A DNA stretch of 63,341 nucleotides, the filler included, from Folioceros fuciformis (lineage: Eukaryota), in NCBI GenBank assembly GCA_049999805.1. It is 14 parts of 14 records of this genome, joined end to end, with 100 filler letters (N's around TTAATTAATTAA, not from the genome) between each part and the next. Parts side by side here need not be neighbours in the genome. Positions count along the whole stretch, not along the records: positions 45,438 to 55,269 come from JBNGIO010002723.1; 13 more parts are not named here. One strand, 5' to 3'. Position numbers and translations under genes: made by a program. Of this stretch, positions 1 through 63,341 are shown piece by piece. How positions within the stretch are numbered: position 1 is the stretch's first letter; every line of letters starts with the position of its first letter. Below the pieces are notes generated by a model that worked only from the letters and a program-made list of their open reading frames with translations, was not told where the DNA came from and did not search any database.

Positions 1-229
1 CATATGCATTTGTCACCTCATAATCAACAAATTCTTGTGCAGACATAGTAAGGGTCAATTCTGTTATTTCAAGTCCCAAATCCCTCAGCTAACAAAGAAG
101 CATTTCTATTACTGCGTAATCTTTATTGAACAAATCTTCACGTGTTGCTTGGTTGTCTTGTTGTTGTTCATAATCGCTGTTGGCATTCCATGTCTCAAAA
201 CTAAGTTGATTTAAGTCTATATCCGACAT

Positions 230-1345
230 GTTAGCACTTGCTCTCTCCTGTCATAACTTAGACGTCGATACATTAAGCTCTTTCCAACATAATCACAGCA
301 TGATATACATCAATAAGAGGTGAATTATCATTTTGAATCTCTTGGATTTGATGTTGAACAAGCCTTTTCCTATAATTGGCCTTAAAAGACTGTATAATGC
401 CTGCATCCATGTGTTGGTAACGAGCCGTAAAATTAGGTGGAAAAAATTCAACCCTTGTAATTTGAAGCCTACTTTATGTCTCCTGATAGTTGATGAATAG
501 GAGCATTATCCAAAAGAAGCAAGACATTAGTACGGCCCCTAACTCTCATGTTTGCATCAAAAAAGAGAAAAAATTGCTCAAATAAAGGCACCGACATCCA
601 AGCATTTGAGTTTGCTGACCAATGAACACCCAAATTCTCCCCTCATCCAATGTTGCGACTAGTAAAAGCTTTGGGCCTCAAGAATTTGTTGATCACAAAG
701 GGTGGTAATTTATAACTACCATTCATATTGGCTATCAAAGCAACAGTTAGCCTTTCTTTTGAAGTTTTCTTCCCACTCGGCCTCTTCGTTGCCAATGTTT
801 TGTTCAGTTCCAATCTATAGAACAATCTGATTTCATCCATGTTAAAAATATCTTGAAGCTCGAATCCTCGCATGATACCTTTAATGTCTTCCATTCTATC
901 TTGGACCACCTGCGATATGTCAGCACTTGCAGCTTCTCCATGCTTCACAAAACTTTGATGCCATGTCAATGTTTAAACTTTGTCACTCAACCATGAGAAA
1001 ATGTTAGTGGTTTTTCTAACCTTCTGCTTCGGGTAATCTATCAAAGAACTGTTTTCTCATTTCATACAACATATCGTTAGAGATAGTGACATTTCCTTCC
1101 ATCGTCACAAACCATAGAAACAAAGCCTCTTCAACCTTGGGATGAAATGTATCTTTACTCCGCTTAGAGTTAGCTTCATGATCCTTTACGTTTCGAAACT
1201 CATCTCCCTTCTTGAAAATTCAACCTATGGTCATAACAGAAATTGGTATGCTGAATTGATGAGAAGCTCAACCACTAACCTCTCAATTAGTATCTCCACT
1301 ATGAGCATCTTTGTATAATATTATTTCTTTCTTTTGCCCCATCTC
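230..1345 (-). pseudogene. pogo/Tigger (Tc1-mariner superfamily, CENP-B-like) DDE transposase remnant
   Basis: Minus-strand translation gives HTH_Tc5-like KVEEALFLWFVTMEGNVTISNDML and FSHG*VTKFK. DDE_1 motifs follow: IFNMDE..LFY, KERLTVALIAN, NAWMS, LLLDNAPIH and FFPPNFTARYQHMDAGIIQSFKANYRK. Broken by stops and frameshifts. Confidence 0.9.
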
Positions 1346-1799
1346 AAAAATAATTTCTTCTTACTACTTGGTTCTCGAAGAAAAAAGTTATAAAGATACA
1401 ATTTAATAATTGAATACTAAAAATAATGAAATATAAAGTATCCCAAATCTAATATAAAAACATGATGTCCTAGCACATTTAACGTTAACAGGCAGAATGT
1501 ACCTAGATGGAGAACACATGTTAGATCAAAAAGCCTTCAACAATAAATACAAGAGTTACCAAAACCTATTACAATTTGAATGTCGTAACATGCTCCTTCG
1601 CAAGCCACATGAAAGCGTAAAAAGAACTGCCAAGATAGATAGTTATAGGATTTCCGAGGCTTAAGATCATCATAAAATAAGAAAAAATAATAAAAAATGA
1701 CACATAAAATAATAAATACTAAACTAAGTTAAAAAGAAAATACGGAAAAATAATTATTTACTTCATACACTCCTATATACATAAATACGTACGTACTTA

Positions 1800-1899
1800 N
1801 NNNNNNNNNNNNNNNNNNNNNNNNNNNNNNNNNNNNNNNNNNNTTAATTAATTAANNNNNNNNNNNNNNNNNNNNNNNNNNNNNNNNNNNNNNNNNNNN
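1800..1899. other. Artificial contig spacer (N-run + TTAATTAATTAA + N-run), first of 13
   Basis: Same ~100-nt structure with a six-frame stop linker recurs at about 8616, 13655, 16150, 20243, 21755, 24471, 27239, 33597, 38864, 45338, 55270 and 58284. Confidence 0.98.
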
Positions 1900-2028
1900 T
1901 CCACAGCAGCAAGGAACCCCATCGCTCCTTCGTGGGAACGAAACCCAATGTCTCAACGACAGTGGGATAAGTGTGGCCACTAAAGGTGGAATCCGTCGGC
2001 AATCAGTGCCCGGGGTTTTGCCTCCACA
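1900..2028 (+). mobile_element. LTR family A terminus (...GTTTTGCCTCCACA), probably the 3' end
   Basis: Near-identical to 24571-24656, 34505-34633 and the reverse complement of 15752-15880. Similarity stops exactly at CA in all four copies. Confidence 0.85.
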
Positions 2029-2329
2029 TCTTGTCACTTCACTTCAGCCATCCTGTAAATCATTCAGCCCTTGCGGATCCGGCCACACGGATCTTGGTAG
2101 TCTTGGGATCCTCCACATTCCTCTAGTGGCAAGGGAAATCAGGACCTTGGTTCAGTCTCAACCGGTTCAGCGCCTTAAGCCAGGAGTTTTGCACACAAGG
2201 TCCAGGGAAATCGCACCGTAGACGGCTAGCCCCCTTCTCAATGACAAGTTTGGCCTCTTATACTACCTTGGCCCAAACCTCCATCTCTGTCTACTAGGGT
2301 TAGCCTCTGCCAACCGCTTAGCAGTCTCT

Positions 2330-2458
2330 CTCTAACCTAAGCCGCCCCTATCTTTGACCTAAACCTAACTCTGACCTAATCCTAACCCTAACTCTGACCT
2401 AACCTTAATCCAACCTAATCCTAACCCCGATTCCAACCTAACCTAACCCCGACCTAAG
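2330..2458 (+). repeat. Degenerate (CCTAA/CCCTAA)n telomere-like tract
   Basis: ctaacctaa...gacctaaacctaactctgacctaatcctaaccctaactctgacctaaccttaatccaacctaatcctaacccc. Confidence 0.6.
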
Positions 2459-2919
2459 AGGGGTTGTGACCATTTGACATCGCTGGTTGCTCCCTACCAG
2501 AAATCACCAGCCTCTTACACTCTCCTCTCCTCTCTCGGATCATCCCTTTCCTCAAATCATCCTGCAACCCTTCAGAGCCTCCACCTTCCTCCAATCGTCT
2601 ACTCCCCGTCCTGCTGGCCAAGGAGGCCCCATGGTCCAGCCCAGCTACCCATCTCATGCCCTTGAGGAGCAGCCTTGTAAACCTGGCACCTGAAAGTGAC
2701 ATCCCACCATCTGGCTCCCTGTCGGCAAGCAAAATGCCAATTATGTCATCTGGCTGCTCGGGCTCCAATCTAGTTGTAGAAATAGCAATGCCTGGCTCAC
2801 GAACGCATTCGGTGTTGTCTAGGTTGACTGCTCCAAAGGCCTACAGCAGCATTGTTCCCTCTTTCTCTGAAGTCACGAACCTCCTCCCAACTGCCCCGCT
2901 TCGCTCAGCCGGTTGAGAA

Positions 2920-5727
2920 ACGGCCGCATGCTAGCCGCTCTTGCCTGCCATCCATCGTTCTGGTCCAGAGCTGGCCCGCCATAATCCTACCATGAATCTT
3001 GAGGGGAGTGCCGGTTCCTACCGTGCTGATCAGTCTCTATCCCGCCACCCACTTGACTACACTACCTGGCCCGGATTTAATTGCCAACCCCTTGCCCGGC
3101 CTACCGATCAATCTCCTCACCAGCCAGCGGCGACCCAACCCGTTTGGTCAACAAGTCTGGATCTTGCTGCTTGCTTAACATGATCCAAACCAGCCTACAC
3201 AACACAATTCGGGCCCGCCTACCATTGTTGCCTGGATCCTGCCACCCCGGCCCCGCTCAGTCCCAACAATCCGGCCAGGCTTAGATTCTCCACCAACCAG
3301 CCAGCCTGCTAGACTTATCTTGGCACCCACCTGCTCGGAGCGTCAGTCACTTGGAGGCCAGCGCTCCCCTCTAATCCGAATGGCCGACTGAATCCGGCCC
3401 CAGCCGTCTAGAGCCCCTTCCTCCCACGCAGCCAGCCTTCAGCACCAGCCAAGTTGCCTGCACCGAGGCCACACACCAGCCTCCTGCCTTCCGAATCCAG
3501 CTAGGCAGCCAGCCTGCCCGGCTTGGCTGCCTGCTGGTTTCGTCTGCTTGGAGGCTGGAAGCCAGCCTGCCTGGCTGCTTGGGTTCCTGCAGCCAGACAC
3601 TGCCCGACTCTCGGGTCCTTCCCCGGCCGCTTTGCTGCCTAATCGACTATGCCCGCCACCTAGCCGCATGCCATCCACTGCCGCTATTGGCTGCCTGCAG
3701 CCCGATCTACTAGGCTATGGCCGATTGGCCTCAGCCCGAATCACCCCGAAGCCCACAGCCGCCTGGCCTGGATCTGACTGCCGCTGGGCCTCCTGCCGGC
3801 TTCAATCCCGCTGAGCCCGATTCTGCACGTCCTAGCTCCGCCTACTTGCCTGGACTCCGCCGCCGTCTGCCACAACCCTGAAGTGTCCTATCTTCGACCT
3901 TGGCAGCCGCCCGCCTAGCCTACCCGGCTACTTGCTGCTAGGACGCTTGCCAGCCTTCGGATCCAGCCCTGGTCCCAATCAGCTTGGATTTGCCTTGCCT
4001 GCTGCCGACCAGTCCAGGAGCCTGCAAGTCGGCCTGCCCGCTTCCCAGCAGCCGGGCCGGGCTGGGCTGCTGCCTAAGCTCTTTAGTAGCCCGCCACCCT
4101 CCGGGATCCCTGCTGGCCCGAACTCCCCCTCGGCCAGGATCTCCCTGGCCCACAGGCCGCCTTGATCCACCTCAAACTCACCTACCAGCCATTATTGCTT
4201 TGATCAACCCAAGGCCCGTCTGGCCTGGATCCACCACCACCTCTGGCTGCCTGGCTCGCCAGCCAGCGCCTGGTCCCTGCTATCCCTTGGGCTATCTGCC
4301 TAGCCTCCTCTAGCTACAGCCAGGCCGGTCCCCTGGCTGGCTAAATCCAACCCGCCAGCCTGCAAACCGATCTGCTACTGCAGCCAGCCAACGGCCGCAT
4401 GACGATCCGGCTAGGCCCACCTAGCAGGATCCGCTCGACCAGCCGCCCGTTCTGTTCCCCCGGCCTGCCCCTCCTGGGCCTTACCTGCTAGCCGGCCCGT
4501 ATAAGCCCAGCCTGCCGACTGGCCAGGCCCAACCAGTCGGCCTAAATCCACCTTGGCCAGCCGCATACACTCTTCCCCCCCTGGCCCGGCACTACTGGCT
4601 ACCTTTCTAGCCAGCAGCCACCTCCAGCCACAACCAGTTTGTTTCCCCCTCGGCTTGGCTGACTTGGGTCCATTCCAGCTGCTTGCCTCCTGCAAGGATC
4701 CTACAGCCAAGCCACCGCCCGGCTTCCGACTTCGGCCTCGGCCTGCCATGCTCGGAGTGTCATGCCGGCCATGATCTGGCCAATCCTAGCTCAACCTGCC
4801 AGGCCTGTCGATCGATTCTACCCGCCATCCGGTCGCACGCCATCCACGGCCACTGCCCGTGGCCTGGCCAACCTGCTGGCTGGCTAGATTCGGTTGGCTT
4901 CCCAGCTGGATCTAGTAGGCCCCTCTACCAACCGGCTCGCATGCCTAGACTCGCCCGCTGGCCAGCCCGGCCTGGATCTGGCCAGGCAGCCTGCCCGCTT
5001 GCCCGACTCCCCTGGCCGTCGCCTGCTTGCCCAGGCCAATTTGCCAGAGGCCGCTAGCTACCTCCAGATCCAGCCAAGCAGGTTCACTTGCCGGTCGCTT
5101 GCCCACCAGCTTGCCGCTGAGCTACCCAGCTGCCTGCCTAGGCCCCTGGCCTGCCTCGCCTGCTTCTGGCCTGCCCACTGGCGATCCGGCCAGCGATCCG
5201 GCCAGCTGCCTGCCTAGGCCAGCCCACTGGCGATCCGGCCAGCGCATGTCTGGCCCCACTGCGACCAGTCGCCATGACTAGGCCCCTGCCCAGCCGATCA
5301 GCTAGTTGCTTGGTCGGATCTGCCCTGGCTAGACCACATACCACCCTGTCCCCGCTGTCACTACAAGGGCGCCTTCCTGCAGCGGTTGGTGGCCTGCAAC
5401 CAGGCCAGGCTGCCTGCTTGCAGCCTAACCAAGTTGCCGTCTGCCTAGTAGACCCCGTCGGGACCTTAGCTGGGCCCCGGCCTGCTAGCGCCATGGCTTG
5501 CCCAGGCCGACTGGCCAGAGCCACTAGCCGACCCCCGGCCTCCATATCCAGCCCGGGAGCTAGCCCCCTCGACCTGCCGATCCGAGCCACCGCCCTGCTC
5601 CAGCCGTGACCAGCCAGCCCTCCTGCTAGCCTCTTGCCCAGAGGCCGCAAGCTGGCTCCTGCCTTCTGAATTCGGCCAGATCCATGCCACCGCCCCGAAT
5701 CCTGCCGATCTGCTAATCTGGCCACCT
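2920..5727. repeat. GC-rich, C-skewed low-complexity region built from short recurring motifs
   Basis: Dense GCCAGCC, CTGGCC, GATCCGGCC and CCTGCC motifs, a local duplication at 5168-5243, and many short overlapping Pro/Ala/Arg ORFs with no recognisable domain. Confidence 0.6.
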
Positions 5728-5829
5728 GTGCTCTAGTGATCCCTATCCATCCGAGGCACTAGTGCTCTAGTGATCCCTACCCACCCAAGGCACTAGTGCT
5801 CTAGTGATCCCTACCCACCTGAGGCACCA
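5728..5829 (+). repeat. 34-bp tandem repeat x3
   Basis: Unit GTGCTCTAGTGATCCCTAYCCAYCYRAGGCACYA at 5728, 5762 and 5796. Confidence 0.95.
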
Positions 5830-7149
5830 GGGCAGCGTCCCCACACCTCCATCTCCGTCCCCAGCTTCCACCAGCACCCCCAAAGGGGACCCCGACTCAC
5901 CTCCCATGACTCATTCTAGGGTTCATGTTCCTTTGTTACCTTATCCTGAGAATTGGAGCCCATGTCCTATCTACCACACACCCTCCTAAACCCCATTCAT
6001 TGACTCACCATTAGTCTAGCTACTAATCTAATCTAATCTTCTAACCATTTCACTACAGGATTCACTCAAAGATTCCAAAAAAAGAAATCCTACCATTTTC
6101 CTGTTCAGTATGTGGAGTCCACATCAATTAACCTAATTAGCACAGGAAAAATGACCATAAAATAAAGAAAAATTAGGGAAAATAATTAGAAAAAGAAAAC
6201 CAAACCATACCACGATTAACTATTTTTTAACCAAAACAACTCACTACCCCAAACTTTGGAGGTTCACACCTACCCACAATACCTGGGCTATTTTGCGTGG
6301 TTGCTATCGCATTTAATTGCTCCAGTCTTTGGGTTCTTTCATCCATTCCCGAATGCCTTCTTAGAACCTAGAAGAACCGAAGATGACAGCAACACATGCA
6401 AAGAATAGGGCACTCTTAGCAATTCGATGGAATTGTCCTGCTGTTGACGAATGTAAGTACCTCCTCTTCCATTGGAGTGTGCAACGCTTGAAGCATTGTA
6501 TTGACCTTCTAGAGCGTGAACAACGTGCCTATCCTTAGTGCAACACTATCTCCTTTCCGCACAAAGGCACTCCCTCCTTCAACGAGTAACCGTGTCGACT
6601 CCTATTGGTTAGAAGAATCAATGCTAAAGATAAATGGCTGCCTCATGGGCCTAATGTCTTTACACTCAATGCCTCTGAGAGTCTGTACGAATGTGTCACC
6701 TCAGTGCCATCATTGACTCAACTAGTGGTTCTCGATGACTTACTCATTAATGGCCGCGATATAGCTAAGCTATGGGGAGGTTGCTTTGAATAGTAACTTT
6801 CTTTCTTATTAAGAGACGACAAGACGGGTTTAGGGTTTCTACATAATGAATGATTAGCCTATTTTGCATCCCAAGAACCGAGGTGTCACCCCTTTCTGTG
6901 AACGGGTTTGCGGACAATGGGAAGCATAAGTGGACCTAGCACGATAGGAGTGACACATGGCCTTTACCACTGACGCCTACCTACTAGCTCCCATCACCAG
7001 CTTTCAACTTGCAACTATGGAAGACTTCAATCTCCTCCTTTGTTCGTCTGCTTGTTGCCCAAGTTTAGTGCTGCCCACATTTGCAGAAGGCGCCTTTTGT
7101 GGGCTGAGCACGGCAACTCGGTGCTGGCAGAAGAAGAACATTGAAGGAG

Positions 7150-8200
7150 GAATGGCTAATCCCCAACCAAATGCTCTGCCCTTGAGGAAAGCCCAAGCCG
7201 GTGGCAAGAAGCAATCATCACGGGGCCCTGAAGCACAAGAGACAAGCGAGGATGCTTCGAGACAAAGAAGAAGTAGGGCACACGTCACACCACTGGAAAC
7301 ACCGGTGCCTCCTACACCTACTAAAGGGGTGAATTCTCCTCGATCACAAAGTCACCAGCCATGACGCGCAAACAACAATTGAGGGAAGGAATCAAGTGGC
7401 GATGGGGAGCAACCAAGTCAATGGCAAAGAGCTCCACCTCTTGTCCAATCTCCTTACAATTACGAAGACACAACGGTGTTGAAACGTCTGTTGGTGCAAA
7501 TGCAGGTGACAGACTTGGTGGAGAAAAATTGGTTGCTTGTGTACGAGGAATTAGAGGATGATGGGGAATTATGGACTCCCTCCCCTGTACAAGCTTTTTG
7601 TCATGGGGATCGAAGGTGCTTATCCAACCCAATGAGCTAGAGTTGGCTGGTTGATTTGGGTCAATTTGGAGATGAACACAGGAAGAGATCCGGAGGGTTG
7701 CCTTCTATGCTCTACAAAGCCTTTCCAATTCACCGAATTGGATACAAAGGTCGAGAGGTACAAGCGATTTCATGTTGCCTTTAATGGCATGATCCAACGC
7801 AGGTGCCAGCTTGAATGTATTGTGGACATGTTCATCCAGTGTAGAAATCATCTTGTAGGGATTAGCCAAGGCAATGCCTAGATCCAATACTTGTGGACCG
7901 AAATCACACAAACAGTGCAGGGCCATATAAGAGCTATGGTAGTCCGCATATCAGCCCTATGGGCGTAAGGTGTGGCTGAGGAGGTGGTAAGCGAGCTAGA
8001 GAGTGAGATGGGACCTTCAAATGAGGTCGACGGCCCAATTCCAATTATGCTCAGGCACTCAAACACAGAGGATGATAGGCAAGCTTCTAGGGAAGATATT
8101 CCAAATCGAGAAGTGTTTGCTGACTACCCTGAGATGGGGCATGTGTTGAAGTCCCCATGGTGCACTACAAGCTAGAGACACAGCATGGGTGGTGGCAGGC
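7150..8200 (+). pseudogene. Possible highly degenerate homolog of the gypsy accessory ORF family
   Basis: Basic N-terminus, then LVEKNWLLVYEEL (compare HWSYVHEGL at ~26020), IQYLW (compare LVHLW) and an acidic tail. Weak similarity and frameshifted. Confidence 0.3.
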
Positions 8201-10349
8201 CGGCGCCCAGGGCAGGAGGCAAGGTTCCAACATTTGGAGACCCCAGACCCAAACTGGTTTGTCCAGATCCGGAGACAGGGTGAGGGGGCTGTGTGCCGGC
8301 CAGCCAGTGCCCAGCCCCATAGGTCGGGGGGGGACACACTCTACTAGGAGGGGGCTAATTGGGCTAGCTGGCGCTAACTCAAGGCAATCCAAGGGATCCA
8401 ACGCACATACATATGCGAGTTGGGAACAAATAGGAGGGAAACGAAGGGGTAGAGTGCAATGGGATGCCGGAAACAAAGTAGATGGAATCAGCCAAAAGAA
8501 ACCAAAGGGACGAAGTGGAAGTGGGGGCCCTCGATCCTTAGAGGCCATAACGACAATACATGTGACTGCAGATGAGGAGCGGTTAGAGGAAGCTAAACGA
8601 GAAGAGGATCAGCTTNNNNNNNNNNNNNNNNNNNNNNNNNNNNNNNNNNNNNNNNNNNNTTAATTAATTAANNNNNNNNNNNNNNNNNNNNNNNNNNNNN
8701 NNNNNNNNNNNNNNNGCACCCTACCATCTCCAGAAGCATCAAGCTCCTTCATAGATTGCAGCACGCTGTGGCTCTGCTCGTCCACTAACCTCAGCATCTT
8801 CGCCAAAAGACTAGACCCACAATGTGCACACACTGGACACAACTTCTCCTGGTATCGCAGTTCCTCTTCGTCCGCTTGGACCGATTCCGTACGTCAAGTC
8901 ACTTGATACTTAACAACCCATTCCTCAGCTTGCACCAAGGGATGCTCAAAATGCTTAATCGGATTATTCTTTTTGCACACACTTATAGGCTTTCCACAAT
9001 GTGCTCCATTTAATACGCTGCGGGAAAAAAAGAAAAAATATAGTAATGGTACCAGTAGAATAAGGTAAAAATAAAAAATAGAAAAAATGAAAATTAAATC
9101 AAGGGCTGTCTTATGAAGAATCCTCTATGCAAAGAGCTCTTAGACCATAGAGGAAGACATGAGGCTTGAATGCACAACCACCTACACTTCTAAATTGCTG
9201 TGAAACAAGTAGGCTATAATTTGTGCATTAAACCAATAGGCATAGATAAGAGCAGTAACATGCCAAATATTGGTACTTGCTCCATGATATTTGGGGATTT
9301 TTATTCAAGTCTAATGTGTAAGAACTAGAGGATAACAAGGAACTAGATATCATGAACTTGTCAGATTTTTGTCATCAATGAGGGTAGACTTGAAAGGACT
9401 AGAGAACGCCTTCAATGGCTTCAGGCAGCTGAAATACATGGATAGAGATATTCCATGACATGTTTCATGCCTTTCTATCCCATGAGTCTAAGAGAGATTG
9501 ACAGAGGTTGTCCAACACCCTCTCTTGCCCCTCTATGAAATGCACTCAAGAAATAACATTGAATTGTTGACAAGATTAAAACTAACCCAATCTATGCTCT
9601 CCTCATGATTCAATTTCAATGTCAACTTCTGGACATGTTTACACGAGAATATGTTGGCATGCATGGAAGTTGAAAATTGTGGTTTTTTTTATATTTAAGT
9701 GTAGAAATGATAAACTGCAAGGTTCAAGGAGTATAAAGAATATGGTTTTATGAAAAAGAAAAAAATTATGCAAAAAATGTAATAATTTACCCACGTAATT
9801 GCACAAAGTGAAGATGAAGATATCGTGTGCAAACAAGTTTATGCATTCAACTTCAAAATTTTGTATCCTTGTTTATGCAAAATGGGCAAAAAAAAAACCT
9901 AGGAATAAAAAGACATATAACACTTTGGAAAAGAACTAGGTGGACATAATTGAGGTCAGAGGGTTTAACTCCTCTTTAACTTCTTATACCTTAAAGTAGA
10001 GGACAATTGCAAGCCAGCACAACTATGAATTGTGGAACTAATAAACTATTGATAGAGGATGAGCTAGAAGAGATAATAGAAGCCGTGGGAGATGATAAGA
10101 AATATCTAGCTTTAATGTGTGATATAGATGTGGAGAGCAATAACATTTTGCTAGAAATTGTCCACGTGCTAGAAATTCTAACTTGAAGTAAGTAGCTACT
10201 AATCCACCTAGTCCAAAAGCCTAAATTCAAGAACTTCTTGAAGAGCCTAGTTGTTATCAAGGGTCACATATTATGAAGATATATTGTGAAACATCTAATG
10301 TCAAGGATGACACTGATTTGACATGATGTACATAATGAGAAGACGAATT

Positions 10350-12436
10350 AGAAGTAGTGTTGTTGTTGGATTTTGCACCCACGTACAATTTCATAACTTC
10401 TTATAAGGTAAGAGCTTTTGGGCTTAAATGGATTAAGACTTCCATGTTATAAGAAATTAAGCAAGCTAAAAGGATGTTGCAATGATTAGTTGAATTGAAT
10501 GGAATAAAGCTCCAAGTTCAGGTGTGAAAAGGAAATTTGAGTTTCATAATCATGGAGATGAATGATCATGACATCATCTTAGGGCTAAAGGGGACGAGAT
10601 CCAATAAAGCGTGTATGGATGTGAAGTCACATACCATTAAGATATCCAAGAAGCACAAGGTGGTTTGTGCTAGTGTTAGCCAAAGCCTTGAAAGCGCATC
10701 GACCTAGTTGATTTCAAAAAACGAGCTAAAAAAGGATCTCAGACAAAAAAAAAAAAAAAAAAAAAAAAAAAAGAATGGTACTTAGTTGTATTCTAAGGAC
10801 TAAAGGATGGTCTTGAAAAAGATTCTACAGCGAGAATAGACAACCCAAGGGCTGTACAAGCTATCATGGATGAGTTCAAGGATTTGATGCCAAATAAGTT
10901 GTTAATGCTAACACCTCGTAAAGTAGTAGATAATGAGATTGAGTTGAGAATAGCAAATACTCCTTTATTGAGAACATCGTATGGGTTGTAATAGGATGAG
11001 TTGCAAGAACTCAAGTGACAACCAACTAACTTGTTGGCAAAGAAATATATCAAAGTTTGTAAGTCTCATTTTTTGTGTGGTTATGTTGTTTGCGAGTAAG
11101 AAAAACGGATGTGACATATTGTGTTTGTATTATAGAGCTTTGAATCATATCACAATCAAGAATGCATATCCTTTGCCGAATGATATGCTTGATAGGTTGA
11201 AAGGTGCCAAGTATTTCACCAAGTTGGGCTTAGTTGTAGAGTATTATAAAATTGGGAGTGTAGATGGGGCATGAGTACAAAACAACATGTAGAACAAAAT
11301 CTGGATCTTTTGAGTTCCTTGTCATGCCCTTTGGACTTACTAATGCAATTAGCACATTTCAAATTCTTATAAATACTATATTTATAGATGTGGTCGACAA
11401 GTCCATTAAGATTAACGTTGTAATTTATTTCGATGACATTTAGATCTATAGTTGTACCTTGGAGGAACATATTGAGTACTTGAGAAAAGTGTTACAAAGA
11501 CCAAGCGAGAATTTTTGTCTTATTAGCAATCAAGAAGTGTGATTTTGTCATGACAGAGGTTCCATTCTTAGATTTCATCGTTTCTACCGACGAGATCATA
11601 ATGGATCCTGATAAATTTATAGGCCATTCAAGATTAATATCCCCTAGGAACATTCATGAGGTACGGAGCTTTTATGGGTTTGGCTATTGTGTATAGAAGG
11701 CTTTTACATATGTTTCCAAAGATGGTTGCCTCCATAACTAGCGTCTTTAGACGTCCATAAGTGATGTCTTGAGAAATGGAATATTGAATGTCAAGCAACA
11801 TTTGAATACTTGACACAGAAGTTGAGTACTACCCTGGTATTAGGGTATTAGGAATGTATGATCCTAAGAAGGATGTGGAAGTGTGTTGTGATGCCTTAAG
11901 ATGTCGCTATAGATGGAGTTTCAATGCAAGTACAGAAGGCATTAGGTTATGAGTTAATGAAGATGCATCCTTATAAGATGAAGTATCTCACGTATGAAAA
12001 GGACATGACTTATGTCATCCACTGTTTGAAGGTTTGGAGACACTATCTCTTGGGAAGATATTTTATGCTATATATTTATAATATCAACATGACATTCTTC
12101 TTAAATTAGTTGAGGTCGAATGCAAGATAAATTAGTTGATTTCCTACCATGACTCTATGGTATAAACCTAGAAAGGAGAATAAGGTTGTAGATGTGTTGC
12201 GTCGTAAGAAGAGTAAGGAGATAAAGGTAATGGCAATAGTGATTGAACCTATGGATACTCACAAAAAGATTAAGGAATCTTATATGCAAGACCTTTAAGT
12301 ATAGGATTGGATGAATGGGATGGTAGAGGGAGCAAATTCGAACAAAGAGATAGTTTGTTGATATACAAGACAAAAGAGAATTGTGATATTTAACTTTGTA
12401 CGCTTGAAGAAAAAATTATTTCTTAAATGTCATGGA
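10350..12436 (+). pseudogene. pol: Degenerate Ty3/gypsy (chromovirus-like) pol: protease-RT-RNase H
   Basis: LLLDFAPTYNFI (protease), [52 protein letters not shown], and EKDMTYVIHCLKVWRHYLLG (RNase H). Many indels. Confidence 0.88.
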
Positions 12437-12444
12437 TAATGACA

Positions 12445-12545
12445 TTATTCCACTTTACTATGACGAGTTGTTTAGAATCATGTTAGAAAGACTTATTCCA
12501 CTTTACTAAGATATGACGAGTTTTTTAGAATCATGTTAGAAAGAC
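12445..12545 (+). repeat. ~48-bp tandem duplication
   Basis: ttattccactttacta[agata]tgacgagttKtttagaatcatgttagaaagac x2. Confidence 0.9.
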
Positions 12546-12699
12546 TTGTGGTGGGTTTTTCAGAGTTTTAAGATGATAGGCATCTACATATACATGTATG
12601 TGTAATTTAATTTTAGGGGACAGCTTTTAGCTCGACCTTGCATCCATGCGTTTCGAATCGCACCAGCAACTTTCGCCACCGCGATGAGATTTCGCTTAG

Positions 12700-13093
12700 G
12701 GATTCGATTTGTGAGCACGTCATCATCAACCCCGTTGGTTGGGCAGCAGAGGGTTGTGCAAGTGCCAAAGTCCATAAGTATTCTCCCTTGCAAGACGGGC
12801 ATACTTTCATCCCCCTTGCTCTTGAGACTCATGGAGCTATGGGCAAAGACTTTTCAAGGTTTATCAAGGAGTGCGCCAAGGTTTATCAAAGCAATAGGAA
12901 TGGTGTTCTCCCTCTTCCCTCTGTGGTGGCCTTCTTTCGACAATGTGTATTCATTGCTTTGCAACGAGCATTGGCCAATGCAGTTTTAAGAATAGCAACA
13001 AGCGCAGGTGAAGCGACTTCTTTGGCACCGATGGTAGGTAGGCCTTTTGTTATTCCACATCATGACATTTTGGGAGCAGTATGTAGTTTTTGA
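12700..13093 (+). mobile_element. 5'-truncated non-LTR retrotransposon, restriction-like endonuclease C-terminus (CRE/R2/NeSL type)
   Basis: GWAA..CASAKVHKY....HTFIPLALETHGAMG..F..FIKECA...FFRQCVFIALQRALANAVL matches the KxxKY..FxPxxxETxGxxG..RQxxSxALQR signature of RLE-type LINEs. Confidence 0.75.
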
Positions 13094-13268
13094 AAATGAT
13101 ATTCAAGGGGAGAGTACCTTTATTTTCCTTTGGCCCTAATGGGGTTGTTCCTCCAATCTTTGGAGTAGATGGGACTTTCCATCTCTTTTTCAATCATAGA
13201 AAATACACTCCATCAATTATTCCGACTAAAAATATAGACACATGTACCTCACAACCATATGCATACTT

Positions 13269-13349
13269 GCTAATGTGTTGTCAATCCCATTATTGACAAA
13301 TAATGTGAGGCTAATGTGTTGTCAATCCCATTGTTGACAATAATGTGAG
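13269..13349 (+). repeat. ~41-bp tandem duplication with an internal inverted repeat
   Basis: gctaatgtgTTGTCAAtcccattRTTGACAA(a)taatgtgag x2. Confidence 0.9.
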
Positions 13350-13753
13350 GCATGAAGAGCATTTATGTGCTTTTTATAAAACATGAACCCAAAACTCTTC
13401 ACTTAAAAGAAAAGAAAACTAGAACAACGAAGACAAAAACCTCAAAAGTAAAACTCAGAAAACACAAAAGCAATGGAATTCCGATACGGACATACGGTCT
13501 GCCATTTGGTTTTTTTTCCAATGTTTTACAAGAATATTTTTCAGAATCTTCAATGTACATACAAATTTTGGGGCTCCTCGTCACATCCCCAATTGGATTG
13601 ATCAAGAAACTAAAAGAATCTTTCTTTGGCACCTTTTTTCTTTCTTGGCCAATGNNNNNNNNNNNNNNNNNNNNNNNNNNNNNNNNNNNNNNNNNNNNTT
13701 AATTAATTAANNNNNNNNNNNNNNNNNNNNNNNNNNNNNNNNNNNNNNNNNNN

Positions 13754-15751
13754 NCAGCAATACTGTCCACCTCTCGTGACTTCTCATCCCCTATGCAAGA
13801 AGGCTCTCCCAAAGTCGTTCACCCTGACCCCCTAGAGTTCGGGGTTTGTGAGGCTGCTGGCATCCCCCCAGAGGCAACCACACCCCACTCATCCCCCTCT
13901 CGTGCTCTGCTGCCTTAGTTTGAGGCCGTGCCAGGCGACCAGGTTGGGGCCCTGGAATCCTCCCAGCATCCAACCCCCGTGGCCACGGGCCCATAGTCCT
14001 CCTTACAACCCCCTACCGACCAGCACCTCGCCATCCTCTCCTTGTCCATGGTTCCTAGCCGGCTTTCAGTCTTGACCGAGAATGACCCGAAGTCTTGGAG
14101 CTCCACCTTGAAGACAGTCCTCTCTCAGGGCACTAGCGCGGGGAACAAAAAGCCGAAGAGAAGAGCGGGCAAAGCCCCGTCCTCAACATCTCGTCGACGC
14201 AGTCCCAGACTAGCAGCTGCACCATATCCCATAGCGATAGGTGACTCCCACCCGGAGGGTGGACGGAAGCAGGAACAATCTCAACACCCCAAGGAGACCA
14301 GGGCAGACTCTGTATCCCTGTATGGGGTCCTAGGCACTATTACGTGTGAAGCGGTGCCCTCAGTGGCTACAGTTAACACTCAATCCGTCGAGATGTCGGA
14401 CGTCGTTCCATCGACGGATGACGGGTTTCCGTTCCCAGACATTCTCCCTTTGGCCTCTGCTTCACGATTCCGTGCATGATCAAGGTTTTCAGGGTAGAAG
14501 GCGAGCAAGCTGAGGCCTTGTGGCAACTAGAAGACTGTGTAATCCGATTCCTAGAGGTGGCCACAGACTCGAGGAAGACAGCGGTGGACGCTGTGACTAC
14601 AATCCTATGGGAGGGAGGTGCTCTTGGGAGGGATGACTTGCTCCTCTTCCTGCCAGAGTCCAAAGCCGTCTCCCCAGCCCACTCTACACCGATTACACTG
14701 CAAGGAGGGACCAGGGGAGTCCCGCTACGACAAGACTGGGTATGGCTTGCATCGGAGGTGTTTAGCATCGAGAGGCCCAAACTCCCCAACCCTGTGACAG
14801 TTCCAGAGCCCAACAGATAGGTTGAAGTCTCACTTGACGACTGCTTGGCTCCCGTGACGGCTATGGCCGACAAACACCAACTGATCTAATGTCGTTCACA
14901 CCACCAAGGCATGTCACAGGCCAACAACTGCAAGTAATCTCCTGGAATGTGAGAGAATTGTCGCGTTGGTCCAAGACATACTCTAAGTGGAGAGCCCTAT
15001 CGGTGTATGCCCAATCGTGGATTGATTGGGATATCTTCTGTGTCCAGGAGCATAAGCTAGATGCAAGAAAGGTGCAGGACCGTGCGCTAAAACGGCTGTA
15101 CTTCCAGGGGTAGACCTTCTGGGCCCCTACCCAAGGATCCAAAGGAGGGCTGGCAATCACAATCTAGTCACTACAGGATAAAATGCGAGAGCATGGCACG
15201 GACTCGGATATCTGCTTCCAATGGGTGTCACTGCACCTCTCGTGCGGGGTGGTTAGGGTGTGCAACGTTTATGCCCCTACGACACCTTGCCTCCGAGCTA
15301 CGACATGGAGAAGGATGAAGGACCGTCTTGACCCTGCTATTAGCTGGCTGGTGGTAGGGGATTTTAATTTTGTGGAGAGCCCTGAGGATCGCAGGGGTGG
15401 CAGCTCAGCGGGATAACTTCACACATGCAGAAGATGGACTAAACTCAAGGACTTGCACCTAAATGTGGAGGATCCTTGGAGAACTACTCCGGCTCTGCGA
15501 CACCCAGGCTCTCTTGCGTTTAGCTGGTCAAACCAACAGAGCAGCCCCATCCAGAGGAGACTAGACTGTATCTATATCCAGTCCTCTATTTGCCTGTGTG
15601 CAAACCTTTGCCATCACTCCTGGTACCATGCTATTAGATCATGCCCCGGTCCTGCTGTGCTTCTACTGTTCGGAATCAGGTAACAGCCCTACTGGCTTTG
15701 CAGGAAAGTTCGTTAGGATGAATACCTCTTTGCTCAAACATGGGGGTGTAA
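13754..15751 (+). mobile_element. L1-like LINE fragment: ORF1 remnants plus apurinic endonuclease (14925-15660), interrupted by an LTR-A insertion
   Basis: VISWNVRE, DIFCVQEHKL, GGLAI, CNVYAP, LVVGDFN, FSWSN..RRLDCIYI, LDHAPV, then RMNTSLL just before the LTR junction. The ORF1 assignment is positional only. Confidence 0.88.
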
Positions 15752-16149
15752 TGTGGAGGCAAAACCCCGGGCACTGATTGCCAACGGGTTCCACCTTTAG
15801 TGGCCACACTTATCCCACTATCGTTTAGATATTGGGTTTCCTTCCCACGAAGGAGCGATGGGGTTCCTTGCTGCTGTGGATGGAGGGTCGGACTTGATCG
15901 ACTCGATGATGGATTCGAGGGCTCCCCTCCAGCTCCGATCAGGCGTAGGACTGGCCTCGCTGTCCAGCGGTCAGCTGCACCTCTCTCGGTGCCCACACAC
16001 TCACTCCAGTCACTACAACGACCCTAACCTCTTAGATTTGCGGCTTCCCTCACTCACTTCACTCACTCTCTCACTCCAGCACCAACACCAGCAACTAACA
16101 ATGACACCACTACCTTCTACACTCCCCTACTGACTCCTCCTACCCGGCA
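15752..16149 (-). mobile_element. LTR family A, inverted, inserted in the LINE
   Basis: Starts TGTGGAGGCAAAACCCCGGG and is the reverse complement of 34230-34633. Confidence 0.88.
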
Positions 16150-16249
16150 NNNNNNNNNNNNNNNNNNNNNNNNNNNNNNNNNNNNNNNNNNNNTTAATTA
16201 ATTAANNNNNNNNNNNNNNNNNNNNNNNNNNNNNNNNNNNNNNNNNNNN

Positions 16250-19200
16250 GGGGAGTGCAGGCCCACCTGCCGCGGGCCGCCAGGCCCTACCCGCCAACCC
16301 CCAAGGGCGCCCGGCCAGTGGCACCCCCGGGGCCAGAGGGCGCTACAGGCGTCTAACGTCGGCGCCAGGGCGCGGCTACCCTGTCGGCGCCGCGACCTGC
16401 CCAGCCTACGAGCGCCGGCTCGGATGCAAGTGCCAACACGTTGCAGGCGTGTGAGTGTCGGTCGCAGTCACCGGACAGCGTCGCGAGCATCGCAGTTACC
16501 AGAGCGCCGACGCCGAGAGCAAGAGTGCGGGCACAGAAACGATCCCAGCTGCGGAAGTGGGGATCTCGATCGGACGATGGGAGATATTCTAGTTGTGAGC
16601 GACCGAAGCCTAAATCGTGGACAACCGTTTTGTTCTGAGGGTAACGTTTTACATTTCGACCGCTTTCTAACTAGCCTTTTGGTTGATTTGCATCGATTTT
16701 GAAACATGACCTCCTCAGAAAACGTCATGTTCAATATCGAGAAGTTAGCTGGTACTAACTTCCTGTCCTGGAAAGAACAAGTATATAATGTTCTCGTACA
16801 AAAGAAGCAGATCAAGCCTATCAAGTTGCTAGGAGTGAAACTCGTTGGCATGACTCAGGATGAGTGGCAGGATCTAGATGAGCTTGCTAGGTCTACCATC
16901 ATGCTAACATTGTCGAAGTTGGTCTACGTCAACGTGAAAGACAAGACCACAAGTTACGAGCTATGGCAGAAGTTGTGTGACCTATATGAGAAGCAAAGTG
17001 CGGCTTCTCAGGTGTACTGGTTGAAACAGCTGGTGGACTTGAAGATGAAGGAAGGGACGAGGATGTCCGATCATCTGAACGAGTTCAATACCATTTTCAG
17101 CCAGCTCTCATCTCAAGGTATCTCGTTCCCAAATTCCATGAGAGCTATGTTTCTGTTGGTCACGTTACCAGAGAGTTGGGACACTTTTCATACAGCTCTG
17201 AGTAATTCCACTCCTGCTAGTGGTCTTACTGTTGTAAATGTAGAAGGTAGCCTGTTAACATAGGAGGTGAACATAAAGAATATGGAACCTTCGAAAGGTT
17301 CCAATACCCTCATGGTGAGAGGAAGGTCCACTTCAAAGGGGAAGTACAAGGAGCGAAGTCTTTCCCGTAGTAAGTCTCGTAGTCATAACAATGTTGAGTG
17401 TTACCATTGTCACAAGAAGAGTCACATCAGAAGGGACTGCAAGAAGTTCAAGAAGGACAAAGGAAAGGAGAAGAAGCAGAGCGACAACAAGGCAAGTCCG
17501 AGTGTCAAGCGTGACGAAGTGAACTCTATTGATGATGGAGATGTTCTTACCTCTTCTTCCTTCGATTCTGCACAACTGTCAGCCGTGGAGAGTCACTTAT
17601 TCTCTAATTGGATAATTGACTCTAGAGCATTTTTCCATATCACTCCGCATAGGGAGTGGTTTAGCACTTATGATGCTATTAGGAAAGGATGTGTTCGGCT
17701 TGGAAATACCTACGCATGCGAGATTGCAGGCCAATTTGGTGACGTGCAGCTGAAGTTCGTCCATGGATCTTCATTCGTACTAAAGGATGTTAGGCATGTT
17801 CCAAAGTTGACCAAAAGCATGATTAGTGCAGGGCAGTTGGATGATGCTGGCTATCATTGTTGGTTTGGAGATCGTTCTTGGAAGATCTCCAAAGGTTCTC
17901 TTGTGTTAGCTCGTGGATCGAAGTGTGGCACTTTGTACTCACTTCATGTGACCACTGTCAAGGATCATGTGATTTGTGTAACGGAACAGCCAAATGTTTC
18001 CTTATGGCATAGTCGGTTAGGACATATGTCTTAAAAAGGAATGAAGATCTTATCTTGTTTTGGTTACGTCCCTGCTTTTGACTTCTCCGATTTCTCCATG
18101 TGTGAGCACTGTTTGTATGGGAAACAGACGAAGTCACCACATGGAGCAAGAGGTAAACACAAAAGTAAACCTCTTGAGTTGGTTCACAGTGACGTTTGTG
18201 GATATATGCCCACGGTATTGTTAGGTGGTGCATCTTATTTTGTCACTTTCATAGATGATTTCTCACGCAAGGTGTGGGTTTATCCTTTGAGGAAAAAGGA
18301 TGATGTTCTGACAGTGTTTCAAAAATTCGTCACCCTTGTGGAGAATCAGTCTCGCCTCCGACTGAAGTGTCTAAGGACAGACAATGGGGGAGAGTATGTT
18401 TCGAAGGCTTTCCAGTCATTCTGTGATTCCAAGGGAATCAAGAGAGAATTGACTACGCCGTATACTCATCCCCAGAATGGTGTGGCTGAATGGATGAACA
18501 GGACCATCCAGGAGAGGATGCGTAGTTTGTTGTCAAACTTTGGATTGCCTAACGGATATTGGGCAGAAGCAGTGGTTACTGCGGTGCATCTTATTAATAG
18601 ATCTTCTAATAGGGCTGTGGATGAACAGGTTCCAGAGGAGATGTGGTCTGGAAAGAAGCGGTCATACAAGCATCTACGAGTGTTTGGCTGCGAGGCATAC
18701 TACCATGTTCCGAAGGAGTTTCAGGACAAGTTGGCACCCAAGTCCAAGAAATGTATTTTTCTTGGCTATGGTGAATCTGGTGAGATGGGATACTGTCTAT
18801 GGGATCCAGAGGCCAAGAAAATGGTTCGCAGCAATGACGTGTTCTTCAATGAGGCCAAGATGCATAAGAAGCCTACTCCAACTGTGGAGGTGCGACGGGT
18901 GGTCTTCCAAGAAGATGGACTTACCGTCCCGCGCTGGTTGGACGTCATGATGTGCAGGAACCAGTTCCTCCACTTGTAGAAGAGGAGAGAGTGCAACTAG
19001 CTGCAATAGAGGCACCAGTGCTTCGTAGGTTACGAGAGATTTCACGTCCTCCTGACATGTATGTTGCTTCTCTTGATTATGTCATTCTGACGGATTGTGG
19101 GGAGCCCTCTTGTTATCAAGAGGCCATGTCAGTGACTGACAAGGACAAGTGGCAGAAGGCGATGTAGTCGCAAATGGATTCGCTCCACAAGAACCAAACT

Positions 19201-20242
19201 TGGGAGTTGGTTCGGTTGCCTAGGGGCAAGAAGGCGTTGCCATGCAAATGGGTGTATAAGATGAAGGGCATACCCCATTATGGCAAACCCAAGTACAAGG
19301 CACGATTGGTTGCTAAGGGTTTTAAGCAACAGCAAGGTATTGACTTTGATGAGATTTTCTCACCAATTGTCAAAATGACCAACTTGCGATGTGTTCTTGA
19401 TCTAGTTGCGAGGCACGACATGGAACTTGTCCAGATGGATGTGAAGTCGGCATTTCTGCATGGTGATCTCAAGGAAGAGGTATACATGCAGCAACCAGAG
19501 GGTTTCATTGAGAAAGGCAAAGAGAATATAGTGTGCAGGTTAAAGAAGAGCCTTTATGGTTTGAAGCAGGCACCCAGGCAGTGGTGTTTCAAGTTCCACT
19601 CATTTATGCTTTCTCAAGGCTACAAGTATAGTGATGAGGATCATTGCCTCTATACGAAGCAAGCTAAGGATGGAAGCTTGCTCATTCTGGTCCTCTATGT
19701 GGATGACATGCTAATTGCTGGGACTAACAGTGATGAGATTTCAGCGTTGAAGTCAAAGCTGAATGCTCGCTTTGACATGATAGACTTGGGAGAGGCAAGC
19801 CATATTCTTGGCATGCGTATTCGTCGAGACAGACAGAAGCATTTGCTTTACTTGTCTTAGACTGAATGGATTAACAAGGTGCTTCAACGTTTCAATATGG
19901 AAAAGGGGAAGGTATTGAGTACTCCGTTGCCTCCATATGTGAAACTGTCAAGCAAGGATTGCCCAAGTTCTGCGGAGGATAAAGCTCAAATGGAAAAGGA
20001 TCCATACTCATCAGCTGTAGGGAGTTTGATGTATGCAATGATTGCTACAGATCCTGACATTGCTTTTGCAGTGGGAGTGGTTAGCAGGTGTATGTCAAAC
20101 CCTGGCAGGAAGCATTGGGAGGCAGTGAAAGGAGTTATGAGGTACTTAAATGGTACGAAAGCTTTGTGCTTATGTTTTAGTAGTGAAGATGCCTCTGTCG
20201 TAGGATATACGGATGCTGATTATGCAGGGGATATGGACAAAA
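16250..20242 (+). mobile_element. gag-pol: Ty1/copia (Tnt1/Tork-like) internal region; gag-pol pseudogene from 16706
   Basis: IEKLAGTNF..WK gag start, CYHCHKKSHIRRDC knuckle, WIIDSRAFFH protease, LWHSRLGHMS, LVHSDVCG and RTDNGGEY integrase, YKARLVAKGF, QMDVKSAFLHG and LYVDDMLI RT, GYTDADYAGD. In-frame stops at 17261, 18032, 19165 and 19858, and a frameshift near 18950. Confidence 0.97.
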
Positions 20243-20342
20243 NNNNNNNNNNNNNNNNNNNNNNNNNNNNNNNNNNNNNNNNNNNNTTAATTAATTAANN
20301 NNNNNNNNNNNNNNNNNNNNNNNNNNNNNNNNNNNNNNNNNN

Positions 20343-21113
20343 TTTAAGCTGACCTCACAGCAGTCACCACAAAGTGAAGAAGAGCAACAAGCCATGATGG
20401 ATGTTCCATACAGGCATGCTGTAGGATGCCTTAATTACATTGCTTGCTGGACACGGCCTGACATTCAACATGCCGTTAGTTCAGTGTCCCAATTTTTGGA
20501 AAAATCTGGTAAAGATCATTGGAGTGCAGTCAAGCGTGTAATGCGATATCTTAGAGGAACTTCAGCTTATGGTCTCTGCTATCGGCTTGGCTCACCTGAT
20601 TCAGATTTCACACTCGTTGGGTATGCCGACGCCGACTGGGCCACAGACCCTGAAACCCATCGGAGTTTGTCAGCCTACCGCTTCTTCTTATCTGGAGCTG
20701 TTGTAAATTGGAGCTCAAAGAAACAAGTATCCGTGGCCTTGTCCTCCACGGAAGCCGAGTATAAGGCTCTTACAGACTCTGCTAAGGAAGCAGAGTGGGA
20801 GCGTAGTTTCTTGGCTGGCCTCTTGTTTCGACAAGCATAACCCACAACGGTGTTTTGTGATAATCAGTCTACCATTGCTTTGGTTGGAAACCCGCGTTTC
20901 CATGCCCGCACAAAACACATTGAAATTCAGCATCATTTTGTGCGACACTCTGTTGAAAGGCAAATTGTCAAGATTTCTTATGTATCAACAGATTTCAATG
21001 TTGCTGACCTGCTTACCAAGGCCTTGCCGACATCCAAGCATTCTTTCTTTCGTGATCAGATGGGGCTTGTGGATTATGTTGGCTTTCCCTCTCAACAGGT
21101 TTTGGACTCTTGA
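20343..21113 (+). pseudogene. pol: Ty1/copia RT end and RNase H
   Basis: PYRHAVGCL, GYADADWA, WSSKKQVSVALSSTEAEY, CDNQSTI..NPRFHARTKHIEIQHHFVR, ADLLTKAL. Confidence 0.95.
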
Positions 21114-21253
21114 CTTGCTTCACGTCCGGCGCATCAGGCTCTCGTGGATGAAGCTCCTTTGCTGTATTTAATCGCGATTTCCTGCTGCTTGTTTGACCGT
21201 GGCTGTGTGACGTGTCCTCCGAACTGTGTTAGTCTGTCGTGGTTAAGGGGGTG

Positions 21254-21460
21254 TGTTAAGAGACCTACCAGGTCTTGGTAACCACATCATTAGATTAGGG
21301 TTGATAATATATTTACCATAATTAGCCTTGATTAATTAGCCCTAATATGAAGAGACACTTTACTTACGTATTTAAACATTTTTGTTAATTGTAATGTATT
21401 ATTCTTTTGCCTACCATTGTTCTGATTTTCTCAAGCTCTCCGCTCTAGAAAACTCTAACA
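21254..21460 (+). mobile_element. Copia 3' LTR (207 bp) preceded by a polypurine tract (PPT)
   Basis: PPT AAGGGGG at 21245-21251. Termini TGTTA...TAACA. Directly abuts a gypsy gag on the opposite strand. Confidence 0.8.
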
Positions 21461-21754
21461 ACCTCCCTCTTCTCTTCCCACTGCAGGTACATACAGCCAT
21501 GGCTGTATCTTCCCCATAGTAACCCTCCTTGGTGCTGTCCAGCCCCTCCAGCCCCCTAAGAACCTTGGCTTCAACCTCCTCCCAAACAGCCATGAGGGCT
21601 TCTTCCACGTGCATGGCTGTTGCGGTCCCTTGAGGTGCTGCTTGCTGCACCCCCATCACCGCCGGCTGAGCTATTCTCACGCTCTTCCTAGGGTTCTGGC
21701 AAAGCACGCTGCCCGCCATGTGCCCCTGCTGTTTGCAGTCCTGGCACAACCTAT
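21461..21754 (-). pseudogene. gag: Athila-like gypsy gag fragment
   Basis: CQDCKQQGH knuckle and ALMAVWE..LRGLEGL..YYGEDTAMAV, homologous to 45797-46080. Confidence 0.8.
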
Positions 21755-21854
21755 NNNNNNNNNNNNNNNNNNNNNNNNNNNNNNNNNNNNNNNNNNNNTT
21801 AATTAATTAANNNNNNNNNNNNNNNNNNNNNNNNNNNNNNNNNNNNNNNNNNNN

Positions 21855-21901
21855 CATTCTGCTCTTCAAAATGGGAGTCCCGAAAGTTTTTTTCCTCTAC
21901 A
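21855..21901 (-). mobile_element. LTR family B 5' terminus (TGTAGAGGAAAAAAACTTTCGGGACTCCCATTTTG)
   Basis: Near-identical to 50878-50925. Identity ends at the TG boundary and the flank is gag sequence. Confidence 0.8.
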
Positions 21902-22200
21902 CTCCTCCAATTTGACAGACACATTGGCAGACACATCTGCGAGCAGTGGCGAGAAGGATCGCCATCACTAGTGGGGCAGGAGGAAACGCCGAAAGGTCTG
22001 ACGGAGGTCTGAGGAAGAGAGGAGGCTATGGAACCAGCAACGCGCGCTAAGGGAGAACGACATCTTATGGACGAACGAACCCAAGGGGCGGAGATAGCAG
22101 AAGAAACCTCACATCTAGACAGATTGAGAGCACTTGGTTTCCCTCCAAACATTCGGCAAGAGGTAGCAGAGATGATTCGGGAGGAGTTGGATCAAATTCC
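21902..22200 (+). pseudogene. gag: Athila-like gag-pol linker fragment
   Basis: LDRLRALGFPPNIRQEVAEMIREELDQ matches LDKRRELGFPPDVR*EVAEMIREELEQ at 46353-46435. Confidence 0.75.
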
Positions 22201-23529
22201 TAAACGTTCGGCGACGAGAAGAGAAGGCCGAGGTGGCCGAGTTCGAGAGCGAGAGAGTCGGAAAGTGTTGAGCCCTAAATGAGATAGGACGAGAGAACCA
22301 TGTGTGTCGAGCTTGAGAAGGAGAGGTGAAGAGTCAGAGTGGCCGGGTGTTGGGGTTGTGGTCCTGGAAGTGAAAGATGTGTCTAGACATGTGAGCGAGC
22401 TGTGATTGTGTGTTAGCGTCGGTATGATTAAGAGTGTGGGGGCAAGTTCGAGGCTGGTGAAGGACTAACTGTATGAGTGTCGGCTGAGTGGGGAAGTGAG
22501 TTGCACATGTTCTGTGGAGACGTGTGGTGTCAGGGAGTCTTTGAGAAAAGTGTGTGAATGAGAGTGGATTTGGGAATCGGTGCCGAGTGGTTGGCCATTG
22601 TTGGTGTGGCTTGAGTGAGAATGGGTATGGAGCCGAGTGCGACGTGAGATTGTCGCGACGTTGGAGCAACGAAGGTCGTTGAAGTGGCCGAAGGTAGTAA
22701 GTGGGTTGGATGAGTGACTCGGGTGCGACCAGGCTGTGGCTTAGTTCCTGATAAGAGTTTAGCCGGGATGTCACTGTGAGGTTGGAGCACATTCTTCGTG
22801 GTAGTTGGAAGATGTGGCGTTGATTGTGTGGGCGCGGCTGAGAGGAAGGCGTCCGGAGCCCGGAAGGTGGTGAGAAATGGAGATGACTACGTGCTGTGAG
22901 GAAATGCTTGAGGGTTGACGGCAGAGCGGTACCCCTTTGTCACTAGAGTGTGTGGAGAGGTGTAAGCCCGCATGAGAGAGAGGAACCCTGTGTGTATGAG
23001 TATGTGTGTATGCCTGACGGACCATGAATGAAGATGAAGGTCCCCGATATGAGGGTGAAGACCGGGAAAGAAATCGGAGGGAAGGTAAGTTTCTGGGTTA
23101 GAGAGAGAAATCGAAGAGAGAGAGAGAGAGGTAGTGGGCCCCACTGAGGTAGCCGAAAGGGCGACCATCGTAGGAGGACAACGGGGGTAGCCGAGCAGAG
23201 AGGTAGATGTGGAGGCGACGGGGTAGCCGGGGAACGGTAATTGGAGTAACCCTCACCCCAGTAGTCGAGTAGGCCTGTCAGGGAGTTCAAGGTCACGGTA
23301 GCTAAGGAGGCGACGGTGGTAGCCGAGTCGCGACAGGGTAGAGGTAGATGAATAGGGGGTAGACGAGCGGCAAGTGAGTAAGACTGACCCTGGGTAGTAA
23401 CTGACTTTGTGAGAAAGCCTGTGTTATTTAACACAAATGATTCCCTTGGGATTGAATCCCAGCGCTATAACGACAAAGAGGGTTTGTGTAGACCTCGCAG
23501 CACCCCCGGGTGCAATATTTTCCCCCACA
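22200..23529 (+). mobile_element. 3' part of an LTR (assigned to family B), ending ...CCCCACA, inserted in a LINE
   Basis: Purine-rich and homologous to the reverse complement of 53530-54480 (e.g. aacacaaat.attcccttgggat..aatcccag.gcta.aacgaca.agaggg). Shared terminus CCCCACA. Confidence 0.75.
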
Positions 23530-24470
23530 CCTACCAAGAAAAATGCAATACAGGATCCGTCTTCCACCCACAATCCGTCTTCTGTGGGGCAGCAAGGGTT
23601 TTCCGGAACGAATGCGCTTCACTATTTGGAAGATGTTCCAAGCGGCCCTTCCAAACGCGGATCGGTGGAACGGCCTCGTCGAAGCCATTGGTTATTCTCA
23701 CTGCACCCTGTGTCCGCAAGGTCAAGAGAACAAAAGTGAGCACATGTTCTTCAGATGCAGCTCAGCCAAGTCAATGTGGAAGCGACTGGAGGTGTGGACA
23801 CGAAGACTTCTTCACAGACCGCAAGTTAGGGTCCTGGAACATACAGCGCTGTTCGGCCTGATCACGTCTTCCGAGTGCCCCCTCTGCGCTCTTCAGTGGT
23901 GGCCGATCCTTTGGGCGTCCACCATTCATCACCTGTGGGTGCACTAGTCTGCCGTGACCTTCGGAGGACAGGAACCAAAACACACCAATGCTCTCCTCTG
24001 CAGCATCTGGGAAACCATGACCCACAACGCCTTAGCCCTCCAGCGCACCAGCAAAAGGACCTTCAAGCCTGATGCTTGGAGAAAGGGAGGTTTCCTCTCT
24101 AGCGACCAACCTCCTTCTTGGTCCTACAATTGCAAGTTTTGAAAGCGCCTGCCCGGTGGAATGGGGGTGGGATGGCCATGGCGGGCAGGCACAAGGCCTG
24201 GTCGAGTTTGGTGACCAAAGTGAGTAGGGTAGGGACCGAGATGAATTCATAGCTTTCTCTGATCCTTCGGATTTTGTGCCGGCCCGATCAGATCTAGATG
24301 CCTAGGGATTCTGGAGTTGATCTCGGGTACGCATGCACCCTCTGTGGTCGCTAAATGGGGTCCATGTCACGGTCTATTCCCTCGTAGGGTCCTGATAGGA
24401 CCCCTGGGGGCCCTCTGTACTTATCACTTTATTTTCAAAGGGCCTTAACTCTTCACAAAAAAAAAAAAAA
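23530..24470 (+). mobile_element. L1-like LINE 3' end: zf-RVT domain, 3' UTR and poly(A)
   Basis: RFTIWKMFQAALP..D...CTLC....SEHMFFRCSSAKSMW..IHHLW. A-run at 24457-24470 runs into the gap. Confidence 0.88.
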
Positions 24471-24570
24471 NNNNNNNNNNNNNNNNNNNNNNNNNNNNNN
24501 NNNNNNNNNNNNNNTTAATTAATTAANNNNNNNNNNNNNNNNNNNNNNNNNNNNNNNNNNNNNNNNNNNN

Positions 24571-24656
24571 ACCCAATGTCTCAACGACAGTGGGATAAGT
24601 GTGGCCACTAAAGCTGGGACCCGTCGGCAATCAGTGCCCGGGGTTTTGCCTCCACA
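24571..24656 (+). mobile_element. LTR family A terminus
   Basis: Matches the end of 1900-2028 and finishes TCCACA. Truncates the accessory ORF next to it. Confidence 0.85.
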
Positions 24657-26200
24657 CTTACCTTGTAAATCCTTTGCAAGGTAGACTTGTTCTCGTAGCT
24701 GTTCCTACACCACCTTCCTAGTTTCCTCAGACTGGGCGAGGTCCTTTCGACATGCCATGATCTCATGTGATAAACCATGTTGGGAAGTCTGCAACGTGGT
24801 CACCTGTTGGGTCAACTTCTCCAGTTCTTGCCTTTGCTCACCATTCTTGAGGAGATACTGTCCTTGCTCCTTCTCCAATTCTTGCACTTTGGCTTCTAGT
24901 CGTGTCTGGTCTGCATCTCGACTTATGTCCTCCTGTAGTAGGGCTGCAATCATCACACAGGCCTCTGTCCACACAGGCCTTTGTCCAATTGATGTTTTGT
25001 AGTTGTTGGCCACATCGAATGATGTTGAACCACACTCCCAATGAAGTGTCGTCACCTTGGCTTGTGGCTTGTGGCGTGTGCTCCCCGGGCTGCCTCCCAA
25101 TTCACTGGGCTCCTTCTCCCCAGATTTGGTGCTCCACTCTATGCTTGCATTACTGGTGTCATCGCCAAATCCCCTCCCTAGTACCTTACTTCAACTATTT
25201 GTTGGCTTGGTCTAGGATCCCTCTCTGTCTCCATCTCAGTTGGGGTGGAATCTAGGGCTATTGGGGTGGTGCCTTCGGTCCCTTTGCTACTCCCTAGGTC
25301 TCCGTATCAACGGGGTTTCATCTTCATCAGATTCATCATAGGCTGCCATGGCTAATTTGGAATCAAGTGGGGACTCCTCATCCGTAAGAGGGGTCGACAC
25401 TCCACTAGAGATGAAAGCCTCCCCTTGCAACGGAACTATAAAAGGTTGTTCCGCCTCCTCCAACTCTTCTAGTGTTAACAACCCTTCTGTCTTCCATAAG
25501 TGCACCAAATAAGTCGAGAGGTAGTAGGGACGTGCACTCCTCCCCTCCCTTTCGTTTAGCTTGAGAAACTTCTCCCTGTGGTAGGTATACGCCTCATACA
25601 TAATTAACCCCAGTCTAGCTTTGCTCCTTGAGTCACTCTCCAAAGGAAGTGGAGGAAAGCATTGCTGAAATATGAGGTGCGTTGATAGTTCACTAATCCA
25701 AGAACCACCTTTGTGAACAACCGCCATTTGAGCTCCTTGATCCTCTCAGTCCTCCACCCGTTCTTGGTTCTTGCTAGCACCCCTCCCAACAACAATTCTA
25801 GTGCTCCAGATGGTAGGGTGGTGTTGGGTGACCTGCGCCCATTTATGGTTTTATCTAGGATCCCAATACCAATGCTCTCCTCTTCCGACCTACTGTACAC
25901 CTGTTTGATGCTCCAGACAGTCCAACACTGAGGGTCAGTCCTCACGTTTTGTTTAGGTAGGGCTTCCAACTCCTCCTTCGATTGTTGTAGGTTGGTATAG
26001 CACTCCTTCACCAAGCCTTCATGAACATACGACCAGTGTCTGCCATATATCCAGTCAAGATGGATGTTTGCGTCACATGCCCAACTCTGTAGGTCTATCA
26101 AATCCCTTGAGTTCAGCTAGCCCCTACTAGGCACCCGCTCACATGTATCATGCCCACATCAATCCCATAGCCGTTGTAGGCTTCCCCATAATCGCTCCCC
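24657..26200 (-). pseudogene. Gypsy accessory ORF homolog (divergent subfamily) with a C-terminal coiled coil
   Basis: WSYVHEGLVKEC..VRTDPQCWTVWSIKQVYSR..KNGWR..GAKLDWG..YLSTYLVHLW aligns with 61013-61738 and 48897-50399. Heptad-like tail at 24705-24970. Confidence 0.75.
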
Positions 26201-27338
26201 TCTGAGCCTGGTTAGCTACGTCTATCGTTCCCCTACAATAGTTAACCCTCCCAACCACGTACCTACCAATCCTGCCACACGTCCAGTTAGTAGGTAGGCA
26301 CGATTCCTTCACTTGGAAGGGCCCTAGTACCTCCCCTACCGATTTCTACCTCCCTACACTCAATACCTTTTCCTCACAAGGCTCCCTACAACACCTTCCT
26401 CTTGTCCAACTCCGAGTTTCCCTACGTTTAAGACTCCCAACCAGACATCACAAGATCCTTTGCGATCGGCAACAGAAATGGCACTCACAGCTCTCCCTTC
26501 TACCAGGATGTCCACAAAGGCTTATGAAAGTTGGTTCTTTAATCGTCACGTAACACTTACAATCCAAAAAACAGCCCAACGAGTTTTTCCTTGGACCAGT
26601 TGTTGCCTGCTTGTGCTTGTTACCGAGAACTTCCAAGGAGTCTTTCCCTGGAGTCTACCCTCAAGGCAACAGTCACACAAGTATTGCCACACACCTACAG
26701 CAACACAACAACTATTCACAAGGGAAGCAACTTGCAGGGGTGCCCATGGAAGAATATGAGCCCTCTTCCAAGCACTTTGACCACTGCAACTCTAGCCACA
26801 ACCATGCACTGTGATGGCACACAGCCGGCAATGAGATTTCTACACTCTGCTGAGCATGAGAACTCGCCATGAGAAGAGTGCAGAATGTGGTGGTTCATTT
26901 CTTTGTGTATCCCCTCCTTATAGGAGAGATCGACACATGAACCCTCTCCTACATGTAGGTGGTGGGCTACCCTTCTCTCACCCTAGGCGCCACCAACTTT
27001 AACTGTACACACCTACCAAGAGGCTAAGTCCTACCAATAATTGCCAAGGCAGTGTGCGCCGATGAAGATTAGGATTGTCGGTGTCGCTATAGAAGATTCG
27101 TTGACGCCCTTTTCAAAAAGGTGTGGCTAGGATGGCTCTTGAAGGGAGGCAGAGTCTGAAGGTTGAGCTACTAGGCCCCCCTCCATTATTGGGATTCGTC
27201 TTCTTTTGGATCCACGAACTTCCACCGTACCTTCCTCTNNNNNNNNNNNNNNNNNNNNNNNNNNNNNNNNNNNNNNNNNNNNTTAATTAATTAANNNNNN
27301 NNNNNNNNNNNNNNNNNNNNNNNNNNNNNNNNNNNNNN

Positions 27339-30300
27339 CGAGTGTGTCTTGGGCTCTAAAGTTTTTTGTTTTTTGAAAGATACGTCTAACAAGCGTATCT
27401 TGGGTTTTTTGAGAGATACGTCTAACAAGCATATCTTGGGTTTTTTGAGAGGGTGTTGGGCTGATGGTGTTCCAGCCGTGGTTTTTTGAGAGGATGTTCG
27501 GCTGATGGTGTTCCAGTTGGGGTTTTTTGAGAGAGAGATTGGTTGTTGTTATTTCAGCCCTAACGGTGAGGTTGTTGTGGTTTGATGGTGTATTTTTCTA
27601 GGAATTTGTATATATACATATTTATATAATATGGTGCAAGATCGCGAACTTTCATATAGGATACCTAAGTTCAATGGTTCTAATTTCTCTTTTTGGAAGT
27701 TTCGTGTTAAGGTTGCTCTTTTAGATGATTGGTCTATTGTTGATGGTATTATTTTGTTTTACCATTTTGAGGATAAACCTCAGTACCATCAACAATAGAC
27801 CAATCATCTAAAAGAGCAACCTTAACACTAAACTTCCAAAAAGAGAGATTAGAACCATTAAACTTAGGTCTCCTATATGAAAGTTCACGATCTTGCACTA
27901 TATTATATATATATATATACAAATTCCTGAAAAAACACACCATCAAACCACAACAACCTCATGAGGCCATTAGGCCTGAAAGAACAACAGCCAATCTCCC
28001 TCTCAAAAAGCCCAGATACGCTTGTTAGACGCATCTCTCAGAAAAAAAAAAAAAACCCTAAACCTAAAAAAAAAAAGAAAAAGGGTCCATTTACTTCTCT
28101 CATTGTTGATTGTCAAGCTTATGGATTGGAGGTGTCTATAAAAATGCAAATTTTCCATTTTCTTTGAGCATTGCCTTCTTTATATGAGGCTTTCAAATTG
28201 TCCTTTAATAATGGTGCTCTGCCTCTTACTATTGAAGCTTTATGAGAGTTATTGCTCATTGAGGAGTTACGACAAAAAAAGATACGATCTGATGCTAGTC
28301 TAGATGAGGCCTTGCTTGGCTATCAAGCAAAAAAAGCAACGTCTTTCTCAAAGTGGGGACTGGCGTCCTTTTGTTTGTAATAATTCTCGTTTTTCTTCTT
28401 CTCAAGCTTCTGTGGTACCGTAGTTTTCAAGATCATTGTCACATCCAACGGGACCTATTATTTGTTTTCGATGTCATCGGTCACGGCATATTGCTCGTTT
28501 TTGTCGTTTTTCTTCGTCTTCTCCTTATCGGAGTAATCTTACTTTTACTGATGCTGTGTCTTATGTTCCACCTACTGGATTTTCTATATCTTCTCCTACT
28601 TCTGAGTTTTCTCTTCTTGCTCTTTTGAGTGCTGGGAGTTTTATTGACAGTGAGTGGTACATTGATTTTGGGGCATCTCAGCATATGACAGGTTGACGGG
28701 ACTTATTTTCTACTTTTCGTTCTCAGTCTGATGGTCAGCAAGTTTATCTTGGTGACAATTCTTCTCATCATATTGCAGGTATTGGTGATATTGGAGTTGT
28801 CTAGTCTGATTGCTCTACTACATATCTCCATGATGTGTTGTATGTTCCTGGTTTACAGAAGAATTTGTTATCAATTTGTTCGATGTGTCAACTTGGTTTG
28901 TCTGTTGAGTTTCATTCTTATTGCTGTACAATTAAACGGCTTTCTACTCAAGATGTTGTTGCTACAGGCCATATTGGTCACACGTTAAGGGTTATTATGC
29001 AGAGTTGTCATTATAGCAATTACGGCATTTCCGCTTGGGTCATGTGCATTCACAGAAAGTTCTTCAAACAGCTCATTACTATGGTTTTTATGTTCCCCCA
29101 TTAAATAACCATTCTATTTGTCCAGGTTGTGTTCTTGGGAAGCATTGCCGTAAAGTGTTTTTAGTTCATCCTAATTCTCGAGCTTCTATGTTATTGGCTC
29201 TTGTTCATTCTGATGTTTGTGGACCTTTTTCTTATACATCTTTTTAGGGTTTTTGCTATTTTGTTAATTTTCTTGATGATTTTTCTTGTCGTGTTCAAGT
29301 TTATTTTTTGCATAACCCCTCAAAGGTTTTTGATAAGTTCAAACTTTTTAAGACCTATTCTAAGCGTTTTACTGGTCACAAACTCAAGGTACTTCGTACA
29401 GATAATGGTGGGGAGTACACCTCACGTGTCTTCGAAGATTATTTATCTCTTTCTGGTAATCAGCATCAAACTAGTGTTCCATATTCTTCTCAACAAAGTG
29501 GACATGTTGAGATTCAAAATAAAATTCTTGTTGGTGTTGCTCGTTGCATGTTATTATCACATGAGTGTGTCTCCTGTGTCTTGGGCTGAGGCTGTTCAAA
29601 CAGCTGCCTATGTTATGAATCGGGTGGTATCTGATATTTTATGTGGTCAAACTCCTGAGGTGTTATGGATTGGGCTTATTCCTCCTTCTTTGGACCTTCG
29701 AGTTTTTGGTTGTGTCACATATGCGCATATTCCCAAAGGAAAGAGATCTAAGCTAGATCAATGAAGTGTTCAATGTATATTTCTTAGCTTTTGTGAGAAT
29801 TCTTCGGGATATCGTTTGTTTGATCCACAAACATGACTGATTATTTTGAGTAAAGATGTTATTTTTTGTGAAAACTTGTCTTGGAAGGATATTATGCAAA
29901 ATTCTCATCAATTGTCAATGGAATCAGCTGATGATTTTGTTTTCCATTAGTTTCCATCTTTATTACTTACATCAGACGATGATTCATATATGTTTGATGA
30001 GGTTTTGGATCCTCTTGGTGTTTAGTCGGAACATAATCCTGTTGTTCATGCTGATTTGGATTCCATCTCTGGAAATTCCACTGACCATGTTTCAGGTGCT
30101 CCTTTATCAACACGTTCATCTCCACATGACAATAAGCTTCTGCCTCAAGTTCCTGGTCCTCAAGTACACATACCTCGTCGTTCTGGATGTTTACGTATTC
30201 CTTCTCGACGACAACTAGAATCTTTGGAGACACAAGATTTTATTGCTCTTCTCTCTGCTCCTTTACCCGAGCCACAATCTTTGGCTGAGGCTTAAGCTTC

Positions 30301-32343
30301 TTTTTCGCGAAGAAAAAAAAATCTAATTATTCACAGTTCCGGCTAGAGGCTCAAGCTTCTTCCGGTTGGCCGCTTTGGGAGAAAGCTTTGCAAGATGAAT
30401 GGGATTCTTTATTGGAGAATAATACGTGGGATACTCGTTCTCTTCCATCAGGTCGAAAACCAGTTAGTTACAAATGGGTTCTCAAAATCAAATACAATGT
30501 TGATGGGACTATAGAACATTACAAAGCCCAGTTGGTTGCCAAGGGCTATTCATAGGTTGAGGATGTTGATTACAAGCAAACTTATTCTCCCGTGGTCAAA
30601 CTACCTTTTGTTCGATTTCTTCTTGCTCTTGCGGCCTATTTTGATCTTGAAATGTGTTAAATGGATGTTAAGACTGTTTTTCTAAATGGAGATTTATATG
30701 GAACAACCGCCGCCATTTAATGATGCTATGCAGTGTTCTATACAACCTGGTTTGCGAAAAAGCATATATGGCTTGAAGCAAGCTCCCCGTGCATGGAACT
30801 TGAAACTACATTCTATTCTTATTGCACATGGTTTTATTCGGAGTGTGGCTGATACGAGTCTATATATCTTGCGTTAGCAAGATTCATATCTTTATATTGG
30901 TGTCTATGTTGATGATCTTATTCTTATCTCTCCTCAGCTCCAACTTTTTCAATGGGTTTTCTCTTTTCTTTCAACTACTTTTGATATGAAGCCTCTTTGT
31001 GCCTTGGGTTATTTTCTTGGTATCCGTCTTGTGAGACTGATCACGTCATCTTATGTGGCTTTCTCATGATAAGTATCTTGAGAATATTTTACAGCACTTT
31101 CATATGCAGGATTCTCATCCTGTTTCTACTCCTCTTGTGCCTTCTTCTTTATCCACTTCCAATCCTAACAATTCTCCTTTACTTTCTTCTAAGAACATTG
31201 AGTCTTATCAAAAGGTTGTTGGCTCCCTTTTGTATGCTTCTTTTCCTCACGTCCTCATTTGATCTCTTTTGTCAACATTTTGTGTCTGCATACTAGTCAA
31301 CCTTCCATGCTTCATTGGCAATGGGCTAAGCCCATTTTAGAATATCTACGGTGCTCTTCCAATTATGGTTTATGTTTTGGTGATTCTTCTGTTATAGCGA
31401 CTGCTCCTTCATGTCTTGTTGGCTATTGCGATTTCGACTGGGCTGGTGATAAGCCACCCCGACGTGCTACTTTAGGATATGCTTTTTGTCTTCAATGCTC
31501 TTATCAGCTGGAGTACTAAGTCACAACCTACTGTTGCTCTGTCCTCTACTGAGGCCAAGTATATGTCTGCTTCTTATGCTACTAAGGAGGCTGTTTGGTT
31601 GCGTTTTCTGTTACAAGAACTTGGTCATCGTCAAACGCTACCTACTGCTTTATATACTGATAGTCAAAGCAGTGTTAAGGTAGCACAAAATCCGGAATTT
31701 CATCAACGTATGAAACATATTGATATTCAACATCATTATATTCGTGAGAAAGTGGAAGAAGGTGTCATTAATCTTCAATATACACCAGCAACTTCCATGG
31801 TTGCATATGGTTTTACCAAGATTCTTCCTACAACCAAGTTTAACCAATTTGTGCAATCTTTGAGGGTGGTCCCTATGCCTAATTCTTGATCTTCTTCTGT
31901 AGTTCAGGCTAGTTATCTAGATGTTTCATGTGTTTTGTCACCCTTGTGATGGCCTCTAAGAATGACTTTTTCCTCTTGATAGATTTTTCCTACAAGGCTT
32001 TTTGCTATCCTTGAGGTTTTTTACTGCCGCTTAGAGTGTTCCCTTGCTTAGTTTAAGGGAGGGAATGATAGTAATAGTAGATTCTGTTATTTGTGATGTT
32101 AGTGGTTACTAATATTATAGGGCTTATGGCAAATCTCAAGGGTTTGTGGACTAGAATGTAGTACTATAATAGTATAGCGGTCTCTCCTAGGGTATATAAA
32201 GGGCCTCCTCTAAGGTTGGAGTTAGTCTTGGTGTGAGTCCCTTGTGGGTCTTGTTGTTGAGCCTCTTGTGAGTCTCTATTGTTGTCTATGTGTTCTTGCT
32301 CTTTTGTTATAAAGCTAAAGTCTATAAAACAAAGTTCTGAACA
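27339..32343 (+). mobile_element. gag-pol: Heavily degenerate Ty1/copia element: 5' UTR repeats, gag-PR-IN-RT-RH, PPT and 3' LTR (~32066-32343)
   Basis: PKFNGSNFSFWK, CFRCHRSRHIARFC, WYIDFGASQHMTG, LVHSDVCGP, RTDNGGEY, YKAQLVAKGY, YGLKQAPRAWN, YVDDLI, TVALSSTEAKY, KHIDIQHHYIRE. PPT AAGGGAGGGAA then TG at 32066, TATA at ~32193. Right end of the LTR is uncertain. Confidence 0.92.
27505..28045. repeat. Inverted duplication (fold-back) of the copia 5' UTR and gag start
   Basis: 27505-27748 pairs with 27784-28012 across a 35-nt spacer. Both strands encode VQDRELSYR.PKFNGSN.SFWKF.VKVALLDDWSIVDG. Confidence 0.93.
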
Positions 32344-32488
32344 TTCCTCACTTAACTTAAAAGATGTTTAATTAGAGTTTTTATTTTTCAAAAAAACAAT
32401 CTATCTCTCAAAACAACATTGGAATGCATATTCCTCACAATACTAATAATAGTCCATCTTCATAACTTTTACACTCTTTAAAGAAGGA

Positions 32489-32995
32489 CTATCTACTAGC
32501 AATAACAATGTCCACTGAACTAGATGTGGTTGGCACATATGCTTCGGTTATGTGAAGAACCTTTCTGTCTAGAGGACAAGTCATTGATATGGACAACCAT
32601 TCATCTATGCATTCTCGATGAAAACAATGAGAACAGTTTGGCAATTTCCTAACCTCTTGCCCGTCCTCCATCACAAGTAGACACATAGAACATTCTTCGT
32701 CACTATTGGCCTGCTTCTCATACAATGTGATTGGAATAATATGCTCCAACGTGTCCACATCTAATTGTTGATACATAGGTTGGGCGTCTTGAGCTTGTTG
32801 TTGAACTATTTGATTATACATGTTTGTTGTTGAATCACTATTATTTGCAATGAATGGAGATGAGAGTGAAGTCCTCATACGATGTACAATATAATAGGCT
32901 AATGTAAATAGGATAACCAACACAATTAGGATAATCCCCTCAATTATCGCAGTTCTATGCACCCCTGAGGCAGGACTTGTATTAATAGAATCCAT
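32489..32995 (-). CDS. ATL-family transmembrane RING-H2 E3 ubiquitin ligase (168 aa, intronless)
   Basis: ATG at 32995. Hydrophobic segment IIEGIILIVLVILFTLAYYIV, GLD-like QLDVDTLEHIIP, RING-H2 CSMC..LPNCSHCFHRECIDEWL...TCPLDR. ORF uninterrupted. Confidence 0.88.
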   Translation of the reverse strand: MDSINTSPASGVHRTAIIEGIILIVLVILFTLAYYIVHRMRTSLSSPFIANNSDSTTNMYNQIVQQQAQDAQPMYQQLDVDTLEHIIPITLYEKQANSDEECSMCLLVMEDGQEVRKLPNCSHCFHRECIDEWLSISMTCPLDRKVLHITEAYVPTTSSSVDIVIASR

Positions 32996-33367
32996 TATAT
33001 AAATCAGTTGTAGGAGATAAGTTATCTCTAGACTACTCAATTTATGTTCTTGAAAATGATCACTAGGTCCCAGAAGGTGGATGTGTTAAACAAGGAAAAT
33101 AATATGTAGTTGTTATGTATATATATTTGATAATTGACAAACATATATAGAACATGGAACATGCAAGTATTGAAATCAAGTATATTTTATAGTTTTTATA
33201 ATAATTTAAGCCCATGCATATGTAGATATCGAGGATGAATTGAACTTATATATAATTATCTATTACATAAACTAGTAGTCTTGATATTATATGAACTAGT
33301 AGTCTTGACATTAATGAAATAGTAGTCTTAATAATAAGATTACTAACCGTTGAGGAGTACACGATTC

Positions 33368-33596
33368 CGGCAGTCTCCTTGCAGAAGGAAACTTCGTGTA
33401 GCAGTCTCCTTGCAGAAGGAAACTTCGTGTACTTCGATGGGAAACTTCGTGTTTCCGGCAGTCTCCTTGCAGAAGGAAACTTCGTGTACTTCGATGGGAA
33501 AGCGGCAGTCTCCTTGCAGAAGGAAACTTCGTGTACTTCGATGGGAAAGCGGCAGTCTCCTTGCAGAAGGAAACTTCGTGTACTTCGATGGGAAAG
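33368..33596 (+). repeat. 47-bp tandem satellite running into the gap
   Basis: Unit CGGCAGTCTCCTTGCAGAAGGAAACTTCGTGTACTTCGATGGGAAAG. Two perfect copies at 33503-33596, with partial or rearranged copies upstream. Confidence 0.95.
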
Positions 33597-33696
33597 NNNN
33601 NNNNNNNNNNNNNNNNNNNNNNNNNNNNNNNNNNNNNNNNTTAATTAATTAANNNNNNNNNNNNNNNNNNNNNNNNNNNNNNNNNNNNNNNNNNNN

Positions 33697-34633
33697 TGAA
33701 GTCAGAGAGAGAGAGAGGCTCCTATAAGATCAGGTGAGCCTGTAGGAGGAGGGAGTCATTCACTTTGGGAGTCAGTCTATCTCTTTGTGAGCTCTTGGAG
33801 GTCCTCTCTTCATGAGCTCTTGTGGTCTGTCCCTGCTTGGTTTTAGGACCTGCAGTGTGTTGCCGGCTGTGCAACGTCTGGTAGGATCGCAAGCCGTGTG
33901 TTGCCGGCTGTACAGTGTCTGGTAGGATCGCAGGCAGCGTGTTGCCGGCTGTACAGTGTCTGGTAGGATCGCGGGCGGCGTGTTGCCGGTTGTATAGTGT
34001 CTGGTAGGATCACAAGGTGTAATGACCAGGGTGTAGGGGCTTGCCCCTAGCTCTTGATTGTAAAGGGTGTGTCTTTCTCTCAACCTGTCCACTCTTGTTC
34101 CTTGCTTGGTCAAGTGTTGTAGGCCGGCCATGTCTCATGGTGTCTGGTAAGGTTGTGGGGAGGAGATACCCAAGAGGGGAGTGTGTTCCCTTCGTCCTTT
34201 TGTTTGGAGTTAGTCTAGTGACTCTTGCCGGGTAGGAGGAGTTAGTAGGGAAGTGTACAAGGTAGTGGTAACGTTGCTGGTTGCTGGTAGTTGCTGGTGT
34301 TGGTGCTGGAGTGAGAGAGTGAGTGAAGTGTGTGAGTGAAGTCGCAGATTTGAGAGGTTAGAGTCGTTGTAGTGACTGGAGTGAGTTTGTGGGCACCTAG
34401 AGAGGTGCAGCTAACCGCCGGACAGCGAGGCCTGTCCTACGCCTAATCGGAGCTGGAGGGGAGCCCTCGAATCCATCATCAAGTCGATCAAGTCCGACCC
34501 TCCATCCACAGCAGCAAGGAACCCCATCGCTCCTTCGTGGGAACGAAACCCAATGTCTCAACGACAGTGGGATAAGTGTGGCCACTAAAGGTGGAACCCG
34601 TCGGCAATCAGTGCCCGGGGTTTTGCCTCCACA
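33697..34633 (+). mobile_element. LTR family A (longest piece), inserted into the DNMT domain of a gypsy element
   Basis: TATA-like CCTATAAGA at 33721, internal 41-bp repeats, and terminus TCCACA at 34633 abutting DNMT codons. Confidence 0.85.
33855..34018 (+). repeat. 41-bp tandem repeat x4 inside LTR-A
   Basis: Unit approximately GYGTGTTGCCGGCTGTACAGTGTCTGGTAGGATCGCAGGCN at 33855, 33896, 33937 and 33978. Confidence 0.95.
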
Positions 34634-35084
34634 CCTGTTGCACATGTGGACGTGAGTCTAGCTGAGCAGCTGTGTTTTCGAAGAGATAAGCACATCGTGG
34701 GTTATCTTGCTGAGCCCATACGAGCAACTGGTGTAAGTCCCGAAAGAGGCCTGAACATGCATCTTCTAAGCCTTGGCCACGGCCTACCCTAGAAAACCCC
34801 TAGCATTCCCAACTAGCGATGACCATGTCCACAGGTCCCAAAGCATGGATGTGGGCCTGTTGGATGTACTGCACATCCTGTGGCCAGGCCGTAAAAACGC
34901 TATGAGTGGCCTCTGGGGGTAGTTGCTGTGGAAAGAGCTGTTGCAGCCCCAGCAGTCTAAAGGCTGCAATGTTCCTAGCTATTGGGTCCTTGTCACAATA
35001 GACATAGCGCAGGATAGTGAGCCCCGTCAACAGCAAAGCCTCCAGCCCGGTGCAAATACCCCCAAACAGCTCTACCACTGTTAG
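34634..35084 (-). pseudogene. C5-cytosine DNA methyltransferase domain (DNMT3-like), motifs I-VI
   Basis: LTVVELFGGICTGLEAL (I), YCDKD (II), QDV (III), DMVIASWEC*GFSRVG..GL.D..SGLF (IV/V), YLFENT (VI). Cut off by LTR-A at 34633. Confidence 0.88.
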
Positions 35085-38000
35085 TTCAGGCTGAGAGGGT
35101 GCCCACGTGATCACAGTGCAGTTCAGCAGGTTGTCCTGTGTGGGATGCGCCAACCCTGTAGCCACAAGGCTCTGGACACGTTGCAATTAAGCCTTGGCAT
35201 TCTGCAAACGTGCAGCCACCTCAGCAGGGTAGTCTGGATGAGCCATGGGTTGAGACAAATTGCTGCCACTGGCAGGTGAGTCCTCATCAGCTGCAGACTC
35301 CAGCTGCCGTTCTACATGGGCAGTGTCCCTCACTAACTCACCCAGGTTGCAAGACTGAATGTCACAAACCATTTGGCAGGCTACAAGCAAGGCCACAACA
35401 GCAACTGTTTTATCATGAAGGTCCACACGGAGCCCCCCCTATCTCCAATAAGGCCTGTAAAAGGCCTGTTCCGTCCAGTTGTCCACGCCAATGCCAGGTG
35501 GGTACAAAAATTCTTGACCCAACAAGACATCATACTTGGTGGTTGTGGTCACAAGACAGGGCAATGACAAGGTCATCTCATCTGGCGTGCCCGGGTTAAG
35601 GGTAATATCCACCGGTTGGATGGTTTCCCCACACACTAGCTCAACTGCCCCGGAAGCAGTTCTGATGTTCCAAGGTGATGTGCAAAGAGCATCACCCTTC
35701 AGATGCAGCCTGGCTGCCAGCACCTTGCCAATTATGACTGGCTGTGCACCTGTGTCAAGCAGCACCACCATGGGTGCATAACCATTCACTGTCACGTGCC
35801 CTGCTCGATTATCAACAATAGTGTTGCTTACCCGAGTGTTGAGCCTGTTGGTGGGCTATACTCGTGGTCTGGTACCAACTTCGCCTGCCACCTGTACACT
35901 GCAGACTCCTTCCAGCAAGCCGGAATGCATTCGTGGCTGCTCCATGGGCTAAAGGCAACTGTCACAGCGTGATGAACTGTCTGGTGGGAGTTCCCACAAT
36001 CGGGCTCATTGCATGTGGCCACAACTTCTAGTGTCTGCATCATTTGCTGTAGCCAGCTGGGTGTAAGTCCAAGCTCCTAGAGAGTGAAGAGGGGGATCTC
36101 CGTGAGCCTCTTAGCCACCTGTTTAGCAGTGACAGCCTGTGGAAGCAAGTACAATTTTTCCGCACGTGATATGCCCTGCCCCCTTTGAGGGGCTGATCCA
36201 CTTGGCTCTGACCTAGATGAAGAATGGCTCTGCCCCCTGATCAAAATGGCAGAACCTGGCGGCAATGGCACATAGGATTGAGGCATCACTGCCCTCACCC
36301 CTCGTTGCCTAGTGATAGGTCCAGTAGCCACTGATGTAATGTCCAGCGTGGTATTTGGGAGCACATGCCCCACCCAGTTGGTTGGCATCACAACACGTCC
36401 CTCTTGGCTGTCACTTGGTGCCTTATCCGCTGTGCAGACCTGATGTGGTAGGCCGTAGTCCTCTCCTTCAGGTACTGCAACAAGTTCTACTGCTATAGCC
36501 GGTTTGGCTCCTCCAACACAAGAGAGATTGGCCACCTGCATAGCCAATGCTGCCAGTTGTGCCTCCAAAGTTGCGACCTTCTCAGCATTGGCAGTATTCT
36601 TGGCCTTGGCCTTGTCACATTGCTGTTTGCTCCGTGAAGGCGCTGCTATTCCAGCTGCAGTAGCTGTAGGTGCCACTGCTGTCCTCCAGCCTCAGCCTTT
36701 GCCTTCTGATACCATCTCTATGGATGTTTGTAGAAGCAAACCGTGACAACATGGCCGTTATTCTAGCAGTGAGTGCAGAACAAACCCTCCGATGGACACT
36801 TGTATGCAGTGGACAAGTGCTCTGGATTGCCACAGTAATTGCATAAGGCTGCTGCAGGTGCTGCTGCTGCTGTAGTAGCTGCTGCCCCTGCCTTGGCTGG
36901 CTTAGCTGGCCTTGCCCTTAAGGAAGCTCCCCCATGTGTGGTTGACCCCTTGTTGGTGAACATGGATTGGTAGTGATGGAAGGACTTGGCATGCTTGGAG
37001 GAGAACACCGAGTAGGCGATCTCCTTCTTCTCCGCCTCTTCATGCACTGGCTCCAAGGTGTACTTATCATCATATTTGTCGACCAAGGAGGACACAAGCT
37101 GGAAGTGAAAAAGAGAATCACCCTCCAGGGCAACTAAGAACTTCTCCGCTGCCTCCTGATTCGTCAACATGCCAATACCCTCACGTAGCTTTTGCAGCCT
37201 ACGGAAGCACATCTGGACTGTCTCCCCTTTCTTCCTCGCAAAAGTAGCCAACTCAGTGATTTTCTCCGGAGTTTTGAGGGGAAAGGCCTTTTCCAAAATC
37301 CTTAGAAACTCCTCCACGAGGTTGGCATGCTTGGGAGTCTGGATGAACTCATCAATCCCCTGCGTTGCTGTTGTCCTCTCCGCTGGGGTGAGGGGGCTCA
37401 CCACTGTAGGAGGCTGCACGGTGGCAGCAACAATGCCATTAGCAATGGCCTGTTGATGAGCTGTAATGGCGGCCTACAACTTGGCATTATAGGCTAGCTG
37501 CAGCGCCCCCTGGTGCAAAGGGTTCAAGGTATGCACCGTGGCAGTCAAATCTGCTTGGTGAGCCTCGTACAAATCCAATGCCTCATCAGCCATGTAGGCA
37601 GACAACTGTTCGAATATGTATAGGTGATTGTACAACGCAGCGTGCTTGAACTTCACCCGGCTGATTGCCTCACTCACACGTAGGCGGAAATCTCTCAACG
37701 ACATAGTCCTAGGCCTGCCTGAGAATTTTTCGTGCCTACTTGATGGTACTGACTCCATGGTATCAGATCCCTCCGAGAGGTCAGCTTTAGTCTGTCCTCC
37801 TTGTGCTATTGAAATCACCAATGAATGGTCAGCACCCTGGCCTCCACTATCCTGCCTCAAGTCACCAAAATCTTTTGCAACTGGATCGGGGGCCCGGTTA
37901 GCAAAAGGGGACCAACTTGTGCCTGCAGCAGGTTGTAGCTGCTCAGCACCAGGATCTGCTCCTGCTGGGTCTCCTCCTAGAGACAGCCGTTGCCGTTGCC

Positions 38001-38863
38001 GTTGTGCTGGCCGCCTCCTCCTTGCAAAGACCCAGGGTTCGTAAACCCTAAACCCTAAACCCAGGGTTGGCACGTCCCTTGTCCTCAGTCCATAGCGTGG
38101 ACTACCTCCCTCCTCGTTAGAGGGCATTGCCCATGTAGATAGCACGCCAGAGATCAGCCACCAGCAAGGTAAGCAAGTGCTGCAAGGCAGCCTCCGAGAA
38201 AGGAAAAAACCCAAGCCACAGAATGAATGTGAAACGCAAAATTCTTGAACACACCAACGCTGCAACTCTGATCCTTCTCCTCAGTAAGCAAAAGGGACCT
38301 GGAATATCACTATCCTAGCACCTATGCTGCAACAAGGGAAGTGATGGTTGCAAATAGCCAATTTCCCCAACTGAACCCTAAGTGCCCAACCTCTCTAAGG
38401 CATTCAGTCCTTGGATTGCACTTGGAAGTAGACAAAAATGGTACCAACAGATTTGTCTCAACAAGGCAAACACTTTGGTATGAAAATTGGCGGCAACCAA
38501 CCTATGGGGCGATCACTATGAACGCTGGAAGACTTGGGCAGCTTGCTGCAAATGAAATGCAGCTGCTTCTGCGGCACAATCAGGGCGTGTGGGGGATGCT
38601 GCCTTGCTAGAGTTGCACGGCCGCCTCCACCAGCTCACTCACCCTTGGATAAATGACCTCCAGACACTAAGCAAACTCGGCAGAGACCTCACTCACATAC
38701 GAGGACTCAAAAATTCTGGCTGAGGGACTCACTCACACGTGAGCTCCAGCAATTGAAAGCAATTGTCGAAGTAGACATGCCAGCAGCGCTCACGTGTGTT
38801 GTGGCGCACTTCGGTGCAAATACGAATCAAAAGGGCTGCCCTCCACGGGCTGCCTGGAGTTGG
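34634..38863 (-). mobile_element. DNMT-carrying Ty3/gypsy retrotransposon, copy 1 (leader, gag from ATG 38127, Zn knuckles, protease, DNMT N-half)
   Basis: gag RHEKFSGRP..LRDF..RVKFKH, CNYCGNPEH/CTHC*NNGH..C, and protease VLLDTGAQPVIIG in frame with the DNMT. Collinear with copy 2, including the non-coding leader (38270-38640 vs 40080-40440). Confidence 0.9.
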
Positions 38864-39699
38864 NNNNNNNNNNNNNNNNNNNNNNNNNNNNNNNNNNNNN
38901 NNNNNNNTTAATTAATTAANNNNNNNNNNNNNNNNNNNNNNNNNNNNNNNNNNNNNNNNNNNNGCCTCCTATGTGTAATAAACTAGCTCAAATTTGGTTT
39001 TGAAGCATTTAATCCTAAGGATTATTTTTAAAAAAATTTAAATTTATGTATATCATATAACAATAATTTTAAACCTTGTTTCTAGTATGTCATGTATTAG
39101 CTATCTCAGATGTCATATGATAGCAACTTTGAGTCAAACCCCACTGCAACATTTACTTAAATTTGTTCAGGAGGATGAGAACCTAAATTGGCCAAAGGCC
39201 GATAAGGGCCCAAGTTGTTCTTTCTGTTGGGAAGATTGTCTTTCAAGTTTTACTAACTATTAAGGTCCTATTTGTATTTTACTTGTTATCAGATATTTTA
39301 GAGGTCCTTAATTTTTTCAACATTAATTTTCAACGTGATTATCTTGAGTGAGTGAGCATACCTCTTTTCATAGATTCTCTTCTTTGAACAAGTGAAAAAG
39401 ATGTATAAAGTTGATAAGGTAAGTATAGGGAGTAGAAAACTTTTGTCATGAAGGTGTCCGCCGATTAGGTAAGAAACCCTCATCCAATGTTGTTTAGAAT
39501 AGAATAGCACACATATGTCTTAAGTAAACCAATGCTAGGATAAAAATGAACCTAGCTTAGCTAGATATTTTGCAAACTAGCTTAGAAATAGCTAGATGTT
39601 TCTAGGCAAGTTGAGTCGGAACACATGTTGGGTATTTCCCACCATGTTGGTGTAACCTTGCTGCCCAACATGGGAAAAAAAGCAAAACTTAGGGTACAG

Positions 39700-42600
39700 T
39701 AGCAAGGCATCATGGAAGGAGCAGCGCTAATGCAAGAGCGTGAAGCCAACTCAGCTGGACGCTATATCGTGAAGATGGCTGGTGCTAGGCAAAAGGGGCA
39801 GCCAAGGCAGAAGTTGGTAGTTGTTCAAGTTGTACCGAGCAGCGTTATAACTTGGGGAAGGCAGCTCAAACCTTATTTTTGTGTTCTCTGGAATTGAGAG
39901 CTAGGATGAAGAACGTTTTCAGTGCCTTTGATTCTTGTGTTGCAGTTCATGGCATAACTTACTGACTCACCAAGCTGCGTGTGTCACGCAACTCCTTTCA
40001 AACCCAGATTGCTGCAAGTCTTCGCTGCAATCTCTTCACTTCAACAACTTTTTCAATTTGGAACAAGCATGCAAGATGTGGGAGCAAATGAGCTGGGTGG
40101 AGGCGGCCACGCAACTATAGCAAGGCAGCATCGCCCACTCGCCCTAATCGTGCTAGCAGCAGTTCAACTCCAGCAAGCTTTCCCAAACCTTCCAGAGTTC
40201 ATAGCGTCCGTTACATAGATTGGTTGCTTTTAACTCACATACCAGATTCTTTGCCTCACTGAGACAAATCCATTGGTATGATTTTTGTTCAATTCAAAGT
40301 GAAATCTAGGGACTTAATGCCTTGGAGGAGTTGGTCACCTAAGGTTTCAATTGGGGAATGTTGGCTATTTGCAGCCAACACTCCTCTTGTTGTAGCATAC
40401 GGGCTAGGGCTCTTGTGGACATTTCAGGTCTTTCATTACATATAGCTTAGCTTTTAAACCAGCTCCCTACAAGTCTCTTTTTGCAGCTGTGACTTTGGCA
40501 TTTCACAGTTCTGGACTAGTTTGGTTTTCTAGCTTTAGCAGCAAGCTTGACTACAGTACTGGCTTGCCTTCTTTTCCTCTTCCAGCCTAGCTAGCTAACT
40601 TGTTGTTTGCTGTGCATGTTCATGGGGGAATGCAACCTAAGGAGCATGGGACCAGTCCTCGTTATAGACTGAGATCTCGTGACATCCTTGGACAAAGCAC
40701 CCCACCTAGACGTGCATACACACAACAGAGGAGGCAGCCAAGAGGCAAGAGCAAGCTCAGGAGTTTGTGGAAGTCAGCTTTAACCCCGACACTGCACCTT
40801 CAACAGCAAGGCCAGCAACCAGCTGGTCCCCATTTACAAGTTTCCTCATCTCTGAGCCTTCAACTTTGGAGGGAGAGCAGGCTCCATTTTAGAGCCAGCT
40901 ACCTGAGGAGGAGACATAGGGAGAGTTCTTGCTATAGCAGTCCTTGGGCCATACACCCTTGGAGCAGCCCCCCTTGCCAACTTGGGGTGGGCAGCCTTCA
41001 GTTCACTCAGGCCTTAGATTTCCTCATCCAGGACAACCATACATCAGCTAGTCACGTGTTGAGTATTCTGAAGACTCAGACGACATGGAGGGGGGAGCAA
41101 CTTACAGGCATGAGAGACTTTCAGGGAGGCCAAGTACACAGCCCCTACGGGACTTCAAGTTGTTTGTCAATGGCATGATCAGTCGGGTCAAGTTTAAACA
41201 TGGTGCTGCGTACAGCCACCTCTACATGTTTGAACAATTGGTTGGGTATCTAGCAAACGAGGCCCTAGACTTGTATGAGGTGCACCAAGCTGAGCTCACA
41301 GCAACGGTGGCTACACCTAACCCCTTGTTCTAGAATGCCTTGCAGCTGGCTTACAATGCTAAGCTAGCTAATGCAATTAATGCTCACCAGGCTGGTATTG
41401 CTGTTGGGAGCATTGCAGCCACAATGCAACCACCAACAGTGGTCAGCCTAACAACAGCAGAAATGATTGCAGCTACTGCAAGTGTGGATGCTGACATCCT
41501 CACACCCAAGCATGCTAACCCAGTGGAAGACATTTTGGGGATTTTGGAAAAGGCTTTTCCCCTCAAGACACCTGAGAAGATTGCAGAGTTGGCAAGTTTT
41601 GCGCACAAGAAAGAAATAACTGTTCAGATGACCTTCCGTCGACTACAAAAATTGCGAGAGGGTACAGGAATGCTAACAGACTAGGAGGCAGCACAAAAAT
41701 TCCTCACAGCTCTAGAAGGTGATCCACTTTTCCACTTGTAGCTCGTCACATCCCTTGTGGATAAGTATGGAGACAGTTATACTTTGGAGCAGGTGCATGA
41801 GGAGGCGGAGAAGAAGGAGATTGCATTCTCAGCATATGCCTCAAGGCATTCCAAGGCCTTCACGCATTATCAAACCATGTTCTCTAGAAAGAACATAGCT
41901 GCTGGGGCATCCTAGTCTACTTAAGCCAAGCCAGCCAAAGCAGGAGCTGCAGCAACCTTGGAGGCTTTGTGCAATCGCTGTGGCAGTCTAGAGCACATGG
42001 CTCCGGCCTGCAAGTGCCCTCCTAAAGGATTGCTTTGTTCTCATTGCCACAAGCCTGGACATCTTGTGACTGTATGCTTCCAGAAGCATCCGAAGCGAAG
42101 GCAACAGCGAGGGGGCACCACAAATGTTGCAGGGACAGCTCCCACTTCCACTGATTCAAGCCCTTTGGCTACAGGCAATTTAGGAGTCTCATGCAGCAAA
42201 CAGCAGCGAGAGAAGGCCAAGGCCAAGGTGGCTACTAATGCAGACAAGCTCACTTCACTGGAAGCAACCGTGGCTGCTCTTGCCACATAGGTGGGGGCAC
42301 TCTCAACTAGTATCTCTAGCAGCGTAGCTACTTCCAAGCCAGCTGGGACAGCCAGATTGGTGGCATCACCAATAGAGGATGATGAGGGCTATGGGCTACC
42401 GCATGAGGCCTGGAATGAGGCCCAGCGCTTGGAATATGCGCCGTTGTTTTCAGTTCAAGACATGGGCATCAATCCTGGGCAGTTGAGCTAGGCCTTGAGG
42501 AGTGGAGAATCAATAGCATTTGTCACAATGACAACTGGAACATCTGATAGTGAACTGGCTGTAGGTTTGCCAACAACCTCAGCCACATACATGTCATTTT

Positions 42601-45337
42601 CAGCAGTGGACAAGGCTCCACAATGGGACATGGGATCTATGCTAGGGGTATACACCTCTCAACGTGCCACGTCCATGCCAAGTTGCCCTTGTGTGCAGCC
42701 TACCAACCGCATGAAGGTGCGTGTCGACAATACCATGGTGGATAACCGAGAGGGGCATGTCACTGTCAACGGATATGCACCAAAGATGGTCCTTTTGGAT
42801 ATTGGGCGCAACCCATCATCATCTGCAAGGCTGCGACTAGGTGGAGATGCTCTCAAAGCATCACCGTGGAACATCAGGACAACATTTGGGTCAATTGAGC
42901 CTGTTTGTGGAGAGACTGTACAGCCAGTTACCATAACGTTGAAGCCCGGCACAGCCCCCTCCATGGCGCTTGCCTTGCATTGTCTAGTGACCACGGCCAC
43001 AAATTATGATGTGCTTCTTGGGCAGGAGTTCCTCTTTCCTCTAGGCATAGGCGCGGACAACTGGTCCGAGCTCGCCTACTAGAGGCCTGATTGGAGGAAC
43101 GGAGGTCAGCAGGTGGCCTACTTGCCTCTTGATCTCCATGGAGCCAGTAAGGTGGACACTGCCACGTTGATTGCTCCACTGGTGCTTGCATGCATCTTGA
43201 TTCTTGACACCAGGCAGGTAGACACTTGGCTGGATACCAATCTTGATGACGAGGATGGAATGATGGACCAGTCAAGATAGTCATTAGTAGCAACCTCATG
43301 CTTGAGGGATGTGTTGTTGAAAAATGACACGGGTGACCCATCTGTAGACGTTTTGCATGTGGCCACCCCACATGTGCAATTGGCCCTTTAAAGGATGTAG
43401 CCACCTCCTGCACCAGATGAGCAACCAACGCTCAGCGATGTCAATCAGCCCATCATAGCATGGACACCCTCTGCACCTAGCTTAACAGTTCTGGAACTGT
43501 TTGGGGGCCTATGCACTGGATTGGAAGCCATGCTGCAGAATGGGCTGGTTGTGGCCCAATACATTTATTGTGACAAGTGTCCCATAGCCAGGAAGCTAGC
43601 TGCCTTTTGAAATCAGGGACTTCAATCCCAATTTCCAGCATAGCTGCCACTCATTGCCATGGCTGCCATGTTTATAGCCCTTCCACAGGATGTCCAGTAC
43701 ATCCAGGTTGGGCACATTCAGCGCCTACCACCCATAGACATCGTAGTGGTTGGTTGGGAATGCCAAGGGTTTTCCTCAGCTGGCACTGGAGCAAGTTTGT
43801 AAGATACATGCTCTGCTCTTTTCTGGGATATGTGACGCATCTTTGTGTGGATTCAGGCCCGCAACCCTACCTGTGCTTACATTTTGGAGAACACTCCAGC
43901 CCAGCTGGATTCTCGACTACAGGTTCGACAGGACATGGCTGTGATCCAGCAGCATGTGGGAGTTCCTTTGTTACTTGATGTTGTACAGGTGGGCAGTTAC
44001 GCACATCGCTTGCATAATTTTTGGACCAACCTTGCGCCCCAACCCTTGTTAGAATTGGTGTTGGCTGGTACCACTCGAGACCCATCCTTGAGCCTGGTCA
44101 CAGTCCTCGACAGCAATCACCAGCCTCAGCCTGTCCGTGCTGCAAAGAGGAAGCCTTGGTACAACACCAATGTCCCAAAACAGCCACGCAGTACCCTTCC
44201 TACGTTGGTGAGCTATCCCAGCTCTCATGCATATAGAGGGCAGGGAGCTGGCATGTTGTTGAACACTGACACACAGCAGTGGGAGGAACCCAATGTGGAC
44301 GAACGGGAGCGAGTGATGGGTTTTCACACCCATTCTACAGCAGCACTGCAAGTCAAAGTTCAGCAGTGGTGCTCAGCCTTGGGCTGTGCTATGGAACTTC
44401 ACGCAGTGACATGGCTGGTCAGCATCTGCCTGGCATTTCAACTTATGTCTCGTACAGGTCCTCGCCAGGTCCCCCATTTCTCCCACACTTGTGCTGCAGA
44501 TGTTGTTCATCTCCCATTCCCTAGCTACACTACATGGTCATACTAGCTTGATGCTGGGGGGGGGAACATCTGGCCTGGGCTAAGAAGCCTGTTTTTTCAG
44601 CCTCAAGTCCAGGGGGGGACTGTGCATGGATTGCTGGAGCTGAGCACAAGCCACGTCCTTCCGCTGAGAACTTTCTCTGGACAATGGAACCCAAGCTCAC
44701 AAGCAAGCAGTAGGCTCAGGTTTGCAGTTTGTTGCTGAAATACAAGGATTGTTTCGCCTTCTCCATGAAGGAATTGAAACTTTGCAATGTGACTGTCTTC
44801 CGCATCAAGTTGACCAGTGATGAGCCCATCTATAGGCGATGTTACAGGCTCAGCCAAATAGAGTGGGAGATGGTGGACGCACGATGCCAGGAATTGCTGG
44901 AGGCTGGGCTTATCCGTCTCTCATTGTGCCAAAGGGGGTTATGCCACATCCAGCCAAGGTGGGTATACATCCAAAGTTTCAGCCGAATTGCAAAGCCACT
45001 GAATGATCTACTGCGCAAGGATGTGCAATGGAGTTGGACAGCTGCTGCAAAGGAGGCTTTTGACATGCTCAAGGCTTAGCTAACCGCGGCTCCCGTGATG
45101 GCCAGACCTGATTTTTCCAAGGCCTTTGTGGTGCACACAAATTGGAGTGTGCTGGGTCTTGGGGCTGTCCTCGCACAGCTAGATGAAGAGGGACGCGAGC
45201 GCGTCATAGCTTACGCCTCTCGCAGTAATAACCGTGCGGAGGCCAACTACAGCAGTTACCATGGGGAATGCTTAGCGGCCGTGTGGGCTGTTTGCCATTT
45301 CCGCCCATATCTGTTTGGGAAGCCCTTTACATTGGTG
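39700..45337 (+). mobile_element. DNMT-carrying Ty3/gypsy retrotransposon, copy 2 (gag-PR-DNMT-partial RT-RNase H)
   Basis: gag (from 41085), knuckles, protease (VLLDIG..YDVLLGQEFL) and DNMT share one frame. RT start KYKDCFAFSMKEL..EPIYRR.YRLS follows, with the RT core deleted, then FSRIAKPLNDLLRK and RNase H VHTNWS..GAVLAQ..IAYASRSNN.AE.NYSSY.GECLAAVWAV.HFRPYL. Left boundary approximate. Confidence 0.92.
43482..44430 (+). pseudogene. Full-length C5-cytosine DNA methyltransferase domain (DNMT3-like) with 4 in-frame stops
   Basis: LTVLELFGGLCTGLEAM (I), IDIVVVGWECQGFSSAG (IV), ILENT (VI), SYAHRLHNFWTNL (VIII, compare DNMT3 AAHRARYFWGNL), ERERVMGF..HST (IX), ALGCAM (X). Stops at 43608, 43641, 43800 and 43833; no frameshift. 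Confidence 0.92.
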
Positions 45338-45437
45338 NNNNNNNNNNNNNNNNNNNNNNNNNNNNNNNNNNNNNNNNNNNNTTAATTAATTAANNNNNNN
45401 NNNNNNNNNNNNNNNNNNNNNNNNNNNNNNNNNNNNN

Positions 45438-47770
45438 ACGAAAGGCGAAGGGTTGTGATGGGAGGAAGGGCCAATCTTTTTTGCTTGACTTGCGGTCAAC
45501 AGGGTCATTCGAGGGCAAGTTGCCCGCAAGTGAAGGTGCAAATTGTGGAATATGAAGAGGAGGGGGGGAAAGCTTACCTAGAGGATGCCTACCAAATTCA
45601 GGAAGCAATGCCTATGCTAGGATATCCCAAGACAGCTTACCACTCGCATTTGTGCAACAATGCGCTTGGGAGAGGCCAAGCCGTCAGGAACCCCGGACAG
45701 TTGACAACGATCCAGTGTTATCATTGTCGAGGAATAGGTCACTTTGCGAGCAACTGTTCTTCGACGACACGCGAAGGGAATGGGGACTATGAGAGGTTGT
45801 GTACTAACTACAAACAAATGGGGCATGTGGCTTGGAGCGTTCCATATGCTACCCCAAAGAAACATGTGAGGATTGCTTCCACACCAGCAGCTATGATCCG
45901 GCCTCGGGACCAAGTGCCCCACTCGTTGCACAAGTGACAGACGCATTAATGGCTGTATGGGAGGATGCAAAGGGACACATGCTAAGGGAATTGGAAGGCT
46001 TGGGCAGTCTGAACAAAAAATATTATGAAGAGACCCCTGCCATGGCCGTCCGAACTCGAGGGCGAGTAAAGGCAGTAAAGAGCAGCGATCAACCTGCGCA
46101 AGGGAAGCGAGGAGGAAGGGATAGGCCTGTTTCCTCCAATGCGGAGGACACCTCTGGAGATCAGGCCACCAAAGTGAGTGGTAAAGAGCAGATGTTGCCA
46201 ACCGTAAATATACCGGAGGAACTCCCGAGAAGTCCGGGAGAAAAGGAAACGAGAGGTAGCCGGTCTGAGGAGCTGGCGATGCGCGCTGGGGAGGCACGAC
46301 AATCCATGGGTGAGCCGAGCCAAGGGGCGGGGGCAGTAGAGGAGGCCCTGCGTCTGGACAAAAGGAGGGAGTTGGGGTTCCCCCCGGATGTTCGCTAGGA
46401 GGTGGCTGAAATGATTCGAGAAGAATTAGAACAAACCGCGGAAACCATGGCCGCAACGAGTGAGGGCCAATCCAAGCTCACGGCTGCAGGAAAGCAGGAT
46501 GAGCCGATGAACGCAAATTGCCGACTCATAGCATAGGTTCAGAAGGGGAGACCGCGAGTGCTGGATCTGGTAGAAGCCATCATGGATCAGAAATTCATGG
46601 TAACCTTCGGCCAATTGCTTAGGGATATGCCACGATATCGACAGTAGCTGTGGCAGCACTAAAGTTGGCACAACCTAAGAGGAAGCCGAGTCTACCAAGG
46701 GTGAGGCCGAGGTTCCATGCTGTAAATTTGGTGACAATGGCGGATCAGGGGCCAGCGGAGTTGCAAATCGAAATTGCGGGGGGTGTGATTAAAAAGGTAC
46801 CTCTCGACACAAGATTTGGAGTGAACATTATGATTGAAGACACAGCTCGGAAGCTGGGATTAGAAATTGAGCACATGGCCAAGGTTTTGCAGCTGGCAGA
46901 TATGTCGAAGATGGCGGCAATTGGAGAAATTCTCGGAGTTCTGACCCACATTGGCACCATCCCATACCTTATGGATTATGTGGTAATTAAGTAGAAGGCT
47001 CCGGGTTATGAGGTGGTGATTGGAAGGACTTAGATGTATGGTGCTCGGTGTACTTTTAGATGGGGGTGGAAGAAGGTAGGTGAAACTCCATATGAAACGG
47101 ATGGGTATACTTCAGCTGAGGATACAGAAGGGCAGGCAGATGAGGATGAGAGATTCCTGTTTGCACATATCTTCTGGTCGGAGGAGGAAAAGGATTTTCA
47201 GCGACAGCTGCCCCTGGTCAGTTGTTACAGGGTCATAGAGGCCGTAGAGGACATGGAGATGGAATTGGAGGAAGCCACTCCGACCACTCAGTAGTCCAAG
47301 GGGAACGCGAGGTAGCTCCAGGGGCTACCGAGGCAGTCGAACCAACAAAGGCTGAGGAGGAGGAATTGGGTGCGACGCGCCTAAGGGTCGGGAGGACGTC
47401 ACAAGGATAACCTCTAAGGAACTATTCCGCGAATGGGGAATGAGGGAGGCAGCACCTCGAAGGCCTGAAGAAGGGTTTGGCATCACCTCAACACCGGTAG
47501 AACGTGAATGGGTGCAAGCGGATGAGATTAAGGATGTGGAGGTCCTGCTAGGAAAAGACCAGATGGGAGACAACGCTTGTGGGTGACGGGGGAGAAAATG
47601 GAGCGGGTGCTGAAGGGACTGCACGAAGGGGAGGCCGGTGGCCATTTCGCTGCACACATCACCTGTAGGAAAATCTTGGAGGCAGGATACTGGTGGCCTG
47701 CAATGCACAAGGACACAGCCGAGTATGTCAAAAAATGTGACGCGTGCTAGCGGGTAGGGAAGCCCACCCC
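45438..47770 (+). mobile_element. gag-pol: Athila-like gypsy, internally deleted: gag (3 Zn knuckles), protease, then integrase HHCC
   Basis: CLTCGQQGHSRASC, CYHCRGIGHFASNC, CTNYKQMGH, VPLDTRFGVNIM. Jumps at ~47557 to PDGRQRLW..GHFAAHITCRKILEAGYWWP..CDAC. Confidence 0.88.
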
Positions 47771-47799
47771 TGGCGGCGGTGCAGGTGGGCTCCGCTGCA

Positions 47800-48111
47800 G
47801 GGAATCCCTCTCCTCCCTCCGTCGCCGATTACTGAGGATGAGGACCGGCTCTCGTTCACCCCACTGATGTGCCTCCTCCTCCGTCAGTTCCTCTAGGACT
47901 GCCTCGGAATAGCAATGAGGCAGCCCTCATACCCGCCAGGGTAGTAGTAGATGCCCCTGCAGGTCTTCAGTTGCAGGCCGTAGCCCCGCGTCCCTCCTGT
48001 GCCTATACGTACATACAAAAACAGCTTCAAAACTCGGGGTCCTTCCACATAGAGGCCTGGCACATAAGAGGCCTCCCCCTCATACTGCAGCATAACCTGA
48101 CCCTCTGTCAT
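47800..48111 (-). pseudogene. Small unknown ORF2 downstream of the accessory ORF
   Basis: MTEGQVMLQYE.EASYVPGLYVEGPRVLKLFLYVR..GGTRGY.LQL..GLPHCY.EAVLEELTE. Second copy at 54985-55269. Confidence 0.6.
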
Positions 48112-48122
48112 AAAGGAGGTGC

Positions 48123-50399
48123 TTACCCCATCCTCCCTTGTGCTACTTCGGGCTGCCTGTCCCCTGCTCTGCTGGGGTACAAGTTCTCCATCCCTCCAGC
48201 TGCTGCTGCGTCACCCAGCTCAATCCGCCTGGTGCGAGTCGCCCTCCTGAAATGCTTGGGCACAGGCGCCTCAACCCTCACTTCTTCGGGTACCGGGGTC
48301 GTGGCTTCAGCTACCGGCGTCGTCCCTCCTCCACCGGTAGCCCCTTCGGGTATCTCGGGCGTCACGAGACTACCGGTAGCTAGAGGGGCTACCGGTGTGG
48401 CCATTCGACTACCGGTAGCCCTGTCGACTACTGGCACTGTTGCTCGGCTACCGGTAGCCCTGTCGGCTACTGGCACTGTTGCTCGGCTACCGGTAGCCAT
48501 GTCGGCTACTGGCACTGTTGCTCGGCTATCGGTAGCCCTGTCGGCTACCGGTTCTGGAACTCGACTACCGATAGCCCCTTCGGCTACCGGCGTCGCCGTC
48601 CAGCTACTGCGCCCAGCCTTGCCCTTCCCTTTTATTCGCTCCTTGGCCTCATCCCGCTCCCGTTTGTAGTTGTCAACTAGCTTTTGGACTTGTTCCATCG
48701 CGGCCATCTCCTGCTCGTGAGCCTTAGCCATTTCCTGTTGCATTTCTAGGTTAGTCTCGCGGGCTTCCCTCACCTGAGCTAGGAGTGACCCTTGTTGTTC
48801 CTTCAGCGCATGGATCTCCGCCCTAGCCTAGCGCGCCTCTTCCTCTACTTGTGCCTTATCCTCGCTCAGGGTCTGCTACTTCTTTTCCAGGAGCCGTCAT
48901 GCTGTCTCAGACTCCGCCAGCTGCCTCCAGTCTTTGGCCTCCTTCCCTCTCGCCTCTGCCTCCTTGCTCCAGGCCTCAACCTCTCTTTCCGCCTGCATGC
49001 TCAGCCAGGTCAGAGCCTTGGCTGCCTGGTCCAGCAAGTCTGCTTGTGCCTGTACCATGGTTGAGGTTAGTTCCGGCAGATCCACCTCCTGTGACTCCCC
49101 AGGAGCCATTCCCCTCTTGGTTATTTGCCTCCCCTGTAGTGCTTGCAACTTCTCCAGCTCCCCTACCTGCAGCCTATCCACTTCTCGGATTTTTCTAAAA
49201 ACCTCTTCCCATTCTGGGAAGTTTTTCTGCTCCAAAACGAGCCCTAATTCACCCATAACCTCAGGAGGAGCCACTTCCATTTCTGGCACTTGCTCCTGAG
49301 GTGCTTCCGGCTCCACCTCGTGGGGTTCCTGCTCCGCTAGCTCTTGGTATGTTGGCTCTTGGTCGGCTTCTTGTTCCTCCTCAGCCCGTTCCAGGGCTAC
49401 CTCATGTAACGGCGACCCACTTCCTTTCCTGACAATCTGACCACTGGCCCATCTCCTCTTGGCGGGAGCCTTCTTCCCGGGCCCTGCCTTCCTCTTTTGC
49501 TTGGCGGGGGTCCTCTCCTCCAAACTATCCGCACCGCCCGACTCTAAGCTGCTGGAGTCGGCTCTTGCTGGTTCGGCGGGCTTCCACTTCACATCCCTTA
49601 TCGACCTCCACATTTGCAACGAGGCTAGCACTTCCAGTTCAGTCACTAGGTTAGCATTACAGTAGATGTGAATTAGAAAGGGAGAAATCATCGAGGGCCG
49701 GGGAGAGGACAAAGTTAGATTCTGCCTCTCCTCGTCCATCCTGGCGTACAGGATTTTCCCCCAGCCTACCTTGCTCCCCTTGACTACCTTGTGCACAAAC
49801 ATGAGCATCTAGTCGGACAGATAATCCTACTTGCGAACCTGCAGGAAATACAGGAACCACCTGGCCAAACCCATCAGCTGAGGGTTGGCCATGTCGCAAA
49901 CCAGCCACCCGTTGGTGCTAGGTTTGAGTAGCTCCTTGACGTCTGCTGTGCCACCTCGTTTCTTCAAAGACTCCAGCACCAGTCCTCCCTCCTCTTGTTG
50001 ATCGCGGCCATACACTCGCCTTACCAGCTCCAAGTTCCACCCCTGGGGTCTGCCGCAGATTCCCTCTTCTTGGACGGGCTCTCTCATCGTTAGGGTTCAC
50101 TCCCTGACAAGCTGCGGCGCCGCATGGTTCCACCTCTGGGTCATGAACCTGAGGCCTAGTTCTCCGACTAGTCCTCCGGCTCTAACCCTCCAGTGCTCCA
50201 TATTGGGCCATAGGAGAACATTGATCTTTGGTACTAGGGATTCTCCTTCTTGCTTAGGAACCGTTACTCCTGCAGCAACTCTGGTCGCGACTTCATCCTG
50301 CCTGATTCTTCCCCGTACTCCGAACCCTGCTGCCCTCTTGCGCCTGTGGTCGCCAGGCTCTCCGCCCGTTCTGCTACACCGCCTAGGCTTCCACTCCAC
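48123..50399 (-). pseudogene. ~750-aa accessory ORF1 (conserved N-terminal domain, acidic linker, coiled coil, 13-aa repeats)
   Basis: One frame from 50087 to 48123 with internal stops, plus a frameshifted N-terminus. N-terminal domain highly similar to 61013-61838. ATGSRATVPVADR repeats (39 bp) at ~48370-48590. Confidence 0.8.
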
Positions 50400-50927
50400 C
50401 CCCGACCGTTGTCGCGCTTTGCGGCTACTCCTACTCCAGCTCCAACCTGCGGACGCCCCTGCCTCGATTGCTGCCCAGTTTCCCCCCTGTCTCTCTCTAG
50501 GGTTTTATACTACCGGTCCCATTCCACTATTGCTGGTTGGTCTACCGCCGGTTCCCCTTCCACGACGGTCGCCCAATCGGCTACCGTCGCCCATTCATCA
50601 CACTCCGGTTTTCCACCTAAGTCCACAACTACCTAGGCCCGTACCCCATTTCCTATTTCTTATTTTCCAGGGGGGGGTTACATATATACCTGAGTGCACC
50701 TGAGTGCCCCCGAACCACCAAGGGCCAAGGACACACTCGCCCACACTTCTCCTTGGTCTTGTCACTTAATCCTATCAAACCACTAAGGACCGAGGAGCCT
50801 TTTGGGTATAAATACCCAAGTATTATTTCCATACTAAGCTGATCCACTTGCATCTACACAAAAAAACACTACGTGTTCATTCTGCTCTTCAAAATGGGAG
50901 TCCCAAAAGTTTTTTTTCCTCTACATA

Positions 50928-50938
50928 CTCCCCTTCTC
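50928..50938 (-). promoter_or_regulatory. Polypurine tract GAGAAGGGGAG
   Basis: Lies between the integrase C-terminus and TA-TGTAGAGG. Confidence 0.8.
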
Positions 50939-50984
50939 ATTTGTTGGCGTCCTCGCCAACCTACACATAATATTTCTTTACTCG

Positions 50985-53145
50985 TCAAACATTAACCTTG
51001 GTTGGCAGGGACTGTCCATCCATTTGCTCCAGCTGAATGGAGCCATTGTCAAAAACTTCGGTTACCTTGTAGGGCCCCATCCACCTCAGATGCAACTTCC
51101 CTGGGAAGTGCATATACCTCTTGTCATACAACAAGGCCAAATCTCTAGGTATCACCCACTCCTGCTTCCTCAACCTTCGGTCATGCCATGCCTTCCTCTT
51201 GGCTTGCATCTCCTGCATCGCCTCCAATGCTTGCTCCCTATCCTCAGTGTGCCTCACGAAACTGACCAAGCGCTCCAGCTGACTCTCTTCCACTGACATT
51301 CAGTTTTCTCTTTGGATGCGCAGGGTTGGAACTTTGAACTCCACAGGCATCACCGGGTGATGCCCATAAGTGAGGTAGTAGGGCATCTTTTGAGTGGTAA
51401 TCCTCTCTGCGGTCCTATACGCACACAGTGCTGAGTGGAGTTTGAGATCCCAGTCATACGCATACTCTACCATCAATTTGTTCAGTATCCAGCAGAGCAG
51501 CCCGTTTGCTTTCTCTGTCAGCCCATTCGCCTTCGGGTTATAAGGGGTAGTCCGCCGGTGTTGTACTTTGAAGTGCTCTACCAGGTGAGTGATAACTTCG
51601 TTGACAAAGTGCGTTCCCCTGTCACTCACTAGCTCCAGTGGATAGCCATAGCAGGCGATCACCTGCTCAAACAGGAACTTTGCTACCACATGGGCGGTAT
51701 CTACCTGGAGTGACTGCGCTTCCACCATTCGTGTGCAGTAGTGCGTCGCGACCAGAATGTACTGATTTTGTCGAACTCAGGTTTTTGGCTGGATCGGCCC
51801 CACAAAGTTGATTCCCCATTTTTCGAATAGAGCCAAGGCCAGGATCGGTACTAGGGGCCACTGTGTTGTCGGGGTTGGCTTCCCAACTCGCTGACACGTG
51901 TCGCACCTTTTGACAAACTCAGCCGTGTCTCTGTACATGGTCGGCCACCAGTAGCCTGCTTCCAGCATTTTCCTACAGCTGATATGAGCAGCAAAATGGC
52001 CTCATGCCTCTCCATCGTGCAACCCGTTTAGGACTCTCTCGACCTTCTCCCCGGTCACCCAAAGTCGCTGCCTCCCATCTGGTCCCATTCGATACAACTT
52101 GCCCCCATTGCGAGTGAATGGCCTAGCATAGTGCACGAAGGCCTGCACCTGCTGGCTCGACAAGTCAACGGGAACGACTCCCGTCTCCAGGAATTCTGCT
52201 ACCTCATGGTAGGTGGGTTTGATGAACTTGCCCCTCCCCTTCTCATCTCCTGTTGCACCCTCATCTTCCCATCCTCTACGGTTAGGCACAGCCGCTTCGC
52301 CCTCCATCTCTACTGCGAACAAAGTTTCATCAGGAAACTCATCCTCCTGATCCTGGGCTAGTCTCCACTGTGAAGGTAAACTCTTGCAGCAACAAGATCC
52401 ACCTGGCTATTCTTCCCGACAAGTCTACCTTGTTCACCAGATGCTTCAGTGCAAAGTGATCCACATGGAAAACGAATTCGTAAGATAACAAGTAGTGTTG
52501 GAACTTTCTGACCGAGTACACCATTCCCAGCGCCTCTCTCTCCATGGTGGTGTACTTCCGTTCTGCCTCGGTGAGTTGTCGTCCAATGTAGTAAATTGGA
52601 TAGTCCCTTCTCTTCTCATCTCGCTGGCTGAGTACCACTCCAATCGCAAAGGCAGAGACATTGACGTACATATGAAACTTTTTATTCCAGTCAGGCCCCT
52701 TGAGCGTCTTAGCTGTGATAAGTGTCGTCCGCAGATCCTGGAAGGCATCCTCCCTTGATACCGTCCATTCCCACTCTTCGTCCTTCCTTAGTAGTCTGGT
52801 CAAGGGGGCAGCTCTCTTGGCAAAGTTTTTAATAAACCTTCGATAGTACCCCACCATGCCCAAGAATCCCCTCAACTCCTTCAATGTCGTCGGCGGTTTG
52901 AGGGCTGCAATGATTTTCACTTTGTCCGGATCAACCTCAATCCCTCTTCCTGAGACCCTATGCCCCAGCAAAATGCCTTCAGTCATCCCAAAGTAACACT
53001 TCTTCGGATGCAGACACAGCTTGGCCTCCCTACACCTTTCCAAGCATTTCCTCAGATGTTGTAGATGATCCTCCTATGTCTCGAATACACAAAAGTCGTA
53101 TAGGAAAACTTCCATGAAGTCTCGGAGGAAGTCTTTAAAAATTTG
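50985..53145 (-). pseudogene. pol: Athila-like (non-chromovirus) gypsy pol: RT C-half, RNase H, integrase
   Basis: FMEVFLYDF (mutated YxDD), KKCYFGMTEGILLGHRVS, GYYRRFIKNF, YTTMEREALGMVY, YWWPTMYRD..CDTCQ, FEKWGINFVGP, LVSDRGTHF, PKANGLTE, GKLHLRWMGPY. Confidence 0.95.
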
Positions 53146-53529
53146 AGGGATATAGGGATTGAGAGCGAAGACCATGTTGCCTACACTTCCTACCTTGGTT
53201 GATCCTACCAATTCTGATAGCAGCTTAAAAATAAAGCTTGCATTTAGGGAAACGAAAAGTAGTTGGAAGCTTTGTAAGCAGAAGAAGGAGCGATCATTCA
53301 TGGAGCGTGTAGTTGCTGGAACAGACACACCTGAAGCATGGAGCGTGTAGCTGCTGAAATAGACACACCTAGAGCATAGTTTCTGTTAGATGTGGCATTG
53401 GTATATCGTACTAAGTAGTTTTCATTATTGCTTGCTGGAATCATAAATGTGTGTACATATACCATTTTGAGATTATATGGATGGGCAAAACGATGCTTCC
53501 ACTTTAAGCCATAAATTTTGCATGGGTAT

Positions 53530-55269
53530 TGTGGGGTTAAAATATGGTACCTGGGGGTACCGCAAGGTCCATACAAGCCCTCTATGTCGTTGTAGCTCTG
53601 GGATTGGATCCCAAGGGAATGATTTGTGTTAAACTACACAGGTTAGCTTCTAAAGTCAATTAACACCTAAAGCTCGACTGACCCACACACACACGGCCAA
53701 TGCTCGGACCTTACCAAGCCCCCTTACTTCTCCCACCAGACGACCCCTCGACCACCCAGTTGCCCCAGGGACTACCTCGCCCTGGACTACTCTTGGTTGC
53801 CCACCGGGCTACCCTCCGTTCCCCAATGGACTACTACCGTCGCCCTCTGGACTACCTCCGTCGCCTGACGGTCTACCACTCGTGGGTCCCACTCTCTCTC
53901 TCTCTAGGGTTTTCTCTCCCTAGGGTTTCGTCTCTCCCTCTGGGTCGTTCCTACCCGACTGATTACGTCCTGCCCGCGCATACCCTTTTACGTTTCCCTT
54001 CCTTGGTTCAGCACAAAACCGCCTCACTCACCTCAAGAACAAGCGCACGCACACATGAACAGCAGCAATTTGTTGGACGCCTTCCACCCGCGTGATCTCA
54101 CACCTTAGATACACCCCCTGCGGTCTCAATTCAGCTTCTTTACAGCCTCTCCAGTCTCATCACGACCAGACACACATACACACCACGTCTTGTTGCACCC
54201 CACACACATTACGCACCTCGCTTGCAGGGTTTCCCCGGCTTTGTTCTGTCTTACCCCACTCACCAGTTCTCTGTATACATTCTGCCGTCTTAACAGTCGT
54301 CGAATCACTTCCACTCCGCTTCACTTCCTTCTTCCACTCCTTCTGGCGTCCTTTTCGCATTCGCTCTTACTCACTACTCGGCCACTCCCTCCTCCTCCTT
54401 CTCACACACGCGCACTCTCGCGCTCTCCTTTCTTCGGTTCTTCAGTCTTCTTTCTCAGCAATGCCCCTCCTTGGCTTCTATTAACGTTGAGGAATGGTGA
54501 GGTACTGGGGCTAAGGGAAGAGGAGTCCCTTCCACTCCGAACTCGCGGATTCGGCTTCGGCACCCGCACCACCCCACGTGACCACCTCGAGGATAGCTGG
54601 GGAGCTTCTCTCCCACTCGGCGAGGCTCCTCCTCCCGATTCGTCCCCGAACCTGATCACGGAGGGCCCACCACCTACACCCGCACCCCAGGTTGCTATGT
54701 GCGCTCGCTTGCCTGGACCTCCTGTCCAGCAACGGCCATCGCTAGGTCCCTGCAAGGTCGACTGTTCAGCTGGTTCTAGCTGATTTCTTAGGCCTTCAAA
54801 CCGGCCTCTTGTACACGGTGATGGCGGTTTTTTCTGCCATAAAGTTTATCAGGCAGGGGAGCTGTGCTCTTAAATTCTGAGCGACTTAGGTCCAAATAAA
54901 GCACGCTAAAAAAATCCTATTCTAGCCTGCATTTACTATCGCCCTTTGCCACGCCGCTGGCGGCTTCTTCCTGGCCTTCGTGCGTCACCCCTCGCTGCTC
55001 CTTCTCTGGTTGCTGAGGACAGCCACAGGCCCCCGTTCTACCCAGCGCTGGGCCTCCTGTTCCGTTAGTTCCTCCAGAACTGCCTCCACATAGCAGTGGG
55101 GCAGTCCTGTCACCCACCAGCTGTAGTGGTAGAGTCCCAGGCGCGTCCTCAACTGCAGGTCGTAGCCCCGCGTCCCTCCTATGCTCATACGTACATACAG
55201 AAACAGCTTCAGAACCCTGGCCCCTTTTACATACAGGCCTGGCACATAGGAGCCTCCTCCTCATACTGC
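53530..55269 (-). mobile_element. 3' part of LTR family B, including ORF2, ending ...CCCCACA
   Basis: ORF2 copy at 54985-55269 links it to 47800-48111. Distal ~1 kb is homologous to 22200-23529. No primer-binding site (PBS) after the CA, so a 3' or solo LTR. Confidence 0.72.
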
Positions 55270-55369
55270 NNNNNNNNNNNNNNNNNNNNNNNNNNNNNNN
55301 NNNNNNNNNNNNNTTAATTAATTAANNNNNNNNNNNNNNNNNNNNNNNNNNNNNNNNNNNNNNNNNNNN

Positions 55370-58283
55370 GGAACTCCTTTTAATGACTTGTATCTCTTGG
55401 ATGTCAGGACTCTTTCCCAAGCACCCACAGCTCAGGACAGCCAGTCTCCATCACTATCTCCCACTCAGTTGTGGCATTGTCGTTTGGGACACGTCAACTT
55501 TCAGCGTTTGTCTTTGTTGGTGAATAACACAGTCTTTAGAGATTCCCTGTCGTTCTCATTTGATAACCATGCTTTTTGCGATTCCTGTCAAGTTAGCAAA
55601 GCCATTTCCCAGCCATTTAGAGATCAGAACTTATCCAGAGCACCTGGTCTTCTCCACATAGTTCATAGTGACCTTTGTGGCCCCATGTCCACAGCCTCCT
55701 TTGGGGGTGCCCAATATTTCCTGACCTTCACTGACGAGTGGAGCAGATACTGTACAGTATATGTGCTGCATAGCAAAATGACACTTTCACCTGTTTCCAA
55801 GATTTCGTCACTATGGCTCAACGACAGACAGGCTGCAAACTCAGGATTTTGAGGTCAGACAATGGTGGAGAATACATTAGTCATGCCTTTTCAGACTTTT
55901 GTGCAACAGAGGGAGTTCTTCATCAGTTTACAGTACCATATACACCTGCCCAGAATGCGTTTGCTGAACGCAAAAAATGTACTTTACAAGAGGCCACTCT
56001 TTCTAGTTTGTCTTTTGCTGGACTGACTCGTGGCTACTGGGCAGAAGCTCTCGTTGCAGCTACTTATGTGCAGAATCATCTCCCTACCAAAGAACTTGGG
56101 CTCATTACACCATATGAACGTTGGACAGGCAAGAAGCCACGCATCACTCACTTGCAGATTTTTGGCAGCCCTGCATATGCCTTTGTACCTTCTCAGCTAA
56201 GACGTAAGCTCGACCCAAAGGCTGTTCGTCGAATCTTTGTTGGCTATGCTGAGGAAGTGAAGGGTTACAAGCTGTTTGATCCCAGTACTCGGCAAGTTAC
56301 TTATTCACGCAGTGTGATTTTCCATGAGAATGCTTTACTTCGTCGACATGACAGCTTGTTATAACCTTCTTCTGTGTTGCCTCCTGCCACTATCCATGGT
56401 GTTGATGACGACGCTGATTTTGCTGATGGTAAGGACACTGATGTTGTTGTTTTTGATTTTGAGGATACAACTCCTTCAGCTTCATGGGGGCACATCAACC
56501 AACCAGCATCACCTCAGCCATCACAGTCTGTGTCATCTTCTTTTGAATCAGATGAGTCTACTTTACCTGCTGAGTTTGCTCCTGTTGATGAATCTGTAGC
56601 AGTTGATCCTCTAGTGCCTCCTGATTTACCTTTAGTTGCAGCCCCTGATCCTCCTTCTGTCGAAGACACACCATCCTCACCTGTCCTTCGCAGGTCTACC
56701 AAGTCTAGACCCCCTCGCCATGAGTGGACAAAACCACCATTTGTTGCTGGTGTAGCTTCCAAAACTCATGTTCCAAACTTTAACACTTATGAGCCAACTA
56801 GTTACCTTGAAGCCATCACAGGCCCTGAGGTAGAATTCTGGAAGGAGTCCATACAGTGTGAATACAACTCTTTAATGGAAAATGGTACTTGGAAACTCGT
56901 AGACTTACCAGAAGGTCGTAAACCAGTAGCTTGTAAATGGGTTTTTAAAAAGAAACTCAACACAGATGGCAGTGTTGGCCGCTACAAATCTAGGTTAGTA
57001 GCTAAAGGATATAGCCAAGTTGCTGGGTTAGACTATAATGAGACATTTGCGCGTGTGGTGAAGTCTACTTCAGTCAAAATATTGCTATCTCTAGCAGCCC
57101 ATTTTGGTCTTCGCGTTCACCAACTAGACGTTTAGACAACATTTCTTATTGGTACATTAGAAGAAGAGATTTACATGCATCAGCCTGAAGGTTTTGTTAT
57201 AGACGAGGAGAAAGTTTGCCTATTGCTCAAGACACTTTATGGCCTGAAACAATCCAGCCGAGCTTGGAATGAAACGTCTCATTCTCTGCTGATAGAATTG
57301 GATTTTACCTGCTTGGATGTTGATAGTACTGTCTACATATTATGGGATGGAGATGACTTTCTTATTATATCCGTTTATGTGGACGACAACTTCCTTTTCA
57401 GTACTTCCTTGGCGTTGATGGCCAGAATCAAAAGTGTTCTTTTATCTCGTTTTGACATGACCGACCTTGGGCAACTTTGTTTTTCTCTTGGTGTTCAGTT
57501 CCAATTTTCTCAAGATAGGCATACAGTTGAGTTGCATCAGGAGCACTTTGTCACTCAGCTACTTCAGAAGTTCAACATGGCTGAGGCACGCCCTGTGTCA
57601 ACACCTATGTCAACAAGTGAGAAGCTATCCAAGGAACACTGCCCAACTACACAAGAAGAGAAGGACTTGATGGCCACTCGCCCATACAGGCAGGCAGTTG
57701 GTAGTCTTCTATATCTAGCATCTTGGACAAGGATGGATATATCCAGGGCTGTAAGCAATGTTTCTCAATTTTTAGAGAACCCGGGAGAGGTGCACTGGGC
57801 AGCAGTTAAGAGAATATTCCGTTATCTTAAGGGAACTCCTCGTTTAGGCCTGAAGTATACCAAGCAGGCTACTGGATTGGAGCTAGTTGGATTTTGCGAT
57901 GCGGATTGGGCTGGTGATCCGGATTCAAGAAGGAGCATAGTAGCTTATTGTAACCTGTTGGGTGGCTCAGTGGTATCCTAGTTGAGCAAGAAGGTTACGA
58001 CCATTTGTCTATCATCCACTGAAGTTGAGTATGGAGCACTGTCTCAAGCTGCCCGTGAAGTCATTTGGTTACGTTCCTTTCTATGTGGTCTTCAACAGTT
58101 GCCAGCTAGAGCTACAAGGTTGTGGTGTGGCAACCAATTGGCTATAGCACTCACGAAAAACCCGATTTTTCACACCCGCTCCAAGCATATCGAGATCACA
58201 CATCACTTCATTAGACAAGCTTATGACAAAGGAGAGGTAGATGTTCGATATATTCCAACAGGTGAGAATGTTGCTGATGTCCT
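55370..58283 (+). mobile_element. pol: Ty1/copia pol pseudogene (pre-integrase, IN, RT, RNase H)
   Basis: LWHCRLGH, IVHSDLCGP, RSDNGGEY, YKSRLVAKGYSQ, YGLKQSSRAWN, VYVDD, GFCDADWAGD, HTRSKHIEITHHFIR. Stops at 56362, 57133 and 57979. Confidence 0.96.
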
Positions 58284-59863
58284 NNNNNNNNNNNNNNNNN
58301 NNNNNNNNNNNNNNNNNNNNNNNNNNNTTAATTAATTAANNNNNNNNNNNNNNNNNNNNNNNNNNNNNNNNNNNNNNNNNNNNGGTATACGGTTCGTATA
58401 CATACACCCCCCCCTATATTTTGTGTGTATTTGACATGTATTAACATATATTTAATTCATCTATGGTATCCATATTTATGTATAATTTTTCCTTTTTTCC
58501 CTAATTTCCTTTTTCTTTTTCTTCTTTTTCTATTTCCTCTCTTATTTTTTTGGATTTAATTTCAGAAATTACGACTTTGCTCTTTCTCACCTATTTTCTT
58601 CCCCCAATAGTCCGGGAACTGTCCTAGGACCCCGAGATCAATTTTTGATGGCCGAGGAACCGTTCCGGTTGGAAGCCGATTCTCCTAAATAAGCTGTCGA
58701 TTTTAGGCCCGGTTCCGGCTACTGATCACTCTTCTTTTGATATCTCCCCTTTTTTCTCCCATTTCTCATACTAACACCAAGGGCCTTCCGTCTGAGGATT
58801 GTTTGGTAGTCCAACGACCCACTGTCCCTTGAGGCCAGCGGTTGGATGTAATGGATGCATGTTTGCTACTCTAACCCACTTTAGCAGGGGTTCAACTTTT
58901 GCAAGCTCTCCACTCACATCTTTTGCTGTGTTCTTCTTGCTTCTAACACGTTCTGGGTAGGTCTTACCTACTGTCCGTGGGCCCTGTAGAACATCCCTTT
59001 AGGACTAAACTAACAAACTAACAAGTGCTCCTCCCATAAGGGCTGTGCTGTGTATCAGCCACCGTGGGACCTGCTAAGGGAGATGCTGTAGTAGTGAAGG
59101 TGACTAGCTGGAGGCAACCTCAGCCATCATCGGAACAATGGCAAGAGAAGCCTTTGCCTCAACAATAAGAAGGCGGCGCCGACCATATCTAGAAGAGTAG
59201 ACAATTCCCAACGATCAGCAAAGGCTGTTGGTAGGGCTAGCAAGGGGGTTGGCAGCTCGTCAAGTTGATGGTAGGGTAGACTAGTCTAGAATAATGGTGT
59301 GCTATAAACTATTTTTTTGGTTGTCGTGTTCTAGTGGTCAACTTGTAGAGAGAGGAAGGGGACTAGAGTTAGGAGTCCTCTATAAGAGGTTGTGAGCCTC
59401 TAGAACCTGCTTGTCACTTCACTATCTCTCTCGGGCTGTCCTTGCTTGGATACAGCACCCTGTGCTACTTGCGTTGCTCTTTCCACGCTTGCTCCGGTGT
59501 AGAATCAATAATTAGGAGGTAGAGGAGTCCATCCAAAAGATGTCAAGATCGCCCTCCTTATGGCCTCGGGATCTGTGATCCCTCCTTTGATAAGGTCCTC
59601 CAAGACTATCAACCTTGGTTGAGCTTTTCGTTGGTCAATTTCCTCTTAGGCTGGTCAAGGGGCAGGGGTCGGAATTACTCCGGCGGGTGGCGAACTAGGA
59701 GGGCGAGCCCCTTGGCCTTTCTTCCTCTCATGCGGTGAAGGGGGCCGTTTCACCCCAGACAATCCGATTCCATGCGTCTCGTTATAGTCAAGCTGGGCTG
59801 CCAATCGGACCAGCTCCATTCGGACTGCTTCCTCCCGAGTCCTGGGTGGTCCTGTTGCTCTCG

Positions 59864-60521
59864 CTACTTGAGGTAGGAAGTCTTTTGGCTTCGGACTTGG
59901 TGGGGGTGGAGCACTCTGGATAGGAATCCTCCGTCATGTCGTAGACATCGCCTGGATAGTGCGTCACTTAGGCGGGGGTGCTGGAGCTGATGGAGTGTCC
60001 ACCTTCCTTTTGGAGGAGGGGAGTTGGGTGCCAACGCCATAGAAGGAGATGCTGGAGCAGCTTTGCCGCTATCCTCCGACGGGTCCGATATAGGCAGTGG
60101 GACTGGTGTGGTGGGAAGAGCCTTGGGCTGTGCCGCAGGCGTGGTCATCTTCTTCCGAGGAGCAAATGCCGAGGCGGGGGCTAAAGTAGTCGGGGCTGGT
60201 GGTAGCCTAGCGAGGGCCGTCCTTTCCAAATCCGTCAAGACCTTGTAGTGGTCCCAGATATGGAAAAGAAAGGGTGCCAGCCTGGAAGGCGGGGGCTTCT
60301 CCTTCCTGAGCTTGCGAACATCAAACTGAATCCGATGGGCTACCACTTTCCCCCAATCCACCGGTGTGCCTTTTGCCAGTTCGTAGAGAAGCAGAAACAC
60401 CCCATCAACTATATGGTCCGTTTTGGTGACCAATAGCCAGTTGACTATCAGGCGTGCCACTTCTCGGATGCAAGGGTCCTTCAAGTCATGGATCAACCAC
60501 CTTTTGGTGGTCTTGGCGGAG
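59864..60521 (-). pseudogene. Gypsy accessory ORF homolog (third subfamily), cut by an LTR-B-like insertion
   Basis: RWLIHDLKDP.IREVARL..LLYELAKGTPVDWGKVVA..SRLAPFLFHIW..VLTDLE. Confidence 0.75.
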
Positions 60522-61838
60522 TGTGAACGAAAAAAAACTTTCGGAACCCCCATTTTGAGCGACGGAATGAGCAGGTTGTGATTCTTTTGTGAAGGGACAG
60601 GCGAATCGGCTTAGTAAGCGAGTAAGACCGGGGTGTTTACCCCCAAAGTCCACCTTGGGCTTCGGGGTTTGGGGAGTACGGGAGATCGGGACAAGGAGGG
60701 GGAAGCGGCGAGTGCCTCCTTGGCCCTCGGGTCGTTGAGGACATTAAGGTAGGCAAAAGTAAGGGCCCGAGGTGACGGGGCAACGGTAGCCGGCAAGGCA
60801 ACAGTTACCGGAGGGACGACTGGAGGTAGCCCGACGGTCGTAAGGGGAGAAAGCAGGCAGGGTACAAAAACCCTAGAGAAAGGGGAGCTCTGTCCAGCAT
60901 CCAAAAGTACGGGGAGCGGGAGTAACTTGAAGCGTGAAGCGGCTGAAAGAGGGGAAAGCGCCAGGACGACGGGAGAGACGGCGCAAGGTGTGAGAGGAGG
61001 AGGACAGGCAGGATGAGGGCGCGGCCTGAACTGATCCTTGGAGCAGCAGCCTCTGGACAGGAGGGGGGGCCTCCTGTCCCCCGAATTGACCTACTCCTGT
61101 GGCCCAATATGGAGCACTGGAGGGTCAGGGCAGGGAAGTTGGTGGCAGAGCGGGGTCTGAGCTTTATGACCCAGAAGTGGAACCATGCAGCACCCCAGCT
61201 GGTCAGGGAGTGCGCCCTGAGGTTGATAGAGCCTGTACGCGAGGAGGGGATTAGAGGCAAACCCCAGGAATGGAGCCTAGAGTTGATTAGGAAGGTCTAC
61301 GGGCGCGACCAATAGGAGGAGGGGGGACTGGTGCTGGAGTCCCTGAAGAAGCGTGGCGGGACGGGAGCCGCGGAAACGTTGCTCAAGGCAGGCACGAAAA
61401 AGGAAGCGAACGGGTGGCTGGTGCGCGACATGGCAAGTCCCCAGTTGTTGGGATTGGCCAGGTGGTTCCTGAGCTTCTTCCGGGTGCGTAAACAGGATTA
61501 TCTGTCCGACCAGATGCTCCTGTTTGTGCATGAAGTAGTGAAGGGTACCAGGATCGACTGGGGGCGGATTTTATATGTCCGGATGCATGAGGAGAGGCAG
61601 AACCTGATCCAACCCAATCCTGAACCTTCTATGATTTCCCCGTTCCTAATCCATGTGTATAGTTACACTAACCTAGTCACTGAGTTAGAAATGCTGGCCT
61701 CTCTGCACCTGTGGAAGCCAGTTCGCGATGTGAAGTAGAAGCCTGTTGAGCCAGCAAGGGCTGCCTCCAACAGTTGGGAAGCTGACAATGGGAATAGCTC
61801 GCAGGAGGAAACCCAAGTCAAGCCCAGGAAGAGGATGG
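60522..61838 (+). mobile_element. LTR-B-related LTR start with accessory ORF1 (61013-61838), interrupted by a copia
   Basis: TGTGAACGAAAAAAAACTTTCGGAACCCCCATTTTGA resembles the LTR-B start. ORF LLWPNMEHWRVRAG..WNHAAPQLVRE..GTRIDWGRILY..SMISPFLIHVY. Confidence 0.75.
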
Positions 61839-62120
61839 TGTAGGGTTATTAAAGCCCAATGTGCTTAGGCTAATGTGTTTAGTCTAAGATTAGTGTCTAG
61901 TTAAGTATCATTAGTTTAGATTAGCTTAAGCTAATATGTAGGAAGCTTCTTCCGCAGCTTCCTGTGAGCTTCTTGTGAAGCTTCCTAGGGAGCTCTTCTA
62001 GAGGGTATAAATACCCCCTTGAGCTCCCTTGCCAACTACTCTCAATGTGACCTCTTTTTCTACTCTCCTCTCTGCCTCCTCTTCTCCTCTCCTCCACCAT
62101 GCTCCTCTAGTGATCCTACA
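61839..62120 (+). mobile_element. Copia 5' LTR (282 bp) followed by a PBS-like TGGTGCTACAG
   Basis: Termini TGTAGG...CCTACA, TATAAATA at ~62006, then AG-TGG at 62121-62125. Confidence 0.85.
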
Positions 62121-62627
62121 AGTGGTGCTACAGAAGAATACGCCTGTCAAGCATGAAGATGGCCATCTAGGAGGGGGAGGGGTGCCACCTCGACGCCATG
62201 CAGGCGCCATGTGAGAGCCACTTGGGCGCCACATCAGCGCCATACGGGCGCCACCTAGGCGCCACTTGGGCGCCATGCAGGCGCCACCTAGGCACCACTT
62301 GGACACCACCTAGGCGCCACCGGGCACCACGTTGGCGCCCGTGACGCGCGAAACGAGCGTGCCAATGAAGCGAGGACCCGATTGACAAGCGCCGGAAAGT
62401 GAACAAATCGCAGACGCCGGAAGCGAGAGTGTGGGCACCGTATTGACCCCGGCTGAGGAAGTCAGGATCTCGATTAGACGTAGGTGGACATTCCTGTCAT
62501 GAGCGACAAAGGCCCAAGTTGTGGACATACGATTCGGAAGAAGTTGTGAGGGTAACCTGTAGAATCTACATTTCATTTCGACCAATTTCAAACTAGCTTT
62601 TTGGTTGATTTGGATCGATTTTGAAGC

Positions 62628-63341
62628 ATGATGTCCTCAGAAAACGTCATGTTCAATATCGAGAAGTTAGATGGTACTAACTTCCCGTTCTGGAAAGAAC
62701 AAGTGTATAATGTTCTAGTACAGAAGAAGCAGATCAAGCCCATCAAGTTGCTAGGAGTGAAACCTGTTAGCTTGACTCAGGATGAGTGGCAGGATCTAGA
62801 TGAGCTTGCTATGTCTACCATCATGCTAACAGTGTCGAAGTCGGTCTACTTCAACGTGAAAGACAAGACCACAAGTTTCGAGCTATGGCAGAAGCTGTGT
62901 GACTTGTATGAGAAGCAAAGTGCGGCTTCTCAGGTGTATTGGTTGAAACAGCTGGTGGACTTGAAGATGAAGGAAGGGACGAGGATGTCCGATCATCTGA
63001 ATGAGTTCAATACCATTTTCAGCCAGCTCTCATCTCAAGGTATCTCATTCCCAGATTCCGTGAGAGCTATGTTTCTGTTGGTCACATTACCAGAGAGTTG
63101 GGACACCTTCCGTACGGCTCTGAGTAATTCCGCTCCTGCCAGTGGTCTTACCGTTATAAATGTAGAAGGTAGCCTGTTAACAGAGGAGGTGAACAGGAAG
63201 AATAAGGAACCTTCGAAAGGTTCTAATGCCCTCATGATGAGAGGAAGGTCCACTTCAAAGGGGAAGTATTAGGAGCGAAGTTCTTCCCGTAGCAAATCTC
63301 GTAGTCGTAACAATGTTGAGTGTTACCATTGTCACAAGAAG
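62628..63341 (+). pseudogene. gag: Ty1/copia gag, same family as 16706-17420; stop at 63270; runs off the window end
   Basis: MSSENVMFNIEKLDGTNF..., nearly identical to the contig-5 element. Confidence 0.95.

Follow-up and report, generated by a model that had tools for sequence, protein, structure and literature searches.

Architecture of the element in the window

The window, a stretch of 63,341 nucleotides, consists of 14 contigs joined end to end with spacers N44-TTAATTAATTAA-N44. The contig at 38964-45337 holds a retrotransposon copy (copy 1) with a cytosine methyltransferase (DNMT) domain inside its polyprotein, and a second copy lies on the opposite strand (Table 1). Copy 1 starts with a terminal repeat, where TGTCATG is read at 39444/5. 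Depth summed over the contigs of two runs, which is not equal to copy number and may include other organisms in the runs, is 2-11 across 38964-39389 and 33-453 within the element; it peaks at the 5′ terminal repeat (188-453 in bins 39390-40028) and then falls to 64-101. Run contigs with loose ends before 39444 are discordant there (agreement 0.51-0.55), as expected if the copies sit in different flanks, and one 689-base run contig matches 38964-39487 with zero differences. The terminal repeat occurs once in the window, since the contig of copy 1 stops short of the 3′ end of copy 1, and related loci have A...B-A-B repeats rather than a plain LTR pair.

Table 1. Features of the two methyltransferase-bearing copies and their surroundings, in window positions.
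Feature	Position	Strand	Basis or remark
Unrelated repeat adjoining copy 2 where its DNMT ends	34226-34636		Matches on three other contigs
Copy 2	34635-38637	-	Leader 38637-38314, gag 38127-36715, protease 35864-35443, DNMT N-half 35111-34635
Flank outside the element, low depth	38964-39443		Summed run-contig depth
5′ terminal repeat of copy 1	39444-40030	+	Begins TG; 3′ limit approximate
Conserved non-coding leader block, common to copy 2 (38637-38314)	40089-40408	+	Copy comparison
Possible gag N-terminal extension, in a frame other than that of gag in copy 1	40630-41084	+	Likeness to copy 2 peptide
gag, two CCHC zinc knuckles (about 41925-42290), 7 in-frame stops	41085-42410	+	tblastn
Aspartic protease	42693-43096	+	Aligned to L002 pol and P0027 protease
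DNMT3-type C5 cytosine methyltransferase domain (putative), 4 in-frame stops	43482-44430	+	PF00145 and PDB matches; frame 43401-44546
RT, N-terminal part	44651-44956	+	L002 pol match; catalytic core deleted about 44936-44960
RT connection and RNase H, truncated at contig end	44966-45337	+	PF17919 108 bits, PF17917 79 bits

The leader block is the best-conserved DNA between the two copies (77% identity over 328 bases). A search for a PBS at a TGG-led conserved stretch near 40093 in this leader found no tRNA match. Downstream, the opening peptide of an ORF at 40591-41178 resembles that of copy 2, in which the same N-terminal stretch is joined to gag within a single 268-aa ORF (38280-37477). The gag of copy 1 aligns with residues 1-439 of P0027, a protein of the liverwort Calypogeia fissa (tblastn, 36% identity, E 5e-61); its zf-CCHC profile score of 18 bits is under the cut-off of 20.8. 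Neither the stop-free pieces nor the domain search gave a Pfam protease match in copy 1, and the protease was assigned by alignment to relatives. gag, zinc knuckles, protease and DNMT occupy one frame, and RT and RNase H another. The RT matches the pol of a related locus, L002, at residues 699-798 and resumes at residue 993, with 61% identity to residues 993-1122 over the RT connection and RNase H. The 194 residues that are gone include the FGLKNAP and YIDD motifs, and run contigs extend into RT sequence at 44923 and 44961. Over residues 1-1453, P0027 and copy 1 are collinear. Of the Ty3/gypsy pol order PR-RT-RH-INT, it shows PR...RT-RH to the contig end; the integrase is seen in L002 and in a further relative, P0247.

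The methyltransferase domain resembles DNMT3

With stops read through, 43401-44546 (+) forms a single 382-aa frame, interrupted by TGA at 43608, TAG at 43641, TAA at 43800 and TGA at 43833, and closed by a TAG. This read-through translation matches PF00145 with 26.8 bits (cut-off 22, E 4.4e-6); eight separate stop-free ORF pieces, searched against Pfam, gave no PF00145 match. A sequence search of the PDB returned 43 distinct sequences at E<=10. The first 29 are all DNMT3A/3B/3C (E 7.7e-6 to 6.7e-3), and M.HhaI comes next at E 0.039, about 5000-fold weaker. The original prediction is borne out in copy 1: a Ty3/gypsy retrotransposon has a DNMT3-like domain that lies in frame with gag, directly after the protease in domain order, and is followed by RT and RNase H.

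The span 43482-44430 runs from motif I to the domain end. From the copy 1 translation and a family alignment we read LELFGG, GWECQGFS, ILENT and AHRLHNFW, which we take to be motifs I, IV, VI and VIII, together with ERERVMGF and LGCAM. Copy 1 retains the catalytic Cys of motif IV. Copy 1 and 11 of the 16 other aligned sequences have glutamate in place of the canonical proline of this motif; 4 have proline. Relatives carry R where AHRLHNFW of copy 1 has H, and most have R instead of C in the X-like LGCAM. The motif order is linear, not rearranged as in plant DRM, with the DNMT3A alignment spanning I-VIII and then the ERERV block. An AlphaFold model of a relative, P0002, has a pLDDT of 74-91 at residues 91-260 and lower values in the C-terminal half of the domain; all of the best matches listed in a fold search with this model are DNMT3A/B/C catalytic domains (E 1.5e-16, TM 0.75-0.80 on target). 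Around the copy 1 DNMT, no host-type companion domain (PWWP, ADD or DUF3444) was found, and only transposon domains flank it. By its closest solved relatives and fold matches, the domain qualifies as a putative DNMT3-type methyltransferase, and the lineage may have methyltransferase activity. In a protein atlas, the top clusters for the DNMT C-terminal ORF are unnamed. In two of them the commonest recorded phylum is Chordata, with the phylum known for 9 of 52 members in one and for 17 of 110 in the other, and one cluster has PF00145 on 13% of its members. This result is uninformative on the host.

A second copy, decay and past selection

The predicted second copy with the same PR-DNMT junction is present on the minus strand. 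Copies 1 and 2 share 65-77% DNA identity. The copy 2 protease matches PF13975 (33.7 bits, cut-off 28.2), and its DNMT N-half shares 58% protein identity with copy 1 across 152 aa. Copy 2 appears to be a second, deeply diverged member of the family of copy 1. Its DNMT breaks off past motif VI, where the terminus of another repeat adjoins; this repeat, ending at 34633-34636, matches 1900-2031 (98.5%), 15752-16149 (91%) and 24571-24657 (97.7%). Nested, broken transposons are dense across the window.

Both copies had been predicted to be dead, and both are non-functional relics. Copy 1 has 16 stops (11 TAG, 3 TAA and 2 TGA) and zero frameshifts over 41085-44546, in addition to its deleted RT core, and copy 2 has a stop within motif IV. 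The observed/expected ratios in copy 1 are 0.33 for CpG, 1.33 for TpG and 1.55 for CpA, and the decay pattern of the window copies is compatible with methylation-driven C-to-T change.

Selection on the coding regions was assessed between the copies and among relatives, as had been proposed with the original prediction. In gag (pN 0.18, pS 0.79) and protease (pN 0.21, pS 0.79), dS between the two copies is saturated; the DNMT N-half gives a dN/dS of 0.18. Among 52 gapless metagenome copies (1311 pairs), the median pairwise DNMT dN/dS is 0.38. The DNMT was under purifying selection in the past. For the DNMT of KnitGypsy-Dnmt3 of Klebsormidium nitens, the accessible text of de Mendoza et al. 2018 (PMC5890265) gives a Ka/Ks below 0.2.

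Relatives and phylogeny

Related proteins carry the same junction in less damaged form. P0027 has gag-PR-DNMT-RT in an open frame of 1549 aa, and the window DNMT is 47% identical to it. L002 holds PR-DNMT-RT-RH-INT-PHD within one frame, and P0247 is a stop-free 2188-aa frame with CCHC-PR-DNMT-RT-RH-INT. The K. nitens protein GAQ93235.1 has the order CCHC-PR-DNMT and shares 35% identity with the window DNMT over 330 aa (E 3e-50). Two arrangements account for the 118 proteins with readable architecture: PR-DNMT-RT in 14 and RH-DNMT-INT in 104. The junction is therefore a family trait, as predicted, recurring in copy 2, P0027, L002, P0247 and these 14 proteins. Members of the family are numerous in algae and in bryophyte-like contigs from metagenomes. 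Among 33 metagenome loci longer than 12 kb, the A...B-A-B repeats are complete in 5, and the 3′ B-A-B part is present in 6 more.

A single branch of a 148-row FastTree (SH-like support 96) has all 14 PR-DNMT-RT rows on the same side. In a 29-row IQ-TREE of the DNMT, the PR-DNMT-RT clade includes GAQ93235.1 and the window copy and is separated from the other architecture with 100/98 support. Within this tree, the window copy groups with the liverwort clade and not with the Klebsormidium or Closterium clades (82/85), and its lineage splits off outside the group formed by Calypogeia and metagenome sequences. Between the two architectures, identities are 36-47% for RT-RH, 33-45% for INT, 35-47% for the PHD region and 34-41% for DNMT. 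By domain order and phylogeny, the window element appears to belong to the Gypsy-DNMT3 lineage described from K. nitens, and its kind is not new. The novelty is one of host range and not of architecture, because GAQ93235.1 shares order and clade and related loci share the A-coding-B-A-B repeats. The predicted residence of the family in land plants stands, through the Calypogeia relatives, but the element is not a separate invention.

Host and origin

The host is probably a fern, on a signal from a copia integrase on contig 16250-20242 and not from the two DNMT contigs. A RING-H2 ORF returned only 'Streptophyta' in the protein atlas. The window yielded no host marker such as rRNA or tRNA in Rfam and tRNA scans, and no repeat shared within it in DNA or protein ties the two DNMT contigs to those with the fern-like copia signal (blastn 1e-10, tblastx 1e-12). 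In a window of unlinked short contigs, and for a family common in algae and in bryophyte-like metagenome contigs, these results would suit a source of the two DNMT contigs in another organism of the sample, for instance an alga or bryophyte living as an epiphyte, which would make the element uninformative on the labelled plant. We consider such a source unlikely. The family is multi-copy in X1 and X2, two runs of a single sample that bear the same organism label. To the contig of copy 1 align 527 short contigs of X1 and 540 of X2 at 90-100% identity, which a trace contaminant would hardly give. Moreover, copy 2 adjoins a young repeat (91-98% identity) that is present on three other window contigs. 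The grouping of the DNMT with the liverwort clade speaks against algae as the source, though it does not speak against bryophytes. Relatives in the chromosome-scale Calypogeia liverwort assembly show that the family resides in land plants, irrespective of the host of the window.

Two further readings concern how the domain came to lie in the element. In one, a land-plant gypsy lineage acquired a DNMT3 from its host in an event separate from the algal elements, and would be a convergent and new kind. Identity to the K. nitens domain is just 35%, and non-flowering land plants retain host DNMT3 genes as possible donors, according to the accessible part of PMC6453930. However, the DNMT domains of algal and land-plant PR-DNMT-RT elements form one clade (100/98), junctions and lineage-specific motifs are common to these elements, the backbone has diverged between architectures about as much as the DNMT, and the A...B-A-B repeats agree with the description in the accessible text of PMC5890265; we find such a capture very improbable. 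The remaining reading, a host DNMT3 pseudogene placed between unrelated retrotransposon fragments by nested insertion or misassembly, draws on the broken and nested state of the window's transposons. We give it almost no weight, since it is contradicted by collinear open frames in relatives: order and frame recur in copy 2 and in the open frames of other organisms. The absence of frameshifts from gag to the DNMT end and of host-type companion domains also speaks against it.

Proposed function and significance

Our preferred reading, which we hold to be very probable, is that 39444-45337 (+) represents the 5′ two-thirds of a long-dead Gypsy-DNMT3 copy and 38637-34635 (-) a second member. The window is without the integrase-PHD part and the 3′ repeats, and the full architecture is therefore taken from relatives. 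Intact or near-intact relatives encode, in one gag-pol frame, gag (2 CCHC), protease, a DNMT3-type domain, RT, RNase H, integrase and a PHD finger, and DIRS-like A...B-A-B repeats bound them. Translated within the polyprotein, the methyltransferase would be carried in the particle alongside RT and integrase. There it may act on cytosines, probably CG, of the new cDNA of the element or around the integration site, and the PHD finger, which follows the integrase, probably guides integration through recognition of histone H3 tails. Catalytic activity, substrate and any benefit to the element are inferred in this scheme.

We also put forward, tentatively and as somewhat less likely than its opposite, that Gypsy-DNMT3-PHD elements are an old green-plant lineage with an RH-DNMT-INT form (Scenedesmus) and a PR-DNMT-RT form (streptophytes), the latter having moved from charophyte algae to land plants and stayed on in liverworts and in one or more vascular plants (a fern), with tens to hundreds of copies and perhaps still active members. 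If true, a de novo methyltransferase borne by transposons exists in non-seed land plants, and surveys of 'DNMT3' in these groups may have counted it in or overlooked it. For non-seed plants, DNMT3 tallies can contain copies that belong to transposons. Plants silence transposons mainly by cytosine methylation, so it is odd for a transposon to bring a de novo methyltransferase of its own. With an open frame present in a liverwort and many copies of the family in what is probably a fern, the question shifts to land plants, whose methylation pathways (MET1, CMT, DNMT3 and DRM) are far better understood, with methylomes and transformation in place for some relatives.

Comparison with known systems

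In full-text literature searches for gypsy-DNMT3, we found no land-plant report, and in print only Klebsormidium. KnitGypsy-Dnmt3 has a DNMT3-type domain in the polyprotein of a gypsy element, with a DIRS-like A-coding-B-A-B repeat arrangement and element copies that fall inside the DNMT3 clade, as given in the accessible text of de Mendoza et al. 2018 (PMC5890265). There, its domain is reported to give no detectable methylation in yeast, a result on which the authors base no conclusion since human DNMT3B failed as well. Relatives of the window element share the A-coding-B-A-B repeats of KnitGypsy-Dnmt3. GAQ93235.1, presumably one of the published copies and the protein from which we read the published domain order, shares the CCHC-PR-DNMT order and the DNMT clade, and the DNMT is under purifying selection in both systems as far as that text reports. 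The window element differs from KnitGypsy-Dnmt3 in its 35% DNMT identity, in a host that appears to be a land plant and in its dead, truncated copies.

The closest named relatives are CAM6101866.1 and CAM6082409.1 ('unnamed protein product') of the leafy liverwort Calypogeia fissa, in which the DNMT frame is open whereas that of the window copy carries stops. RT-RH-DNMT-INT-PHD elements, among them the one with the 'pol' protein KAF8056149.1 of the chlorophyte Scenedesmus sp. PABB004, have a homologous DNMT (34-41%), RT-RH, integrase and a C-terminal PHD finger, but place the DNMT between RNase H and integrase and lie on the other side of the 100/98 split. SymbioDIRS-Dnmt3 of Symbiodinium dinoflagellates is likewise a retrotransposon bearing a DNMT3-type domain, for which de novo CG methylation was demonstrated in yeast; the description in the accessible text of PMC5890265 sets it apart by a DIRS backbone, a tyrosine recombinase and an independent acquisition. 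Plant host DNMT3 carries DUF3444, according to the accessible part of PMC6453930. With host DNMT3 (animal DNMT3A/B/C), the window domain shares the catalytic fold, an order of motifs without permutation and, in the PDB alignment, the AHRxRxFW and LGR signatures, but it is about 20% identical, sits inside a transposon polyprotein and is longer between motifs VIII and IX.

A DNMT3-type domain inside the gypsy polyprotein

The methyltransferase domain of copy 1 lies in a frame (43401-44546) that is interrupted solely by four internal stops. Taken separately, none of the eight stop-free ORF pieces matched a methyltransferase. When the in-frame stops were replaced by X, the read-through frame matched Pfam PF00145 (E 4.4e-6, 26.8 bits against a cut-off of 22), a positive outcome for the search proposed in the original prediction. 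A comparison with solved structures gave 43 matches; DNMT3A, 3B or 3C take the first 29 places (7.7e-6 to 6.7e-3), and M.HhaI is weaker (0.039). Aligned to DNMT3A, motifs I to VIII follow in normal order and the ERERV block is also aligned; copy 1 retains GWECQGFS, with its catalytic cysteine, and ENT in motif VI, and two arginines conserved in the element's family are replaced by His and Cys. A single frame carries gag, two zinc knuckles, protease (PR) and DNMT, while reverse transcriptase (RT) and RNase H (RH) lie downstream in a different frame, and the whole stretch is collinear with residues 1-1453 of a liverwort protein. Because of these domain matches, the shared gag-PR-DNMT frame and the liverwort collinearity, the domain coordinates and motif list first proposed from sequence are right.

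A model of P0002, a relative, has a mean pLDDT of 58, lowered by poor flanks and a poor C-terminal half of the domain; blocks covering residues 91-260 reach 74-91. Every one of the best matches listed in its fold search is a DNMT3A/B/C catalytic domain (E from 1.5e-16), with TM 0.75-0.80 on the target and ~20% identity.

Features of the two copies, the reference metagenome locus L002 and other window contents
Feature	Position	Strand	Remark
Copy 1, DNMT domain	43482-44430	+	contig 38964-45337
Copy 2, DNMT N-terminal half	35111-34635	-	adjacent contig, 33697-38863; preceded by leader block, gag and protease
Gypsy element without DNMT	53145-51006	-	
RING-H2 ORF	32492-33085	-	ATL-like, transmembrane; nearest atlas clusters streptophyte
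L002 terminal repeats	5897-6188, 14568-14752, 14745-15036, 15037-15221		A-coding-B-A-B
L002 PHD finger	14366-14500		

Decay and copy number

From gag start to DNMT end (41085-44546, 3.4 kb), copy 1 contains 16 in-frame stops (11 TAG, 3 TAA and 2 TGA) and no frameshift or indel. CpG is depleted (o/e 0.33) with TpG at 1.33 and CpA at 1.55, and transitions make up most differences from other copies in sequencing runs. The stop spectrum, CpG loss and transitions fit deamination of methylated cytosines, and, as only point changes are involved in the decay, C-to-T change is suggested at CAG/CTG besides CG sites. Farther on, near 44940, copy 1 has lost 194 RT residues, among them the YIDD motif, and the contig terminates within RNase H. 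As originally stated, both window copies are dead; copy 2 stops after motif VI.

Two runs from one sample, under one organism label, contain 42-44% of the words of the stretch, with 527 and 540 short contigs matching the copy 1 contig at 90-100%. Summed run-contig depth drops from 33-453 within the element to 2-11 in its left flank, loose ends at 39444 are discordant, and other copies have RT sequence at the site of the copy 1 deletion. The 5′ end therefore lies at 39444/5 (TG...), and the family is multi-copy in that sample, although the run data do not prove which organism within it is the carrier.

A diverged second copy

The predicted second copy with DNMT after the protease was recovered, its protease matching PF13975 at 33.7 bits. 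The copies share only 65-77% DNA identity. Across gag and protease, synonymous sites are saturated (pS 0.79) with pN at 0.18-0.21, and the DNMT N-terminal halves give a dN/dS of 0.18 at 58% protein identity. By these values, the copies are two sub-lineages that split with the DNMT under purifying selection. A stretch of ~150 residues that aligns to Calypogeia precedes the gag start in both copies (40630-41084; 38127-37744, minus strand); since it runs on into gag in copy 2, it may be a lineage-specific N-terminal gag extension.

Copy 2 ends where the terminus of another repeat (34226-34636) adjoins. This young repeat recurs at 1900-2031, 15752-16149 and 24571-24657 (91-98% identity), so that the DNMT contigs share it with three other contigs; its terminus, common to four contigs and at the very contig start in two, is also the cut-off point of the copy 2 DNMT. 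No repeat in common between DNMT and copia contigs was found. Downstream of the cut-off lies a tandem repeat (33852-34016; 41-base unit, 4 copies, 88% matches).

Relatives and nearly intact elements

A word-index search returned 8 relatives of near length and 14 longer ones. The closest named relative, CAM6101866.1 from the leafy liverwort Calypogeia fissa, is an open frame of 1549 aa (gag-PR-DNMT-RT) with all motifs intact. Scanning JGI metagenome contigs for P0002 relatives gave 340 encoding stretches, of which 80 were kept (L001-L080); the 340 come from eight data sets, and the longest of the contigs reaches 131 kb. Evidently the contigs are DNA of eukaryotic hosts that carries hundreds of copies, most of them decayed. 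The nearly intact L002 encodes PR-DNMT-RT-RNase H-integrase-PHD finger in one frame.

L002 is bounded by repeat A at left and B-A-B at right. Of 33 loci over 12 kb, 5 have a complete A...B-A-B and a further 6 have the 3′ B-A-B; L013, L042, L044 and L061 show the L002 pattern. It matches the 'DIRS-like' arrangement described for KnitGypsy-Dnmt3 of Klebsormidium nitens (PMC5890265), here in an element with gypsy domain order and a DDE integrase. Both domain arrangements close with a PHD finger downstream of the integrase (L002; also proteins P0010, P0013, P0017 and P0181), at the position of the chromodomain in chromoviruses; this finger may read histones as a module for targeting.

Among the 52 gapless metagenome DNMT regions, a single one is stop-free. 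Their median pairwise dN/dS, 0.38, a comparison among copies also proposed at the outset, is a mixture of selection in active lineages and post-insertion decay.

Two arrangements of one module

The DNMT profile search found 558, 2814 and 15,553 representative proteins at E<=1e-30, 1e-10 and 1e-3, respectively. Sorted by domain order, 161 proteins comprise 104 with DNMT between RNase H and integrase, 14 with it between protease and RT, and 43 DNMT-only fragments. The sister group RT-RH-DNMT-INT-PHD, whose DNMT is homologous, thus accounts for 104 of the 118 informative architectures. In a 148-row DNMT tree, one change suffices between the two orders (96 SH-like support), and a 29-row tree splits them at 100/98. 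Between arrangements, RT-RH, integrase and PHD region are 33-47% identical and DNMT 34-41%; from these similar identities, module and backbone appear to have diverged together, with a single relocation of the module.

Named members on the PR-DNMT-RT side are K. nitens GAQ93235.1, five Closterium proteins and Calypogeia. GAQ93235.1 likewise carries its DNMT after CCHC-PR, 35% identical to the copy 1 domain (E 3e-50). The proposed comparison with Klebsormidium places both on one side. There, copy 1 clusters with Calypogeia, metagenome elements and one unnamed protein (82/85), separate from the Klebsormidium and Closterium clades. The single named member found on the RH-DNMT-INT side is 'pol' KAF8056149.1 (P0181) of the chlorophyte Scenedesmus sp. 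PABB004. Copy 1 belongs to the known Gypsy-DNMT3 kind and is itself a new, dead member. The proposal of a land-plant family holds as an extension, through Calypogeia, but the kind was already known from Klebsormidium; the value lies in this extension and in the sister arrangement in chlorophytes.

Function and literature

These data show a DNMT3-type domain built into the polyprotein and kept by selection, with catalytic residues retained in open-frame relatives. Such a DNMT would travel with RT and integrase and would methylate new cDNA or the surroundings of the insertion, with integration steered by the PHD finger. Methylation could disguise the copy as resident DNA, or dampen the element's own expression.

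DNMT retrotransposons are reported from dinoflagellates and Klebsormidium (PMC5890265), as originally stated; in that paper, de novo CG methylation is shown only for the dinoflagellate DIRS elements, and the yeast assay of the Klebsormidium domain was without signal, a result that its authors judged inconclusive. The passages available mention Gypsy-DNMT3 for Klebsormidium or, loosely, 'streptophytes' (PMC5890265, PMC12344493, PMC6453930, PMC10952607, PMC11982613; bioRxiv 10.64898/2026.05.21.726589; bioRxiv 10.1101/2021.11.30.470311). Full-text searches brought up no land-plant Gypsy-DNMT3; figures and supplements may contain more. The passages held no mention of the RH-DNMT-INT arrangement or a chlorophyte host.

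Other contents of the window

The window's 63,341 bases comprise 14 separate contigs, each spacer being 44 N + TTAATTAATTAA + 44 N. The rest of the window is nearly all broken transposons, Ty1/copia elements among them; a scan found no marker genes, and the RING-H2 ORF is the sole apparent non-transposon gene. Among 120 matches listed for the copia integrase of contig 16250-20242 (18035-18976), there is no bryophyte; the fern Adiantum nelumboides contributes 11, the best named (47-67% identity), and named seed-plant rows lie at 47-51%. From these rows, a fern or another non-seed vascular plant would be the likeliest source of the assembly. The Ty1/copia family with this integrase has two copies, 16494-17419 and 62398-63341, at 88% DNA identity.

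Follow-up and report, generated by a model that had tools for sequence, protein, structure and literature searches.

A selected protein gene within a putative giant LTR of a decayed Ty3/gypsy element in Folioceros fuciformis

The window, that is the whole stretch of 63,341 nucleotides of Folioceros fuciformis DNA analysed here, consists of 14 unlinked contigs of 1.4-10 kb joined by 100-bp linkers (44 N, TTAATTAATTAA, 44 N), and because these contigs are separate, every stitching of LTR pieces described below is made across unlinked copies. The sample comprises copy 1 at 50925-47771 (minus strand), copy 2 at 60522-61858 (plus strand) and copy 3 at 21901-21855 (minus strand). Contig 12 holds four pieces of the family in mixed orientations, which may be misassembled, together with an inverted integrase fragment, a truncated reverse transcriptase (RT) and an unrelated AT-rich stretch of 340 bp. 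A tblastn search of the whole window with the two reading frames ORF1 and ORF2 returned no copies beyond those reported here, and when the window was compared with itself, the gypsy elements in 33697-45337 matched neither of these frames nor the LTR pieces. The GC-rich contig at 1900-8615, considered as a relative, was ruled out as unrelated low-complexity DNA.

Copy 1 is preceded by a decayed pol remnant (50985..53190, minus strand), in which profile matches recover the C-terminal half of RT, RNase H and integrase, namely RT_RNaseH (PF17917/PF17919) at 53073-52339, Integrase_H2C2 (PF17921) at 52001-51777 and rve (PF00665) at 51776-51300. The integrase has a zinc finger, a core and a GPY/F-type C-terminus, with no chromodomain match. 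This remnant is 5'-truncated near 53190, carries four in-frame stops in 755 codons as well as one frame change near 52400, and ends in a TGA stop at 50987-50985. A polypurine-tract-like run of 10 purines, AGAAGGGGAG (50928..50937, minus strand), stands 47 nt past the pol stop and is followed by TA and then, 2 nt on and 59 nt past the same stop, by TG at 50925. An earlier note on this DNA had placed a purine tract and a TG at the end of the integrase; the TG holds at 50925, while the limits of the tract are 50937-50928 and not 50928-50938. The tract lies directly before the putative 3' LTR, as it would in an LTR element, and may have been used as a primer. Runs of at least 10 purines ending 0-3 nt upstream are found at 225 of 9819 positions on the same strand of the contig (2.3%), and sites that combine a purine run with TG are common on the purine-rich strand: pol holds 5 of them in 2148 nt, the putative LTR 11 in 3155 nt and the stretch downstream of ORF2 13 in 1456 nt.

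The putative LTR of copy 1 opens with a conserved 5' terminal block (50696..50925, minus strand) that begins with TGTAGAGG, followed by an A run, and that is about 68-78% identical to copy 2 despite saturated synonymous sites. Copy 2 itself starts with TGTGAACG and an A run, and includes an ATG at 61013 and the first ~282 codons of ORF1; its similarity stops at about 61858, and copia-homologous sequence that matches contig 5 is present from 62398. Copy 3 retains the first 47 nt of the start, after which the contig ends. Recurrence of the TG boundary at 21901 and, in related form, at 60522 had been proposed from inspection of the sequence and was confirmed by alignment to copy 1, with identity in 46 of 48 columns (~96%) for copy 3 and in 31, 28, 27, 27, 23 and 27 per 40 columns over the first six blocks for copy 2. 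The three starts are set behind pol and a purine run, behind a cut paralogous gene and behind the plus-strand body of another element, respectively. The cut gene is an ORF1-like paralogue (59867..60520, minus strand; 28% identity) whose N-terminal part is missing and which is interrupted exactly at the 60522 junction. The 150-nt stretches that precede the three starts showed no homology to one another: in local alignment, 129, 182 and 23 shuffles out of 200 scored at least as well. Of the 9 nt directly upstream of TG, 8 are common to copy 2 and the copy at 21901, an agreement that counts against the LTR reading given below. At the sequence level, the assignment of TG as an LTR start is supported by three independent junctions.

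ORF1 (48123..50296, minus strand) spans about 724 codons and is recognized by its single frame and its dN/dS, which between copies 1 and 2 amounts to 0.08 over 271 codons, compared with 1.0 and 1.3 in shifted-frame controls. The differences between these copies at the three codon positions number 64, 56 and 131, and synonymous sites are saturated (pS 0.72). By this pattern of substitution ORF1 is a real gene under selection. In copy 1 the gene has six in-frame stops in 717 codons, a decay similar to that of pol, and its frame shifts once, no more than about 10 codons from the ATG that is homologous to the start in copy 2; thus, the ORF of ~750 aa described previously stands as a selected gene of about 724 codons, but not as an open frame. 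The part retained in copy 2 contains four in-frame stops, one of them in its first 242 codons. A start of ORF1 ~525 bp inside the LTR, as first given, had to be revised, the ATG at 50296 being 629 nt inside and the stop-to-stop frame opening 421 nt inside, whereas the ~490 bp given for copy 2 agrees with the position of its ATG, 491 nt inside. Some 210 nt before the ATG of ORF1, TATAAAA is followed by the telo-box-like motif AAACCCTAGAGAGAG (50490..50510, minus strand), and a counterpart in copy 2 begins at 60862, 150 nt before the ATG. We infer from these motifs that the block is the promoter of ORF1; the order of start, TATA block and ORF1 is kept in both copies.

In the ORF1 protein an all-alpha domain occupies the N-terminal part; the protein also holds a basic patch resembling an NLS, an acidic stretch, a helical region rich in charged residues, and tandem repeats of 13 residues. 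The C-terminal part of the gene (48405..48591, minus strand) carries a 39-bp tandem repeat of 4.8 copies, rich in CGGTAGCC. Searches for distant homologues returned 23 at E <= 1e-3 (best 5.8e-10), and those inspected have the N-domain, the acidic region and a coiled-coil-like region in common. Pfam searches with pieces of ORF1, ORF2 and the plus-strand frames of the region matched no family, a word-indexed protein search with ORF1 residues 1-290 gave no match among proteins of 394-1257 residues, and the ORF1 family profile returned from proteins of this same size range only P0022, which was already known. The AlphaFold2 model (pLDDT 83, pTM 0.80) had no fold match at E <= 0.001 either in the PDB (best 0.8) or in the viral library BFVD (best 0.41), and the N-terminal all-alpha domain, as modelled, is new. 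In the ESM Atlas the clusters nearest to ORF1 are streptophyte hypothetical proteins, and one cluster carries DUF1985 (score 0.89), which is a lead only. For Transposase_32 (PF20167), three window sequences were without a match even at E <= 1, while 2 of 24 aligned family members matched the core of the N-domain below the 45-bit cut-off (best E 1.2e-4); this sub-threshold match to the curated profile is the only tie of ORF1 to the Athila-type extra ORFs. No transmembrane-type segment was found on a simple scale, in place of a dedicated predictor (best 19-residue Kyte-Doolittle mean 1.17), and for this reason ORF1 is not considered env-like; its product is soluble and probably nuclear. We regard ORF1 as an accessory factor that the element itself encodes, comparable to those of Athila, Tat and Grande elements.

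Downstream of ORF1 lies ORF2 (47810..48120, minus strand), of about 95 codons, which is kept in 55260-54988, where about 70% of the amino acids agree once a 1-nt indel is bridged. The putative LTR of copy 1 breaks off in a zone at 47771..47816, next to the inverted integrase fragment, of which 47557-47770 matches 52084-51871 and which has a PF17921 match on 47532-47750 (plus strand). The tie through ORF2 to 53530-55269, which the earlier note had drawn, is borne out by 77% identity between 47817-48088 and 54998-55269. This second piece (53530..55269, minus strand) is the 3' part of a related copy and starts at a contig end; ORF2 is followed in it by 1.45 kb of purine-rich non-coding DNA and a conserved terminal module that ends, as had also been observed, in ...CCCCACA at 53530. 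A related 3' end module (23100..23529, plus strand) reaches ...CCCCACA at 23529 and adjoins a LINE reverse-transcriptase zinc-binding domain (PF13966 on 23492-23944). Both ...CCCCACA ends adjoin unrelated DNA, and no primer-binding site follows the CA at either 53530 or 23529. The plus-strand copy on contig 7 has only the last ~420 bp in common with 53950-53530 and, at a distance of 1.25 kb from the CA end, contains a gag-protease-linker-like ORF.

The most economical reading of this arrangement, with a probability of roughly 0.6, is that ORF1 lies inside an LTR, because it would be located downstream of the plus-strand primer site. In these terms, a decayed land-plant Ty3/gypsy element outside the chromoviruses would have left, at 50925-47771 (minus strand), the first three-quarters of its 3' LTR counted from the 5' end, and the LTR family would carry the protein gene ORF1 and then the short ORF2. 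The plus-strand primer site would be situated 47 nt past the pol stop and not downstream of the accessory genes, and the sequence from TG 50925 to ...CCCCACA would be copied to both cDNA ends as LTR, so that the extra ORF usually placed between pol and the 3' LTR would become LTR-borne. R-U5 would lie in the conserved last ~420 bp, and each LTR, solo LTRs included, could be its own transcription unit because the TATA/telo-box-like block stands 150-210 nt upstream of the ORF1 ATG. The family displays the TG start, CA end and short inverted termini (TGT...ACA) of an LTR, with start and end in different copies; no copy has both on one contig, and the length of ~4.6 kb is stitched from copies 70-77% alike (77% over 272 bp at the join). 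A complete element, an LTR pair, a 5' LTR with a primer-binding site and a target-site duplication are all absent from the window, and the duplication of ORF1 in each element is therefore a prediction. Of the gene in a giant LTR that the earlier note had put forward, the part that stands is a selected ORF colinear with a supported LTR start, while the duplication, the solo LTRs that would hold the gene, the 4.5-kb length and the name 'Athila-like' are proposals; such a name would draw on the non-chromodomain integrase end and on the sub-threshold Transposase_32 matches in 2 of 24 members. Nor would a giant LTR be attributed to every relative, given that the contig 7 copy speaks only for the last ~420 bp. 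The full proposal, in which the primer site has moved directly behind pol and a ~720-codon gene with its own promoter resides with a small ORF in a ~4.6-kb LTR, twice per element and once per solo LTR, has in our estimate somewhat better than an even chance of being correct.

Several other arrangements have to be weighed against an LTR-borne ORF1. In a canonical layout ORF1 and ORF2 would be ordinary sense-oriented extra ORFs occupying a long internal region that separates pol from the 3' LTR, the arrangement of Athila or Retand, with the true primer site and an LTR of ~0.85-1.4 kb downstream of ORF2, and the tract at 50937-50928 would then be a second, upstream site of plus-strand priming, or the TG boundary a recurrent aberrant cDNA end. 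This agrees with the internal position of every plant extra ORF described in the available portions of PMC7264820 and PMC11963269, and with the sub-threshold occurrence of Transposase_32 in 2 of 24 family members, this domain being linked to an Athila 3' extra ORF in the accessible text of PMC11728184. It also agrees with a 19-purine run plus TG from 54403, about 850 bp from the CA end, with a similar purine motif after an internal-type ORF in contig 7 (from 22315), and with the fact that the two end pieces are alike only over the last ~420 bp. However, such a layout leaves unexplained why two more copies start at the exact same nucleotide behind unrelated DNA, its downstream candidate primer site has no weight because the 1456 nt concerned hold 13 sites of this kind, and the upstream tract, if it primes plus strands, yields a long LTR anyway; we regard it as unlikely.

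Less probable again is that a TG...CA unit of another family or another mobile kind came to lie behind pol by nested insertion or by a chimeric join, as might be imagined in a window of short contigs (1.4-10 kb) and linkers, where nested insertions are frequent (copia at ~62398, LINE at 23530) and where the inverted integrase fragment and the truncated RT of contig 12 occur together with 340 bp of unrelated AT-rich DNA. Against this, an insertion 59 nt past the pol stop and 2 nt past a purine run is improbable (2.3% for the run alone), pol and ORF1 have similar stop densities, and the three upstream sequences are alike over at most 4-9 nt at the junction, a length that makes a k-mer misjoin unlikely. 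A small element with its own short LTRs was ruled out, the start and end pieces having only 27-44-nt motifs in common. Very little credence is given to a short LTR that ends before ORF1 (under 500-630 bp), in which ORF1 would be a 5' extra ORF or a gag-like first gene and the order pol-LTR-ORF1 would stem from a tandem array with one LTR or from short-read LTR collapse. Collapse of LTRs is a common assembly artefact, and the TATA block 340-420 nt inside the start would suit an ordinary U3, but no CA-(0-5 nt)-TGG site is kept between copies 1 and 2, and copy 2 is devoid of TGG from offset 301 to its ATG (offset 492). Moreover, the 130-bp ...CCCCACA module is missing from both copies over their first 700 nt, where its best local matches are motifs of 44 and 27 nt, and what comes after ORF2 is 1.45 kb of non-coding DNA and the element end, not gag-pol. 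The earlier note had named, as an objection to its own proposal, a short LTR whose closing CA would precede the ORF; comparison of TGG sites and end modules revealed no sign of one, and this arrangement was rejected for want of a conserved CA-TGG site and of the end module near the start.

If ORF1 is indeed LTR-borne, the gene would be present at double dose per element and would outlive the element in solo LTRs after recombinational loss, and the LTR would act as a self-contained, self-spreading gene cassette, a plant counterpart of the U3-encoded genes of retroviruses. LTR finders run at their default maximum LTR length would miss or misannotate such an LTR. It would also open a way to study what a widespread but uncharacterised family of plant proteins does, one with 23 distant homologues, no Pfam family and no known fold.

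With regard to known systems, MMTV sag and HIV nef are retroviral genes located in or overlapping U3. As proposed for ORF1, their coding sequence lies 3' of the polypurine tract and is reverse-transcribed into both LTRs; unlike ORF1, to which they are non-homologous, they belong to vertebrate retroviruses, have smaller ORFs of about 200-320 codons and are not known to have a separate TATA block of this kind. Ogre elements, compared by description only, are likewise non-chromovirus gypsy elements of plants and would resemble the present family in combining LTRs that reach several kb with a supplementary gene. Their extra ORF1, however, sits within the internal region, ahead of gag. Full-text literature searches turned up no plant LTR with an ORF inside it, and the consulted sections of PMC7264820 place the extra ORFs of plant LTR retrotransposons in the internal region. 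The Tat-type elements Grande, RIRE2 and Retand, compared with ORF1 by description only, likewise have an extra gene 3' of pol, which according to the same sections is antisense and in the internal region. For the Grande gene, its own promoter and a nuclear product are indicated by the title of a reference cited in PMC11963269, as far as that source was available, and the TATA block upstream of ORF1 recalls such a promoter. Athila-type sense extra ORFs resemble ORF1 in being downstream of pol and in sense orientation, and a basic NLS-like patch, as in ORF1, is reported for the sunflower Athila extra ORF in the accessible text of PMC11728184. PF20167, said to be related to ATHILA ORF-1 (PF03078), gives sub-threshold matches in the homologous region of two members of the ORF1 family. 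Unlike the case of the Athila-type genes, no ORF1 sequence in the window reaches a Pfam threshold, and the primer-site-like tract and the common element boundary are upstream of the gene.

The sequence that begins with TG at 50925 (minus strand) on contig 12 (45438-55269), here called copy 1, was found again at 60522 (plus strand; copy 2) on contig 14 (58384-63341) and at 21901 (minus strand) on contig 7 (21855-24470), as the earlier note had claimed. Of 48 aligned columns, 46 are identical between the 21901 copy and copy 1, after which the contig of the former ends; copy 2 shows 58-78% identity to copy 1 (23-31 of 40 columns) across the first six 40-column blocks. The 150 nt preceding each start show no homology to one another, their best local scores being matched by 129, 182 and 23 of 200 shuffles. 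On the minus strand of contig 12 a 5'-truncated pol runs from about 53190, comprising the C-terminal half of RT, RNase H (PF17917, PF17919) and the integrase zinc finger (PF17921) and core (PF00665), with no chromodomain match at the integrase C-terminus. Its TGA stop (50987-50985) is followed after 47 nt by the purine tract AGAAGGGGAG (50937-50928), then TA and the TG at 50925, so that the boundary lies 59 nt downstream of the stop; of the 9819 minus-strand positions of the contig, 225 (2.3%) have a purine run of at least 10 nt that ends 0-3 nt upstream. At 60522 the start cuts an opposite-strand, 28%-identical paralogue of ORF1, the putative accessory gene of this gypsy-type element (59867-60520, minus), whose N-terminal part is lost there, and at 21901 it adjoins the body of a plus-strand element. 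With one copy behind pol and a putative primer site and the others at insertion junctions, these starts have the pattern typical of the 5' end of an LTR. Just upstream of TG, 8 of 9 nt are common to copy 2 and the 21901 copy, and GGAG to all three, which could mean that insertion favours certain targets or that the boundary is set slightly off.

Two pieces end in ...ATATTTT(AA/CC)CCCCACA, at 53530 (minus; piece 55269-53530) and at 23529 (plus). They are alignable across ~420 bp, with ~80% identity over the last 130 bp and a global alignment score of 205 (at most 26 in shuffles), and the termini of the putative LTR read TGT...ACA. Because a TGG-type primer-binding site is absent directly behind both CA ends, both are 3' or solo ends; a LINE zf-RVT domain (PF13966) lies downstream of 23529, and ~340 bp of unrelated AT-rich filler (53190-53529, minus) separates 53530 from the truncated RT. 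The filler contains a 38-bp tandem repeat at 53299-53377. No further element end was found between 50925 and 47771, and at 47771-47816 copy 1 breaks off and adjoins part of a related element's integrase in inverted orientation; the gag zinc knuckles and protease of that element are found at 45438-47000 (plus). The sole link between copy 1 and a CA end is ORF2 (~95 codons, directly behind ORF1 in copy 1, minus), which, as previously proposed, matches 55260-54988 at ~70% protein identity. The suggested ~4.5 kb LTR would measure ~4.6 kb when stitched from 3109 nt of copy 1 and 1468 nt of a 77%-identical copy. The same gypsy family is represented by three copies of its gag-protease linker, at 22013-22282 (+), 46215-46435 (+) and 21411-21754 (-); the one on contig 7 lies only ~1.25 kb from the ...CCCCACA end, which implies either that much of the interior was deleted or that this relative has a shorter LTR.

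The 14 contigs (1.4-10 kb) are joined by thirteen 100-bp linkers, each 44 N + TTAATTAATTAA + 44 N with stops in all six frames (1800-1899, 8616-8715, 13655-13754, 16150-16249, 20243-20342, 21755-21854, 24471-24570, 27239-27338, 33597-33696, 38864-38963, 45338-45437, 55270-55369 and 58284-58383); as the joining is artificial, order and adjacency across linkers are meaningless and linker-spanning features are not true neighbours. The contigs carry copia gag, integrase and RT, gypsy protease and integrase, and a LINE RT zinc-binding domain, as is usual for land-plant genomes rich in repeats, and the only apparent host-type gene seen is a RING-H2 zinc-finger ORF (32492-33085, minus; PF13639, E 7.5e-13). 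Ty1/copia elements (gag, integrase, RT) occupy 16494-20242, 55370-58283, 62398-63341 and 28300-30200; the one at 62398-63341 shares 88% identity with 16494-17419, and the ORF1 similarity of copy 2 stops at ~61858, about 540 bp before that element. A sequence of ~130-400 bp recurs at 91-98% identity (1900-2031, 15748-16149, 24571-24657, 34226-34636), in three cases right where a contig ends, and may be a young repeat where the assembly breaks.

The ~750-aa ORF noted in copy 1 exists as a long frame (50504-48123, minus) that is not open: 6 of the 717 codons in the main frame are stops, and the ATG homologous to the copy 2 start (50296) is one frame off, indicating a frameshift within ~10 codons of the ORF1 start, so that ORF1 of copy 1 is a pseudogene. 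Judged by its substitution pattern, ORF1 is a gene that was selected in its lineage: copies 1 and 2 give a dN/dS of 0.08 over 271 codons (pN 0.18, pS 0.72), against 1.0 and 1.3 in the two shifted frames, and their differences number 64, 56 and 131 by codon position. A promoter-like block, TATAAAA then AAACCCTAGAGAG, precedes the ATG by 210 nt in copy 1 and 150 nt in copy 2. The order of start, TATA block and ORF1 and the 5' terminal ~230 nt are kept although synonymous sites between these copies are saturated, which points to an arrangement that is old and under selection. The motif CGGTAGCC is present 14 times where shuffles predict 0.8 (including 48335-48589, 50579-50586 and 60784-60791), mostly inside a 39-bp coding tandem repeat (4.8 copies) in the C-terminal part of ORF1, with one copy ahead of each TATA block, while the final 400 bp before the CA ends are filled with related GGTAG(C/T)C units.

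A profile of the three ORF1 copies in the window retrieved 23 proteins at E <= 1e-3 from 1.84 billion representatives (best 5.8e-10, none with E <1e-10), and the nearest ESM Atlas clusters are from streptophytes. The 12 homologues inspected have 200-709 residues, and those of at least 560 share the same build of N-domain, acidic stretch and coiled-coil-like region. The N-domain is predicted to be all-alpha with a confident fold (pLDDT 83, pTM 0.80), the model having no structural match in PDB or BFVD, and no membrane-type segment was found in ORF1. The 28%-identical paralogue implies that the genome holds diverged subfamilies of the gene. No Pfam family reaches cut-off for the ORF1 family; Transposase_32 gives a sub-threshold match in 2 of 24 members, within the homologous core, and is linked in PMC11728184 to an Athila 3' extra ORF and to ATHILA ORF-1.

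That ORF1 lies inside the LTR is given a probability of roughly 60%, since a short LTR fails, a canonical layout leaves the boundary unexplained and a chance neighbour is unlikely. A short LTR ending in CA before the ORF, named in the earlier note as the contrary case, was looked for in copies 1 and 2 and not found: no CA-TGG site is conserved between them, in copy 2 TGG does not occur between offset 301 and the ATG (offset 492), neither copy has the terminal module within its first 700 nt, and behind ORF2 lie 1.45 kb of non-coding DNA and the element end, not gag-pol. The canonical layout, with the ORFs internal and ORF2 upstream of the true primer site, would agree with the abundance of candidate primer sites downstream of ORF2 (13 in 1456 nt) and with the plant extra ORFs described in PMC7264820, all internal, but appears doubtful because it does not account for the three-fold exact boundary. 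A chance neighbour or chimeric contig is unlikely, given where the boundary lies and that pol and ORF1 have decayed to a similar degree.

In the main texts of the full-text literature searched, no plant LTR-borne ORF was found. If confirmed, the location of ORF1 within the LTR would constitute a new structural arrangement within a known element type and give an uncharacterised plant protein family its first context. The LTRs of Ogre elements are very long, reaching several kb, and retroviral parallels to an LTR-borne gene are offered by MMTV sag and HIV nef.
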